The notes under the pieces were generated by a model that ran no database searches, was not told the origin of the DNA, and was given only the letters and a program-made list of their open reading frames with translations. Shown one piece after another: positions 1-64,000 of a stretch of 64,000 bases of DNA. Each line of letters opens with the position of its first letter. Positions within the stretch are counted from its first letter, which is position 1. The DNA comes from Trichodelitschia bisporula (taxonomy: Eukaryota). The translations under genes and the position numbers were made by a program. The stretch lies in contig ML996690.1 in the NCBI GenBank assembly GCA_010356995.1, positions 1,210,217-1,274,216 on the forward strand, read 5' to 3'.

Positions 1-1542
1 CTACCCTCCTCCCCTCCTCCTGTGTCTCCTTCTCTAGCTGCGGCCCTAACACGCGAACTCCCCGCGGGCACACGCCTCCGCGCATATCACCTCTCGTCCC
101 CACCGACGCGCTGCGATCCGCTGTTCTCCCCGCCACCGGGGCAGAGGGGCGAGAAAACATACCTCGAGTCGCATTTCCTCGGCGTCACGACCACTTCCTC
201 CACCACCACCACCCCTCCCTCACCCACTTCCCCCCCAGCCACCTCCGAGACCTTCATCCTCGCCCTGGAAGTCCAAATCTACACCACCACCCACCTAACC
301 ACAATCTTCATCTCCAAAGCCGACAGCACAGGCTACGCACCACCACACCCGCGCGGCGCGTCATCACCGCTGCGGGGCATAGCTCGCGCGTTCATCGCGC
401 ATCTAGTCCGGCACAGGCGGCGGCCGCACGTACCCCTGGTCGTGAGCCTGTTCGCGCGGGCGAGTGAGCAGTACCTGTTTCCTGGGAGTGTACGCAATGC
501 GGGGAAGCATGTTAGTGATGATCGGCAGTTGATACGGTGGTGGTGTCGGGTGCTTGACCCTTTGGTGGCTTCCCCCCCAACCACCACAACTCCCAACTTC
601 GCGAACGGCAGCGCCTCCGCCGTGAATGGCTCTATCACCCCAGCAGTGACAGCCTACCTCCTAATCCCCGGCATCGACAGCATATCCCCGTTCCTCCCCC
701 CCTCCAGCCGGGGCCGCTGGGTCGCCGGCCACCCCCTCCTCACCCTAAACGCCACACCCCCCGCCCCGCCCCGCTGCCTCATCCCGCACTTCCCCGACGA
801 CCCCAAAGCGCGTTTTCTAGACGAGTTAGACGCGGAACTACGTGGCTCGGATAGGGGTGTAGGGGATAGCCCGAGTAAGAAGGGCAGTGGAGCGTGGAGG
901 AGTGTGCGCTCCTTGGACCAGTTCTGGGATGCGATGGCGTGTCGGCAGGAGTGTGCTGCCGGGAGGGTGGTCGGGTTTTTGTGGGTTGTTTTTGGGGTTG
1001 AAGGGGAGGGGAGGGAGGGAATGTCTTCACCTGATGCTGCGGCTGCGCGCCGCGCGCCGCGCACGCCGAGGCGCGAGGTGAAAACGAAGAGGAAGAGGAA
1101 GGGTGTTTTGGCGGGCCCGATCACGCCGCGCACACCGCGGATTAAGATGAGTGATGAGGACGCGGTCGCGCGCCGGCCGGCGCGCTCGAAGTACTACTAC
1201 TGGCCTGAGACGGGACGGGGCGAGATTGTGCTTGTGGCGGAGAAGTATAGGAAGGCGACGGAACGGTTGCTCACTGGGGATTATGGGACGAGGGAGCAGG
1301 CGGTGATTGCGACGGGGCAGTGGGTGGGTGCGGTGGGGGGGTTGGTGAGGAGGGGGTGGGGGGTTGATGTCCTGGGGGCGGGGGAGGGGGTGAGAGAGGG
1401 GGGGGAGGGCGGGGAGATTGGTGGGGGGAAGGTGAATGTGCTGGGTGTGAGGAAGAGGGGGGGGACGATGGGCGAGGGGGAGCAGGGGGCGAGGGTTAAT
1501 GTGCTTGGGGCGGGGTTGGTTAGGAAGAAGGTTAAGACTTGA
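1..1542 (+). CDS. RTT109: Histone H3K56 acetyltransferase Rtt109 (5' end probably upstream of the window)
   Basis: Motifs IFISKADSTGY, SLFARASEQYLFPGS, KHVSDDRQLIRWW, PHFPDDPKARFLDELD, FWDAMACRQEC. The frame is open from base 1 and has no ATG before these motifs. Confidence 0.92.
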   Translation, partial: LPSSPPPVSPSLAAALTRELPAGTRLRAYHLSSPPTRCDPLFSPPPGQRGEKTYLESHFLGVTTTSSTTTTPPSPTSPPATSETFILALEVQIYTTTHLTTIFISKADSTGYAPPHPRGASSPLRGIARAFIAHLVRHRRRPHVPLVVSLFARASEQYLFPGSVRNAGKHVSDDRQLIRWWCRVLDPLVASPPTTTTPNFANGSASAVNGSITPAVTAYLLIPGIDSISPFLPPSSRGRWVAGHPLLTLNATPPAPPRCLIPHFPDDPKARFLDELDAELRGSDRGVGDSPSKKGSGAWRSVRSLDQFWDAMACRQECAAGRVVGFLWVVFGVEGEGREGMSSPDAAAARRAPRTPRREVKTKRKRKGVLAGPITPRTPRIKMSDEDAVARRPARSKYYYWPETGRGEIVLVAEKYRKATERLLTGDYGTREQAVIATGQWVGAVGGLVRRGWGVDVLGAGEGVREGGEGGEIGGGKVNVLGVRKRGGTMGEGEQGARVNVLGAGLVRKKVKT

Positions 1543-2319
1543 TGGCGTACCGCTCAGAGTATGGGTTTGAGCTGTGGACTGGAAAAACGGTTCAGAGCGC
1601 ATGGATATATGGCTTGTAATGGAAACACGGCAATGGGGTTTTTCGAAATGGGATCTGTGAGCGTTTGTGGATTGATAGGGTGTTCGGCACGGCGTTGGTC
1701 TTGCAGTCGGGGGTTTCTCATCATCTGGCCTGGTGTTTGTATGCTTGCAAGGGCAATAATTGCAATGGCAATCGGCTCTTCAATCGGTGTCTGTGAGCGT
1801 TTGGTGTAGTTTGACTTAGCGTCCTGTTCGTCCTGGTGTTGGTGTTGGATTTCGGGGAGTTGCGCGCTGGGCCTAGGCTACAAAAGGGAGGTTACCTAAC
1901 CTACCATCGCCTTTGCGTTCGGGGATTACGAGAAGGTTTTGCGGCTCCTAGTCTTCGAGTCCTGAGGTGAGATGTGCGGAGTCGCCGGTACTGTACACTG
2001 GGGCACGCATAATCGAGAAACCGATTCCAAGGCTGAGCATCCGGAGCTAGTCGTTGCATGATCGACGCTACGGTACGGTACGCTGGTACCAACAAATGTG
2101 TGTCAGCGACTCTGATGGCCACATGGGGAGTCTGGACTTACCGGCTGATAAATCCGCATCGGCCACAACGTGGAAGCCGGCAGCGTGCCATGCTCCGACG
2201 CCGGAATTGCCGTGGCCTGGAACTGGAAAGTCTGACGGAGACGAATCCTCGCGTGGCTACGACCATGCTTATCGGAGACCCACACTGCAGCCTGGTCGTC
2301 ACCGGGTCGTTCCTCGCTT

Positions 2320-2436
2320 CGTCATCTTTTGACGGGTGCATGTGAACTGGTCGAGGCTTCGGTCTGGATATTCAACTCGTCATCTTTCGACGGCTGTATC
2401 TGAAGTGGTCGAGGTTTCTGTCCGGATCTAACTTCA
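2320..2436. repeat. Diverged tandem duplication of about 58 bp
   Basis: cgtcatcttttgacgggtgcatgtgaactggtcgagg... is followed by cgtcatctttcgacggctgtatctgaagtggtcgagg... Confidence 0.7.
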
Positions 2437-2931
2437 TTCCTGCGAAGTCGAGGACGGCCAGGAGCAGGCTCAAATCGCCTTGTCATCGTCGAACTCGAGG
2501 TGCGGCGATGAAGAAAGAGAAAGCTCGATCGGTCCCTCCGAGACGTCCTATCACGTCTCGTACCAAACCGGAGTGAGGGATATTTCTGCGTGGAACCGTC
2601 AGCACAAATGCATCGACGAATGCTCGATATCATCCTAGCAAGCAAGCATCGTACAAAACAGGCACGAGAAAAAGCTTCGTCGTCAAACCTTGCAGCTCCT
2701 GTTCATCGTGATCTTCTGATGGCATTTCCGTTTCGGAGAGAAAGCACCCTAGAATGCATCGGACCAAGCCGGTACGACTTTACCAAATCGTCTGTTGGAA
2801 TCCATCGAGCCTCCAGTACTGCAACCCAGGGGGTTCGGCCGGAGATGCGCCAGTAGGGCTCGTATCAAAACGGGTGGACGATGGCTCTGCGTCAACCTTC
2901 AGCGGCAAGGTGTCATAACACTGCGATAGTA

Positions 2932-3004
2932 TTCTTCTTCGGTATCATTCTTCTTCGACATCACTCTTCTTTGACATCACTCTTCTTCGACATCACTCTT
3001 CTTC
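2932..3004. repeat. 16-bp minisatellite (ttcttcgacatcactc), about 4.5 copies
   Basis: Directly visible. The unit is not a multiple of 3. Confidence 0.85.
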
Positions 3005-5278
3005 AAAATCCTTCTGCTTCAATGTCATTCTTCTTTTGGAGCTGAGCTTGAGCTCTGCAAGCAGGAGGAAGTGCGAACAGGCCTTGTTTCGAAACCGGCA
3101 CTAGTTCTAAAGATTATGGTCGGTCAACCTTGTTGCGAGCCACCAAACCTCCGATATTGCGTTCCATGCGGCATAAGATCGACAGGGCCTGGAATATACC
3201 CTAACAAGCGTGCAAGCCTCGCACTGTACCGAAGTAAGCGATGGTCCTGCCTCGAATCGTCAGCCATGGCATCTCCACCTCCGATACCATCCCCCGTTCG
3301 GAGTTTTCCTTAAGCTTCGTCAGCCTGGATTTGCCCCGGCACGCCTCGAGCCAACCCGGTACCAAACGAGTGCGAAAAACGCTTCACCTTCAGACCTTCC
3401 ACTTCTAGTCCATCGCAACCCTTCGCCATCCTCCCCCATCGGACCTCAACCCCCAGCCCACCTCGCACCATCCTAGCTCAGAACAACGCTCTAGTCCCAC
3501 CTTCCAAGTCCTACCCAAACTCCTCGCACCAAAACGTGCCTTCTGGGCACCCCCTCATCGCACACAGGAAATGACCGCCATCCGGTCTCTCCACTCACCA
3601 CCCAGCGCAACACCCAGCTCAAAGCCTTCTGGCCCCCGTAACCCCCTCCCTACCAACCCCCAAATCTCCGTCCCGCAGCCTCACAACCAACGCCTGCAAC
3701 CGTACCATCGGGCCTTCTGAGTGCCCACCCGCGTTGCAGGCGGTACACGGAGCAAACCGGTGCCCGTAGCACCGGTGGGAAAGTCACGAACGTCCACACA
3801 GGCGCGACCAAAGAATGGCTGTAGTCCATCGACATCGTTCTTCAGTCAAGCGATGCCAGCGCGCAACGGCTGTCGACATAATGCAGGGCGGACGTCGCAG
3901 GCACCCGGCACAACGCAGGAACGCGGCCACGTCGGCGGCGGGGCGATGGGCCCGAAAATGAGATCGGATGGATGCCGCCCTAGGCGCCGCAGGAACCCCG
4001 CGCCACGTTGCGGTTCCTGCGGGAGGGATCCGTGCGCGGCTCCCCGGATTGGTCGGGGGGGTGCGCCGCTCCCGTTTCGGCCGTGCACTGGTGACAGGGG
4101 TCGGACGACGTCGGTGGATTTTGCGTGATCGCGGTACCTCCGTAACCAGATTCGACCATCAGAGCAGAGGGCGATTATGCTTTGCGGATACCGGACTGCA
4201 GTTGATGGACTTCGTTAAGGCCCTCCATGCTGATATTAGTATTTTCGAATTGGCGATTGGTGGTTTGCCCGCCCGCTCAGCCTTGCAACCCCGCGCCACT
4301 CAATCCGCGGCCTGGAACGTCCTTCAATTCCGCATTGGACGCCGTTACTCGCTCCCCGCCGCGCCGCGCCGATGTGAAACGCTCTCATGGCTTGAGAGGT
4401 TGATGGCAACGGTACGACGATGGCGGTGGGCGCGGTAAAGCTGAGGGGTTTTTCTGCACTTGCTGTTAGGGAGGGGGAGGGGGGGAGAAGTTGCCTGAGG
4501 GATTTCGCGGTTACCCAGCTTGAAATTGGGACAAGATGGAAGGATATAGGATCCCCTGGAAGGTGTAAGTTCCGTTTCCCGCATTCTCGACCTCGACTTT
4601 TTTCCAGGCTCTTGGGTGAGGTTTGGTTCGGTTTGTGCGGGTCTGTGGTTGCGAACTTGAGGACGAGGACGAGGCTGATTTCTGGAAGCAGATTTCCCTT
4701 TCCAAGCACCGCGATCGCCGACGAGGTTGTTGCTTTGTCTTCCTGGACTGCGATCAACAGCGGTTTGCGATCGTTGTCGAGACCACGGGGACGGACCTTT
4801 GGCGGTCTGGTATACCATTTTGCCGCCTCAGGCGACGATGCTGGCTCTATTGTTCCTTCCTCTTCGACCCACCGACGTTCCTTCCTCGTACGGTTTTGCA
4901 GTCGACCTCGACCGCGCTAGTCGGTGTTGCGGGCCGCCGATTGGTGCAGAGTGGCGAGTATCGAGGGTGGCCGTGTGCTAGGTCGTGGCGTTCGGTCTGG
5001 TGATATAACCTCGCGGTTGCAAACCTGGTTCTCACCTTTGCAACTACACTCAGCATTCTTTCCTGCGCCTCGCTTCCGCCCGTTTGCTGAACCCCGATTC
5101 TACCCGCGACATCGCCAATCCCCCTTTCTGCGCTTTGCTTCCTGATCATATCTTTCTAATCGGTCCTCTGGCTGGGACCGTGTCTCATCATCTACCTTGG
5201 TCATTCTTCGGCATCTCTCTCGTTCCGACTGTCCGTTTGTCCTTTCACAGTCACGGTTTCGGATTGCGTCTCAACACC

Positions 5279-6870
5279 ATGGGGATTGCGGTCATGAAGG
5301 CTTTTGCCTTGGCCTTCATCGGAACGACGTTCGCTCCGTTTGCCCAGGCGTTCTGGCGAATGCCTTGTCGGAGCTTTCCTGACTACGTCCGCATCGATCC
5401 GATCATCTCGCCTGGCCAGTTTAGTGATCACGCGCACTTGATCGTAGGAGGTAGTAACTTCGGACCGGAGGCGACTTACGAAGACCTTCGTGCCTCGGAA
5501 TGCACGAGCTGTACAATAACGGATGACAAGTCAGCTTACTGGTACGTTTGCGTTGCCGCCTTTGAACTATGTTAATAGGGGGCATAGGGTTCCCGCCATG
5601 ATGTTTCGCCATGCAAACGGTACTTTCGAGCCTGTTCCACGTACGCAGTTCCTCGTGTAAGTATGCATGCGCTTTTACTTATCGCATGCTGATTTCCCAG
5701 GTATTACCAACTCTTCGGCCAAGAGCAGGGTGAATATGTCCACGCGTTTCCCGCTGGATTTCAGATGATATCTGGGGACGCACCACGACGTAACTCTACG
5801 GTGCCTCACGAGCCTGAGAAGAGCTTGTGGGGTCCGGAGGAAACGGCGCCAGGCCGTCTGATCCAGAAAGCCCATGGGTTCATGTGCCTGCACTTCAACG
5901 TCGACCCCCCTGAAGAGTTTCTTGCAAGGCAATTTATGATACCCAAGGATGAGGTCGATACGAACTGCCCAGATGGTGTCCGCGCGGAACTTGTGTTTCC
6001 GGGCTGTTGGAACGGAAAAGACCTGACTGCTGTTGGCGGCAAGTCCCACGTGGCCTACTCCAGTCTCATCATAAATGGCATCTGCCCCGAGGATTTCCCC
6101 GTGCGTATTCCGACGTTGTACTATGAGGCTTGGTACGCTACGGCGGGGTTCAATGGTTACGACGGGGATTACGTCATGTCCAATGGCGACCCAACCGGTA
6201 TACTTCTTTCCCATCTCCCTTTCCGACTTGTCTAACACCATATGTAGGCTATGGTTACCATGGCGATTTTATGTCGGGCTGGGACCCGGACTTCCTTCAG
6301 CAAGCCATCGACTCCCATTGCAGTGATGAAGGTGTGATCGAAAGATGCCCACTCTTCACTCTCCAGTCGCCAGAGGAGGCGGGTACTTGCACGTACAACC
6401 CACCGGCCGCAGCACTCAAGGAGCATTGCAACTTCCCGGGCGACAAGTTGTGCGGCGATAACCCCATCTCGCGCGGCCCTGAACCGGCGATCATGAACAT
6501 CCACGGCGGTCCTTTCGGTGACTCTTCTGGCAACTACCCGTCGGCCTCTGCTCCTGGAAATTACGGCTCTGGAGAGGATTCGTCGGCCTACACTTTTCTG
6601 ACCTACAGTCCCAGCACGGGTTCCTCCGTCTTCGGCGTCTTCTATGACGGTTCTGCCACCGGTACCTCCGTCTCGACGAGTTCCTCCGTCTCCGATGTCG
6701 TGGATTACGGCTTCGCCACGAGTTCCTCGGTCTCAAAGACTTCGTCGCAGGGCGGTCAATGTGCTGAGGTTCCTACCGTCACCGTGGCGCCTACGCAGAT
6801 TGTGCTTGTTCAAGACGGGACGGAGTTCATCATTGAGCCCGTCACCGTTACTCTGACGACGTCCGTCTAG
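5279..6870 (+). CDS. Secreted DUF1996-domain protein with Ser/Thr-rich tail (3 introns)
   Basis: Signal peptide, then FWRMPC..RIDPIISPG..DHAHLIVGGSNF..CTSCTITDDKSAYW, CPDGVRAELVFPGCWNG, CPEDFPVRIPTLYYE and GYGYHGDFMSGWD. Introns near 5542-5587, 5657-5700 and 6198-6248. Confidence 0.9.
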
Positions 6871-7660
6871 GTTCGCAGTCCGATGCCACCGGTGCGATCG
6901 ACTTGCGCCGTTATTCTTGGAAGCGCTTGTGCCTCATGACCATTACGGCTTGATGACTTTACGAATCAATGTCCAGAGTTAGTGCGCTCGATACCCACGA
7001 TAGATCATTGTTACTTCACCAGATCTTCACCACATTCACTCCAAGGTATACATCGCGCCTAAGTATACCTTGCGGCTGAGGACCGGGTTTTCTCTTCCGT
7101 TTCTCGCGTTCCGGTAGTGCCTTCTGTTTCCGATGTTCTGTTTCTCGCGATCCCCTTCTTCTGTCTAGCGGTGGCCTACGCACCCCGTAGTCTACGACGC
7201 TTGGTCTCTGGCGGATCATGTCCGGCGACGAGGCTCTAGAGCAGTTGATGGTCCGATCTGATTTTTCTTCATCTTCTTTCATTTGCTTTGTACCTAGCTG
7301 CCCCGGAGTCAGAAATTGAATGCGTTGCGTTCACTCTTCGCCGTGATTATTACCCTTACCCCCTCCACCCGCACCATCTCCTGCTCCCGCCCCACCCTCC
7401 ACCCGCACCGGGCGGTCCCGTCCGCACCTACTCAGTACTGCACCACCAACCCGCCATCTACACCCCTTCCCTATCCCAGCGCATACGCCCACAGACCACA
7501 GACTCCCCCAGTCAATGCGCTCACCGAAGTAACGCTGTGAATTCGTGCACTGGTTGACTTGCTTACGTGCTGCGGGTGATGCCCCCATCAGGGGTCGCGT
7601 GATATAGACATGGAAGGAGCATTCTTACATCAGGAATGAGCATACTGAGGGACATCATGT

Positions 7661-7838
7661 AATGAGCGCCTGGTAGAAGGAAGGAGCAAAGGAGGATACT
7701 TGGCATTGTGTCTTTAAGTCTCGAGAGTCTCTTCCTCTCTTTTTCTGTCTTCGACAGCAGTCTTCAGTATTAGTTGACTTCGACAGCAGTCTTCAGTATT
7801 ACAGTTGACTTCGCACGTAATGAGCTCTGCTCCCATCA
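7661..7838 (+). repeat. Dispersed fragment homologous to 54876-55031 (3' end of the F-box-like repeat unit), with an internal ~30-bp duplication
   Basis: gcaaaggaggatacttggcattgtgtctttaagtctcgagagtct here versus gcaaaggagaatacttggcatcttgtatttaagtcttgagagtct at 54901. Confidence 0.8.
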
Positions 7839-8140
7839 TCGCACCGAGCCGGTCTTTGTGGCGTGGCGCGGGCCGCTGGGTCGTCGGGCTTGGGGTAGTA
7901 ATCGGAGACGGGGTCCATCGAGCGGGTCGGCAATGGCGGTTTCTGCGGTGAGAGGTACATAAAGTCAAGGGAGTGAGGTACGCGGAGGAATGCGGGATAT
8001 CACTTCGCCAGCCAACTGCGCAGCATAGCACCTCTTTACGCACCCGACGTAAGCCCAAGTATACATCATTTCAATCCGCTCACCCCCGCATTCATTACCC
8101 TCCCCTCCCTTCCCTCTCCAAAACCCCCCAAAAACCAACT

Positions 8141-9235
8141 CTAATCCTCCGCCTCCGTCTCCTTCGCCCTCCCCCACCCCCTCCCCCTCCCCCACCTCAA
8201 CCGCGGCGGCATCTTAACCCCCCCACCCCCAAACACAGCCGGATACTCAGCGGGACCAGCCTGAACCCCCGCACTCGTCCCTGCATTCACCACCCCCCCC
8301 GCCGTCGGCGCCGGCGCCGCACTCGCCGTGCTCGCCGTGCTGGTCGGGATAGGGATCTTGGGCGCGGGGAGCCCGGCTTTCGTTACGGCGGCGAGGTTGG
8401 CGGAGGTGGATTGAGCGGGGGCCGGAGCCTTGGGTGCTGCGGCTGGGGCTTTCGGAGCAGGGGATTTTGGGGCCACGGCAGGTGCGGACGAGGCCTTCTT
8501 CGCCCATTCAGAGTACTTGGGATTTGCGGCGAGTTTCGGCTCAACGGGAAATATGCCCTGCCCGTTGTCGTGAAACGCAAGTGTCCCCGCCGCGCCGGTG
8601 GGTGTCTGCGCGCCTTGCGCGAAGCCGAGGAGGAGGGCTTCGGAACTGAGGGATTGGTTCCCGGGCACGCCGTCGAAGGACCAGGAGAAGCAGTGCGCGC
8701 AATGATAGGTCAACGTAAAGTGCGTTGCGTTGACGGTGGAGGCAAGGGTGGTTAGTTTGGCAGCGCCTTTGTACGGCGCGGGCGGGAGGTAGTCGATGGC
8801 GTAGCGGAAGGACGTCTTGACGGTTTGCCCATCCGCCCACGCGATTAGGAGGAGGCCTTTCGTCATACCGCCTATGTGGCTTATGCCTGTGTAGCCGCGC
8901 CCGTTGGGACGGGATCCGACCTGCGCATAGGGTTAGCCGACGTCGTCCCGACCTGCGTCAGGGGGCAGGAGGGCGGGATACGCACGATGTGCCCGATGTA
9001 ATCATCACCACTTAGGTCCTGCGGGAAGGCGAGCCCGATTTCAAACCCGCCTTTCGAGGGAGGCTCGCCGACGGGCGCGTAGGACTGGAATTGGATTCCG
9101 GTTTTGGGCTCGGTGTATGGCTTCGCTAGGCCCTGTGCGAGCAGAGGCGTCGCGACTGCGGGTGTTAGCTGGGCGATTGGTAAGGAGATAAGACGTACAC
9201 AGCGTCGCGGCAAGCAGCATAATACTTCCAATCAT
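8141..9235 (-). CDS. Secreted stand-alone cellobiose-dehydrogenase-type cytochrome b domain (AA8) with Ala/Pro-rich tail (2 introns)
   Basis: Spliced signal peptide MIGSIMLLAATLFATPLLAQG; YTEPKTGIQF; GGMTKGLLLIAW (Met heme ligand); TVNATHFTLTYHCAHC; FHDNGQG (His heme ligand). No GMC flavin domain follows. Confidence 0.88.
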
Positions 9236-9939
9236 TGTCGCAACAATTCAAAATCCCGAATCCCAAAGCGAGTGACAAGGCTGACCCAACGTTCTCTTTC
9301 CACTCCAGCAAAATCGCCAGAAATCTTCCCAGCTCCCAATCGGGCGGTCCCCGGCCTCTTATCATCTCCCCCCCATAACCCAATCCAGCCCATCTCTGAC
9401 GTCGACACCTCCCTTCAAATTACCCTCCCCACTCCCGCGGGGACCATCAATGGTTGAAGTAAAGCACCCTTGGCACCGCCGGGTCTTGCCAAGCCCCTGC
9501 CACGGCGCGCTCGGCACGGGAAGAGGCCAGGCACGGCGAGCGACAGCGAGCGTCCGAGCGGGCCGAGCGCACTATATACCGGACAGGGTCCGCCGCGACA
9601 CACCCAGCCTCGACTTCACCTGCTCCTCCCAAAGCGCGATGCAAATAAACTCCATTCAGGCACCACGCGACGCCGTGGCTTGGGAGTTGGGTAATATAAA
9701 TACGCGACCGAAAAGGGTGCATCTGTCCGCATCGCGGAGGTGGGGGGGCGGGAGGTTCAGGTAGAGCGCGCGCTGCCCGCTCCGCGCACCCCCGGCCCTG
9801 GGCAGGCGTATATTATCCCGATGCTATTTGTCCGGTGGGTAAAAGGTCCTAGCGCCCCGCAATGGGTGCTTCTCGCACGTAGGCTCTTCATCGGCACGGA
9901 CGAGGGAGAAGACAGACAAGGGAGAAGTAAACGTCGAAT

Positions 9940-10803
9940 ATGCGGTCTTTCAGCCTTACAATCGTCCTGTCGGCGGTAGCGGTCTCCGCGCATACAATTT
10001 TTCAGCAGGTGTACGTCAACGGCAAGAGCCCGGGACATCTGGTTGGCATTCGCGCGCCGGATTATGATGGGTGGGTTGTGAGGCGCGTCATCGAGGCGGT
10101 GGTTAACAGCGCAGGCCCATCTACGATGTGACTAGTAGCGACATCATTTGCAACGGCGGGCCGAATCCGCTGAAGCGCATCTCGAAGGAGGTTATTAACG
10201 TAAGCCTCCGCTGCGCATTTCGTACCTCGCTGACGCTTCGGTACCGTAGGCCACCGCCGGCGACACCATAACCACAGAATGGCACCATACGCTCGACGGC
10301 GCAAAACCAGGTGACAAATCCGACCCCATAGACCCCGGCCACCTCGGCCCCACAATGGCCTACATGGCGCGGATCGACAACGCGCTGTCCCCCAAAGTAA
10401 CGGGTCTCAAATGGTTCAAGATCTTCGAGGATGGGATGGATGCCAACAAGCAATGGGGCGTATCGCGGATGTACAAGGCGGGCGGCAAGTTTTCGTTCAA
10501 ACTTCCGAGCTGTATTCCGGCGGGACAGTATTTGCTCCGCGCGGAGCTGATTGCGTTGCATGGGGCGGGGAGTCTGAAGGGGGCGCAGTTTTATATGGAG
10601 TGTGCGCAGTTGAATGTGCGGGGCGGGGGACGGGCGAATCCGCCGACGGTGAGCTTCCCGGGCGCGTATAAGCAGGATGACCCGGGGGTTGTGTTTAATG
10701 TGAGTGTGCCCGGCTGGGACGGGGGCGAGGCTGATGATGTTAGCTGTACTATCCTACGCCGACGGCGTATAAGATCCCGGGGCCGACGGTGTTCAAGTGC
10801 TAG
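9940..10803 (+). CDS. AA9 lytic polysaccharide monooxygenase (3 introns)
   Basis: Signal peptide followed by His1 (HTIFQQ); GHLGP; WFKI; GQYLLRAELIALH; GAQFYMECAQL; VSFPGAY; ends YKIPGPTVFKC-stop. Confidence 0.96.
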
Positions 10804-10869
10804 GACGTTGGAGGGCACATACCGCAGCTTCAATCTTTTGCATCGTACATGTCATCGAGCGTGTCGTGA

Positions 10870-11470
10870 TCAAACTCCCATCTTGCCAAACGCGCGATCC
10901 AGCTCGTCGCCCGCCTTGCTCTCCTCATCCGCCCCCTTCTCCACCGGCGCCTCCTTCTCAGCCTCCTTCTCCGCTTCCTTCCCCCCCACACGCACAGGCA
11001 CGAGAATCCGATTCCCCTCCCCCACATCCAACCACCCCGGCGCCACCCTCCTCTTCTCCGCCAACTCCCGCTCCTTAATACTCTCTTCCCACGCCGCAAT
11101 CTCCTTTGCTGCGTCCTCCACCCTCTTCACCAACAACTCTCTTAAAGCAACCCCCGACGCCGCAATAGCCGAGGGGTGCGCCGCGTGCCCCGTTGCGGGC
11201 GAGACGACGTACTGGGCTAACCGTTGGGGGGCATCGGAGCCCGGCGGGGTTGGGTCATGCGGGGGTGGACTGTGGGGTGGCTCGGCGTCTGTGACGGAGG
11301 GGGGTAATGTTGAGGGGACGGATTTGTAGCTGTAGGGGAGGGGGACGGCGGTGGGGAGGGAGAGGAAGGGGGAGACGGTTAGGGGGAGTTGGGCGAGGAG
11401 GGGGTGGGGATCTGGGGGGGTTAGCTTGTTTGCGGGGGATGGCGAGGGGAGGCGTACGCTCGGAGTGCAT
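10870..11470 (-). CDS. Conserved-looking fungal hypothetical protein (1 intron)
   Basis: ATG 11470, GTACGC..CTAAC..CAG intron, then HPHPLLAQLPLTVSPFLSLPTA..LPYSYK and a helical KERELAEKRRVAPGWLD segment. Confidence 0.75.
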
Positions 11471-11830
11471 TTTGGTGGTGGTGTAGTGACGGGAAGAGTG
11501 GAAGCTTGAAGTATCTCCTTGTGTATTGAGTGCGATTTGTCGTGATGCGGGGATTCTCTCGCCGCAAGTAGGGGTTGCGGTCCGATCAGCGCCAAGGCAG
11601 GTGGCAGGGGATTTGGTCACAGCTAGGGCGAGCTTCACGAAGCTCTTCTACATCTTCAAGGCTCCAGCATCATCCGCAGCACCTATCTCCCAGGTCGATA
11701 CGAAGAATTGCCGGTAGTCGCAAAATAATCCAGTACTCCCGCTCTCCCGCTCTCCCCGTAATTCGACTGCGCCTCGTCTCCGACCGGCACTCCACGGCCA
11801 CCCCGTGCCCGCGCCCGAGCCGTACTCACA

Positions 11831-12788
11831 ATGTCGACCATTCCCCTGAACCTCCTCAAAAGCTCGAATCCGTGAGTACTCTACATGCTATAGAAGTCAG
11901 GCCAGAGCCCTCGCGCTGATGGACCCAGTCCCATCATCCCCCTCCCCTTCGACGCGAACCAGCCACCAACCATCCGCCTCTACCCCTTCAGCAGAAACGA
12001 GATCAGCACCAAAGCGCAACAACCAGAAGAAGATGCATCCGTCGAAGAGCGCCTCTTACGTCTAAAGAACCACTACGAACAGCATGGCATGCGCCGCTTC
12101 TGCGAAGGCGTCATGCTCTGCCACGAACACAACCACCCGCACGTCATGCTGCTGCAGATCGCGAATTCGTTTCACAAGCTGTACGGCCACAAAATTCCCT
12201 GACGAAGAGCGTTGCTGATGAGTGACAGACCCGGAGGCTGGCTGCGACACGACGAGCCCGAGATCGAAGGCTTCCAGCGCGTGCTAGATGAGCTGTTCGA
12301 GCCGGAGGGCACGCAGACCAGCACCAAGAAGTGGGAAATCGGCGACACGCTCGGCCAATGGTGGCGGCCTAACTTCGAGACGTCCCTGTACCCATATCTG
12401 CCGGTGCACGTCACGCGACCCAAGGAGTGCAAGAAGATGTACATCATCCCACTGCCGCAGCAAAGTACGACTCCCAACCTTGTCCCGAGCCATTACTGAT
12501 ATCCGAGCAGAAGTCATTGCCGTGCCTAAGAACCTCAAGTTCCTAGCGATCCCTTTTTACGAGCTCTACGAGAACGCACAAGCCTACGGGCCGCAATTGG
12601 CTGCGCTGCCGCACTATCTTGCGCGGTACAACTTCGAATATGTGGATGAGCATGGCAATGTCGTTGCCATGACGCCGGCGGGCATGCCCTCGTCGTCGCC
12701 CCCTGAGCGGAACAACCAGGATCAGAATATGGCTGATGCTGGGCAAGGCCAAGATGATCAAGGTACCAACGGAGCTAACCAGGCGTAG
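11831..12788 (+). CDS. NUDT21: Cleavage factor Im 25 kDa subunit (CPSF5/NUDT21, Nudix fold; 3 introns)
   Basis: GMRRFCEGVMLCHEHNHPHVMLLQI, LPGG, QWWRPNFETSLYPYLP.HVTRPKECKK, VPKNLKFLAIPFYELYEN..YGPQLAALPHYL. Confidence 0.95.
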
Positions 12789-13447
12789 GAATCGGGATGA
12801 TAATTTTTACGGGGTGTTGCGTCTGCCGCGCGGGTCCACTCGTGGGCGAGCTAGGAAATGAGCTTCATGGAGAGAGAAACGGAGAGAGAAATGGAAGAAC
12901 TGGAGAATGATGAGGGAGATGCCCGGACGTTGGGGCTATCAGGTCTGGGCTTCTCTCTGAGTTCCGCCTAACATAGGTGCATATTCATACCGGGGGAGTA
13001 GGTTTGTGGGAGGAGGAAGAGGCTTCGGATTGAATAAGGAATCAATCGTTCCACTGTCCGTGCAATTGGCGTTAAAAACGTGATATGAAAGCATCCATGC
13101 AGACCAGAAACTGCATTCTGTAGTCCGCTAGTTCTACGGAGGTAGCCTAAGTGCTATAAGCAAATATTCGGGCGCAACTATCAACGCGTCTCTATGCAGC
13201 CGTGGCAGCTCCGCCGCATAACGTGCCAACCGCCCGCAAAACCATGGCGCCTACCCCGCGCTTCAACCCCGCTTAGCCCGCTTCAAGCTCGCGCATGCTG
13301 ATCGTCACAAGTATCCAAGCTCGGCATCCTCGGATATTCAAAGGCTCATATTCGATACCATCCCCACCATGGCAGTAAGCACCGTCGCCGTCCCACTCCC
13401 CCCTCCTCGTCCCCGATCTCCCTCAAACCACCTCCCTCACATCCATC

Positions 13448-15352
13448 ATGCCCCACGAAATCCCCGTCGTAATCGGCGTCGGCGACTACATCAACCGTTC
13501 CCTAAAAACCGAAGACGCAATCGAGCCCCTCGAGCTCATCCTCCGCGCCATCCGCAATGCCATTGCAGACACAAGCTTATCCCCAGCAATGGCGGAAGAG
13601 CTACAGGACCGAATCGACAGCATCGACGTCGTGGCCTCGTGGACATGGCCCTACGACGATCTGCCCGGCCTGGTAGCTGCTGCACTCGGCACGAAGCTGC
13701 AGCACAAGGCGTACAGCGCGCATGGGGGGAATCAGCCTGTGAAAATGTTCGATTGTGCGGCGAGGCGGATCGCGCTGGGCGAGAGTAGGGTTGCGGTTGT
13801 GACGGGGGGGGAGGCTTTGGCTTCGTGTATGTGAGTAATGACGAGTGTGTGAGGATGGGGCTGAGATGGGGTTGGCAGTGGTTGCATGCGCTGCGGCGAA
13901 GAAACTCCCGCCGCCGGGATGGACGAAGCCCGCGAAGAGGGTTGAGAGTGTCTTCTCGCCGACTACCCGTGACTTGGGGGATAGTATGCTTGCGGTTACC
14001 CGTTGTAAGGCGCTTGCTGATGCTGGGTAGATCTTGGGGCTGTACATTCCATTGGTGCTCCTATCCATCTTTACCCGCTGTATGAGAATGGATTCCGCGC
14101 GTCCAGGAAGCAGTCAATCGAGGAGAACAATGCCGAATCCGCCCAACTGTACGCCGAGTTTGCCAAAGTGGCGGAGAAGAACCCTATGGCGTGGAACTAT
14201 GGAAGGCCCGCGGTCACGGCCGATGAGATTGGCACTGTGTCCAAAAAGAACCGAATGATTTGCTTTCCCTGTATGCGGTTTGCGTTCTGGCTAAGAAGAA
14301 ACGCTAACGTCTGTGCAGACCCTCTCCTGATGAACGCCTTCAACAACGTTAACATAGCCGGAGCCTGCCTGTTGACGAGCGAGACCTTCGCGAAGGAGCT
14401 CGGCGTGCCAAAAGCCCGCTGGATATATCCTCTCGGGGGTGCCGGTACCCAAGATAGTGGCAACTGTGAGTTAAAACAGGTATCAACAAGTGTCCTCGAC
14501 TAACTAATCTGTGTTCAAGTCTGGGAGCGGCCCAATTACCACTCCAGCCCGTGTATATCCCGTTCGCTCGACGCCGGATTACAAGTCTCAGGCCTGAGCA
14601 AGGATCAGATCGACCTGTTCGACTTCTACTCGTATGTGCCCTGCCGACATCCATCGTGGACGAGACTAACGATTGTAGTTGCTTCCCCATTGTCCCAAAA
14701 CTCGCCTGTGACCACCTCGGCCTCCCCATGACCAAGCCCCTCAAGCCAATTACCCTCCTCGGGGGCCTCACTTCCTTCGGGGGTGCAGGGAACAACTACT
14801 CCATGCACGTAAGACACTCCCCGATTCATGCTTCACTCCCTCACGCGATGCAGGCACTCATAGAAATGGTACGCGAGCTCCGACAAAGCGAAGGCAAGAA
14901 CGGCCTCGTCCTCGCCAACGGCGGCTGGGTGACATACCAGCACGTTGTGTGTCTGTCGTCTGCTCCGCGCCGAGACGGGTCGGCGTATCCGGTGGAAGAC
15001 GTCTTGCCGGAGCTGATTACTGATGTTCCGGTGCCGGAGGTGGAGGTGAGCCCTGAGGGCGAGGCGGTGGTTGAGGTAAACTCGTCCCCTTGAATCGAGG
15101 CGCGGGTGGTTGCTAACTGAGCAGACGTATACTGTCGAGTTTGGCCGCGACGGGAAGCCGGAGCGGGGACATGTGGTGGGCCGGTTGAAGAGCAATGGGA
15201 AGCGGTTTTTGGCAAACCATGCTGATGGGGAGACGCTGGCGCAGCTGGCGAGTGGGACTAGGGAGCCCATCGGAAGGTCTGGCTGGGTGAAGGGCGACAG
15301 CAAGGTCAAGGGGAGGAACCTCTTTACGGTCGGAAGTGGCCAGAAACTGTGA
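13448..15352 (+). CDS. Thiolase-like (acetyl-CoA acetyltransferase-like, TLP1-type) protein, multi-intron
   Basis: PVVIGVGD, HGGNQP, VVTGGEALAS, NRMICFPY-PLLMNAFNNVN, IDLFDFYSCFP, TLLGGLTSFGGAGNNYSMH, GLVLANGG, and C-terminal TYTVEF..GRL...RFLAN. Confidence 0.88.
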
Positions 15353-15461
15353 TACGCAGGAAGCCATGGCCAAGTTAGTGGCATTATATGCGAACGAACC
15401 CAATGTACAGCAACCGAACATGAAAAATCCGAGGTGTATCCGTCTTACAACCCGCGCCATC

Positions 15462-16341
15462 CTACAGCTTCGCCTTCTCCCTCCTCTCCCGTTCCTCCCA
15501 CTCCCCAACCAACCGCTTATTCCTAACCAACGCCCACCCCGCCGCCGCCACCCCGACGGGGGGCACAAGCAAACACAACCACGTCCACCAAAGCGGACTC
15601 CGGGCATACACCTCGCGCATAACCCTCTCCACCTCCCCCCTCAACGCCTCCCTGTCCCCATCATTCCACACCACAACCCCGCTCTCACCCCTCGCCAGCG
15701 CCCGCCTCGCCTTATCCCTCACATCCCCCTGACTCAACACCCTATTCCTTGCATCCTCCTCACTGAGATGCGGATCGCGCTCGCGCAGCCGCTGCATTTG
15801 GACTGCGGGATCGGAAACCGCGACCACGGCCACGGTTCCCACGTAGCGCTCCCAGCCGGACTCGAACAGGAGTGGGATGTCGAGGACAACGGCGCGGTGC
15901 CCGGTGACGAAGTAATAGAACTACACCCATTACATTAGCCAAACCCAACCCAACGCAGGGCCACCCTACCATAAGTTTCCACATCTCCCTCCTGACTGCC
16001 GGATGCACAATCCCATTCAACACCTTCCTATCCCTCCCCCTCTCCTCCCCCTCCCCAAACACGCGCCGTCCCAGCGCAGGTCTATTCAACGGTCTCCCTC
16101 TCCCATCCTTCCCATCTTCCCTTCCTCCACACGCCGGATCACTAGCCGGGAGAAGCAGGTCCGGCGTGCTCGGTCCAAAGTACTTGACTATCGCATTGTA
16201 GCCACTCGTGCCGGGCTCGACGACCTGGCGCGCGATGACGTCGGCGTCGATGATGGGAAGGGAGTACGGCGGGGCGCGGAGGAGGTTGCTAACTGTGGAT
16301 TTGCCCGTGGCGATGGAGCCGGTTAGGCCGAGGAGGAGCAT
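15462..16341 (-). CDS. CAB5: Dephospho-CoA kinase (CoaE family; 1 intron)
   Basis: MLLLGLTGSIATGKSTVS P-loop, IDADVIARQVVEPG, LNGIVHPAV, VLDIPLLFE, C-terminal hydrophobic helix. Confidence 0.95.
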
Positions 16342-16704
16342 TGTTGCGGATTTCAGGGATGGATTTGGGGGTGGGGGGTTACATTGTTGTGCTTTGGGTG
16401 GTGAGCGGGTCTTTATGATGGGGTGGGGTGACTTGCGCAAGGGTTGCGGGGCGGGATGGGGTGGGGCTGCCGAGGGTGTACCCGTTGTGGCTGGGGTTAG
16501 CCGGGGGTGACGGCGACACCGTTGTTTACCCGTTGCTCGGCGGTTGATGCTGCCGACGTTAAGGCCGACATCATGATCAGACAAGTCCCACGCATCTCGC
16601 ATCACGGTGAGTAGCGCTTCCTCAGCGACGTCATTCCAGATTCAAAAAAGCCCAAGATCTCTAACAGAACTTATAGACGCCTAAATGACCCGCGGGCCAT
16701 CCCC

Positions 16705-19700
16705 TCAGCGCAACCCAGCCAAGCTAATATCCATAATCACAGCCTCATAAGCCAACGACATACACGTGATATAAATGCCCCGCTCCACACCATTCATCTG
16801 GTTCGAGGGCGGGAGGCGCCCAATTATTTCGCTCGTGTACCTCTGAACGAAGGCCTGTGAGCTAGACTTCATCTGTGTAAAGGCAGAGCGTATCCACATG
16901 TCCCACGACGCGACCAGCTGGATCGGTCTCATAGGAAAGCGATTATTCCACTCGGTCTCGATGAGCTGCAGCTGGTCGCGGACTCTATTGCAAATGTCCA
17001 TGGCCTTGGGTCGGACGCTCGGATGCGTGTAATACGAGTATACCACCAGTACCTCAACGACAGTCAGTACTTGTCGGAATGGTCTAGGGTCGACTTACGT
17101 CTCGCATTGCCGATAGTGCATCCTGCCACTCATGCTTATCGAGATATCCCTTCATGACGTTCTCAGCGGTTGGAGCAACGTTTCCTCGCCACATCTACAC
17201 CCATCAGTATGCTGTCTGAGCAGGAGTAAAAGACATACGCGGCTCTTGAGTTCGTTCAGCCCCTGCCGGAGGAAAACTAGGTTCACGCGATTTGTTGAAC
17301 TCCCCAGAGCGTCATACAGGCGGTCCGAAGGCTGGCGGAGGTACTGTGTGCGACTTCCGGGGGAGGACGGTGCCGGCGGGGTGGTTATAGGTAACCAATT
17401 TTTGGTACCGAGAGCCTGATCCACGAAGCTACAGTCTAGTTTGTTCAATGGCAGTGGGCTTCCCATTGCATCTTTGCCTTGCGAGATATCGTTGAAGAAC
17501 CGCACGATGGTGTTCAGCTCGATGATATGCTCGACTGTGGGCATTAGTCACATTCTGACATGGAACAACGGTGCGTAGACCCACCCCCAAAGCCCTTTCC
17601 GTCCTTCGTTTCCGTTTTCTTGATATTTACGTTTTCACAGTCGAGGATCTGCTCGAAGTCGAAGGCACTTTTGAATAGCTCTGGCTCCCGAATCTTTAAG
17701 TTGGTGTCTGCGGCCTGTGGATATGGGCGGGACTTGATAACCTTTTGTACGCTGCCGCATATGAAGGTAAACGGGCGCGGAGACCCAACAAGCGGACTGG
17801 AGATATCCCTTGGTGAAAGGCTCCTAGACCGTCCATCAGTAAGAGAATAATCACCACTCAGAGTTTCCTACCGAGTATCATTGGCCGCAGACCATAGCCT
17901 GCGTTCGGCCACTCCATCCGGATCGAATGGCTCCCCCGACGGCGGATCATAGGGACAGCCCTCTCTGTCACAAAGGTCCCGATCGCAATCCAGCGGGTAA
18001 TGCTGTTTCCGACGCTCCTCATTATTGCGCGCGTCTCTCTGTCCTTGTTCGATCCATTTAACCAGATTGTTCGTCAGGTACATATTGCAGATGAGCTGGT
18101 TAGCCGCCTGGTTTGCATTGCGCACAGCAACCTGCCAATCGGGAAGCACGGGGCGAATATGCTCGATCTGAAGATTTGGGTACTGGTCCCGGACGATCAT
18201 GTCCCATCTCTCCGCCTGCCGCGCCTGTTGCGCGTTGAATGGTCCCGCGACTCTAAGCTGCATGATGAGTTGTCCCAGCCAACTCACAAGGAATCGAACA
18301 TGGTGATAATTCGGTCTCGGGGGTTGAAGCAAGGAAGAATATGCGTTCGGCTGGAGCAATCCCGCGGAGCCCTCCAGGCTGCGCCGAACCCTTGGGATGG
18401 GCCCAACTCCCGGTAGTCCTCCAAAAAGGTCGTCCGTCGGCATCGAGCCGAAATTCGAACCCGGGCCTTGGAAAGGGTTGCTCACGAAGGGGCTCGGGCA
18501 GATTGGATTCTTCATGAACTCTCTCAAGGACTCCTCGAGCTCTCCTAAGGTCTTGTCCTCGACCAGCACCAAGTTCTTGACGCTCACTTTGCAGCAGTTA
18601 GCCTTTGCGCCTTTGTCGCAAATGGACACGCTCATGCGAATCCGATCTCCCGGACACCCCGGTTTACAGGCGCCCTTCTTTTTCGGATTGGGGCCAATGT
18701 CCCGGAACCATTCGCAGCTCTCCACTCTCGTACCCTCCGCCTTGGTGTCGCAGCACAGGGGAGGCGGGCGGTTTTGAAAGTCATCGAAAACCATATGGCA
18801 ATTATCCGTTTCCTTCAGGAGCGAGTATCCAAACTGGTGATCCTGGGGCGCTTTGCACTTGGGGTCTTTTTCGCAATGAGACACTGACCCGAGTCCACAG
18901 GTGCCGTAAACAGCAACAGCTCTGTTCCCTGAGCAGCAGGCCGACTGGTAAGAGTCTCCTTTACAGTACTCGGCGTTTCTCCCAACTTCGAACATATCTT
19001 TTGGACACCCGGGTTTGCACTTTCCTTAAGGGCTTGTTAGCAAGTGCCTTGCAAGATTGTTTGGAAGAGAAAGACACACCGTTGCGATGTTCATACCTGC
19101 ATAACGTCAGCAGAGTCCAACAGAGAACTTAGGGGGAAGCTCACCATCCACACGTCGGCATCTCCTGACTTTCGGGACAGCAGAAGCTGGCGGGACTTAT
19201 CCCCTCGCAGCCAGTCCCATCAAGCATCCATTCCGGCCCCTTTTTATTGCGCGCGCCTTTGTCTTTGCGCTCCATAAGTCTGAATCCCGAAGGACACCCT
19301 AAGAGGTGAAATGGTTAATGGGACACCGAAAGCTTCCAACTGGAAAAGGGGCTCTCACCTTCTCCGCAGTTCGTCCACCGGCATTGCGGCATATCAACCA
19401 GCTGCCTATACTTGCTCGGATCTTTGTCCTTCAATGCCTCCGTCGACGATCTCCCCGCCGCCCGCCCAACGGCCCTGGAAAACCGACCATCTTCCATATC
19501 GTGCGTGATCGCCCACACCATGAGGCCGCCGAGACACTGGCCGCGCGCAAACTCGGCTTTCATCTCTATCGTCTGCTGATCATCGTACGCAACCCACTGG
19601 TCGTCCCAGGATATAACCTTAACCGCCTCATCGCGGTACAGCTGCGGTTTCAGATTCTTGCTCTTAACCGTGTCCATAATCTCGGATATAGTGAGGATGC

Positions 19701-20977
19701 CGGCTTCACGACTGCACCGACCTGGGTTTCCGGCGGCTTTGAATTTGCACCCGGGCGTTAGGCAGCTGGAAGACGTAGCGGTGAAAGCCCGGCCGTAGAA
19801 GCCGAGGCCGAGGACGACTTGGTCTGGCTTGATGTCGTTTCTCCACAGGAGGTCTAGAGCGGTTTGGATCTCGGTCAGATTCGAATGGGCATTGAGCCAA
19901 GGGCCTGTCCACTTGTTGTCGCGGTCCCAGAGGCCGTGCATGTCGTAGCTCATAAGGTTGAAGAACTCAACGTTTGGCTGGAGCTTCTTGATGTCGAAGT
20001 GCTGCAGGTACCAGTACGAGGCCGGCAAGCTGCGTTTCTTAGCTGCTGTCTCTGTGTACTGGAGGATACTTACGTGATACTCAGGCCGGACCTTCCTGCT
20101 GTTTTCAGGGTATCCATGAGGTTTGATATGAACTTGGTGAAGTTGTCGAAGTCCTCCGGACGCCCTCCGCGGTCGTCGGCTGCCGGATACTCCCAATCGT
20201 AATCAACGCCTGTCCTCGGTTAGTCCGGTCTCGCCAGTACGAATCCGCTCCCCACGCTAACTCACCATCAAAATTGAACGCAGACAGAAACGCAACCAAC
20301 GACTTAAAAAAAGTACGCTGATTAACATAACTCCCCGCAATATCAGAGAATGTCGACCTCGTCGGCCCCGGATCATTAAACGCCCACCCGCCCAACGCCA
20401 GATAAACCTTCAAATCCGGATCAAACTCCTTCAACTGCGCAATCCGCTTATACAAATCCACATCCTCTGTATTCGCCGGGCGCACCTGAAAACTCCCCGG
20501 CTCAATCGTCGCAAACGCAATATTGATATGCGTGTACACGCCGCGCGGAATACTCTCCGGCATGAACTTATCACACGGCCGCCGCGGTCCCCACGTCTCA
20601 TAATAGCCGACCACGCGCGCCATTGACCCACTCGATTTCGCATCGCAGCTCGGGCGCTGGATCTTCACATCGCCGCAGAACTCGGAAGTCGTGCCGCAGA
20701 AGCCGAATTTGGAGCAGCACACATTCAGTGGGCAGGAGTCTTTCTCCGAGTATCCGAGCGGCCAGGTGTCGGCCCTGCATTCGGACTTGACTTCGCAGTT
20801 TGCGACGCAGACTTCTGTGGCGCAGAAGTCGGGCCCGTAGCCGCAGTAGCCGAATTTACTGCAGCAGCCTTTGGGGCAGGGGTTAGATTTGGAGCAGTCC
20901 TGGCTGGCGGCGAGGGTGAAGAAGGTGAAATATACGAGGGACAAGAGGCAGCTGCCCGGGGGTGAGGCGAACCGCAT
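16705..20977 (-). CDS. Subgroup C (killer-toxin-alpha-like) GH18 chitinase: signal peptide, 2 hevein/CBM18 modules, GH18 domain, Cys-rich linker and unknown C-terminal domain (about 9 introns, roughly 1,250 aa)
   Basis: CCSKFGYCG and CPLNVCCSKFGFCG; RVVGYYE; LGGWAFNDPG; catalytic FDG|VDYDWEYP across intron 20210-20265; MSYDMHG. Downstream exons splice in frame through canonical introns to the stop at 16705. Confidence 0.92.
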
Positions 20978-21620
20978 GGCTACGCTGATCGACCCGGCAA
21001 GGCTCGGAATGGCGGGTTCGAAGGTTTCTCAGCAGCGAACTCTCCCAGTTCCAAAATGCCGCCAGACGAGGCTGAGGGGGTTATTTGGACCATGGCTGCT
21101 TGTGCAGTTCAGAACTGCAAAGTGAAAAACTAAGCGATGTTCCCAATAGGTTCATTCATTGCGCATCTACGCAGCCTCGAGGGTGGGAATCCTTCGCGAT
21201 CCTGCAAATATCGAGCCGCATTGTAGGATGCTGCAGCAAGTACCCGTCAATCTATATCCTTGGTTGTTAATACTTCTCGAAGACTGACCTGCAGATCAGG
21301 TACAATCTCGCCCCTCGAGATCCTTTTGTCCAAAATCCTGCAATTGAAAGTCTAGATGTATTCCACTTATTATGAGTCCCTGAGTGGTGCAGTAGACCAA
21401 ATGCACTTGCCGAAAGGAAGCGGGGTCGGCATTTGAGGCCGAGGCACAGGTTGAATCAAAGTTTAGGACCCGAAGGATCGTAATTGGTTAGCTTCCATCC
21501 CTGCAAGGCTGAAGCACAATATGAGCGTTCGGAGAGCCTAGCCGGACGACTGTTCCCGCGCTTTTGAGCCTTCTCTCGCTCATTTCTTCCAGGTCCTCAA
21601 TTCCGCCTCTCATCAGCACG

Positions 21621-22804
21621 ATGATGGGTCACTGGAGCCTCGCTTTGTCCCTCTGGATTGTAGCTGTAGCTGCCAGCTCTGTACGCCGGAGCGTCAACAA
21701 TGGTACCGCACTCTGGAACAGCACCACACTCACCAACAGCACCGTCAACGGCAGCCTCACCGGCGAAGCCCGCTACCGCTTTGCCTACGACAACGCGGCA
21801 CCCAGATTCCAGGCCTTCTTCCCCGAAGATCTCGCGGACTCGCGCCTCTCAACCAACTGCCGGGCCGCCTTGACCATGAACCTCCCCTGCCATGCCCGCG
21901 TCGGTAAATTCGCGATCCTCCAGTACCGCGACACGCTCCCCAGCACCCAGCTAACTACCGCCATCTGCGCCGCGGAATGCAGCAGCGCCCTGGGACAGTG
22001 GTTCCATTCTGTGGAAGACGCTTGCAAGGGCGAGACGTGGGCCGGTGAGCCGCCGACGCTGATTCCTGGGCGCATGTGGCAGGGTTGGAATGAGAGTTGT
22101 ATTTTTGAGCCGAGGACGGGGAAGAATTGCAATGATGTCATTGACGGGTACTCGGACTATGAGAACGTTGAGGCGATGGACAAGGTGAGCTGCTCCATCC
22201 CGGGAAGGCCGGGCTAATGCGGTTGTAGGAACACCTCTGCTCGTACTGCTGGGTGCGCCGGCACGAAGCCATGCGCTCGCCCTACGGGATGTACGACGCG
22301 TACTACGCGCACGTCATGGAGGTGATCAACGCGAAATGCGGACTGTCCAAACCGACCTCCATCCCTTCCCCACTCATCGCCACCCCAGCGCCCAAATCCG
22401 CCTTCTGCGCCACGGCCACGTTTTACACCACCGTAGCGGGCGACTCATGCAGCTCGATTGGCCTGGCGAAGAACGTATCCTCCAGTGAGTTGAAGATGGC
22501 AAATCCGGACATCCTTCGGGAGTGCGAGGGCATTCCCGCAGGGAAGAGACTTTGCTTGCCGTATCCTTGCAAAGTGGTTAGTGTGGGCCCGAGTGATTCG
22601 TGCATGGGGATTGAGCTGAAGAATGATTTTCTCTATGGGACGCTGGTTAAGAATAATCCGTGGCTGGACTGGGGGTGCACCAATTTGCAGAGCGGAGTCA
22701 AGAACATGGGGAATGTCCTTTGCGTCACGCCGGCTGCGGGAACTGTCAATTTGACGGTCCCGGGCTTGGTGCTGCAGCCTGGGTCTGGCGGGCGGGGTGG
22801 TTAG
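21621..22804 (+). CDS. Secreted Cys-rich LysM (CBM50) protein, 2 LysM modules, divergent from the chitinase (1 intron)
   Basis: Signal peptide; Cys-rich N-region (LSTNCRAAL..C..ICAAEC..GWNESC..CSYC); YTTVAGDSCSSIG..ELKMANP..LCLP; DSC..NNPWL..CTNL..LCV. Confidence 0.9.
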
Positions 22805-23135
22805 GTGTACTGTAGAATCAGCTGGTTCTCTCATAATGGAGGTATGGGCTTGACATGTGCAAAAGGCTACAGTTTGAAGTGAAGAGCTTAATGAAAGAGA
22901 ACAGAAGAAGGTAGTTAAGAGGCCCTCGAGACAAAGTACACGATGTGGCAAAAGTCCTCCAATGTTCCTTTCTCCCTTCGTGAGTACATTACATCATATT
23001 CCTTCCTGCACAGCAACGCTCTTTCCTAGTCTACATTATCTCCAGCCTACGAGCTTCAAGAATCCATTGCTTCTGAACTCTTATGGCGCATTGAACACCC
23101 GCAAAACATCTAAAGAAACCTCCTTCAACCCCACC

Positions 23136-24005
23136 TCACGCCTCAACACAAACATAATACCCCGCCGGCAAATTCCCACAATCAGTATGCACCCCCGGAT
23201 TCAGCCTATAAAACGTCTCCAGCGGAAGATTGTACTGCTGCCCAATCTGCCAACAACTGTTCCCCGGACTCACAAAATAATACCCCTTGCAATCCGCCGC
23301 CGTCCCTGGGAGCTGCGGCTGCGGGCCCTTCGGCGCCGGAACGCTGCTGACGCCGATGCATACCGGCCAGCCGGGCTGGATGCTGCATGCTGAGCCCAGA
23401 TTCCTGTATCGTCAGATTTGATTCTCCGGGCGGAGGGGGGCCGACTCACGGATTCCACTCCTGAAACGTGGTGAGCTGCGTCTGCGCCTGGTCCCGCGCA
23501 ATCAGCCAGCAATTATCCCCGGGCTTGACGGTGTAGAATTTGTTGCCTTGGAACGTCAGTCGCTGAGTCTCAGCTAGAGTGGGGACATACAGCTCGCAAC
23601 GGGCTTCGGCACCTGCTGCTTCGGCACCGGCGTCGCGCGCGGCGGCGTCACACTAGTAGGCTGGGGGGCCGTCGGACTCGGCGGCGCAGACGGCTTGGGT
23701 GACGGCGTTGGCGAGCCCTTCAAAGCCTCGACGCAGTAGGTTTTACCGGCTACGAAGGCGGAGCAGTCGGATTTGACTTCCGGGTTCTTCCCTTGTTAGC
23801 ATTGGGGGTGAGAGATTTAGGGGGGGAGTACCAGAAATGCGAATTGCCCGGTCGTCAGGCCCCAGTTGCTGGTGAAGAAGTCGCAGGTATCGCCGGGCTC
23901 GGAGGGGGCAGTTTTGCAGTAAGTTGGGCGCTGCCGGCGCTCGATGCTGGCGGCACCGGTGGAGACGGAGAGCAGGAGGGCGAGGGAGAGGCTGAGGAGA
24001 TACAT
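23136..24005 (-). CDS. Secreted 3xLysM effector-type protein (3 introns)
   Basis: Signal peptide MYLLSLSLALLLS; GDTCD..F.FL|NPEVKSDC..YCV; CNKFYTVKPGDNC..FQEWNP; CKGYYFVSPGNSC..FYRLNPGVHTDCGNL..YYVCVEA-stop. Confidence 0.9.
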
Positions 24006-24327
24006 GTTTGTGGTTGAAGGGGAGGGATCGTCGAGCTGCGGATAGGCTCGGGAGGAAGGAAGGTTTCTATAAGAACTGCCATGCTGTACAGAGATGTCAC
24101 TCCCATCACGGTAGGCCCAGGATAGTTTGTGTAGGGAAGGCTTCCTTTCTTAATATCGAGGAAGGATTCATTTGGGCCAATATATACAAAAGGATCGTAG
24201 CGGGTCGGACCCCAGGGGAGACCTTTCATGGCCTGCCCGCAGGCCGTAATTAAGAAGGCCTCCACCGGTGAGGCTGAATATCGAAATAGAAGATGGGGTT
24301 CCAGAACGGAGTGCACTAGCCGGCCGC

Positions 24328-25043
24328 TCACCATACGTCCGCTGTCCACTCGGACAAATTACGCCTCTGAAGCGCCCCCCACTTCCTACTCACATTAGCA
24401 CTGAACATCAAAGAATCCAAAGAGCCTACGTTTCCATCTCCGGCGCATCATTCTCGCCCGTCAACGCTACCCAGAACTCAAAGATCCTGTACAGCGAAAC
24501 CGGGAAATAGCCTTGCCAAGTGCGCACCGGCTCAGGGATCTCATCATCCTCATAATAGTGCATCTCGTCCTCCTCGTCGAGCCAAAAGTCAATCGGATCC
24601 GGCAACTTCTCCACCGCAGTGATCGTATACCCGCTCGGCGGTCCACTATACCCAGGCATATCATCCGGTGCATCAAGAATCCTCTCCAGCGTCGCCTCAT
24701 CAATCACCAGAAACGCCTTATACGTCCCCGAAAACAGTTGTCCAGGCACAGAACCCAGTCCAGCGACCCACGTGTCGAAATGCCTGGCCAGTTCATCGTA
24801 GTCAGCCTTGTCGAACACGTCCCTGCCCTCCATAATTATGGTTTGAAATTGATCCCAGGCAAAGTCTCGGTTTTGCTGATCGGCTTCCTCGTTATGCTTA
24901 TCGAAACCGGATCGAACGAGATCATTCAGTCGGTCCATAGCGGCTGGCCAGATTTCGTCCGAGCGTTCGGTGTATACCGTGCGGTAGATGACGAAACCCC
25001 AGGTCTGGGTGCGCTGTAGGAGACCCTGCACATATTCGGTCAT
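24328..25043 (-). CDS. Cytosolic hypothetical protein with WGFVIYRT motif (probable 3' intron)
   Basis: 205-aa ORF with WGFVIYRTVY..FLVIDE. A GTAGGC..CTAAT..TAG intron would extend it to ..EWTADVW-stop at 24328. Confidence 0.75.
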
Positions 25044-27220
25044 GTTGCCGGAGTCAACGGAGGTGTGCAGCGGGGTCGTTGGAATTCACTTTGTTGCCGA
25101 GGCTTGACTTTTTCCACGCTCTGGGTCTAGATTGACAACCTTGAGGGATTAGATGGGAAGGATTCCGGAAATGAGGGCTTACTTACCGGGACTGAAGGAT
25201 TGGGGCTGCAATTGCAGAACGGTCGAGCAATCCCAAGGGATGGGCTCGACGGGGATTTATACTGAAGGTGCAGGGCTTACACGTGATATGGCAGTTCTAT
25301 GTAGAGAAGAGGTGCTGAAATTGACCGGCTCTCGTCAACGGCGAAGCGGCCGGGACATGTGGTGGATATAGATTGCCCCCAGCCAGCCCTGGACTCGCGA
25401 TCGATCACCGGAACCTTCCACACAGAGAAATCCGGGATAACAATGTCAGAGGCTGAGGGGAATTCGCAGTTCAAGCACTCCTGCAATCATTCTTCTCCAG
25501 AGCCCCGGCAAGCCGAAGAACAATGGTGAAAAAGGTTCTTCGCGTCAGCTCCAGGTAGTGCAATAGGAGCGACACAGTGCTGATCGACAATGCGCAAGCA
25601 CAGCGGCCGAACCAGCAGAGAACAAAAATAAGATTAATCTTGAAGATGACTCCGTAGAGTCGTTCCAGAGATTAAACTGAAAAGAACAGATACTACACTT
25701 GATCTAAGCCAAAGGCAAAGAGAGCTGGAGAAAAGAAGAAGAGGTTTGGAAGGGGAGAGTGGAGGCTTTTATACCCACGCGGGGGAGAGGTGCACGGACC
25801 ACCAAGAAATATTGTGGCCGCTTCCGTTTGCAAAAGGCCCAGGGAGACCAGCCACAAGTTCTTTGAGTGGCCCCTTGATCATCGCCGAACTGCACCTTCC
25901 CTAGGAACAGACGCCCAGGTGTTTGCTCAACCACTGGATTCTTCCCGCTCATCTCCTCAACTACTGGACCTCATCGTCATCATGATGCTTTTGACACGAT
26001 CTGTTTCCCAAGCTGTACTGTCTTTTCTCCCATACTTCACTGGTTCATGACGGCCGTTGGGATCGCCGCCTTGATGTCGTGATGATCAAGCGCCCGGGGT
26101 GCCATTTCACAGTTACGATGGATTCCAGTAGCATCACCGGGCGGACTCGGGAAGCAAGTCCAGCTGGCAACGTATACAGCAACCTCCCTGCGATCTGCAA
26201 ACGAACTTCGCCATCTCACGATGCGTATCGCTCTCAACACCGATAATGGCGAGGAGGTAGACAAGCGGACAACCACTGTCGTCGCCCTACCCACACCAGC
26301 CTTCGGTCCCGAAGAGATGTATGCAGAGGATGCTCCTCTCTGACGTCTCCGAGCGGCGTTTCAACTCACCCTAGAATGGAAAGGTCAAGGACTGGACCCT
26401 TTGTCACAAGTTCCACGTAGTCGACTGGCACAAGTCAAATTCACAGACAAAAGTCCATGAACTACCACACCTCGATTCCAACAGTGCAAGCTGCCCGACC
26501 CGTCCCCGGGTCCTCGGAAACGGGAAGCTTACGACGCCAACGGCACGGCGCCATAAACCGCTTTAACGACCCGAATTTTCATCCAACACCACAACCAACA
26601 AGCTCCCAACACCCGTCCAACACAACCCCAGCGCTGATCCATCACATATCCATTAACACCAGCTCTGCATCCAAGAACCTGCAGTGCGACGCGCAGACCC
26701 GCTTCCCCGCAAGCACCTCTCCGACTCGTCCCGTACGCCTATCGGGAGACGATTTTCTTTGCCCTTTCAGGCGCGGCTGCTATCTCTGGTTCTTTTCCTG
26801 AGCAAGAGGAGACGCTGCACGCGTTGCACCACACCGCTCCTGCTCTCCGCGCGCACCCGACCACGCCCGAGGTCGGAGGAGCCGCGTGCGTGAAGGCTGC
26901 TGTGCGTCGTGCTTCCGAACCTCCATTCGACGTCAGCGAAATCTCAGGTACGTGACGTGTGTTCGCCCTATGTGAGTTAGGCGAGCACCCAATCAGCGGC
27001 CCAGGCGTTACCCCAGCATTACCCCTTCGAAACGGGGATTGGCTGGAATTTGGGCACCGTGACAGGTGGACGGGACTTGATATCGAGAACTTCATCCAGA
27101 TTTCTGTAGAGCAGGTTCTTACTTCTTACCAGACTGGCGGCCTGGGTTTTTTTGGATTAAAAAGAGAGCTTTCTGGGCTTTTGGGTGGATTTTGGGTTTT
27201 GAGTAGTTGAGAAGCTCGCA

Positions 27221-29140
27221 ATGGCTACTCCGGTGTCGGCATCGCCGTCTGCGCCCGGCAGCGCTCCACACACTCGCGCGCCGTCCGTCGTACTCCCCGA
27301 ATACAGCGTGTTACCGCCGAACTTCGACTTCCCAGAGTCACGGGTGCTGATCATCATCACGGGTAACCCACTTCACATCCTTATCAGAACACTCCTCACT
27401 AGCCCCATAGGCGGCACAATCTGCATGCAGCGATCCGTAGACGGCTACGTCCCAGCAACAAACTTCCTAAAATTCGGCCTCGCACCCCGGCCGGACTTCA
27501 ACGACGGCAGCTACCCAGACCCGCTGGAGGTAGTGCTCGACAACGCAGGCACACGTAAGGCAGTGCAGAGTCTACGCACGCCAGCCAGCGCCTACGACCG
27601 GCGTGTACGCTATGCCGTGCACGAGTTCGAAACGCTGCTAGACAGCAGCAGCATCGATGCGCGGGGCTGGGATCTGATCGCCGAGACCGTAGCGCGGAAC
27701 TATAGGCTGTACGACGGGTTCGTAGTTCTGCACGGCACGGACAGTCTGGCGTATACGTCCAGCGCGCTGAGTTTCATGCTGCGTAATTTGGGGAAGCCGG
27801 TCATACTTACCGGGTCCCAGGCCCCGATGGTCGAGCTCCAAAACGATGCGACGGATAACCTGCTCGGTGCGCTCGTTGTGGCGGGCCACTTTATGCTGCC
27901 GGAGGTGTGCCTGTTTTTCAATGGCACGTTGTTCCGCGGTAACCGCGCTACCAAGGTCTCCGCTGACAGCTACGCGGCCTTCGCGTCGCCCAACTTTCCG
28001 CCGCTGGCTACGATCTCCAGCCGCAAAACGCAGGTCCAGTGGCATCTAATCCACCGCCCGACCTCGCTCGCCGAATTCGCAGTCCACACCAAACTCGACA
28101 CCGCACACGTCGCCTGCCTGCGCATCTTCCCCGGCATAAAACCCGAGATGGTGGACGCGGTGCTGCGCCTCCCCGACCTCAAAGGCCTAGTCCTCGAGTC
28201 CTTCGGCGCGGGCAACACGCCCGGCGGGCCGGACGGGGCGCTAGTCCGCGTCCTCGCCGAAGCCGTAGCCCGGGGGATTGTGATCGTCAACATCACGCAG
28301 TGCCTAGCCGGCAGCGTGAGTCCGCTGTATGCACCGGCCACGGTGCTCGGCCGCGCGGGCGTCGTCTTCGGCGGCGACATGACCTCCGAAGCGGCTTTGA
28401 CGAAACTGAGCTACCTGCTCAGCCGCGACGGGAGCCCCGAAGACGTGGCGCGTGACATGGGGATCAGCATTGCGGGGGAAGTGAGCGAGAGCAGGCCAAC
28501 GGCTTTCGCGCATCCGGGACTGGAGGGCGGGACCGGGGCGCTGACGCCGCAGGTTGAGACGTTGACGGCGCTGGGGTATGCGGTTAGGGAGGGGGATGAG
28601 AGGGGGGTGGAGAGGCTGGTTAAGGCGGAGGGGAGGTGGTTGTTAAATGATGCGGATTATAGCGGGAATACGCCCGTGGTGAGTGGCCCTTTCTTTTTAA
28701 TCCTTTCATCCCGATATTTAAGGAGTGGGGAGGGGACGTGGTGCTGCAACGTCGTTCGCGCGTTACGTACGCGTCACGCGCGGACATCGCGAGTGAGCCC
28801 GCGGAGATGCACAACTGCTGCTAGCCTCGCGCCTTACCGACGGGCCGACAACGGGTACGCAGCTGGAAGCTAACCTGCTCCTTACCAGCACTTCGCAGCC
28901 ACGGGGCCTAACCCGTCCATCCTGCGCTCGTTCCTCAAGGCCGGGGCCAGCGTGCACCTGCGCAATCGCGGCGGGCGCACGCCGCTGTTCCTTGCGGCAG
29001 CGGCGGGACTGGTGGATAATGTACGGTTGTTGCGCGAGGCGGGGGCGCATTTGCATGGGGGGGAGATACGCGCGGCGAGGAGTGCGAGGGATGAGGATGG
29101 GAATCGGGGGGTATGGGAGGTGGCGGGGTTGGAGGGGTAG
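27221..29140 (+). CDS. Cytoplasmic L-asparaginase / 60-kDa lysophospholipase type with C-terminal ankyrin repeats (2 introns)
   Basis: ITG|GTICM, LLDSS, GFVVLHGTDSLAY, KPVILTGSQ, RGNRATK, ESFGAGN, DMTSEAALTKL, GNTPV|HFAA and GRTPLFLAA. Confidence 0.94.
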
Positions 29141-29393
29141 AGTTGGGTTGATGGGGCGGGGTGGTAGGGAGGGGTAGTTAGAGGCAGGGATAGTGGGCGA
29201 TAGGCGACGGGTTGCGGCTGGGAGAGCCGGCGATACGAAAGGGAATCAGAAGCGGTGGGCTTGCCGAGCAAGAAGCAGCTTGAATGGTGTCATACCACTC
29301 GTGCACCGGCTCAGGCTCTCCATCTTCGAGACATAAAATTGTGGCAGTTTTGCGTACAATCGCGAATCTCACCCCCCAGCCCGGCGCTCCGCC

Positions 29394-29430
29394 TGCAAAG
29401 CAGTGCAAAGCAGTGCAAAGCAGTGCAAAG
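29394..29430. repeat. 10-bp tandem repeat (tgcaaagcag), about 3.7 copies
   Basis: Directly visible. Confidence 0.85.
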
Positions 29431-30810
29431 ATATCCTACCGCCTACCCGGCCATGCAAGCTCCGCTGCACGTACTGCATATCGCTGCATGGGCCGGCAAA
29501 GTCCATCAGGCACACGCGCACATCCTGCATGCATCCCCGTATCTATCGAGTAAAGGTGCAGGGGCGGAGGGGCTATCCTAATCCAGCACCAGATCTGGCC
29601 CCCGACGCGGCGCTGATTAGCCATTGGTGACGAATTTTGGATTGTGGAAGATTGTGTCTGATTCGTTGGCTGGGGGCGGCCGCTGTGCGATGATGTGAGG
29701 GCGCAGTGAAGATACCGGGCTTCATGGATTTGGGATTTTTTTTTTTTATGAAGCTGGGGGATTGGGACAGTGTTGTGATGTTTTGGGGTGGTTGCTTGCG
29801 GTGCTTGTCGTCGCTTATTTGGTGCTTGGGCGCGGCTTGATGGCGGGTATCATGAAAATGCGGGGCGTTTAGTCCTAGATTGCAATATCTTCGGAGTTCA
29901 CCGCGACCGGACTGGATTGCCTTGTCGGATATTTAGTTCTAGTTTTTGGGTGGAGCTGTGGAGTAGGCTGTACGTACAAATATCCCATAGCGAGCGCCTA
30001 ACGACATCCACGGATGCGTCGAAGGGCTCTAGCACGACGGCCAGACCTCCGCGAAGTCTATTCTACAAAAGGGACTAATGAGACACCTTTCCACAAGCGC
30101 AGGATAGGCTACTGTAGTACCGTAAGAAGAGATGCTTGACGCTATACACTAGGCGCTGCGGGTGCGGCTCTCGTGACGCGCTGGCTTTTGTGGGTGATGG
30201 CTGCAAGAGAAGGGTTCTGATATCGCTTCTCGTCTCTTCCTCTTTGGCTCTGCTGCACCTCGGAAGGTATATGCAGTTACAGCCATGCCTCGCCCAATCC
30301 ATTCCAATCGGCGCAACTCCCGTCGCACAGCATCAAACTTGCCCCTTCTCAGCATCCCCGCGGTGCGGCCTTGATGGCTGCCTGCCGCTGCGGCAACCGG
30401 CTTCCCCGCGTTTTGGCCATCATCCGCGCCATCCACGGCCTACTACGGGTATAACGTTTCCATGTCCAATCTGCCAATCCAATCCTACCGCCTGCCCGAG
30501 CCACCTGCGCCTGCGCTTGGTCTGTTGCTTTCCTAAGCCTCCGATGCATGGCTGTGCTGCGCTTTGCTGCGTGCTTAGATGCAAGGCCGTGAGCGGGTGC
30601 TCCCGGCTGCGGTTGGTGCTTTGCTTTGCTTGTACGTACGAGGACGATGTGGTCGCTAGCCGGGCTCGTTGCTGGCCTCCGCTCGCTCGTTTCGTGAACC
30701 GGCTTGTGCCTCCCTCCCCCTCCTTCCACTGCTGCATGCCCCGCCCCGCCTCGCGCGTGAGGTGGTTTACGTAAACCGAGCGACAGGAGCAGCAGGTTTT
30801 GCGTGTGCGG

Positions 30811-30845
30811 TGATGATGATGATAATGATGATGGTGATGATGATG
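30811..30845. repeat. Imperfect (TGA)n microsatellite
   Basis: tgatgatgatgataatgatgatggtgatgatgatg. Confidence 0.9.
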
Positions 30846-30940
30846 CCTCTGTAAAGGTGCCCGACGCTGGGTGCGAGAATGCGGGCGAAGTAGCGGATGC
30901 CGGTTATGGGAATTTGAGGTGATGGGGTAAGTGAGTCGTC

Positions 30941-30961
30941 CTATCACTTATCGCTCTATCA
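30941..30961 (-). promoter_or_regulatory. Three tandem HGATAR elements about 1 kb upstream of nmrA
   Basis: ctatcacttatcgctctatca reads TGATAG, CGATAA, TGATAG on the minus strand within 21 bp. Confidence 0.4.
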
Positions 30962-31951
30962 GAGGCGGTATGAGAGTCCAGCCTCTTGATTGCGGCGGCG
31001 CTTCTCAGCCCCAGACTTTTACGCCGCTTGTCCCAGCTATCCGGCTGGCTGCTGGCTGCTGGCGGGCCGGCCGTGGACCGGGGATTTGCAACTAGGTGGC
31101 ATGTCGGGAGAGTGTGCCTAGCGATAGTGTGTGCGTGAGAAGAGGGAGGGGATGCAGACACTGTAATGGCGAGGTGTGAGCAATATCTGGTGAGCGATTG
31201 TATCATCCGTTTGCGAGGCTGCGCTAGAACTAGGGAAGGGGAGTGCGTCCAGCATAAATGCGATGCCTGGCTTCCTTTCTGTGTCTCCTCTTTTCTATCT
31301 ATTTTTGCACAATCTTTTTTCCTTGTTCTCGTCCCTCGTACGGTATTCTCAACATCTACGCCCGGGAGGGTAGTCGGCTACGCCTGCACGATTTATCACT
31401 ACGTACCACACACCACACTACATTCTCAACCACTATCGTCACCACCACCACAGCTCCTCCACACCGACCTGCATCTCACGCCCCCCTCACCCTCCCTCCT
31501 GCACCACACACCACCTCCTAAACAACCAACCCCAACTCCCCTCCTACCCCCCGTGGCCCCATACGCCGCATCCCACCAGTCAACCCGCTAACGAACCCCA
31601 CCTCCCCAAGCTCCTCGCTAGCTAACCGCAAGCGCCTCAAGCAACAAACGGGCACCCCCGCCTCTGCCAGTCCCTCGGACACTTTTTCCATTCCTTTTTT
31701 TCACCTCACCAGTCCCTATTCCAACCTCACTCCATAAATCCCGTCTCCCATCATCAGCAGATCCCTCCAAGGGGCCCTCACACATCACCACTCCGACTCC
31801 TCCGGCTGACACCTCCTCCGAGAAGGCATTACGTGTAACGCTCCGCTCGCCTTCGCGCCGCTCGATCGGAGTTTCCCCGCTATATATCGACGCAGTCCCG
31901 ACGGGCCAAATGGCCGCAAAGGCGTAGCGACGTGCCAGCCGAACCGACAAC

Positions 31952-33138
31952 ATGCAGCCCGCGCTGCCCTACCGCCCGCTCCCCTCGCCGCCCCTCACCT
32001 CCACCCCTCCAACGACATCTCCCTCCTACAGCTACTACAACACCTCGCCCGGGCCCTCCTCTCCGTCCCAAACCACTTTCTACACAGCGCAACCGCCCTT
32101 CTGCCCCCGCGTAGTCACAGTCAATGCCTCCGGCCGCCAAGCCGCCTCCTTCGTACGCGTCGCCAGCGCACTCGGCTGGCCCGTCCGCGCCCAGATGAAA
32201 GACAGGATCGGCATCGTCGCGCAGGACATATGCGCCCGTCCCGGCGTCACCGTCATCGAAGGCAGCCTCGCCGACCCCAAGGTACTCGAAGAACTCTTCC
32301 GCGGCTCCCCCGAAGTCGCATTCATAAACACGACGCACTGGGGTGATGAAGTGGCCATCGGGTGCGCCATCGCCGACGCCGCCGTCCGGGCTGGCGTGCG
32401 CCACTTAGTGTACAGCAGCATGCCTGACCACGGCGCGTGGCGGGGGTGGACAGGCTTACCGCTGTGGACTGGGAAGGCGGCTGTTGAGAGATATATTAGG
32501 GGGCTGGGTATTCCGACGACGTTTATCTATTGTGGGGTTTACCATAATAATTTTACGAGTCTGCCGTATCCGCTCTTTAGGATGGAGATGCAGGAGGGGG
32601 GGGGGTTTGTGTGGCAAGCGCCGTTTCATCCGGATCGGAAGTTACCTTGGGTGGATGCGGAGCAGGATGTTGGGCCGGTTGTGTTGCAGATTTTTAAGGA
32701 GGGGGTGGGGAGGTGGGGGGGACGGCGGTAAGTGTGTTTAATGGGTTTGATAGGGGAAGTGCTGATGAATGTAGGGTGCCGCTGGCGTTTGAGTACCTCA
32801 CGCCCCGCGAGGTGTGCCGTGCCTTCAGCCGCGCGCTCGAGCGGCCTGTCGAATACGTGCGTGGGCCTGTCGAGGTCGCGATCAGCATCCCAAGGGGATA
32901 CCAGCAGCACCTATCCATTTTGGAGAGCGTCCTGGGCTGGGGCGAAGCCCCATACTTTGGACCGGATCTGGAACCCAACTGCACGCAGCTGGCGCAGCAT
33001 CTGTGGCAGGGGAGCAGGGGGATTGAGGAGTATGCAAGGGAGGTTTTTCCTGTCGAGGAGTACAACAATGGGTTGCGGTGGATGGAGGAGGATGAGAGTG
33101 ATCAAAAAACGAATACCGTTTATGAGATGGGGTGTTAG
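31952..33138 (+). CDS. nmrA: Nitrogen metabolite repression regulator NmrA/NMR1 (1 intron)
   Basis: VNASGRQAASFVRVASA, FINTTHWGDE, YSSMPDH, YHNNFTSLPYPLF, WQAPFHP..LPW.DAE.DVGP, EEYAREVFPVEE..NG. Confidence 0.92.
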
Positions 33139-33558
33139 GTCTGGCCCTGGTTCGCTGGTTGGGAAATTTTGGATGAGAGGGGTAACGGGGTCTGGTGTTT
33201 TTGGGTTGGGGTTTTGGGGGGGGGGATGGGTAGATGGGAAAAGTTAGGCTTGCTTTGCTTGCGCGGGGGTGAGGATATACGGTAGCAAGTCATACGTGAG
33301 ATGTACGGAGTACCGTACAGGTCAAATACTCCGAAGATCGACATCTGCATCTCAGCCTTCCGTCTACCGATCGACGTCACGTGCCTCTACCATCTTTCTT
33401 CCACGTCTTCTCGAAGCCGAGCTGATTCGCCAATCAGCGTCGATCTGCGCACGGACCCATTGCCAATCCGCCGACGCAGACCAGACCTCACCTCCAAAAA
33501 CTCCGCATCGCCAACTCCGCGTCGTTGCCGTTCACCACAACTGCCGCCCACCACAATC

Positions 33559-34491
33559 ATGGCAGTGCCTTCCCTACGCACAAGTATGACAACACCCTGC
33601 TTACGCACAACTCTGGCCCTGCGGCCTGCGGCTGTCCGTCCCGTCATGGCGGCCCAGCGCCGCTGGCATACCATCATCCCGCGCGACCAGTTGAGCAATC
33701 CGCCGGAGGGGATTCCGGTTACTTGGTTGAAGCGTAAGTCCTCCGTGCGTCTTCCCCATATACTTGCCCCATCCTCGCACGATTTCCTGACCTCTCACGA
33801 CTTCCTGACCGCCCACAACTTCCCTACCTCCCACGACTTCCCTACCTCCCACGACTTCCCCAGCCTTTCCAGGCAGCCTCCATCATTGACATGCATGCCG
33901 CTAACCCGGCGCAGCCCGCAAAAAGCTCTCCAAGATCTACGTGCACCCCCCTCCACGCAGCATGCCGAAGAAGTGCCCGGACCCAGTCGGCGTCGTTACG
34001 GCATCTCAGCTGGCTACATTGGATAGCAGTGGGGCACGCGCGCGGCTGTTCGACAAGGAGAATACTGAGGGTGTTCGGGTTGGAGATGTGTTGCACGTGC
34101 GGATGAGGGAGGGCGAGCCGGTGTCTGGGGTGTGTTTGAATATTCGCCGGAGGGGCGTGGAAACGGCTATCCTGCTCAGGAATCAGCTCACGCGTGTGGG
34201 CGTCGAGGTGTGGGTCAAGGTGTTCAGCCCGTTGGTGCAGAGTGTGGAGATTGTGCAGAGGAGGGTGAGACGGGCGAGGAGGGCGCGGTTGTATTACATG
34301 AGGTATGTGCGATGGACGTTTTGGGGGTGGGTGAGGGCTAACAGGGGTGCAGGCAACCGAAGCACGATATGGGCTCGGTGGAGGGTCTGGTGCGTACGTA
34401 CCTGCGCCAGCGCGCGGTGTTGGGGTCTGGGGGGAAGGGGGCGGCGGAGATGCTGGGGAAGAAGGGGAAGGGGAAGGGGAAGAAGAAGTAG
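33559..34491 (+). CDS. IMG1: Mitochondrial ribosomal protein bL19m (Img1-like; 2 introns)
   Basis: Arg-rich presequence; VGDVL..GVCLNIRRRG..TAILLRNQLTRVGVEVW.KVFSP..RRARRARLYYMR|QPKHD. Confidence 0.92.
33778..33860. repeat. 18-bp minisatellite (cacgacttccctacctcc), about 4.5 copies, inside bL19m intron 1
   Basis: Lies within intron 33734-33914 (GTAAGT..CTAAC..CAG). Confidence 0.85.
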
Positions 34492-34992
34492 GCGGCTGGT
34501 GGAGTGGATTCGGAGTAGGCTGGAAGGGGAGACGGCTCGAGGGCGAGGTATCGAGCTTTCGTTGGGGCATCACGACTTCAGTTCAATGGCCAATGGGGGC
34601 ATCGCTTCCAACCGAGTTCTCAATCGAGGGAGTCCCTTCCCCTCCAGTACCGAATTGGGACGGCATTTGCACGGCAACACTCACCTAGGCCGGCGTCCTT
34701 CCCCTTTCATGGACGGCAATCGTGCCCGCGCGGTAGTGATGGCTTAGAAGGGAGGTCGCTATGCAGCTCATTGTTGACAGTCCATAGAGAACATATAACA
34801 CCGCCTTCTTCCTCTCTCTTCACTTCTGCAAAAACCGATCCCCGTTCACTCGTAACAGATTTCTCTCTCGCCAACCAACATCCATTTGAGACTATCTCAC
34901 CACCATTGTTACGATCACTTTTTTACCGATTATTTACAATTCTTTCTTACTTTTACACACGCTTCACCACCACCACCGACCACCAGACAACG

Positions 34993-37900
34993 ATGCAGCA
35001 TCCACCCGCCGTCTCCACCGTAACAACGGTCGACATCGCGCAAAACTACACATTCATTTCCCGCCCCCCACCCGCTCGCCCCGGCCAGGCCATACCCCCC
35101 CCCACGCCCCCGCCCACGCGCACGCCCGTCCCATATCCAGCTAACCCCTTGGGCTGCAACCGACCGCCGCCATACCTGGTCGTGAAACACACCCCGCTCC
35201 CGCCGGATTGGGACAACAAACCACTGTTCGCCGATCCGCTGTACGCTGGGCCGCTTTTTGCCGATGCCGACGGGCGCCTCGGCCCGCCCCCCGCCCCGCA
35301 ATGTGAGCCCAGCACCCGCACCGCCCCGCTCGCCTTGCTCTTCCAAGTGGGCATCATGCTCTTGGCGGGCATTTGGTATTTGAGTCAGGGGCCCGGCCGG
35401 CGCTGGCAGCGACGGTTTGGGTACTTGGATGGGAGGATGAGGGGAGAGTGGGGTGTGGAATGGAGGGGTGTAGGCAAGGGGTGGAGACCGAGATTGGAGA
35501 CGATTGTGGAGAAGGGGGTGGGGGAGCAGGTGTACCCCACGCTCGACGAGGAGGAACGCGCTGCGCTCGCCTACACGGAGCTCGACCGGTCCACGCGCTC
35601 ACCCGCGCCTGAGCCGGAGACGGCCCCGCCTATGCCTGAGCTTGAGGTACGGAAGGTGAAGATGGACAGGATGAGCAAGTTGGAGGCGCGCAGGGGCAAG
35701 CGCGGTGCCCGCAAGTACAGCAATCCTCACGGGGGCCAGTACGGCCGCCTGGCCCGCGTTGCCGCGGGGAAGAAGAAGGGGGAAAAGACCGGACCTGCAC
35801 CTGGGATTGAGAGTGATGGGGAGCCATACCCGATGCCCCTGCCTACACCTGAGCCCCAGCCAGAGCTGCCTGCACCGAAGCCGGAGAAGAAAGGGCGGGG
35901 CAGGCGGGAGCGCCGTCGGTGGCGCGCGTTGGCGGCGGAGGATGTGGCGTTGCTTGCGACTGAGCATGGCGGGGTTTGGAATGAGCGGGAGAGGGATAGG
36001 CGGAGGGCGGTGGCGGCGGCGAAGAGGCGTGGCGATGTGGACGGAGGTGCGGGTGCGAGTACGCCTCTGCTTCAACCCGGCAATCGGCGTGAGGGTCTTA
36101 CCGAATCAGCACCGCAATATGTCTCTGGGACGGTGCCGGAGGGGTCGGCGTCCGGTTGGACAACTGTACCCCCGTCGCGCATCCTTCTAGTTTCTTTGCT
36201 AGCGCTCGCGCTCGCGCTCCCCGGCACTGGCGCTACGGTAATCTGTCCTGAACGTTACGTTTCGTCTTACTACCTGAGCACGTGTGCACCGTTCCCGTTT
36301 CCTGCCGGACCGTGCGCTATCCCGCCGACTCCACCACCATCACCCGCTACATGCTTCGTTCCTTACTCCCCGCCAGTTGCCGAACTATGCACCCGGACCC
36401 GCACGCCATGGACTGTCCCCGCGGAATGGCGCCCGAGACCAACATTCGAAACCCCCACGCCCCTCGCCCGCCGCGTGCTCGCTTCGCTAAGCCCGTACTT
36501 ACACATCACCGTGCGCGACTGCATCTGGCTCGCCTCCGCCATCTTCTTCCTGCTCTCCTGGGCCTGGCTTTGGAAATGGGGCACCGTGGCCCCGCCGCGC
36601 GGCCCGGTTACCTACGAGGAATGGCTAAGGGGTGAGGGGGAGCCGCGCCTGCGGCGGGTGGCTAACTACAAGGTTGTCGATGGGTTCCTGTGCGACGTCG
36701 CTGATTCCGAGGCCAACGAAGTTTCGACCCCAGACACCGCAGATGAACGCGAGGTTATGGGCGCTTTTTATCTCCCCCCCGATCACGACAGCTGGCCGGA
36801 TAGGAAACGCAGGCGGCGCCGGAGTGGCAAGCGGCGCCGGAGTAGCAGGACTGGACACTTCAAGATAAGTAGGGAGGAGAGGGAGGTGCGGGCTGGGGCG
36901 GAGAGGGACGAGGGGGGGGATGAGGTGGATGAAGAGGACTGTGATGTTCCCGTTGCCTCGGTTGAGGCCGAGGAGTTTGAACTCACGGAAGAGATTAAGC
37001 GGAAGTGGGATCGCTGGATGCGGAGCAGGCGAGGGGAGCGAGGGGTTATGGGTCAGGAGGGCCAAGCCGCTGTGGAACGAGAGGGGCAAGTCGCGGCGTT
37101 TCAAGTGGTACACGGCGAAGAGGTCCGAGTGGAAGAAACCGAAGCGCTCCGACTGGAAGAAGCCGAAGAAGTGTTCCGAGTGGAAGAAGCCGAAGCGTTC
37201 CGAGTGGAAGAAGCCGAAGAAGCGTTCCTAGTGGAAGAAGCCGAAGCCTTCCGAGTGGAAGAAGCCGAAGAAGCGGTCCGAGTGGAAGAAGCCNNNNNNN
37301 NNNNNNNNNNNNNNNNNNNNNNNNNNNNNNNNNNNNNNNNNNNNNNNNNNNNNNNNNNNNNNNNNNNNNNNNNNNNNNNNNNNNNNNNNNNNNNNNNNNN
37401 NNNAGTGGAAGAAGCCGAAGAAGCGTTCCTAGTGGAAGAAGCCGAAGCCTTCCGACTGGAAGAAGCCGAAGCGTTCCAAGTGCAAGAAGCCGAAGCCTTC
37501 CGAGTGGAACACGCGGAAGCGATCCAAGTGGTAACAGCCGAAGCGTTCCGAATGGTACAAGCCGAAGCGAATCGAATGGAGCAAGCTGAAGCGGACCGAG
37601 TGGAACAAGTCGAAGCGAATCGAGTGGAACAACTCGAAACGGCCGGTGTGGAAAAATCCGAAGCGGACCGAGAGGCCGCGGACCCCGTAAATTCTACCCA
37701 CGAGCTCACAGTGGGGGGCCTCGTTGGTGATAATCCTATTGAGTGGCAAAACTCCGCCATCACGCGTGACCAAGTGCGAGAATGGCATCTCGAAGGCGAT
37801 GCGGACGATTTTTGGCCCCCCTCACAGAGAAGGTGTTGGTGCAGCTATCAAGATGAGGCGCACGACGAGGTAGTCTGCGAGCAATATAAGACGATGCTTC

Positions 37901-40900
37901 GGCGCCGGCGCCGGTATTTGGCTAAGGCAGACCGCGAGGAGCGACGCAAGGGCCGTCGGCGAGCTGAGAGGCAAGCCGCGTCGAAGCGGTGGGCGAAAAA
38001 GATCAAGCGCCGGCGGGATGCCTGGGAGCTCAAAAAGTGGGAGCGTGGGCTGGGCTCTACGGAGCACTCCGGTGACTCGCGCGAGGAGCGACGCAGCTCT
38101 GACGTACACTATGCGTTCTTACTCAAGTACAGTGTCGCTACCGAGTTACGGTGTCGTCTCCAGGGACCGACGTCCAGTTACTCCCGCCTTTTTCTGTTTG
38201 GGTATCTGTATTGGGAGATGATGAACAAGGAAGACTTGGCGGGGTGGGTGGCAAGGGAGAGGGCGCAGGGCGAGAGTGGGGGCGCGAACGATTGGGTGGA
38301 ACCGCCGGAGGAGGTTCTTGGGTTGGAGGAAGGGGGCTTTGAGCGGATGAAAGAGATGGAGGGGAAGTTTAGGGACCTCAGGGAGTGGCGGAGGGAGTAT
38401 GCTGTGGAGGAAGAGAAGCTGCGCGGACCGTGGGAGATGGGCTATATGGCAGAGAGGTTCTGGCAAGAGGAGTGGGAGCAAGCTGAGATGGACCGGGCAT
38501 GGAATGATCTGAACAACCCTTTCGCGGTTCTTGCCGAGCTGTCCGGCACACCCACTAGCGACGACTCAAACACTACGGACCACGCCACCAGTCGACCGTA
38601 CGGCGCCTACTCCGCTCCGGCCTCCCTCGGCAAGCCTAACTTCGTCCCCCCACCCTGCCTCGCCTCCTCCCGGCCCGAGCCCCTTGCTAACTCCGTCGAC
38701 CTTCGCCCCCTCCCCCCGGTACCACCTTTCGTCAATACCCTCCTAGCCGAAGGGGAAATCACACCCTTCCTGCCCGTCGACCCCTGCCCAGCAGGCCCAC
38801 CTATCGACCCGGAACCCCGGCCGGGCGACACGATCTTCACCGTTAACGAGGAGTGCTACTCGCAGCCCCTCGAGCCCATAACAGACACCACGCCAGCCAC
38901 CGGCACGATCATGCCGCCGTTCCGCAAGATCGCGGACGTGGTCATCGCACTGCTCCGCACGATCCGTAATAGGGCCCACGGCCTCGTGAGCGTCGAGGTT
39001 AGGCCGGCGGATGAAACCGCCCCGTGGACGCCAGGCCCGCCCACGCCGCCGGAGCCATGGACGCCTCCGGAACGGCGCTCGGCGGCGGAGGCGCTGCGCC
39101 ATGCGGCGCGCAAGCCTGATGGGCCGGGAGAGGGGTCGTGTGTATGCTGTGTGCCGTGGAGATTGGGCCGGTGGAGGAGCGCGCGGAGGTCCACTGTGCC
39201 CGACGGGGGCGAGCGGGCCATGGAGATGACGACGTTTGCTGAGACGGTGCGGCAAGTGGATGGTGGCGGCGCCGCAGGTGGACAGCCGGATCCCATTGCC
39301 GAGGGTGAACAACCGAGCACCCATCCTGATCCGGACAACGAGACACATGCCAATTCGGAAAGCGATTCAGATCGGGGTTCGGACGACATCCCGTGGCTCC
39401 AGCATCCGACCCTACCGGCAATCGGAGAGGGGAGCGAGAACTCTGCGCCTGACGACGCCCCGGTACCGCGAGCCGCAGATCCCCCGCCGGCATCCACGCC
39501 GTTCTCGAACCTGGATATCGTCGAAGAAGCGAGTGAGCACTCCGAGCCTAGGGGCGGCGCTGCAGCGAAAGGTGCATACTCCCCACCAGCGTCCGCGTCA
39601 CGCTTCGTCTCGCTCCATGGATTCGTCCAGAGTGAGGACGGTACCTCCCTTTCACTCCACGGGACCGGAACTGGGGACCTGCCGCCGATAGAGGGCATCG
39701 AGGGCGCGCGGCCCAGTTCCGATGATATCCCGCCTCCGGGGCGCGGTCGCGGCAGTGGTCGGGCCGGCGAACCAGCTGCGCCGCCGGCTGGTACCGCGTC
39801 CGGTGGAGGACACCTGTTGATGGGCCCAGGGCCGGGGTACCGTGGCCGATACCGTGGTCGCAGCCGATACCGTGGTCGCGGCGGTAACCTTGGTCGAGGT
39901 GGAAACGCTCCTCCCGCTGGAAACGCTCCTCCCGCCGGACAAGAGCCTTCCCAAGCCGACCCGCCCTTTGAAGCCAACTCCGATGAAACCGCAGAGGAGG
40001 AGTTTGTGTCGACTGCTGATCCCTCGACTGCGGATCCTTCGCGGGCACAGGCTCCTCCGAGCCTCATTTTTCCGGAAATTCCGGCTCGGGGTCCTCCTGT
40101 GTGGGACTTTGTGGAGCCTTACATACCGTCCGCTGCGGATCCTCCAAGGGCATCAGCTGACGAGGCTGCGTCGGGAATGACTGATCCTTCGGGGGTGCCG
40201 GCTCCAAAGCTTTGGGAACCCCCAGCTGGAAAGACTTGGGGTGCGGTTGTTGTGGAGCATTTGGAAACGATAGCTGAATGTTCCTCGCCACCACCAGCAG
40301 CTCCACCTCCAGCTGCAGCTCCACCACCAGCTGCAGTCCCATCAACAGCTACAGTTCCAGCACCAGCTACAGTTCCAGCACCAGCTACAGTTCTAGTACC
40401 AGCTACAGTTTCAGCACCAGCTACACTCTTGCCACCAGATGTATTCCCACCACTAGAACTAGCTACAGTCTCACCACCAGCTGTTGCCCCAGCACCAGCT
40501 ACAGTCCCGGCACCAGCCGCGGTCCCAGCATCAGCTACAGTTCCAGCATCAGCTACAGTCCCATCACCAGCTGTCGTCCCATCACCAGCTACCGTCCTCC
40601 CACCAGCTGCAGTCCTCCCATCAGCTGCAGTCCCCCCACCAGCGGCAGTCCCCCCACCAGCTGAAGTCCCAGCACCGGCTGCAGTCCCAGAACTAGCTGC
40701 AGTCCCAGCACTAGCTGTAGCCTCAACACCAACTGCAGTCCCGGTACCAGCTACAGTCCCGGCACCAGCTGCAGCACCAGCCGCAGTCCCAGCACTGGCT
40801 GCAGTCCCACCACCGGCTACAATCAAGCGCAAGACGTATAGCGGGAGGAAAAAGCGGAAACTGAAGGCGGAGCTGTCAGAAGATGAAAAAAATGCATGGG

Positions 40901-43900
40901 AAACGATGGTTAGCGACGCACGCCTGGAGAACCGCTTCTTGAAAGAGAAGGTACAGGAATACCCCGACCGTCACTTTAGGGAGGCGATTGACCAGGCGTT
41001 GGATCGTCCTCCAAAAGAGACGATGTCAGGCACAACCGACCGATCAACCTGGGTGAAAATCCCGTACAACCCGGAGGCCGCAGGGCGTCAGACACGGCGA
41101 TCACATATACCACTGCAAATGCCAAAGTTACCAACTGGCCCCGAACTGGCAGAATTTATTCTTGAGCGTGTCAAAAAGTCCAATCCCTCTTATTTCTTCA
41201 AACTGCGGATGAAGGGTTCCTCTGAGGACACCGAAGACTGGCTTTCCTTCGATAGCGAAATTCTCACTGTGGCGCGCATCACATTCTGCCGTTCACTTGT
41301 GTGGACTGTCGGTACCCGAGATGCAACGCAGCCCAGGGACGGCGATGCAGGGGACGAGCAGCAAGCAGCAACGCAGCAACAAGGAAAATCGATCGAGCCG
41401 CCAGACATGTGGAGTCTAAGGCAAAACTTTGCGGCGGAGAGCCAAAGTGATGTACCGCTACAGCTGGTGAACTTGCTGATTATCACGTTCCGTCACCCGC
41501 CAAAGCCCGTTTTGCTCACGAACGAGGGGCAACTGTCAATCACTCTGGCGCTTCCTCGTCAGACACATTCCGTAACCAGTCTTCCAACCCCAGGCCCTCG
41601 AATGCCACAAACCGACGAAGAGAGGGCGACGGGAATTCTTCACGCGTTGGATTGGGATGTCTATGAGCCCCCAATATTTTCAACAATCGTCACCAACGGC
41701 GCTCATCCCAAAGCATTCTGTATTACTTACAAAGGTGATGGGCATCTCAAGCTTGAGACTACGCTTCATCCTATGCAAGCACTCAAAAAAGGAGACGAGG
41801 AAGGCAAAGCTGACCACAAAGCCTTGTCTGGGGCGCCTAGAGTCATGAAATTAGTATGCGCAGCATTCCGAAGCAAAACTGCGCCCATCATTGAAAACCC
41901 GAACGGTTCCTTCAGCGTCGCGCTCCCGATTCCCGGCAAAGATTTCGACGACGAGAAGATCAAGGCAATGCGTCGTTCCTTGAAAGCAGCGGGGGGTATT
42001 GACCAGCCAGGCGCGCCTCAGCCCAGCGACGACTACATTGCGGAAATGTTGTTACGGCAACTGGGGTTGCAGGGTGAGAAGCGGGAGCGATTTCTCAAGC
42101 GACTCCGGTATCAATGGCCGGACGGCAAGTTTCAAGCAGTAACGGTGCTCTCTTTGCCGAAGGACAAGATGACCATTGAATACCGTTATATATCCGCAGA
42201 CGGCACTGAGCAGTCGAGCTCCGATGAGGCCTCAGAGTCTTCAGAGGAATCAAGCGAATCGCGTTCCGAGGAGCCTCCTCGGCCCGCCGTCCTCCCCGCC
42301 TCCAAGCCGAAAACCAAACGTGCACCCAAGCCGGCCCGGAGTAGCACGGTGGAAGAGTCGGCCCGCAGTTCAGGATCGCCAGTCCCCGAGGCGCCCGCGC
42401 CTCCATTCTCTCAGCTGCCGCCCTCAGCTGCTCCCGTGCCGGTACCCGTCCCAGAGGGCTCATCTTCCCCGCCATTGTGGTTCGACCCAACTCGCAAGCT
42501 GCCCGGCCAGTCTCGAAAGCTGCCCGACCAGTCTAGCAAGCTGCCCAGCCAGTCTCGCAAGCTGCCCGGCAAGTCCAGCAAAAAATCGTGGCCCCCCAAA
42601 GCTCCCAAGCCATCACAGCCCGCCCAATCTCCGACCCCTCACCCAGCTCCAGCGGCGCCCACGCCTGCGTTTGCCCCGGTTCCCGTACTTGTCCCGATGG
42701 GCCCCCCTCCCACACCGGCGCGGCCCGCCCGACCTCCGACTCCACCACGACCTCCCCGGTATCCGGCCCCGCAGCCAGAGCCAGGGGTGCCTACGCCCTC
42801 AGACGCACCCGCGCCTGCATCTGTCATATTTGCCTCTACTTGGTGTCTGGGATTGCTTGCGGCAGTGCAGTCGGACGACGGTTCAGAACCGCAAGACTCT
42901 GTGGCATCTGTGCCCCAGGTCTCTCAGCCGCAACCCTCGGTCGCCCCCGTACCCGCACCCGTCCCGCAGCCAGCGCCAGCGGTGCTCGTGCCTGCACCTG
43001 ACGTGTCTGGGTCTCCTCAGCCTCCGGAAAGGCTTTCGGCGCAGGTGGAAACGACTGACGCGGAGACGTCCCAGGCTCTCGCAGGGGACTTGAACCAGTA
43101 TGTCTTCGTGACGGCGGCAGTTTACAGAGCAATTCAGGCCCGGATCGACGTCAACCATACTGTAGCCGGTACTAAGGAGCGCCGCGTGGCCATGAATAAC
43201 CTGACGCACGAACTCGCCGAATGCAAGAGATACCTGGACGAGCTGACAGGGGAAGATGAGGCGTGGCTCAAAAATTTCAGGACAATACTGGCAACTGATT
43301 TTCAGCAAGCCTTGCCGGCTAGCCCCGGCGAGGGTCATACGCGGGTGGGCACGGCTCACGGAGAGTCTTCCGCATCCTCGGTCCGCCAAGCAGCGGTTAA
43401 CGCGTTTTCACAAGCAATCGAAGCGCTTCTCAAAGTCAAGAGTGCTGGGGCCGATCCTGAGACGCTCCTTAGGAAGGGGCCCGCACTGGTGGCACATCGC
43501 CCGTGGTTAAGTGAGGAAGAGGCAACGGGTTTCGAAAGGTTGTTGGTGAACATGGAAACGAAAATATGGCTGGCCTCGTACAGTGGTGCTCAAGCAGACA
43601 CAGCTGATGTGGCATCACTCTCAGCACTGGATCGTGCAGGGCGACAGGCGCTTGCGGCAATAGACTACGTGTCCTTCCATTTTGACATTGCTAGTCATGC
43701 CTATTTCGAAACGAAGTGGAACGCCCTGGCGAGCAAAGAACTCGTGCTAAAGACGCGGAATGAGAGGTTGGGAGCGAAATGGGCAGCGTTAGCCGAAGAA
43801 GAAAATGAGGCTTTGGAAACGGGGGATGATTTGGTGATCCCCTTGAAAAATCGCGAGCTGAAGCAAGCAAGGGACGCGCTACGGGCGGAGTTCGTATCAC

Positions 43901-46900
43901 TGGACGGGCAGCTCGCGAAAGTGGAAACGGAAATAGAAGCGTTGGCCGAAAAAGTCCAGACGATGGAAGACAAATTGCTACCGGCTGCGCAAACCGCTTC
44001 CGGCGAGAGTGATGCGCGAGTGGACACGGCTAACACGGGGCCGTCCGAAAGCTCGGTTACAGCCGCGCCTGTCGGAGCGGGATCGCCTGCAAGCTCGGTT
44101 CAAGGCGCGCTGAAGGTTGGTGGAAAAGCCGAGCCTGCCGCTCTCATTCCGGCCTCGTCGCCGGCTCTCTCAGCGCGAGTGGTGCTTTTCGAAGCAATCA
44201 AGGCCCGTCTCGAACTGGAGCGTACTGCGCTCGATTCCGAGAAGCTCCACGTGACCAAGGCCAAGCTGAAGGCCGAAGTCGCTGCGGCACAGGCGTACCG
44301 CCCGGCGTTAACTGTGCAAGAACAGAGGGTGTTTGACGAATTCAAAGGGGCCCTGGGAACGAGATCAAGGCTAGCCTTGCCAGCTAGGCCCGACGATAGG
44401 GATATGACTAAAGCGGAGCTTTCTGCGCACCTGGCTCATCACATAGCGCAAATGGCGCTTTGGGAGGCATTCGTGGCGATTGTCCAAGTCGAGCGTGCTG
44501 CGGCCGACCCTGCGGCGCTCGAATCGAAAATTTCCGCGCTGCGACCCATAGCAGCCACGCTAAAGGAACACTTCCCGGTACTGACTGAGGCAGAGAAAAC
44601 GTGGTACCTCGAAGCTGAGGGGGACGTGAGAAAGATAAGGTGGCTGGCGGCCCCGATACCCGACGATGGTGATACACGGATTGACACGGCCAACACGACG
44701 TCTTCCGCACCCTTGGCTCGTGCAGCAGCGAAAAGGGCCCTTTCCGAAGTATTTGAGGCGGCTCTCGAATTGAAGAGTACCCCGGCCGATGATCAGACGC
44801 TCCAGGTGAAGAATGCCGTGTTGTCTCTCAAATTTACTGCACTCCTGGCACACAAAGCGTCGCTGAGTCAGGCAGAACTGGAGCCACTCTTCAAACTCTT
44901 GACGGAATTGGATAAGAGCATAATGATGGGCCCGCACACTGTGCCTGACCGGGGTGATACACAGGTGGGTACGGCCAACGCCGGGCCGTCCGCAAGCTCG
45001 GCTACAGCCGTGGCGGAGGTAGGTGGCGGAGCTGAGCCCACCACTCTAGTTCCGGCCTCGTCGTCTGGGCCCGCCCAGGTCTCAGTGCCTACGGAGCCCT
45101 CCTCTACCGTCGCCCCGGCGCAAGAGGGAGTACAGGCCATGCTGGAAGAGGGCGCGCGGTCGGCCACGGCTGATGCGCGGCTATTGTCAGAACATGTTCG
45201 TGTGGAACGAGAGGGGCTTGACGCAGTGAAAGAGGCGCATCGTGAATTGGACCTTGTTGATGCTACCGATTATGTGATGCGCGGCGAGAAGCGGCACCCG
45301 TGGGATCTCGCACTGAGGCGCCAAAAGTCCACGCTAGAAGCTCACTCTGCGACGCTGAACGCGAAATTAGCGGCGTTGGTCGACGAAGAAAAGAGCCTTA
45401 CGACTGTGGATAATCTTACCGTGCGCCGTGCGATGGAGGGCATGCTGAAGCTCAAAAAGACTGTCGCAGAGGCGGAGCACGCGTCACTGAACGCGAAGTT
45501 CTCGCAGCTGGATGTGGAATTATCGTCGTACCAAAAAGAAGTACAGACGTCAATGAAAATGATAGAGACGTCAATGGGAAAGATAGAGACGTCAATGGAA
45601 AAGATAGCGGCTCAGCTCATCACTAACCAAGAGGGTGATATGCGGGTCGAAAAGGCCAAGGGAGGACGGTCCGCCGGCCCGGTTCACGCAGCACCGGAAA
45701 CACCCGACGAAGCCGAGCCTGCTGCAGTGGCACGGCCCGACACGGGACTCTCAACCGGCGCGGCTCACGCAGCACCGAAGATGCACGGTGGGAAGAAGCG
45801 CAGCCACTACGACAGACTCCTCACGAAGCGCGCGAGGGTGAAGGAGGAAGTCGCGGTGCTCTTCAAAGAACTCTGGATGGTCGCGGACCGGGAACAACTG
45901 CAGGAGGCACTCCGTGAGCTGCTCGATGCACTCTGGGCAGACAGGGCGAAAAGAATTTCGCCGGCCATACAGATAAAGTGCAACAAGGGTGACACGCGGG
46001 CGCCTACGGCTGACACAAGGGTTTGGCGTGACCTCAATCGCAAAGTGCTGAAGTTATTTTCTAGCAAAATGGTCAAGTTGTTTTCTAGCAAAGTGGCCAA
46101 GTCAGGTCGCATCGCCGAGATTACTATATTGAAACCAGCCGCGCACGCCGCAGTAGACGACGGCGATACCCGAGCCGAAACAACGGATGCGGGATCGTGT
46201 GTAGATCCGGTTCACGTAACACTAAAACTGCGGAGCGAAGCCGAGTCCACTGCATCGGCACCAGAATCGGTTAATGTGGAATCGCCCGCAAACCCCTTAC
46301 AAGCACTGCCGACGACGCGTGACGATGCCGAGCATACTGCTTCGGCGGGTGTTGAAACACACCCCGTGACGAAGCGCGATCTGGCTCGCCAAGTCAAATG
46401 GCTCGTGGCGAGGCACAAGGACTTCAAGGCGAAACTTGCGGAGATTCGAGGCGATGTTGTGCTATACGAGAACGATGACCCGGACGAAACGATCGGCGCG
46501 GGGCTTATTACGAAAATGGTTCACGGGGGCCTCACCATGAACCAGATTCACGCATCACTGGATGAAGCCGAGTCTGCTGCTGCGGCGCCGGTCTCGCAGC
46601 CCACGCCACATGTGCGCGACACCCGGACCGAAACGCCCGACACGGGGCCTATTGTGGACCTGATTGATAGACTTCTGGAGTTACTCAACGACGTCGAGAC
46701 TACTGCAGTCGGACCGACTGCGCAGGCCGCACAAGACGAGAGTGATGCGCAGGCCGCACAAGCCGAGGGTGATACGCCGGCTAAGACGACTGACGCAGAA
46801 CCATCCGCAGTCCCCGTTCACGCAGCGTCGGAGCCCCGTGGCGACGCCAAGCCTACTTCAGTGGGACAGTCCGCAAGCCCGATCCACGCAGCGCTGCAGA

Positions 46901-49317
46901 GGCGTGGCTGCGCTGAGCCAGCTACTGCGGCATCAACCGGTGTAGGACCGTCCACAGAACCATTTCAAAGAACGCCGGAGGAGGTGCATGTCGCAACCTT
47001 GCTTAGGCTAGCGGCACTGGATCTCGCTGGATGGCCCAAACCCCCGGTTTACGCCGCACCGGAGACACATGGTGAAGTCGAGCCTGCTGCTGCGGCACCG
47101 GAAACGGCCGACACGGGAATGTCCGCAGCGCCGGTTGCCCCAGTTCCCGAGAAGTCTGTCGAAGCCGAGCCTACTGCCGCCCCGCGCTCGCAATCCACGT
47201 CAGACGAAACCGAGCCTGCTGTTGCGGCCCCGGAAACGGCCGACTCGGGACCGTCCACAGAACCGGTTCAAAAAACGCCGGAGGAGGTGCGTGTTGCAGC
47301 CCAGTTTACTCTAGAGGCACTGGAATTCGCTGGATGGTTTGATGTCCCGATTCACGCAGCACCGGAGACACGTGGTCAAGCCGAGCCAACTGCTACGGCC
47401 CCGGAAACGGCCGACTCGGGACCGTCCGCAGCCCCGGTCCAAGCCGCGCCGGAGACACGCAGTGAAGCCGAGCCTGCTGCCGCGGCACCAAAAACAGCGG
47501 ACGCGGGATTGGCCGCAGGCCCGGCGCACTTCACGTCAGGGCCGCGTGACGCAATCGAGCTTCCTGCAGCGGCACCGACCGACGCTGAACCGGCGTCAAA
47601 TCCAGGGGGTGCGGCTCTCCTACAATCGATCCTCAATAGCGCTGCCCGCAACATTCCGCACAGCTTCTTGGCGGCTTTGCGACCAGCCGCCGCTGAGCCT
47701 ACAACCGCACCACAGATCTCGCGGTTCTCGGCTATACGGCCCGCGCCTCCGATAGACGCACCTCATGTTCCCTCACCCTCGCGCCACGGTGTCTTGAGCC
47801 CCGCAGTGCAGTCCCTTGTCGCCTCTATAAGCCAACCCGGATCGCAGGCTACGCGAGGGAAGACAATGCAGCGAGCGGACGCAGCTACTGCGGTGCCATT
47901 CGGAGGCCCAGTTCAAGCAGTCCCGGAGACGCGTGACGAAGTCGTGTTGGAGAAGCATGGTGAAACCGTGCCGGAGACGCCGGGCGAAGTCGTGCCTGAG
48001 ACCCAGGGCGAAGTCGTGCCGGAGACGTATGGCGAGGTCGTGCCCGAGACTCGTAGCGAAGCCGTTCCGGAGACCCGTGGGGAACCCGTGCCGGAGACCC
48101 GTAGCGAAGCAGTCCCGGAGACGCGTGGTGAGACCGTGCCTGAGACACGCGGCGAAACCCTGCCGGAGACGCGTGGCGAAGTCGTGCCGGAGACGCGTGG
48201 GGAAGCCGTCCCGGTGACGCGTGCCGAAGCAGTGCCGGAGACGCGTGGAGAAGCCGTCCCGGAGACGCGTGCCGAAGCCGTGCCGGAGACCCGTAGCGAA
48301 GTTGTGCCGGACACCCTTGGCGAAACTGTACCGGAGACCCGAGGCGAAACTATGCCGGAGACCCGAGGCCAACCCGTGCCGAAAATATATGGCGAACCCG
48401 TGCCGGAGACACTTGGCGAAGCCGAGCCTGCGACTGCGACACCAGAAACAGCGGACACTGGACCTTCCGCCGCCCCGATGTCCTCAGCGCCAATGCCGCG
48501 TGACGAAATCGAGCTTCCCGCAGCAGCACCGACCGACGCCGGACCGGAGGTAATCTCCTGGGATGATCCCTTCTGGGATACTTTGGAACCAGCTGCCGAG
48601 GAGCCTGCACCCGCGTCCCGGCCCCCGCCGCCGCCCCCGCCGTCTCCCCCGCTCCCCGAGCGGCTCACGTCCCCGCGGCAAGCGTCTCCGATATCCACAC
48701 CTCGTGTCCCTTCAAAACTGCGTCACGTGGCCTTCAGCCCTGAAGCGCAGGCACATGCCGCCGTTACAGACCAAATCCCAGCGCAGGCTGCGCTGATTCG
48801 GGGCAAGAGAAAGCAGCGAGCAGACACAGCTGCCGAGGTGCCGGCTGCAGAAACACCAAACTCACAGGCGGCGCCAACCGAAGTCGAGTCTGCTGGGCCG
48901 GGCCCGGAAGCGGCCACCGCGTGGCAGTTTACAGACCCAGCTCAAGCGCCAGAGCCGAATGGCGGAGTCAAGTTACCTGTAGAGGCGCCAGCCTCGCAGG
49001 CTATGCCAACCGACGTCGAGCGTCTTGCATCGGTCTCCACGCGACCCCCGGGTATGCGGTCAGCGCCCCCGCCAGCCCCACCGAAGTCGGCATATCACCG
49101 ATCGCTTGTCCCGCCAAAGCCGAAACACCTCGTTACCCCTGGGCCCCCTCCACCCCCGCCGAAGTCGGCACAACTCCGCCCGGTCGTACCACCGAAGCCG
49201 AAAGAGCTTCGCCCTCTCACCCCCCCGCGAGACCCACTGAAGCCGAAAGGGCCTCACCCTCCCTCTTCCCCACGAAACCCACCCAAGCCGGCAAGGTTCA
49301 GGCCCCCGAGCTCGTAG
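34993..49317 (+). CDS. Giant (~4,770 aa) apparently intronless orphan protein with N-terminal hydrophobic segments, tandem peptide repeats, helical repeats and coiled coils
   Basis: 14.3 kb without a stop codon; first ATG at 34993. All internal tandem repeats have unit lengths divisible by 3. No family recognised. Continuity across the N gap is assumed. Confidence 0.75.
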   Translation: MQHPPAVSTVTTVDIAQNYTFISRPPPARPGQAIPPPTPPPTRTPVPYPANPLGCNRPPPYLVVKHTPLPPDWDNKPLFADPLYAGPLFADADGRLGPPPAPQCEPSTRTAPLALLFQVGIMLLAGIWYLSQGPGRRWQRRFGYLDGRMRGEWGVEWRGVGKGWRPRLETIVEKGVGEQVYPTLDEEERAALAYTELDRSTRSPAPEPETAPPMPELEVRKVKMDRMSKLEARRGKRGARKYSNPHGGQYGRLARVAAGKKKGEKTGPAPGIESDGEPYPMPLPTPEPQPELPAPKPEKKGRGRRERRRWRALAAEDVALLATEHGGVWNERERDRRRAVAAAKRRGDVDGGAGASTPLLQPGNRREGLTESAPQYVSGTVPEGSASGWTTVPPSRILLVSLLALALALPGTGATVICPERYVSSYYLSTCAPFPFPAGPCAIPPTPPPSPATCFVPYSPPVAELCTRTRTPWTVPAEWRPRPTFETPTPLARRVLASLSPYLHITVRDCIWLASAIFFLLSWAWLWKWGTVAPPRGPVTYEEWLRGEGEPRLRRVANYKVVDGFLCDVADSEANEVSTPDTADEREVMGAFYLPPDHDSWPDRKRRRRRSGKRRRSSRTGHFKISREEREVRAGAERDEGGDEVDEEDCDVPVASVEAEEFELTEEIKRKWDRWMRSRRGERGVMGQEGQAAVEREGQVAAFQVVHGEEVRVEETEALRLEEAEEVFRVEEAEAFRVEEAEEAFLVEEAEAFRVEEAEEAVRVEEAXXXXXXXXXXXXXXXXXXXXXXXXXXXXXXXXXXXXXVEEAEEAFLVEEAEAFRLEEAEAFQVQEAEAFRVEHAEAIQVVTAEAFRMVQAEANRMEQAEADRVEQVEANRVEQLETAGVEKSEADREAADPVNSTHELTVGGLVGDNPIEWQNSAITRDQVREWHLEGDADDFWPPSQRRCWCSYQDEAHDEVVCEQYKTMLRRRRRYLAKADREERRKGRRRAERQAASKRWAKKIKRRRDAWELKKWERGLGSTEHSGDSREERRSSDVHYAFLLKYSVATELRCRLQGPTSSYSRLFLFGYLYWEMMNKEDLAGWVARERAQGESGGANDWVEPPEEVLGLEEGGFERMKEMEGKFRDLREWRREYAVEEEKLRGPWEMGYMAERFWQEEWEQAEMDRAWNDLNNPFAVLAELSGTPTSDDSNTTDHATSRPYGAYSAPASLGKPNFVPPPCLASSRPEPLANSVDLRPLPPVPPFVNTLLAEGEITPFLPVDPCPAGPPIDPEPRPGDTIFTVNEECYSQPLEPITDTTPATGTIMPPFRKIADVVIALLRTIRNRAHGLVSVEVRPADETAPWTPGPPTPPEPWTPPERRSAAEALRHAARKPDGPGEGSCVCCVPWRLGRWRSARRSTVPDGGERAMEMTTFAETVRQVDGGGAAGGQPDPIAEGEQPSTHPDPDNETHANSESDSDRGSDDIPWLQHPTLPAIGEGSENSAPDDAPVPRAADPPPASTPFSNLDIVEEASEHSEPRGGAAAKGAYSPPASASRFVSLHGFVQSEDGTSLSLHGTGTGDLPPIEGIEGARPSSDDIPPPGRGRGSGRAGEPAAPPAGTASGGGHLLMGPGPGYRGRYRGRSRYRGRGGNLGRGGNAPPAGNAPPAGQEPSQADPPFEANSDETAEEEFVSTADPSTADPSRAQAPPSLIFPEIPARGPPVWDFVEPYIPSAADPPRASADEAASGMTDPSGVPAPKLWEPPAGKTWGAVVVEHLETIAECSSPPPAAPPPAAAPPPAAVPSTATVPAPATVPAPATVLVPATVSAPATLLPPDVFPPLELATVSPPAVAPAPATVPAPAAVPASATVPASATVPSPAVVPSPATVLPPAAVLPSAAVPPPAAVPPPAEVPAPAAVPELAAVPALAVASTPTAVPVPATVPAPAAAPAAVPALAAVPPPATIKRKTYSGRKKRKLKAELSEDEKNAWETMVSDARLENRFLKEKVQEYPDRHFREAIDQALDRPPKETMSGTTDRSTWVKIPYNPEAAGRQTRRSHIPLQMPKLPTGPELAEFILERVKKSNPSYFFKLRMKGSSEDTEDWLSFDSEILTVARITFCRSLVWTVGTRDATQPRDGDAGDEQQAATQQQGKSIEPPDMWSLRQNFAAESQSDVPLQLVNLLIITFRHPPKPVLLTNEGQLSITLALPRQTHSVTSLPTPGPRMPQTDEERATGILHALDWDVYEPPIFSTIVTNGAHPKAFCITYKGDGHLKLETTLHPMQALKKGDEEGKADHKALSGAPRVMKLVCAAFRSKTAPIIENPNGSFSVALPIPGKDFDDEKIKAMRRSLKAAGGIDQPGAPQPSDDYIAEMLLRQLGLQGEKRERFLKRLRYQWPDGKFQAVTVLSLPKDKMTIEYRYISADGTEQSSSDEASESSEESSESRSEEPPRPAVLPASKPKTKRAPKPARSSTVEESARSSGSPVPEAPAPPFSQLPPSAAPVPVPVPEGSSSPPLWFDPTRKLPGQSRKLPDQSSKLPSQSRKLPGKSSKKSWPPKAPKPSQPAQSPTPHPAPAAPTPAFAPVPVLVPMGPPPTPARPARPPTPPRPPRYPAPQPEPGVPTPSDAPAPASVIFASTWCLGLLAAVQSDDGSEPQDSVASVPQVSQPQPSVAPVPAPVPQPAPAVLVPAPDVSGSPQPPERLSAQVETTDAETSQALAGDLNQYVFVTAAVYRAIQARIDVNHTVAGTKERRVAMNNLTHELAECKRYLDELTGEDEAWLKNFRTILATDFQQALPASPGEGHTRVGTAHGESSASSVRQAAVNAFSQAIEALLKVKSAGADPETLLRKGPALVAHRPWLSEEEATGFERLLVNMETKIWLASYSGAQADTADVASLSALDRAGRQALAAIDYVSFHFDIASHAYFETKWNALASKELVLKTRNERLGAKWAALAEEENEALETGDDLVIPLKNRELKQARDALRAEFVSLDGQLAKVETEIEALAEKVQTMEDKLLPAAQTASGESDARVDTANTGPSESSVTAAPVGAGSPASSVQGALKVGGKAEPAALIPASSPALSARVVLFEAIKARLELERTALDSEKLHVTKAKLKAEVAAAQAYRPALTVQEQRVFDEFKGALGTRSRLALPARPDDRDMTKAELSAHLAHHIAQMALWEAFVAIVQVERAAADPAALESKISALRPIAATLKEHFPVLTEAEKTWYLEAEGDVRKIRWLAAPIPDDGDTRIDTANTTSSAPLARAAAKRALSEVFEAALELKSTPADDQTLQVKNAVLSLKFTALLAHKASLSQAELEPLFKLLTELDKSIMMGPHTVPDRGDTQVGTANAGPSASSATAVAEVGGGAEPTTLVPASSSGPAQVSVPTEPSSTVAPAQEGVQAMLEEGARSATADARLLSEHVRVEREGLDAVKEAHRELDLVDATDYVMRGEKRHPWDLALRRQKSTLEAHSATLNAKLAALVDEEKSLTTVDNLTVRRAMEGMLKLKKTVAEAEHASLNAKFSQLDVELSSYQKEVQTSMKMIETSMGKIETSMEKIAAQLITNQEGDMRVEKAKGGRSAGPVHAAPETPDEAEPAAVARPDTGLSTGAAHAAPKMHGGKKRSHYDRLLTKRARVKEEVAVLFKELWMVADREQLQEALRELLDALWADRAKRISPAIQIKCNKGDTRAPTADTRVWRDLNRKVLKLFSSKMVKLFSSKVAKSGRIAEITILKPAAHAAVDDGDTRAETTDAGSCVDPVHVTLKLRSEAESTASAPESVNVESPANPLQALPTTRDDAEHTASAGVETHPVTKRDLARQVKWLVARHKDFKAKLAEIRGDVVLYENDDPDETIGAGLITKMVHGGLTMNQIHASLDEAESAAAAPVSQPTPHVRDTRTETPDTGPIVDLIDRLLELLNDVETTAVGPTAQAAQDESDAQAAQAEGDTPAKTTDAEPSAVPVHAASEPRGDAKPTSVGQSASPIHAALQRRGCAEPATAASTGVGPSTEPFQRTPEEVHVATLLRLAALDLAGWPKPPVYAAPETHGEVEPAAAAPETADTGMSAAPVAPVPEKSVEAEPTAAPRSQSTSDETEPAVAAPETADSGPSTEPVQKTPEEVRVAAQFTLEALEFAGWFDVPIHAAPETRGQAEPTATAPETADSGPSAAPVQAAPETRSEAEPAAAAPKTADAGLAAGPAHFTSGPRDAIELPAAAPTDAEPASNPGGAALLQSILNSAARNIPHSFLAALRPAAAEPTTAPQISRFSAIRPAPPIDAPHVPSPSRHGVLSPAVQSLVASISQPGSQATRGKTMQRADAATAVPFGGPVQAVPETRDEVVLEKHGETVPETPGEVVPETQGEVVPETYGEVVPETRSEAVPETRGEPVPETRSEAVPETRGETVPETRGETLPETRGEVVPETRGEAVPVTRAEAVPETRGEAVPETRAEAVPETRSEVVPDTLGETVPETRGETMPETRGQPVPKIYGEPVPETLGEAEPATATPETADTGPSAAPMSSAPMPRDEIELPAAAPTDAGPEVISWDDPFWDTLEPAAEEPAPASRPPPPPPPSPPLPERLTSPRQASPISTPRVPSKLRHVAFSPEAQAHAAVTDQIPAQAALIRGKRKQRADTAAEVPAAETPNSQAAPTEVESAGPGPEAATAWQFTDPAQAPEPNGGVKLPVEAPASQAMPTDVERLASVSTRPPGMRSAPPPAPPKSAYHRSLVPPKPKHLVTPGPPPPPPKSAQLRPVVPPKPKELRPLTPPRDPLKPKGPHPPSSPRNPPKPARFRPPSS
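37120..37640 (+). repeat. Coding tandem repeat VEEAE(E)AFR (24/27-bp units) spanning an assembly gap
   Basis: The same unit, in the same frame, is seen on both sides of the N run. Confidence 0.9.
37294..37403. other. Assembly gap (run of N)
   Basis: 110 N bases; true length unknown. Confidence 0.99.
40290..40820 (+). repeat. Coding 18-bp repeat encoding (A/P)PA(T/A)VP hexapeptides
   Basis: caccagctacagttccag-type units repeated over about 530 bp. Confidence 0.9.
47920..48425 (+). repeat. Coding 24-bp repeat encoding VPETRGE(A/V/T), about 20 copies
   Basis: gtgccggagacgcgtggcgaagcc-type units. Confidence 0.92.
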
Positions 49318-50229
49318 TTCATGTGCCGGACTGGCTTCCGCTTTCGCTGGCGGCCTTGTTTTTGGCGCCGCTTCTGATCCTGGATTTGGCTTTGTACTTG
49401 CTGGAGTTCGTGCGGGCGATTTTGTCGGATGGGATGTCTGAGTGATGGCGTTATGGTGGTAGTTTTTTGAAGCTGTGTGTGGTAGGATTTTGCATTTTTT
49501 GGGGGGTTTTTTGGCTGAACTTTTGGTTTGTGTCTGTATTACTGATGTCTATTGTTGCAACGGGTTGTACATTATGATATGGATTGGTTCTTTCGCTTGA
49601 AATCTCTACGCTTGTTGCATTTTGTCTTCTCTCATGAAGTGCGGGATGAGGTGTACGTTGTCGTGGTCGCGTACGTGAAGCTAACTGTCAGGGAACCCGA
49701 GTTGGCGGATGGTTGAGCTGCACCCCTTAAGCTAGTTGGAGAAAGTAATGACCGCCATGAGCAGCTAACCCGCAGCGCGAAGCGGCCAGAACTTTTCGTA
49801 TCGGCCCCCGCACGGTACCTGCGCCATTCGCAGCGCCGATCAGATCTTGCATCACACTTCGATCTGCATTCCGTCACCGGCCCAGTGACCAGCAGAAACT
49901 CTCTTCCAACCTCCGCGCGCTTTGCATCGGCTTGCAAAGGACGTTTCATACTATGACGTACCCAAACCCCCCCATCCAGCCCCCCGCACAGCCGAGGCTG
50001 AACAGGGCACCGCAAGGCTGGGCGTGCGCCACTGACGTCGTCGCACGGGCCGGGCCGATTCCAGATCGGCAGCCTGACAAGGCGAGATATCGGGCGAGAC
50101 CAATTGCGTAGTTTGTCTCACTTTTTGGCGGGGGTGGGTAAATAGCGCGTCGTGCCTGCGTGGAGATGGTGCAACTCTAACCTTATCCTCACTTCACGAG
50201 TAGTCAAGCATCACGGCTTCACCTTCACC

Positions 50230-52022
50230 ATGTCAGACACGCAGCAGCGCGCAGTTGAGAACCCACAGCAGCCCACAGTCGCGAATACGCAGGAAGATGT
50301 ACCTTTCGTGCCCTTCACGGCGCTGGAGCCTCACCTGCAACGCTTGCACGATGTTAGCATCGAGGTGCGCCCCCATTCCCACATCCAGTCTCAACCCACT
50401 AACGCACGCAGTACATCCTCAGCATCTATCCCAAAATCTCCACCCGGCAAGCCTCAAACAAAACCTGGGGCGACGAGCTAGAATCCCAAATCGTAACCTT
50501 CAACCCCACCACCAAAACCGCCCTCCCCACCCCCATCCAAACCCACCTCCTCCAAACCCTCCCCTCCTCCTCCGCCGACCCCTCCGTCGCCGAACCAGTC
50601 TACCACCCCGAATTCGCAAAATACATGATCGAATCCACGCCCCCAACACCCTACACCATACTCCCCGCCTCCCTCCTCTCGGTAGAGGAATGCCTGCACT
50701 CCCGCCGCGCCACAATCCAATACAAGCTCCAAACGAACGAACAAGTGCTTAACCTCTCCCTCCACCCGCGCATCGGCGCCGACCTGCTAGCCGCACAACT
50801 CTCCCCCCCGGGCTCCCCCGCCTCTTCTTCCTCCACCTCAACTAGCCAGGCCCAATCCGCCCTCGACACGCTCATATCACCCGCGCCTTACACCGTCGCC
50901 CACGCCAGCATAACCGCGCGCCACCACCACACCCCCTCCATCAGCATCACCCCCTTCACAGATACCCACACGTCCCTTCCCCCCACCCTCACCCTACCAC
51001 ATATCCTCCCCGGACCCGGCGCGTGCGGCCTCCAAGCGACGTTTCAATGCGCCTCGCTCGGCCAGGCTAGGGCGCTGCACGATAGCCTCACGATCGTAGC
51101 CCCCGTGCTGCTGGCGCTCAGCGCGGCGACGCCCATCTACGCGGGCGTGCTCGTGGATACGGATGCGCGCTTCGCAAGGACGGGCATGGCGGTGGATGAT
51201 CGTGCGCCTGGCGAAGGAGTCGCAGCGCGGTGGGGCGTGCCGGGGATGTATCTCGCTGACGCGCCCATGGAAGATGAGACGCGGTACTTAGACCCCGGGC
51301 ACAGGCTTGGGGAGACGTATGTCGGGCGGCTTGAGGAGGCGGGGATGGACGGCGTGATGGCGCGGTATTTCGCTGCGATGCATGGGCGGGATCCGTTGTA
51401 TGTGCGCGGGGAGGAAGCAGAGGGACTGAGCGGCGAGGCGGTGTTCCGGAGTTTGTGCGGGAGTGATTGGTCCGCCGTGAGGATGAAGATACCTGAGCCA
51501 CAGGGGGCGGGGGGATGGAGGGTTGAGGTGAGGGTCATGGAGGTGCAGATGCGGGATTGGGAGAATGCGGGGCTGTTGGTGTTCGTCGCATTGTTGACGC
51601 GGGTTTTGATGAAGCAGGGGCTGGATTTGGCGATCCCGCTGCCGCAGGTGAGGGAGAATATGCGCCGGGCGCAGCGCCGGGATGCAGTACGCAGTGAGCG
51701 GTTTTGGTGGAGTGGTGGGAGGGACGGGGTTAGGGAATTGGGCATAAGGGAGATTGTGCTTGGAGGAGAGGGGTGGGTGGGTTTACTCCCGCTTGTGCGT
51801 GGGTATTTGGATGAGGAGCGGGTGGAGGGTGAGGAGCGTGCGCACTTGGAGCGTTATTTGGATTTTATTGGGCGGAGGGCGAGTGGGGACGAGAAGACTG
51901 CGGCGCGGTGGATCCGCAACTTTGTACAGGCGCATCCCGGGTACAAGGGGGATTCGCTTGTGAGCGATGAGGTGTGCTTTGATCTGCTGAGGGCGATGGC
52001 GGAGGCGGAAAAGGCCGGGTAA
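50230..52022 (+). CDS. Divergent glutamate-cysteine ligase catalytic-subunit homologue (1 intron)
   Basis: TWGDELE, YHPEFAKYMIESTP, LQATFQ, LLALSAATPIY..DTDARF, GWRVEVRVMEVQ..DWENA, RRASG..TAARWIRNFV.AHP.YK.DS.VS. Confidence 0.88.
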
Positions 52023-52145
52023 TTGCACTCTTAGTGCCGGGTAGATCAGGCTGTCCGCTGCTTGGAGCTTGAATTGGATGAAGGCCGGGTAATAGCAGTC
52101 AGTGCCGGGTAGATTAGGCTATCAGCTGCCTGGAGTATGAATGAT
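52011..52145. repeat. Diverged tandem duplication of about 70 bp overlapping the GCL stop codon
   Basis: aaggccgggtaat..agtgccgggtagat.aggct.tc.gctgc.tggag occurs twice. Confidence 0.8.
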
Positions 52146-52381
52146 AGACGTTTTCGTTGACGCGGAAAGCCGACTCATGTCTGAACCACGAAGCCGGATC
52201 TATCTTCTATTGGACAGATAGTATGCAAGATGCTCCACGTCGTCGTATGTCGGAGGTGCTTAGTCAACATGGTGCACTGCCCCCCTACAGCCTTATCGTG
52301 CCAAGTCCGGGCCAAACGCAACCCCACATCATCCTCACTTCCGCCATCCTCTTCATCGTCCCTATTATCATCGTCACCGAC

Positions 52382-52660
52382 ATGGCGGCCTCTTTCATCA
52401 TCAAAACGAAGCAGTCGACCATATGAGAGCCGCTTACCTACCTCTCCTCCACCGAACCACTCCCTCCCTTCCAACGTCGTGAATTCCAAGCCCAAGAGCG
52501 ATTTAAGAGTCTTCCTTTAGCTATTTTTCTCAACATCCTCTATTTTCTTCCAAAGGATCCAGTTCTAACTTTCGCCCTCACCTCTCACGCTACCAATGTC
52601 CTGCCACGATTATTTAGTGCATACCCGGATATGGGCAACAAGAGATGGCCGGGTAGACAA
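52382..52660 (+). pseudogene. F-box-like gene copy 1 (premature TGA at 52424)
   Basis: MAASFIIKTKQSTI*EPLTY..EPLPPFQRREFQAQERFKSLPLAIFLNILYFLP..FALTS. Homologous to 60907-61362, including the upstream region. Confidence 0.75.
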
Positions 52661-53460
52661 AGAACGAGGCTGACGCGGAAGCAGAAATCTCGGAGCCTCA
52701 AGGGGATTATTAGATCGACAGACTCAAAGCTCTATGTCAAAGATGTTTCATTTTGGAACTGTCTGCAGCTCAGAGATCACTAAGGAGAACCGAAATGCTT
52801 AGCATCTGAGTCGTCCATACGCACGCACCCGGAACGGGATATCGGTTCTGCTAGAGGCAAATCGGTGTCATGTGACCCACACTCTTGTCCTAGCCATCAC
52901 CGATTGAGAACCTCCTACTCACCTAGCTAGCTTATAAGACTATTCGCAGCATGGCGCGGAGCACTCTAGCCCTTAGTTCGCAATTCTTCTGCTCCAATCT
53001 TCAACTTACACAGTTGCAGTTGCAAGTGTTAAAGCTTTGCTCCTGGTGTAGAGAAGGATGTCACAAGCAGTGATTGGAGGCAAAGGTGAATTCAAAGACA
53101 CCCCTCGAAAGAGGAGCGGTGCTAATTTAGCTAGCCTAACTACAATCACTTGCCATGCCGCCTTCCTTGGCCCAGGGCGACACTGCCATAACAATGTCAT
53201 AAACAAACCAGGGACTGTTGCCATGTGTACGCACTGTGCCTGTATCGTACTCCCTAGTTCCTACTAGAATCACTAGTGTGCTTGCCATAATACATCCCAT
53301 CGTGCTCCACATCAGCTCATTACTTGTGTCGTATATGCTTAGCCAGCATGGTACACAGCCCCCTTCAGCCTTATCGTGCCGACTCTGGGATAAAAGCTAC
53401 CGTAGATCTCTTCAACCCCGCATCATCCTCACCTCCATCATCAGCATCATTTTCACCTAC

Positions 53461-53778
53461 ACGACAACCTCTACTGCCTCCTTTGTCGTTAAAACCAAGC
53501 AGACGACTATAGGAGCTCCGCTTATCTACTTCTCCTCTGCCGAACCACTCCCTTCCTTCCAACATCGCGAATTCCAAGCCAGAGATCGCTTCAATAGCCT
53601 TCCCGTTGGCGTTTTCTTTAGGATTTTGCTTTTCCTTCCATCGAATTCATTTCAAGCCTTCGCCCGCACTTGCCACGCTACGAATTACCTCTATCCAAGG
53701 TTTAGAGCACTGGATGACTTGCGCAATCAGATAGTTCTAGTACCAAGGGTATCTTCAGACAGCGAAGGGGCCTGCTAG
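53461..53778 (+). pseudogene. F-box-like gene copy 2 (start codon appears changed to ACG)
   Basis: ASFVVKTKQTTIGAPLIYFSSAEPLPSFQHREFQARDRFNSLPVGVFFRILLFLP..FARTC. Confidence 0.65.
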
Positions 53779-54479
53779 TCGCATGGTCGCCGAACCGCGA
53801 GCGAGAAATTTGGGCCCAAAAGACAATTTTGGGAGAGATATTGGCTGACATTGAATCTCTTCGATAAGCACCCGCTCGTTTTGTTTAGTGGAGGGAGTAG
53901 GATCTATTGGATGTAAATAATCAATCCGATCCATTGACCCAGGACCCATTGGGCGAACACCCTCGGAATGCCGGGTAGGCAGACATATAATCCCTAGCAT
54001 GGCGGGCAGCACTCGGGCCCTTAGCTCGCAATCTTCTACTTCAATCTTCAATTTACACAGTTGCCGTTGTACGTGTTTATGGTGTGGAAATACTGCATCA
54101 CAAACAGTGATGGAAAGCAAAAGCAAGATTGAGGACACCCGAACTAACTGGGTCCGGGGACTCACCCACCTCAGTACAATCCTCGTGCAGAGGCTCCTTC
54201 TTGAGCGTGGGTGCTCACCGTGCCCTGCCTCCTACCATATGTTTGTAGGCTCCTACTAAGATACAAAGATAACCTTGCTCTATGAGGCAATGTGTGAGAT
54301 ATGCTTGCTGTAACACCCTATGATCCTTCCCCACATCAGTTAAAGCTTTGCTTCGTTTGTATCGTAGATGCTTAGTCAGCGTAGTGCACGGCCACCCTCA
54401 GCCTTATTGTGCCGGCTGCGGGATAAAACCTGGATCCCCTCAGCCCTGCATCATCATCCCCATCATCATCATCATCAGC

Positions 54480-54939
54480 ATGGCGACCCCTTTCATCGTT
54501 AAAACTAAGCAGTCGACTACAGGAGCCCCGCTTACCTACCTTTCCTCTATCGAACCACTCCCTCCCCTTCCAACGTCGCGAGTTCCAAGTAGAACACTTT
54601 GTTAGCCTTCCCCCAGCTATCTTTCTCAAAATCTGCTCTTTTCTTCCAGAAGATTCATTCCTAGCCTTCGCCCTTACCTCTCGCGCTATGGATATCTTGG
54701 AAATGTGTTTGGAAACAGACGCTTCCAATGAGAGAGTTTTAGGCTCCACGGAGTTCCTTAGGGAGGCCTTCCAGGTGCTTGGATTTTCGGCCGAATAGAG
54801 AATGTTCGATAGGGCGATATCTACCCCGCTTGATTTTGACACTTGGTTAGAGCAAGTCTCCGAAGCAAACGAGCAAATGAACGCACGACACAAGGAAGTA
54901 GCAAAGGAGAATACTTGGCATCTTGTATTTAAGTCTTGA
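54480..54939 (+). pseudogene. F-box-like gene copy 3 (+1 frameshift near 54565 and in-frame TAG at 54796)
   Basis: MATPFIVKTKQSTTGAPLTY..EPLP/FQRREFQVEHFVSLPPAIFLKICSFLPEDSFLAFALTS..AE*RMF..TWHLVFKS*. Confidence 0.75.
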
Positions 54940-55072
54940 GAGTCTATGACTCTCTTCCTCTCCTCGTCGTCTACTTCAGTCTTCAGTTTGCACAGTTACC
55001 GTTGCACGTGTTAGAGCCTTTGATCCCATCAGGCCAGACCACGCGATTAGCTCGAATCGAAGCTCGAACAGC

Positions 55073-56152
55073 TCAAATCTCAGTACTAATCTCATTCAAC
55101 CACGGAATTGAGCTCTGAGCCCCCTTATTCTGAGTCGCTTTCGACGCCGCCTTCTGCGCAAACACCATCGCCCTCGTCATAGTCGCATCAGTCGCATCCA
55201 CACCCGCCGCCGCAACCCGCACCGCATACGCGCCAACAAACGTATCCCCTGCGCCCGTCGTATCAACAACCTTCACTTTTGGCGCGGCCTGTCTTATGCC
55301 CGGCATGCCCATCTTCTGTAGCGCTGCAGACTTGAAAAACGCCCCCTCAGCGCCCAGCGTGACCACCACGTACCGAACTCCGAGCTCGATAAATCGTGCA
55401 GCCAGTGCATCAAGATCAGATGGATCAGCCAGCGCTGGGGCGAACGAGTGAGCGAGCAGTTCGGCCTCACTCTGATTGAGAATCAGGTGCGTGATGTCGC
55501 GGTAGATATCAAGCGGCAGCGCCTGCGCCGGCGCGGGATTAAGGATGACCTACCTCGTCAGCGCGGCGACACTATGCGGGACTACGCACCTGCGCGCCGC
55601 TCGCCCTCGCCCTCCGGATATGATACAGCACCTGCGTCCGTTACCACCGCACCCCCGCCAGCCGGGGAAGGCGCATACCACATCCAACGGCGTCTCAAGC
55701 TGAAAAAGCACCAGATCGCCATAATCTCCACTCATAACCAGCGCATCGCTCGGCGTGAGGGCAAAATTCGCCCCGGGCGTAAACAGGATGCAATTCTCCC
55801 CCGTGCCCTCCTCCACCATGATCACTGCCGTGCCCGTCTGCGCCCCCTCGATCACCTTCACGCCCTGCACGTCCATCCCATCGGCCTCGAGGCTGTTCAG
55901 CATCGCGGGGCCGAATTGGTCGGCTCCGACGGCGCCGATCATCCGCACGGGTGCGCTGGCGGGCGAGTGGTCGGTTTGGGAGCGGAGGCGGGAGGAGCGC
56001 AGGGCGGCGACGGCTTGGTTGGCGCCTTTGCCGCCCCAGCCGACGTCGAAGGAGGTGGCGCGGAGGGTTTCGCCGGGTTTGGGGAGGCGCGGGGTTACGG
56101 TTACCATGTCGGTGTTGAGGGAGCCGATGACGGTTATTACGGGTGGGGTCAT
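55073..56152 (-). CDS. RBK1: Ribokinase (PfkB family; with introns)
   Basis: VIGSLNTDMV..RLPKPGET, GGKGANQAVA, MIGAVGAD.FG, QLETP, ILNPAPA, VVTLGAEG, VVDTTGAGDTFVGA. Confidence 0.95.
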
Positions 56153-56303
56153 GGTTACGGTACGGTTGTGGATGGCAAATTCTACATGCATGTCGTGACC
56201 TTGAGCGACGTGATGTCGTGCAGGTTGATGGTCAGGTGATGTGAAGCTGTTGGTTGTTGCCGCGCCGGACAAACGTTGCTCAGACCGGACCAACACCACC
56301 ACC

Positions 56304-57116
56304 ATGGCTGTGCCGAATGCGCTGAGTGACGAAATCACGTCCATCAATGCCATCTACGACTCAGAAACGCTGGTCCTCGTGTCAGAAGACCCGTTGATAT
56401 GTACACTCCAGCTACCGCAGCTATCCATCACCCTCCGCCTCCAGTTCCCTTCAGATTACCCAGACGGCCCACCTGTAGTGCTCGGTACACAAACGGTTGG
56501 AGAAAATGTCCCGCAGGGCCTCGGACATGAGGTAGTCGACATAGCACGCCGTGTATTAGGGGAGATGTACGCGCCAGGGGAGGAATGCGTGTTCATGTTG
56601 ATTGAAGAAATCGCGCAGCGGGCGGTGCAATATCAGCCGAACGACAACGAGCACATTAGCCACGAGGAAGCCCCGGACCCACCACCGCAGGATCTCGGCC
56701 CCCCGCCTCCCTGGAACGTGGCCGAGGCCATCATCGAGAAGCGCAGCGTGTTTGTGGGCCGCGCTGTTGCGGTCGAGTCGGTCGACCAGGCGAAGCAGTA
56801 CCTACAACATCTCCTCGCGACCGACAAAAAGGTCGCCAAGGCAACGCACAACATGACCGCGTGGCGTATCCGCGGCCCCAACGGCACCACCTTTCAGGAC
56901 TGCGACGACGACGGCGAAAACGCAGCTGGTGGCCGCATGCTGCACCTAATGCAGTCCATGGACGTGTGGGACGTTATGGTGGTCGTGACGCGGTGGTACG
57001 GCGGCGTCTTGCTGGGACCTGACCGCTTTCGCATCATCAATAATGCTGCGCGCGATGCACTGGTGGCAGGCGGCTTCGCGAAGGAGAAGGAGACCAAGCG
57101 GAAGGGCAAGCGGTAG
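56304..57116 (+). CDS. YIH1: IMPACT/Yih1 protein (RWD + UPF0029)
   Basis: DEITSINAIY, FPSDYPDGPP, EKRSVF, KATHNMTAWR, QDCDDDGENAAGGRML, VVTRWYGGVLLGPDRFRIIN. Confidence 0.95.
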   Translation: MAVPNALSDEITSINAIYDSETLVLVSEDPLICTLQLPQLSITLRLQFPSDYPDGPPVVLGTQTVGENVPQGLGHEVVDIARRVLGEMYAPGEECVFMLIEEIAQRAVQYQPNDNEHISHEEAPDPPPQDLGPPPPWNVAEAIIEKRSVFVGRAVAVESVDQAKQYLQHLLATDKKVAKATHNMTAWRIRGPNGTTFQDCDDDGENAAGGRMLHLMQSMDVWDVMVVVTRWYGGVLLGPDRFRIINNAARDALVAGGFAKEKETKRKGKR

Positions 57117-57727
57117 CCGAGTCGGCAGTTCTTACCTCTCTGGAACGCATATTGCGCAATTTGCCGTGGAATGTATGGTGCCTTGCTTGCTGGCACTTCA
57201 ATTCCGGCCAAGGTCGTTGCCGCCTGGGTACCATGAGGGTGCCATCGGCCGACCTCAGGCGCTCGCATCGGCTGGCAGTCTCGTTGGCTCATAGGACACC
57301 AGTTGCTGAGTGCTACCGAAAATTTCCCACGAGATCAGACGTCAGCAATATCGGGCAAGCTTATTTGGGCCAAGAGAGCGAAGCGCCAGTCGAGAGTGGT
57401 ACTCGCCACCCTATGAACTGACGGGCAATCTGGGTCTGGCCTGCGGATCGCAGGGAAATTGAACCTCTTCCCAAGGATATTCCTCGCTCTCTACAGTGTC
57501 CCCACAACCCACTGGTCCAGTACCCGTCAACCAATTTGTTTTGGGTGGCGCCATAACCTCCTTGCGGCAAGCCCTATGTTTTACACATGGCCTCGTTTCA
57601 TACATGTTGAGGCGCAGTGACGCAGCCCCAACACTCAGCCACAGAAGCGAAAGTGGCAGCCAAGAATATATGCTCATTCCGCCCAGTGTCAACACGTAAC
57701 ACCGAACATCCACCCTCGCCGCCCATC

Positions 57728-58173
57728 ATGAACACCTTCCCGGCCTTCCACCTCGAGCCAAGAGCCGCCAAGTAGGTACACGGAACCCGTTACCAGCTTT
57801 GATACTAACACTTATTGTAGACAGACATGCTCCTACGACAAGCACCATAACCTTGTCTGCAAGAAGGAGTCGTTCTTCCACCGCGTGGGCCGCTACATCC
57901 TGATCGGTGTGCTCCTCTTCCTGCTCCTGACCTTTTTGTGCTGCTGCCTCTGGTAACGTCCCCATGTTCCGGTGACTTCGCCTACCCTCGTCTCCTAACG
58001 TCGTCAGCTGCTTGAAGATGCGCAAGAAGAAGGCCAAGAACATAACCGACCCTAACGCACCCGCTCAGCACCAAAAATCAGGTCTCCTCAGCTTCCTGCC
58101 ATTCAAGAAGAAGCAGCCGCCGCAAGGCTACGACATGGGCAATCCGCAAGCGCATCCGTACGGGGGTGCCTAA
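57728..58173 (+). CDS. 113-aa single-pass membrane protein with Cys cluster (2 introns; absent from the ORF track)
   Basis: Exons 57728-57771, 57821-57952 and 58008-58173 splice in frame via GT..CTAAC..AG introns, giving ..YILIGVLLFLLLTFLCCCLCCLKMRKKK..PPQGY. Confidence 0.8.
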
Positions 58174-59880
58174 GGCCGGAAGTATTTTTAACCGCGGAGC
58201 TTAGTCCGACATTGCCAAGAGGGGGGTGCGCAAGCGCAGGCACTGCAGACGCAAGCGCTTTCAATTGCGAACGACGGGGTCTGGGCAGGGCAGTGGTGCC
58301 TGGCGGACCTGTAACTAGTATTCAATGACAGGAGATGTTAATGCGTTGAGATATTTTGCCGTCCGACCGTTGCCACCATGTCCAGAATCTTAACCCGTAA
58401 GCTTTTTTCCGTGTTGCTGACTCCGCCTGCAGCTCGGTTGTGGCCCGGCGTGCGGAGGCGCGGCAGTGTGGGGAAGCCTGGCGGGTGCCGGAAGCTTAAC
58501 GGCGATATGCCCGTCGATCACGGATACTGCGCCAAGTGCGGGGGAGACAGCAAAAATCAACCTCAGTCGTTGCGGCAGGAGCATAAACAGCGGAAAAACA
58601 AGCGCCGACGACGGAAAATGGATCACGACATATGACATTCTAGATGCCCCTGATCTGGCGCATCTGGCTAGAACAAACCGCGCACGCCCCGAACGCTTCG
58701 CTCCGATTTCTGGAATCCGGTATTCCGCTACCAAATAGCGCCATCTAGACGCTCGCTCTCGGGCGGCCAAAAATATCTACTGGTCCGAGTTTGGAGCAAC
58801 TTGCGCTCGCCCCGGTGTGAAGCTCGCAAAACCCTCAAAAGCCCTTTGACAAAGACGTGTTGCCGAACAGTGCCTTGGTGGGGCTGGTTTCGTGGACGTA
58901 ACAGAAACTTGTACGTGCGAATAGTTGCCCGAGCACGCACGGCGCGAGATGACTTCATATATGAAGGTAGATTGCGAGCTGACGAGGACAACCCCCCTGC
59001 CGTGATGCCACCGAGGCGTCCGTGTCTCAGATCCATTACCCGGGCCTGGGGGTCGAGCCCCTACCCTCCCCGCACGCCAATAAAAGCTTGGTGGTATGGT
59101 TATTTTGCGCTGATGAGCTTCTATGGGGTCTATGAGATTCTATTGAACACGATGGGTTCATTCTCCGCGATGCTGGACGTCGCGCAGGCATCAGAAGTCG
59201 CCAATCTGGCAAAACTAGATGAGCCGTCAGCACCGGAAAATACGCTCCTAACGCCATGTCGCTCTTCCGGTGAGGAGAGAAGGCGATGTTCGCCCTCCAA
59301 GATAACATACACAAGCACTCTAAGCTTTCGCCAAGTGCATCGAAACGAGCGCATCGCGACCTTTCATTCCCACCCCCGGCTTCTTCCCCCCCCCCCACGA
59401 CATACCACGAAGACCATCCGTCTGGCCCCGCGGCGTAATTTCGGTCCGTCTGTCACGTCGGCGAGCCCCTCCTATTGCCTGTCATGACGCCATGCAGCGC
59501 CTGTCCGTCGGCCCGCCAAGTACGGGCAATATGCGCAGACAACCGGAGCACGGGTTCGAGGTCGCAGGCTCTCTGGCCGCGGCGCGCCGCCGCGGCTGCG
59601 GAGGGCGTAGATTGCGCGCGGCCACGAGGTGCTATCTTCGTCCTTCGCGGAGAAACGCAATTTAGGCCTGGCAGAGGCCAAGATGCGTAGATGGCGATGG
59701 GCGTACCACGGTGTTGAGGTATGGGAGTTCGGGAAAAGCGAATTCCCCACCAACGAGGCGTCGCCTCCGCGAGGCTGGAAGTTGTATAAGAAGAGCAGCG
59801 GGATCGTCTGTTTCGAAATCCAGTTCTACAACCAGCATCCACTCATTCGATCAGCTGCACCAGCAACCCACACACTCACT

Positions 59881-60665
59881 ATGCATTTCACCAAGGCCAT
59901 CGCCCTGGCCATCCTGGGCTACAGGTTCGCACCCTCCCGCCCCCCCCACCTCTTCACCCAGCTAACCTCCCCCCCAGCGCCCTCGCCTTCGCCGCCCCCG
60001 TCGAAGCCACCACCGAGATCGCCCCGGCCGTAGCCGAAGTCGCCGCCCCGCAGGTCGTAGCGGTCCAAGCCGACGACCGCGACCGCTACGAGCGCGAGCG
60101 CCGCGAACGCGAGGAGCGCGAGAGGCGCGAGCGTGAGGAGCGTGAGCGCCGCGAGCACGGCCGCGGCGGCGACGACCGTGACCGTTATGAGCGCGAGCGC
60201 CGCGAGCGCGAGGAACGTGAACGCCGCGAGCGCGAGCGTGAGCGGGAGCGGGAGAGGGAGCGCGAGCGCGAGCGCCGTGAACGTGAGGAGCGTGAGCGTC
60301 GTGAGCGCGAGCATCGTGGTGGGCCGAGGGATCGGGATGGGCGGGACCGCGACCACCCCCGGGATCGGAATGGGTGGAAGCGCGATGTTGCCACTACTGA
60401 GGTTGCTGCGGATCGGCCTGGTGAGCACCGCGGGGATGATCGGCGCGAGAGGGAGGAGCGTGAGCGGCGCGAACGTGAGGAGCGTGAGCATCGCGAGCGG
60501 GAGCGCGAGCGGGAGCGGGAGAGGGAGCGCGAGCGTGAGCGCCGCGAGAGGGAGGAGCGTGAGCGCCGCGAGCGTGAGCATCGTGGCGATCGTGACCACC
60601 GTGGGGACCGTGATCACCGTGGGGACCGTGGCCGCGAGCACAACCGCGGGGGCAATGGCTGGTAA
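59881..60665 (+). CDS. Secreted 243-aa Glu/Arg-rich two-unit precursor with a KR site (1 intron; absent from the ORF track in its true frame)
   Basis: Exons 59881-59924 and 59978-60665: MHFTKAIALAILGYSALAFAAPVE..(ER)n..RNGW-KR-DVATTEVAA..(ER)n..GNGW-stop. TATAAG lies about 95 bp upstream. Confidence 0.85.
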
Positions 60666-60906
60666 ATGCTCGGTTTTGAGGGGGGTGTGAAGGTGGGATG
60701 GCAAGGTGGTGGTTATCTTCCAAAACGGGCATGCCCGGTCTCTGTCGTTTCCGATTTTGAATTTTTGTTTTGCTAGGTAGCTGATCAATAAGCCTCAGAA
60801 TTGCGAAACTGCGGGTCCGAGTGCTTCGCGCGATATTAGGGAATGCGTTTTTAGGTCTGCTTTCTGCCTCAGCCTCCTTGTCTGTCTACCCGGCATTACG
60901 CCGAAT

Positions 60907-61362
60907 CTAGGTTACTGGCGTACCCAGCCAGAGATCCCACTCATCAGGATCAGTATACCCAAGAACTGATATTGCCCACATCAACCTTTCGAACATTTCC
61001 CATTCGTCCTTAGTATGAGGCGAGTCGTTCGCTTCCTTGATGTCTGGCGGGCGGCCTGGCCACGCGTTGTCGCGCATGAACGCGTATGCCCTAAACCATC
61101 TTTGGAGGGTATACATGGCGTAACAGGTAAGGGCGAAAGCCGGAACTGAATCCTCTCGAAGAAGAGAAAATATGTTGAAAAGGATAACTGTGGGAAGACT
61201 AGTGAAGCGTTCCTCGGCCTGGAACTCGCGACGTTGGACGGGAGGGAGTGGTTCGGTACGAGTAGAGGAGAAGTAGGTAAGCGGATCTCCCGTGGTCGAC
61301 TTCTTGGTTTTGATGGTAAAAGAAGCCCCATAATAGCTAGGGTTTTGAGGAGAGGTCGCCAT
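60907..61362 (-). CDS. Small F-box-like protein, intact copy 4 (frame open upstream to 61620)
   Basis: RFTSLPTVILFNIFSLLREDSVPAFALTCYAMY fits the LP..I...IF..L......ALTC F-box pattern. The ATG aligns with those of copies 1 and 3. Confidence 0.6.
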   Translation of the reverse strand: MATSPQNPSYYGASFTIKTKKSTTGDPLTYFSSTRTEPLPPVQRREFQAEERFTSLPTVILFNIFSLLREDSVPAFALTCYAMYTLQRWFRAYAFMRDNAWPGRPPDIKEANDSPHTKDEWEMFERLMWAISVLGYTDPDEWDLWLGTPVT

Positions 61363-62006
61363 ATCGATAATGATGATGATTGTAGGGAGTATGAGGATGA
61401 TGGCGGAGGTAAGGATGATACGGCGTTGAGGGGATCCAGCTTTTATCCTGGAGTCGGCACGATAAGGCTGAAAGGGGGTAGTGCATCCTGCTGACTTAGC
61501 ATCCACGGCGTAAAGACGTAGAGCATTTTGCATACTATCCATCGAAGAGAAGATAGGTTCAGGTAAGTTTTGTGCTTCGAACATGAGTAGGCCTTCTGCG
61601 TCAGCGAATATGTCAATCATTGATATAGGTACGCAGGGGAAGAAAGAGCGTCACAGCCGAGCCCGCTTCCAGATTGTAGACTGAAAGCTCCCGCGTTGAC
61701 AATATGACTATGCCGAGCGACAGATAGATGCGTAAACTCGGTCTGGGGAAGCATCCAGATGCTAGAGCAACACCTAACAAGGTGGTAAAACTTCATTGTG
61801 TGTTTGCGAGCTGATATTCTCTCCCTAACTCAACGCGTGTAACGCCTTTTTCTCCCCCCGCGTCCCCAGCTAGCGTACTCCGACTATCACCACGTGCCGA
61901 TAAGACTTTCGTACCTGCGCCTCGAACCAGAACTTCAAGCTGTGATGCCCAAACACATCGCAACACCCCTCCATCAACAGCAAATCCCGCCTCCACGAAC
62001 CCCACA

Positions 62007-62822
62007 ATGTCCCTCGAGCCCCTCACCTCAGCCCCCACCGCCTCGCAATTCACCCCGCTCTCCGAGCACCAATCTCACACCCCCACCACCTTCTTCGGCG
62101 GCCCCGCCGTCCTGCACTACCACAGCCCCGCCTCCTCCCTCATCATCTCAAAAGCAGATTACGACCGCTACGCCCTGGTCCGCAACCTATGTGCCACGCC
62201 CCCCGCTGAAGACGCCGCAGACGTTCAAATAACCGGCGTGGATGTGTGGATAACCTCCGCGTATGCCCCTCGACCCCCCTTCCCCCACTTCTCGTACACC
62301 GCCTAACAAACCTCCAGCAACGTCCTCCTCTTCTCCCCCACCGCCTCCACAGGCCTCTCAATCTCCTACCCCATCATCGCCCTGCACGCACTGGGCACAT
62401 ACCCACCCACCTCCGCGCCGATGGTCTACCTCCAGCTCGACCTGTACGACGTAGAGCAGAGCAACTCAGACGACGACATCGAGACGCTGCACCTGAACAT
62501 CATCCCAGCCTCGGCCGGAGAGGGAGCGGCCGCAGACACCGCCACCCCCCCGGCGAAACAGCTCTTCGAAGCGCTGTGCGCCTGCGCAGACCTGAATCCC
62601 GACACTGAGGAGGACGGGGAAACGCCGGATGAAACGGCGCCGGGGGCAACGGGGTGGATTACTTCAGAGAACATGGCGGACTTCATGGATGCAGACGGGA
62701 ACTTTATCGGCGCGACGGAGCTAGGCCCAGGGGCAGGGACCGTACGCGGTCGGGAGGACGACGAAGTCGAAGACAACGACGGGACAAACGGGGAGGACAG
62801 CAAGTGGCAGCGTACAGAATAG
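62007..62822 (+). CDS. LOT5: Lot5/ICln-like protein (Voldacs domain; 1 intron)
   Basis: FTPLSEHQSHTPTTFF..VLHY, GLSISYPIIALHA, LFEALCACADLNPD, GWITSENM, LGPGAGTVR. Confidence 0.88.
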
Positions 62823-62875
62823 TCTCCGCCTCCTCAATTCCATAGCTCACAAAAAAAGCAATCCCACACACCCAC

Positions 62876-63337
62876 TTAACTCAACCGATCCCCCTTCCGA
62901 CTCCTCCACACCTCACTAGCCTCATACTTGCTCTTCTCCCTCTCCTGCTCCGCCTGCGTCTCCGGTGCATGTCTCGTCGGCGCCGGGTCGGAGCTCGCCT
63001 CCCTACTCGGCTCGCCCGTGAAATCGCTCACCGCGTGCCCGTTCTGTGAGCGCCGGGCCCCTAGCGCCGCCAATGGACCCTCTGCGCTCTCTTTCACCGA
63101 CCCCGGATGCCGCGCGCCGTACTCAGCGTCCCGCAGGGCTTGTTGCCGGGCGGCGAGTTCGCGGTCCCGTGCGGATTTCGCAGCGCGCTCGGCGTTGATG
63201 CTGCGTTTGGCGAAGACGTAGGCGCCGCCGCCCGCGGCGATGAGCACCAGCCAGCCGTAGCCTACGGAGCGGACCTAGAGGTGCTGGTTAGCATTGCAAC
63301 GCGAGGAGAAGGGCCGGAGGAAGCGGACTGTATTCAT
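62876..63337 (-). CDS. DUF4748-like small membrane protein (1 intron)
   Basis: MNT|VRSVGYGWLVLIAAGGGAYVFAKRSINAER..DPAPTRHAP..KSKYEA..RSRKGDRLS. Confidence 0.82.
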
Positions 63338-64000
63338 TGTTCTATCTGGCGGTGAGAATTAATTGTTTGAGTTGTTTAGGGAGAAATTGCGGGGATTGTT
63401 TGGAGAGGGATTGGTGGTAATGCTTGGTGGAGGATGCTGTGTGCCCTACGAGGTTGGAAACTTTTGGTGAAGTGGTGCCACCTCCGCCCGCCGCCACGCT
63501 TGGCTGCGGGAGTGGCGCGGCGTAGGGCTGGGAAGCGTGGGGTGTGGCGCGAGCTGGGGCTGCTATGGCGGGTGGGTGGGCGAGGAGGGGTCGGCGGCGT
63601 GCTATGAGCTTCCATTGAGCTATGAGGGGCTATCCAGTTTACATCATTGCTTGTGCTTCGCTGTCTGGGACTGTGAGACCAATGTCTGCTCTTCATTTCA
63701 TCGGGCATTATCGCGAGTGATACTGTACGGGAGACCCATCGCGCGGTTCCTAAGTTCGCCCTTGTCTTTCAGTACGCGGTGCGCTCCGGCATGGGCAAAG
63801 GAACACCAATTCCCCTCGTTCAACCACTCGGGTATGCTCGCATATATCATGCGTCCTCGTGGTTTTCACATCATCACTTATTATTTTTTGAGTTATAAGT
63901 TTGCAATTAGTTTCATCTCGCATCAATTCGGCTCAATGGTCTAGAGGTATGATTCTCGCTTCGGGCCATTCATTACTCCCCCCAGCCCAGCTGGGTTCCT

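Follow-up and report, generated by a model that had tools for sequence, protein, structure and literature searches.

A conserved, unnamed C-terminal domain behind dibasic sites in a killer-toxin-like chitinase of Trichodelitschia bisporula

The stretch of Trichodelitschia bisporula DNA analysed in this work (64,000 nucleotides, hereafter the window) carries a gene for a very large secreted chitinase, and the question raised by its long C-terminal part is whether this is a carrier comparable to the beta subunit of zymocin or an effector fused in cis to the chitinase. Mycoparasitic and soil fungi have expanded sets of group C chitinases. To our knowledge, no role has been assigned to the LysM-less branch of this group, and no domain is annotated in the long C-terminal half of its members. 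The LysM-bearing C-II branch has been tied since 2024 to zymocin-like ribonuclease toxins, and the published toxin clusters belong to C-II chitinases, not to C-I (Heneghan, Salzberg and Wolfe, bioRxiv 10.1101/2024.10.25.620242). The reading favoured here, with a probability slightly above one half (about 0.55), is that the C-terminal 334 aa constitute an unnamed, probably Kex2-released and beta-like module of a LysM-less (C-I-type) killer-toxin-like chitinase.

The gene and its 1273-aa precursor

The gene (20977-16705, minus strand) comprised 10 exons and 9 introns (44-60 nt), and encoded a secreted precursor of 1273 aa in a single open frame with one terminal stop; GT..AG borders were present at 9/9 introns. 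Exons 1 to 4 (20977-20266, 20209-20074, 20029-19359 and 19298-19145) were followed by a 17-nt micro-exon supported by RNA contigs (exon 5, 19096-19080), a 1153-nt exon (exon 6, 19024-17872), and the last four exons (exon 7, 17823-17585; exon 8, 17534-17239; exon 9, 17194-17099; exon 10, 17052-16705), all of them on the minus strand. These last four exons, in which the first-pass annotation had seen a Cys-poor domain of about 300 aa, were in frame with the 1153-nt exon upstream and encoded 325 aa with 5 Cys, in agreement with that description.

The hydrophobic N-terminus of the translated gene model was called as a signal peptide (approximately residues 1-25), and was followed by two CBM18 modules (approximately residues 26-130; 20588..20977 together with the signal peptide, minus strand), detected by Pfam in the exon pieces as two stretches of Chitin_bind_1 (E 1.9e-15). 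The GH18 catalytic domain (residues 137-470; 19468..20569, minus strand), with two introns inside, matched Glyco_hydro_18 on two exon pieces (Pfam, E 7e-17 and 2.6e-25); its FDGVDYDWE sequence (the GH18 DxxDxDxE motif) was formed across intron 1, and its identity to four full-length relatives was 58-63%. The carrier was, by Pfam, the killer-toxin-like CBM18-GH18 chitinase that the first-pass annotation had recognised. A Cys-rich region (residues 498-716; 18567..19386, minus strand, micro-exon included) came next, with 34-37% identity to the relatives.

Beyond this region, the precursor contained a first dibasic site of Kex2/furin type (RVRR, residues 775-778; 18381..18392, minus strand), with the predicted cut before S779; a middle piece (residues 779-939; 17898..18380, minus strand; 18.7 kDa, 4 Cys) ending in ERR, which provides the second dibasic site (937-939; RR codons 17903-17898, minus strand); and the C-terminal domain (residues 940-1273; 16708..17897, minus strand; 334 aa, 37.8 kDa, pI 9.0, 5 Cys). 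The middle piece, of about 160 aa, was predicted by AlphaFold2 with low confidence to be helical, and showed 17-32% identity among the full-length proteins. From front to rear, the C-terminal domain consisted of a spacer to PR964, an N-part with Cys970 and Cys1010, the conserved core (residues 1027-1126) and, at residues 1127-1273, a helical bundle.

The GH18 motif, the two CBM18 modules and the high mass (1273 aa) are those of a group C chitinase. LysM was absent from the pieces of the window protein that were scanned (all but the exons of residues 238-282 and 507-563) and from the relative P0013, and Pfam gave GH18 and CBM18 only in the relatives P0020-22. In the published classifications, C-I chitinases have no LysM and the criterion for C-II is a LysM (CBM50) inside the chitinase (bioRxiv 10.1101/2024.10.25.620242), and a second type of sgC chitinase has an N-terminal GH18 and no CBM50 (PMC4169460). 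Judged from its domain architecture alone, the window protein would be C-I-type: it resembles this group in its signal peptide, CBM18, N-terminal GH18, lack of LysM, very large size, long C-terminal part without annotated domain, and adjoining LysM-only genes. The papers on group C chitinases that were consulted neither treat this C-terminal part as a domain nor mention a motif or processing sites in it.

The C-terminal domain and its dibasic sites

Twelve of the 14 HMMER matches to the C-terminal domain were true relatives, and three more full-length relatives were found besides these matches. All four full-length relatives (from Arthroderma, Paecilomyces, Colletotrichum and Alternaria, genera of three fungal classes) were GH18 chitinases with the domain at their C-terminus; the source record of the Colletotrichum protein calls it "Killer toxin subunits alpha/beta 4". 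Identity among the full-length proteins was 34-48% in the core (1027-1126) and 17-35% in the flanks. The tail of the chitinase does form a domain, which is conserved and has no name as yet.

Two motifs were located in the core: motif 1, E1029-H1030-I-I-E1033-L-N1035-T1036 (17509..17532, minus strand), and motif 2, P1096..R1099..D1102-A-L-G1105-S1106..N1109....L-V-F-L....N1121..K1124 (17245..17331, minus strand). A VEHIIEL sequence followed by a second motif had been noticed previously, and both were confirmed: EHIIE at 17532-17518 (minus strand) and ALGSSTNRVNLVFLRQGLNELK 75 residues further on. The E/H/N/N residues singled out at that time were indeed conserved, E1029 and H1030 in 14/14 covering sequences, N1121 in 16/16, and N1109 in 15/16; the same was true of E1033 (15/15), T1036 (16/16), position 1035 (N or Q in 16/16), P1096, R1099, G1105 and K1124 (16/16 each), and S1106 (15/16). 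Because E1029/H1030, N1121/K1124 and N1109 were conserved across the relatives, the motifs go beyond chance. The invariant polar cluster (E-H-x-x-E-x-N/Q-T, R, G-S, N, N-x-x-K) looks like a putative catalytic or ligand/metal-binding site.

Exon E_c and residues 200-385 of the big exon gave no matches in word-based searches against longer proteins, and a metagenome scan with alignment A2 gave 263 pattern matches and no relatives. One match from a scan of genome contigs (L001) was discarded as spurious, since it lay in an antisense reading frame of a gene for carbamoyl-phosphate synthase. A scan of viral contigs with the chitinase alignment, in which killer-plasmid chitinases were sought, gave one GH18 protein of 26% identity on a 42-kb contig with prokaryote-type ORFs, and was uninformative.

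Only five [KR]R pairs were present in the 1273-aa protein. The linker position of site 1 was dibasic in 5/5 full-length proteins (that of the window and the four relatives), and site 2 was dibasic in 4/5; at a third site, KR directly preceded the first Cys of the domain in 4/5, and the window protein had PR964 (P-R|P) at this position, a poor Kex2 context. Of the two Kex2-type sites proposed in the first-pass annotation, RVRR|S (18392-18378) was among the conserved ones, but SLSPR|D (17822-17805, minus strand), present in the sequence, was rejected as the conserved cleavage site, the conserved positions being RVRR, ERR and the KR of the relatives. Cutting by a Kex2-type protease is suggested because the dibasic sites were conserved: the secreted pro-protein would be cut in the late secretory pathway into three parts, namely the chitin-binding chitinase (84 kDa), the middle piece (19 kDa) and a basic C-terminal piece of 35-38 kDa.

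Beta-like subunit, extracellular module or nuclease

In zymocin, alpha and beta derive from one chitinase precursor that is split by proteolysis and has at its end the beta subunit, which is released by Kex and is not a nuclease; the gamma subunit is bonded by a Cys near the chitinase C-terminus, and LysM-only genes are present in the published clusters (bioRxiv 10.1101/2024.10.25.620242). The window gene shared with this system a secreted chitin-binding GH18 precursor, a dibasic site separating the C-terminal part from the chitinase, a Cys near the C-terminus (Cys1255; 16762..16764, minus strand), located 18 residues from the end in the 19-residue stretch of highest hydrophobicity in the protein, and LysM-only genes in the cluster. 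Zymocin has a single alpha/beta junction, whereas three dibasic positions were conserved in the window family, and the window chitinase differed from zymocin and its C-II relatives in having no LysM in the scanned pieces. The comparison with zymocin made in the first-pass annotation was right as to the chitinase carrier, but the nearer analogue, the Kex-released beta subunit, which is not a nuclease, had been overlooked.

By analogy in position, size, sites and Cys only, the C-terminal piece would take the place of the beta subunit of the zymocin alpha/beta precursor, and would most likely work jointly with the chitinase on another fungal cell, at the wall or the membrane. The conserved polar site of the piece would be enzyme-like, and its tail is a helical bundle. 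Several observations argue against this beta-like role. The published clusters contain C-II chitinases, and no gamma-toxin or immunity gene was recognised near the window chitinase. A Cys within the last 35 residues was present in 3/5 full-length proteins and missing from 2/5, and the third site of the window protein was P-R|P. The invariant E, H, E, R, S, N, N and K would also be more fitting for an enzyme than for a passive carrier, and the structural models were of low confidence over the motif region.

Two LysM genes adjoined the chitinase gene: a divergently transcribed neighbour (21621..22804, plus strand) encoding a LysM secreted protein with a signal-peptide-like start (Pfam LysM, E 5.4e-5), and a gene (23136..24005, minus strand) whose secreted product is of the LysM-only kind and has two or more such modules, Pfam LysM being matched by two ORF pieces (E 1.5e-6 and 1.8e-6). 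A crude scan of ORFs with signal peptides (2-45 kb) recovered three ORFs, namely the LysM gene, a secreted but unrelated one at 5279 and one at 15984-15760 (minus strand), and no gamma-toxin-like small secreted ORF, although gamma-toxins are too divergent and intron-rich to be ruled out by such a scan; no immunity-like gene was recognised near the chitinase. The other neighbours were an unassigned 219-aa ORF and CoaE.

It is possible, although unlikely, that the domain, instead of being a nuclease or a beta-like carrier, is another enzyme or binding module acting outside the target cell, such as a hydrolase active on the wall or membrane, or a helper of the chitinase that binds metal or carbohydrate. 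The invariant polar cluster in the best-conserved stretch would suit this role, as would the secreted, disulfide-bearing nature of the protein (5 Cys in the domain) and the constant association of the domain with a chitinase (the four full-length relatives and the window protein). According to the literature, sgC chitinases carry assorted additional modules such as Hce2 or CBM24. A bacterial cluster named "Chitin-binding protein" also appeared as the third cluster among the ESM Atlas results, but its score (0.89) was below 0.9, and such scores are leads only. The searches with the domain brought up no family, fold or solved relative, and the conserved dibasic sites point to release and not to a tethered helper.

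The nuclease call of the first-pass annotation fared worse. On this reading, the domain would be a divergent His-Me finger (HNH/DUF1524-GmrSD_C-like) nuclease, Kex2-released and chitinase-delivered, that is, a single-chain counterpart of zymocin; this would place an insert of about 60 residues between strand 1 (..T-E-H-I-I-E) and strand 2 (..F-V-L-L), the latter followed by a helix (..L-N-x-x-K). We consider this quite unlikely. The invariance of E-H and of N1121/K1124 favours it, as do the basic character of the domain (pI 9), the missing gamma-toxin gene in the 2-45 kb scan, and the resemblance to the His-Me families PF07510 and PF01844, consisting of E-H-I-h at a non-helical segment and N-h-x-L-L-x3-h-N-x-x-K followed by a helix. 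The usual HNH spacing from N to N/H is that of the N/D/H-x8-N of the domain, but the residue nine positions before N1121, ahead of the hydrophobic strand, was variable (N, D, H or G). The distance from H to N is typically 10-30 residues in His-Me fingers, and that from H1030 was above 80, with the two motifs 80-90 residues apart.

No HNH, DUF1524 or other His-Me family was matched in hmmscan at E <= 10 by the 14 rows of alignment A1, and none by the exon pieces or by P0013, P0015 and P0008; the C-terminal pieces had no Pfam family. PADLOC and NCBIfam, likewise free of His-Me families, gave single-member matches (E 0.0065 or weaker) with none common to the members, and the best value of a PDB sequence profile search was E 0.13. 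In hhalign, the local likenesses of the domain family to GmrSD_C (E 0.2, 21 columns) and HNH (E 0.27, 7 columns) fell on the motifs, matching N-F-V-L-L-x3-L-N with G-N-L-x-L-L-x3-x-N in the first case and t-E-H-I-I with V-h-H-I in the second, but they were at noise level: a reversed template scored 15.4 vs. 15.5, and 4/40 shuffles scored higher. The true pair (GmrSD_C vs. HNH), used as a positive control with equally small alignments, gave E 7.8e-4; the small alignments (Neff approximately 3-5) limit the power of these comparisons. The two motifs were never brought into one alignment in the low-mact and global modes, and remained unjoined when the insert of about 60 residues was cut out (12 boundary combinations, probability <= 3.2%). 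The sole pointer to GmrSD_C among the tests was a weak language-model lead, two GmrSD_C-bearing clusters in the ESM Atlas features (0.79 and 0.76, both below the 0.9 under which scores are leads only); the last exon alone reached 0.81 at best, which is noise level.

Neither of the two AlphaFold2 models, built with 20-21 sequences, had a beta-hairpin at the motifs. The pLDDT there was below 50-60 (below 50 across the region of the second motif, and 33-53 in the 10-residue blocks holding E-H), and for this reason the missing hairpin does not settle the fold. In model 2, T-E-H-I-I-E and D-F-Y-L-L were non-helical and were followed by a helix with N..K, an order which would be compatible with beta-beta-alpha. 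The bundle was better defined, with a pLDDT of 74-90 per 10-residue block in the P0020 model (construct residues 331-470). Foldseek searches of the PDB with both models gave nothing at E <= 0.001, and in the fold searches the helical bundle alone was matched, no nuclease being found. Taken with the profile results, the HNH/His-Me nuclease call is not supported.

A more general version of the nuclease proposal is similarly doubtful. The LysM-less C-I-type chitinases as a whole might be single-chain toxins, in which the cis cargo would be a Kex2-released, divergent His-Me-like or otherwise new metal-dependent enzyme, in contrast to the separate gamma ribonuclease of zymocin and C-II; it would enter and kill competing fungi once the chitinase opens the wall, and would centre on E1029/H1030/E1033, R1099, S1106, N1109, N1121 and K1124. 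The first-pass annotation had also suggested a fungal polymorphic toxin, a class marked by swapped C-termini. The large secreted carrier with a C-terminal module predicted to be processed resembles such toxins, but the same C-terminal domain was found in 5/5 full-length proteins (a small sample), which speaks against swapping, and no adjacent immunity candidate was recognised. Among the titles and opening abstract lines considered, none linked fungal chitinases with HNH or polymorphic toxins, and none concerned the C-termini of fungal chitinases.

The choice between a beta-like carrier and a cis-fused effector is accessible to experiment through the delimited domain, the short list of mutable invariant polar residues, and the three mappable dibasic positions. 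If the domain is a beta-type subunit, the invariant site would give a first hint at the role of such subunits; if it is an enzyme acting inside target cells, fungal toxins delivered by chitinases would come in a second design, encoded by a single gene.

Transcripts and splicing of the last exons

Runs X1 and X2 carry no RNA label on record, yet they contained spliced contigs. The joints 17871-17824, 17584-17535 and 17098-17053 were seen in these contigs together with all five upstream introns (8/9 introns in total), and the ninth was backed by homologues. This was intron 8 (17195..17238, minus strand; 44 nt, GTATGT..GTGTAG), which was retained in the sole RNA contig spanning it (X2 record 6). 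Four full-length homologues read straight through its junction, and 9/10 homologous ORF fragments broke at this position, with a GTN (Val) codon; on this comparison of homologues, intron 8 is real and conserved in position.

That these four exons form a gene of their own downstream of the chitinase, or that the tail is a non-functional extension with motifs arisen by chance, is already disfavoured and extremely improbable: the big exon would run into an in-frame TAG if intron 17871-17824 stayed unspliced, and the retention of intron 8 in one RNA contig would truncate the protein, but 17872 was joined to 17823 in an RNA contig, the first downstream ORF had no ATG until its last residues, the entire tail was collinear with the four annotated full-length chitinases, and the motif residues were invariant across the three fungal classes.

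Antisense transcription was also observed at the locus. One X1 contig (16676-19025) kept the minus-strand introns and skipped 17571..17640, an intron with GT..AG on the plus strand, and a second intron of this kind lay at 18550-18597 (plus strand).

The C-terminal domain and its relatives

In the 1273-residue chitinase, a signal peptide and two CBM18 modules precede the GH18 domain (residues 137-470), followed by a Cys-rich region (498-716), a linker with RVRR (775-778) at its end, a middle piece of 161 residues ending in ERR (937-939), and a C-terminal domain of 334 residues (37.8 kDa, pI 9.0, 5 Cys) with no transmembrane-grade hydrophobic stretch. The two CBM18 modules and GH18, identified with Pfam, all fell within the first 470 residues, in agreement with the CBM18-GH18 carrier proposed in the first-pass annotation; the five C-terminal exon pieces had no Pfam match at E ≤ 1. 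With GH18 at the N-terminus and no LysM module in the chitinase pieces scanned, the protein was assigned, by architecture alone, to the C-I type, the second of the group C layouts, described in PMC4169460 (N-terminal GH18, no CBM50) and in bioRxiv 10.1101/2024.10.25.620242 (LysM-less).

Word-based protein searches with single exons gave zero relatives. A HMMER pass of the 98-residue motif exon against 1.84 billion representatives gave 14 matches (cut-off E ≤ 0.001), 12 of them true relatives (36-64% identity), mostly ORF fragments cut by introns but including a 1085-aa “symbiotic chitinase” of Arthroderma uncinatum. The protein hits P0011 and P0012 were discarded: they matched the query only at 31-74 and 22-58, were unrelated proteins according to Pfam, and were judged to be noise on a proline-rich loop. 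The sole genome-contig “relative” of the exon (L001, 3001-3066) was also rejected: it resembles R-L-x-D-A-L-G-S-S-T..V-F-L over 22 residues (59% identity) but lies antisense to a bacterial gene for the large subunit of carbamoyl-phosphate synthase, which shows that chance can produce so short a resemblance. Three more relatives came from a profile search aimed at longer proteins: a GH18 protein of Paecilomyces variotii, a Colletotrichum chlorophyti protein named “Killer toxin subunits alpha/beta 4” at source, and an Alternaria alternata protein.

All four full-length relatives are GH18 chitinases that end in the domain, and their entire tail is collinear with the window protein. Among these five proteins (the close Colletotrichum/Alternaria pair left out), identity was 58-69% in GH18, 34-51% in the Cys-rich region, 17-32% in the middle piece, 34-48% in the domain core (1027-1126) and 17-35% in its flanks; the motif-bearing core is therefore the best-kept portion of the C-terminal half. 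Both motifs noted in the first pass were present: EHIIE (17532-17518, minus strand) and, 75 residues past it, ALGSSTN...LNELK. The E/H/N/N residues, whose non-conservation had been named as refuting a nuclease, were conserved (E1029 and H1030 in 14/14 sequences, N1109 in 15/16, N1121 in 16/16), as were E1033 (15/15), S1106 (15/16), and N/Q1035, T1036, F1040, P1096, R1099, G1105 and K1124 (16/16 each). This is a real, conserved feature that the literature searched does not describe as a domain. Two family-less Ascomycota clusters at 0.93 in the ESM Atlas (“hypothetical proteins”; representatives of 344 and 236 aa, 61 and 65 members), retrieved with residues 905-1230 of the Colletotrichum protein P0021, suggest a family far bigger than the 16 sequences collected, which may also include shorter gene models or stand-alone proteins; at 0.89, the same query retrieved a cluster of bacterial origin labelled “Chitin-binding protein”.

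Predicted processing and comparison with zymocin

Only five [KR]R pairs occur in the 1273-aa protein. In all five full-length proteins, the final Cys-Pro of the Cys-rich region was followed by a dibasic pair (RVRR, RRKR, AKR, ARR, QRR); in the window this is RVRR↓S (18392-18378), one of two Kex2-type sites proposed earlier, while the other, SLSPR↓D (17822-17805), was present but not conserved. The position of ERR 937-939 was dibasic in four of the five proteins, and in four of five a KR stood immediately before the domain's first Cys, where the window protein has P-R964↓P instead. Since these pairs persist inside otherwise poorly conserved linkers, Kex2-type cleavage is predicted there on good indirect evidence.

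According to the sources (bioRxiv 10.1101/2024.10.25.620242; PMC13556262, PMC13442484, PMC13348850, PMC11848437), zymocin alpha and beta are proteolysis products of one secreted chitinase precursor, while the gamma ribonuclease has its own gene and is disulfide-bonded to the chitinase via a Cys close to the C-terminal end of that protein; the LysM-bearing C-II chitinases of filamentous fungi are clustered with gamma-toxin, immunity and LysM-only genes. Because alpha and beta share a precursor and gamma does not, the nearer analogue of a Kex-released C-terminal piece would be the beta subunit, rather than the nuclease invoked in the first pass. We favour, with a probability of about 0.55, the reading that the domain is a C-terminal module produced by processing of a killer-toxin-like chitinase of the C-I type: the module would be cut off the chitinase, occupy the place of beta in zymocin, and bear a putative enzyme-like site of invariant polar residues. 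Some other extracellular role of the domain, enzymatic or binding, is rather unlikely.

As in the chitinase that bonds gamma, the window protein has a Cys near its end (Cys1255, 18 residues before the terminus, inside its most hydrophobic stretch). The gene also resembles the toxin clusters in being adjoined by two LysM-only genes encoding secreted proteins: one directly upstream and divergent (21621-22804, plus strand), whose N-terminal Cys-containing part of ~200 aa has no Pfam family, and one further upstream (about 24005-23136, minus strand). Unlike the C-II/zymocin type, the window chitinase is LysM-less, a type not linked to toxin clusters in the preprint (bioRxiv 10.1101/2024.10.25.620242). 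No gamma-toxin-like small secreted ORF was recognised nearby in a crude scan, nor any immunity gene near the chitinase gene. Just past the LysM genes, an acidic 219-aa ORF (25085-24426, minus strand; no signal peptide, no Pfam family) is worth a check as a candidate immunity-type protein by its place in the chitinase/LysM cluster, and downstream of the chitinase gene a dephospho-CoA kinase gene, CoaE (16400-15760, minus strand; E 1.2e-24), marks the cluster boundary on that side.

Likeness to His-Me finger nucleases

The first-pass annotation had tentatively read the C-terminal domain as a candidate nuclease toxin of HNH/His-Me fold. The motif residues are conserved, their order and local spacing fit, and the Atlas gave a weak independent lead, two lower-ranked clusters for the same P0021 query (0.79 and 0.76; PF07510 GmrSD_C in 16% and 78% of members) being leads only by the calibration of the tool; this reading is nonetheless quite improbable, since no statistical or structural test rose above noise or gave clear support. 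No His-Me family was detected by hmmscan in the exon pieces, in the protein hits P0013, P0015 and P0008, or in the 14 rows of family alignment A1 (even at E ≤ 10), nor in PADLOC or NCBIfam, and the best PDB sequence profile match had an E of only 0.13.

GmrSD_C was tested directly because the Atlas leads named the same family as the first pass. Aligned domains from bacterial genomes (12 GmrSD_C, 16 HNH) were compared by hhalign with a 16-sequence fungal alignment. GmrSD_C gave a probability of 0.3% (E 0.2, score 15.5, 21 columns), pairing fungal N-F-V-L-L-x3-L-N-x-x-K with G-N-L-x-L-L-x4-N, and HNH an E of 0.27 over 7 columns (t-E-H-I-I with V-h-H-I). The reversed GmrSD_C template scored 15.4, and 4 of 40 column-shuffled templates 16.9-18.4, whereas GmrSD_C against HNH, as positive control with the same small alignments, gave E 7.8e-4 over 36 columns including both motifs. 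The two motifs of the fungal family never fell into one hhalign alignment, either after removal of the ~60-residue insert (12 boundary choices) or in low-mact and global modes. The likeness is thus real as far as two short motifs in the correct order go, but by the tests run it is indistinguishable from chance.

Two AlphaFold2 models were built: a 258-aa Paecilomyces fragment (20-row alignment), all-helical with a mean pLDDT of 62.6, and the Paecilomyces protein from the first dibasic site to its end (470 aa, 21 rows; mean pLDDT 54.5). In the latter, the final 140 residues formed a helical bundle (pLDDT 74-90 per 10-residue block) and a confident helix lay behind E-H (pLDDT about 80). T-E-H-I-I-E and D-F-Y-L-L were non-helical and preceded a helix with I-N-G-M-K, a modelled order that would suit a strand, an insert, a second strand and a helix. 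The motifs formed no hairpin in the model, however, and pLDDT was <50 over the second.

Gene structure and transcripts

The gene model, built from the minus-strand sequence of 23500-15500 and the stop-to-stop ORFs, comprised ten exons (ATG 20977 to TGA 16705, minus strand) which, joined by coordinates with a script, gave a single open frame of 1273 codons with one stop, terminal. The nine introns were 44-60 nt long, all GT..AG, and eight were matched by joints in spliced contigs from two public runs containing the stretch: 20265-20210, 20073-20030, 19358-19299, the two short introns flanking a 17-nt micro-exon (19096-19080, ..Y-E-H-R-N.., confirmed by 14 letters between joint sides in the RNA contig), 17871-17824, 17584-17535 and 17098-17053 (all minus strand). 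Joint 17871-17824 ties the four exons of the first pass to the chitinase body; unspliced, the big exon stops at TAG. That these exons are a gene of their own, or the tail meaningless, is practically excluded.

The remaining intron, intron 8 (17238-17195, minus strand), was unspliced in the sole sense RNA contig covering it, from which both adjacent introns had been removed. At this point four full-length homologues read without interruption (..K-x-R followed by L/I/M-W..), and in other assemblies 9 of 10 ORF-type fragments break off at precisely this junction, with a Val (GTN) codon, which argues for a real intron at a conserved position. The contig most probably represents an isoform that retains the intron, though it could reflect merely incomplete splicing; the encoded protein would end 28 codons past K1124-S-R, without the helical bundle and Cys1255.

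A spliced antisense transcript was also observed across the chitinase gene's 3' half (16676-19025, plus strand), with introns at 17571-17640 (70 nt, GTGCGT..CACAG), removed in an RNA contig that keeps all minus-strand introns, and at 18550-18597 (48 nt, GT..AG), removed in another.

Follow-up and report, generated by a model that had tools for sequence, protein, structure and literature searches.

Leashin, or Lah, is a giant fungal protein that tethers Woronin bodies and localises to them and to the septal pore; it has ends conserved across Pezizomycotina, the N-terminal one binding WSC, and a poorly conserved, repeat-rich middle, as described in the accessible parts of PMC2690989 and PMC5345055. 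The latter source, in the text available, places a transmembrane segment of Lah about 240 amino acids from the C terminus and gives it an extracellular domain of 219 amino acids. Neurospora Leashin carries a charge of -1088 over 10,821 amino acids, or about -0.10 per residue (PMC2690989, accessible part). KASH proteins have a C-terminal transmembrane segment and a luminal peptide of about 30 to 35 amino acids with a poly-proline end (PMC2733748, as far as its available text goes). The septal-pore proteins SPA and SPP are disordered with an R/H bias, proline rich and accumulate at septa, and in the accessible text of PMC10023807 the named SPPs are shorter than 1,300 amino acids and have orthologues across Pezizomycotina.

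Here, we describe a giant open reading frame (ORF) in a 64,000-nucleotide stretch of Trichodelitschia bisporula DNA (the window). The genome around the window comprises 25.8 Mb in 44 contigs, and the window holds ordinary filamentous-ascomycete genes: KAT11, CDH cytochrome, AA9, CoaE, GH18, LysM, asparaginase, NmrA, MRPL19, PfkB and IMPACT. MRPL19 lies directly upstream of the giant ORF, and a gene of the glutamate-cysteine-ligase family lies downstream.

34803..34992, plus strand: CT-rich leader without ATG, separating the 3' end of MRPL19 from the start codon
34993..49317, plus strand: giant ORF without introns; 4,774 codons, predicted mass about 508 kDa (gap excluded) and pI 5.3

The ORF starts at the ATG at 34993 and ends at the TAG at 49315-49317 (14,325 nt). 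The preliminary description had claimed a frame open for about 4,770 codons without introns, next to genes with introns of about 50 nt. Both claims held: the frame has 4,774 codons with no internal stop in the 4,737 that are readable (143 stops are expected from base composition), and the neighbours show GT..AG joints of 47, 181, 50 and 47 nt. The other five frames over the ORF contain 77 to 165 stops each. The stop-to-stop frame opens at 34519, a dicodon model gives the part before the ATG a non-coding score (-0.51), and the only ATG in 34823-34995 is the one at 34993. The leader may have a promoter role.

The same dicodon model, for which 40 long frames from this genome served as the training set, ranked the ORF frame first among the six in 20 of 24 windows; the four misses were tandem arrays. 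Other long frames without introns are no rarity in this genome: a sample of 430 kb contained ones of 2139, 1582, 1525 and 1450 codons, none of them even half as long as the giant ORF. Codon adaptation of the ORF is 0.64 against a median of 0.73, below most long frames. The TpA/ApT ratio in the ORF (0.69) equals that of the rest of the window, and no RIP signature was found. The silent sites turn sharply from G-rich to C-rich near aa 1205 (4 G, 25 C), and comparable skew resets occur within the KAT11 and asparaginase genes. The switch near aa 1205 also resembles a gene start in the same genome. We consider it very probable that the giant ORF is a real coding gene, and the protein is presumably translated as one chain.

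Transcription was analyzed in four runs (X1 to X4) that contain the stretch, with contigs compared over 32500-52400. No run is recorded as RNA. The GT..AG joints at the four neighbouring introns (47, 181, 50 and 47 nt) are present in X1 and X4 and absent from the DNA runs X2 and X3. These spliced joints are the basis for regarding X1 and X4 as RNA. Both are from one sample of one study, and their contigs give no strand or end information and are interrupted at repeats. On the ORF, X1 contigs cover 35073-36899, 37426-47254 and 47398-49564; none of them is listed with a joint, a substitution or an indel inside the ORF. Among the listed contigs, none spans 37228-37426 or 47255-47397, and none reaches the initial 80 nt of the ORF. 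By bin arithmetic, the X1 depth is about zero at 49565-50185 and 34823-35072. We took neither hole as evidence, since a contig hole proves nothing and both RNA runs belong to one study. The hole at 49565-50185 matches what is expected under true transcription. The giant ORF is likely transcribed, as judged from contigs of one sample with possible DNA carry-over. A loose end of X1 at 48866 was considered as a splice acceptor and rejected: it maps to a gene on C8 through an exact 18-mer, has no splice donor and is a template-switch or assembly chimera.

The predicted protein is composed of the following parts.

35329..35385, plus strand: hydrophobic segment 1 (aa 113-131; KD 1.95), then six K/R within 20 aa
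36181..36237, plus strand: hydrophobic segment 2 (aa 397-415; KD 2.02), signal-peptide-like
36238..36522, plus strand: Cys-rich loop (aa 416-510, 95 aa, 6 Cys), probably luminal
36523..36582, plus strand: hydrophobic/aromatic segment 3 (about aa 511-530; KD 1.63, window from aa 503)
37116..37672, plus strand: acidic VEEAEAFR array of 24/27-nt units, holding the 110-N gap
37834..38560, plus strand: CxC..H..C motif, basic helix and Trp-rich helical block, without family match
39830..39905 (approximate), plus strand: RG/RY tract
40298..40818, plus strand: PATVP 18-nt array, dN/dS about 1.0
40828..42207, plus strand: non-repetitive block (aa 1946-2405), predicted to be probably folded
42491..42575, plus strand: SRKLP 21-nt array in a Pro/Ser-rich linker
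43096..44949, plus strand: five three-helix units of about 85 aa (starts 43096, 43372, 44155, 44428 and 44704)
43582..45555, plus strand: two coiled-coil modules of about 130 aa (aa 2864-2991 and 3386-3521; E 1e-7)
46915..47460, plus strand: younger tandem duplication of about 100 aa and recurrent PETADSGPSAAP linkers
47915..48428, plus strand: PETRGE 24-nt array, about 21 copies; pN/pS 0.40 (CI 0.28-0.56)
49108..49308, plus strand: terminal PPKP repeats, class II PxxPxK/R-like

The order of parts given in the preliminary description was recovered throughout, but its alpha/beta modules were not confirmed, and its term "SH3-ligand-like" for the PPKP motifs describes a motif match only. A single-sequence fold prediction for aa 1956-2406 reached a pLDDT of 34, and a suspected two-copy alpha/beta repeat was marginal, with a score of 46 against a shuffle maximum of 47.

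The 265-aa loop following segment 1 contains 20% K/R and no Cys. This basic loop, together with the Cys-rich loop after segment 2, fits a three-pass topology. From hydropathy only, we would expect an anchor of three membrane passes, a disulfide loop on the luminal side and a cytoplasmic arm of about 4,240 residues. The Cys/His motif consists of C948-x-C950..H957..C962, and 7 of the 15 class II PxxPx[KR] matches fall within the last 85 residues. At the level of motif guesses, the PPKP repeats might bind SH3 domains, the CxC..H..C motif zinc and the RG/RY tract RNA. The Pro/Ala-rich segments add up to about 1,900 residues, which we estimate at about 0.7 micrometre when fully extended (0.36 nm per residue). 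The net charge is -138 over 4,737 amino acids (-0.03 per residue), and PELS makes up 35%.

A model of one three-helix unit (mean pLDDT 74) matched generic bundles up to a Z score of 9.9, among them the Not3/Not5 N terminus (9.3) and SNARE Habc (about 8). The match to a spectrin fragment of desmoplakin (Z 8.6, rmsd 2.5, 77 residues aligned) is a near tie with unrelated bundles. Spectrin_6 was matched weakly (E 0.26) in one of the five units, and the coiled-coil modules have weak coiled-coil Pfam matches only. Foldseek returned no match at E<=0.001. The model suggests that the repeated unit is a generic three-helix bundle.

The preliminary description also proposed growth by serial internal duplication and coding selection on repeat units that keep frame. 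The repeats themselves were confirmed, as tandem arrays of 18, 21, 24 and 24/27-nt units and as larger duplications (85-aa units, 130-aa modules, a pair of about 100 aa, and linkers), but at least one block was captured from an unlinked gene (see below), so that internal duplication is part of the history. The keeping of frame was borne out. In a frame-blind DNA self-alignment, the offset was divisible by 3 at the start of 48 of 49 matches and at the end of all 49. When neutral drift was simulated over 1,028 codons of dated duplications, 12 to 18 stops arose (minimum 4), and none was observed.

Amino acid sequence was kept far less strictly. The dN/dS comparison, run between internal copies, gave a mixed result. 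Constraint is clear for PETRGE (0.40) and for two pairs of short linkers (0.40 and 0.45), and the larger duplications pooled give a pN/pS of 0.85 (CI 0.75-0.97), whereas three helical pairs give 1.01 to 1.09; the coiled-coil pair is at 0.81 and PATVP at 1.02. No module pair was significantly above 1. These values come from copies within one species and from a protein-guided alignment, which biases them down. The BLOSUM score of differing residues (-0.65) is near that of the neutral simulation (-0.63 to -0.77). The helix cores contain 3 Pro in 268 codons against 9 to 11 under drift (P 0.002-0.008), in a test that is partly circular because the helical modules were picked for it, and Gly is depleted there like Pro. 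Since pN/pS is about 1 yet stops are purged and helix cores are poor in Pro, frame and helicity are kept over sequence. Thus, frame, length and helicity are selected more than residue identity.

Drifting residues with frame and helices kept are the pattern expected of a spacer. The reading we favour, with a confidence just short of even, is that the giant ORF encodes a lineage-specific, membrane-anchored spacer or tether/scaffold in which length and flexibility count for more than exact sequence. Three hydrophobic segments around the Cys-rich luminal loop would anchor the N terminus in a membrane. In the cytoplasmic arm of about 4,240 residues, acidic and Pro/Ala-rich flexible repeats would alternate with three-helix bundles and coiled coils, and the arm would end in proline-rich docking motifs. 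The gene itself very probably grew by in-frame tandem and segmental duplication, with at least one in-frame fragment captured from another gene.

The same pN/pS values of about 1 in folded modules, reached despite the downward alignment bias, would also fit weak function, or could instead indicate a protein of recognition or conflict (non-self, sexual stage or antagonism) that evolves fast, its helical modules diversified by positive selection. An orphan with a membrane anchor and a modular cytoplasmic arm would suit such a role. We consider it unlikely: the ORF has no NACHT, NB-ARC, HET, TPR, WD40 or other receptor domain, it is present in a single genome copy, and no pair exceeds a pN/pS of 1 significantly. 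The other main alternative, also rather improbable, is that only one portion of the protein matters, for example its membrane part at the N terminus or its C-terminal end; the rest would be tolerated bulk, kept open only because a stop would remove the needed end or trigger decay. Near-neutral amino acid divergence, a BLOSUM score close to that of the neutral simulation and the codon adaptation of 0.64 are what such bulk would show, but the helix cores are poor in Pro and Gly, PETRGE is under purifying selection, and 4,774 residues are costly.

The assembly gap bears on whether the ORF is one gene. It consists of 110 N at 37294-37403, inside the VEEAEAFR array, and 37 codons touch it. Unit and phase of the repeat are identical at both gap edges, and complete 24/27-nt units together with the partial unit add up to the 110 nt. 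Since the units are 24 or 27 nt, any whole number of them across the gap preserves the frame. It is possible that a stop is hidden inside the 110 N. Two or more adjacent genes might share the frame, or the gap might hide a misjoin; the silent-site switch near aa 1205 and the unsequenced gap, which no listed contig bridges, speak for this. The in-phase repeat at either side of the gap, the lack of any stop or intergenic sequence, a single X1 contig (37426-47254) that crosses the skew switch, and the skew resets inside KAT11 and asparaginase speak against it and together make this explanation quite improbable.

Directly after the VEEAEAFR array lies a piece that resembles another gene of the same genome.

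37673..37798, plus strand: probable captured in-frame fragment (about aa 894-935); donor DH_2/PH_23/PH_24 gene at G000:C21:491237-497496

This stretch aligns with the 5' coding end of the donor over 126 nt without gaps, at 69% identity and with strand and frame shared (genome-scaled E-value 9.5e-5). In 400 kb of other DNA from the same genome only simple repeats fell below E 1, and the reversed ORF behaved likewise. Of the identical residues, 14 of 20 use the same codon. The donor protein P0001 has the domains DH_2, PH_23 and PH_24 (PF24340, PF24344 and PF24345) and is encoded by an unlinked DH-PH-EVH1 gene on C21. The fragment includes its conserved N-terminal motif R-D-K-V-R-K-W. Family members from Tothia and Venturia and two metagenome proteins show this motif to be ancestral to the donor family. 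The fragment scores 107 against the donor and 39 to 53 against four orthologues. A profile of five donor-family members matches the ORF at aa 900-935 only, and a profile without the donor gives no match. Because the donor family had the motif ancestrally and the fragment is nearest to the version in its own genome, the ORF is the recipient, and the donor was already lineage specific. The sequences therefore point, with high confidence, to capture from an unlinked gene. Between fragment and donor, dS is about 0.56 and pN/pS is 0.75 (CI 0.45-1.36).

The left junction has a short word, GCGGACC, in common with the decaying repeat, which hints at capture by microhomology-mediated switching. The likeness to the P0001 family extends over 42 codons; the rest of that protein aligns nowhere in the ORF, and Pfam found no DH, PH or EVH1-like domain in it. 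The ORF is thus not a paralogue of the DH_2/PH_23/PH_24 gene. A possible second donor is the tail of a membrane gene on C20, compared with aa 1398-1463: the protein score was 91 against 31+-5 for shuffles, but the DNA match was non-significant (genome-scaled E about 22). Weak donor matches on C19, C6, C8 and C4 had no DNA support, and matches to the PETRGE array were compositional, in other repeat tracts. Further donors may exist, since the search of the same genome scored a small number of candidates and, in DNA mode, overlooked even the confirmed donor. In Magnaporthe, chimeric retro-sequences are reportedly made by template jumps and have been described as retropseudogenes (PMC2104539). They are alike in joining pieces of unlinked cellular genes on one strand; they differ in being retropseudogenes, whereas the piece captured here stands in frame within an ORF that is still selected.

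Pack-type elements carry captured host fragments. A captured fragment in a very long intron-free frame could thus suggest a domesticated or decayed transposon or a viral polyprotein, which we regard as very improbable, since the ORF has no transposase, reverse transcriptase, helicase or capsid family, no second copy, no inverted repeat within it and no RIP signature, and ordinary genes lie on both sides.

We then analyzed the sequence past the stop codon.

49303..49445, plus strand: C5 run and (-1) off-frame coding-like tail, with a 19-aa hydrophobic helix at nt 49347

An overlapping frame (48744-49445) continues past the ORF stop and encodes a 19-residue helix (KD 2.43), then a short end. In the 135 nt after the stop, three-base periodicity reaches a chi-square of 26, a value that 5 of 86 flanks of other long frames attained and no shuffle out of 2,000 did. 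The hydrophobicity of the tail was reached by none of the 86 flanks and 6% of shuffles, and its dicodon score by 17 of the 86 flanks. Since the last PPKP unit is in main-frame register with the earlier units, any frame change falls after it, at the C5 run (49303-49307), where all four runs match the reference. No canonical slippery heptamer was found near the tail, and RNA folding downstream is ordinary (z -0.3 to -0.9). Frame-switching introns that would reach the tail were rejected, as every candidate was without a branch site. No second copy of the tail was found in the same genome.

The tail could be a former or minor C-terminal anchor, a suggestion in which we place somewhat less than even trust. 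A larger and speculative extension, which we think unlikely, is a two-ended membrane tether of about half a megadalton, built from self-duplications and scraps of other genes, with a C-terminal anchor that a fraction of the molecules still gain through one-base slippage at C5 or that was lost by a single recent deletion. If this were true, a machine like Leashin or nesprin would have been re-invented in one fungal lineage and caught in mid-change.

The preliminary description called the ORF an orphan restricted to its lineage, and every homologue search agreed. In a collection of 5.8 billion proteins, the post-gap protein (3,970 aa) was compared with 1,763 scored candidates of near length, and none reached E<=0.001; this search was word based and covered candidates of 2,183 to 6,948 aa, so that the larger Lah proteins fall outside its range. 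Among shorter proteins of the same collection, no homologue of aa 1944-2404 was found in 7,998 candidates. phmmer with aa 2687-3556 against 1.84 billion representatives found no homologue, nor did two ESM Atlas searches, in which recognition is low. The curated Pfam cut-off was never reached, the best E-value among PDB sequences was 0.22, and a metagenome scan of 115 stretches confirmed none. The region aa 1-767 was searched against Pfam, PDB and the same genome. An exact look-up found none of three candidate products and did find the neighbour control; the protein may be missing from annotation. The giant ORF is single copy in its own genome. Three distant MRPL19 loci were found, and none of the three shows similarity to the giant ORF, so that for related loci and for the non-repetitive block (aa 1944-2404) the comparison came back blank. 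We found no publication on the giant ORF in a search that covered mainly openly available literature.

Orphan genes are usually short. Here, an orphan of 4,774 codons keeps a readable record of its building, with repeats of different ages, a datable fragment and an off-frame tail, and its captured piece stems from a conserved signalling gene. The captured fragment, the hydrophobic tail one base out of frame and the selection on frame and helices are new beyond the preliminary description. The locus makes a case for asking whether giant tethers arise anew and whether fragment capture in this fungus feeds functional proteins and not non-coding patchworks alone.

An unrecognisably diverged Leashin/Lah orthologue would be alike in size class, repeat-rich acidic stretches and coiled coils, but is extremely improbable given no match among 1,763 scored candidates of 2,183 to 6,948 aa, no in-frame C-terminal transmembrane segment and a charge of -0.03 against -0.10 per residue (PMC2690989, accessible part). 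The absence of recognisable Leashin homology had been foreseen; the analogy to Leashin, however, breaks down at the C terminus, where Leashin has its transmembrane/extracellular domain, and in charge. No 19-aa window after aa 3070 reaches KD>=1.3 in frame. Compared with Leashin/Lah as the available text of PMC2690989 and PMC5345055 describes it, the protein is likewise giant, fungal, repeat rich, coiled-coil containing, membrane anchored and plausibly an elastic tether, but its hydrophobic segments are N-terminal, its C terminus is basic and Pro-rich, and it has no homologue in the collections searched. Its acidity is local to arrays, unlike the highly acidic, PELS-rich Leashin linker.

With nesprin/KASH, in the accessible parts of PMC2733748 and PMC3296292, it would share a long rod of three-helix repeats and a C-terminal hydrophobic helix, here in the -1 frame; it differs in having no actin-binding domain and a tail of about 13 amino acids that is out of frame and lacks a poly-proline end. 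The nesprin rod consists of spectrin repeats; the units of the giant ORF are modelled as three-helix bundles, with generic matches that include a spectrin fragment. With SPA/SPP, as far as the available text of PMC10023807 goes, the protein shares lineage restriction, Pro-rich regions and probably large disordered parts. The giant protein is a member of neither the Leashin nor the KASH family, and it may work like these tethers.

Many genes across the whole window run from a C-rich 5' end to a G-rich 3' end, even at fourfold silent sites, where GCS values span -0.94 to +0.74. Within the giant intron-free ORF, the skew resets internally near aa 1205 (window 38200-38900).

Residues 1398-1463 of the ORF resemble the tail of a small membrane-protein gene of the same genome (L005, G000:C20:139961-140128), a similarity that did not reach genome-wide significance; on sequence likeness, this tail is a possible source of a second, older capture into the ORF. 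An RNA-run contig fuses a gene on contig C8 (G000:C8:63090) to the ORF at window 48866, with an exact 18-mer at the joint. We rejected this joint as a real transcript and consider it a chimeric artefact at the 18-mer.

Directly upstream of the ORF, the RNA contig of MRPL19 (window 34351-34822) extends as far as 34822, which leaves 170 nt to the start of the ORF. The first intron of MRPL19 (window 33733-33915) is 181 nt and contains an 18-nt tandem repeat. The MRPL19/KAT11 linkage is kept loosely between the window and a distant fungal contig (L022:10001-18556), the spacing being 33 kb in the former versus 7 kb in the latter.

In a gene of the glutamate-cysteine-ligase family (window 50230-52142; E 1.7e-85), RNA supports an intron of 47 nt. 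The stop of this gene is spanned by a 68-nt tandem duplication. F-box-like pieces at 52380-53500 and 60907-61650, apparently related to each other, are accompanied by a local DNA repeat, and part of them look broken; a contig of DNA run X2 has a loose end at 52302, near the first piece. Window 59790-60665 probably encodes a secreted protein built of RE-rich repeats, in which a KR site separates two blocks. In this it is like Kex2-processed repeat proteins.

At window 8141-11329, an AA9 LPMO gene adjoins a CDH cytochrome-domain gene, possibly forming a redox pair. At window 17868-23400, a LysM gene and a chitin-binding GH18 chitinase gene are arranged head-to-head, the chitinase/LysM layout of fungal subgroup C chitinase clusters.
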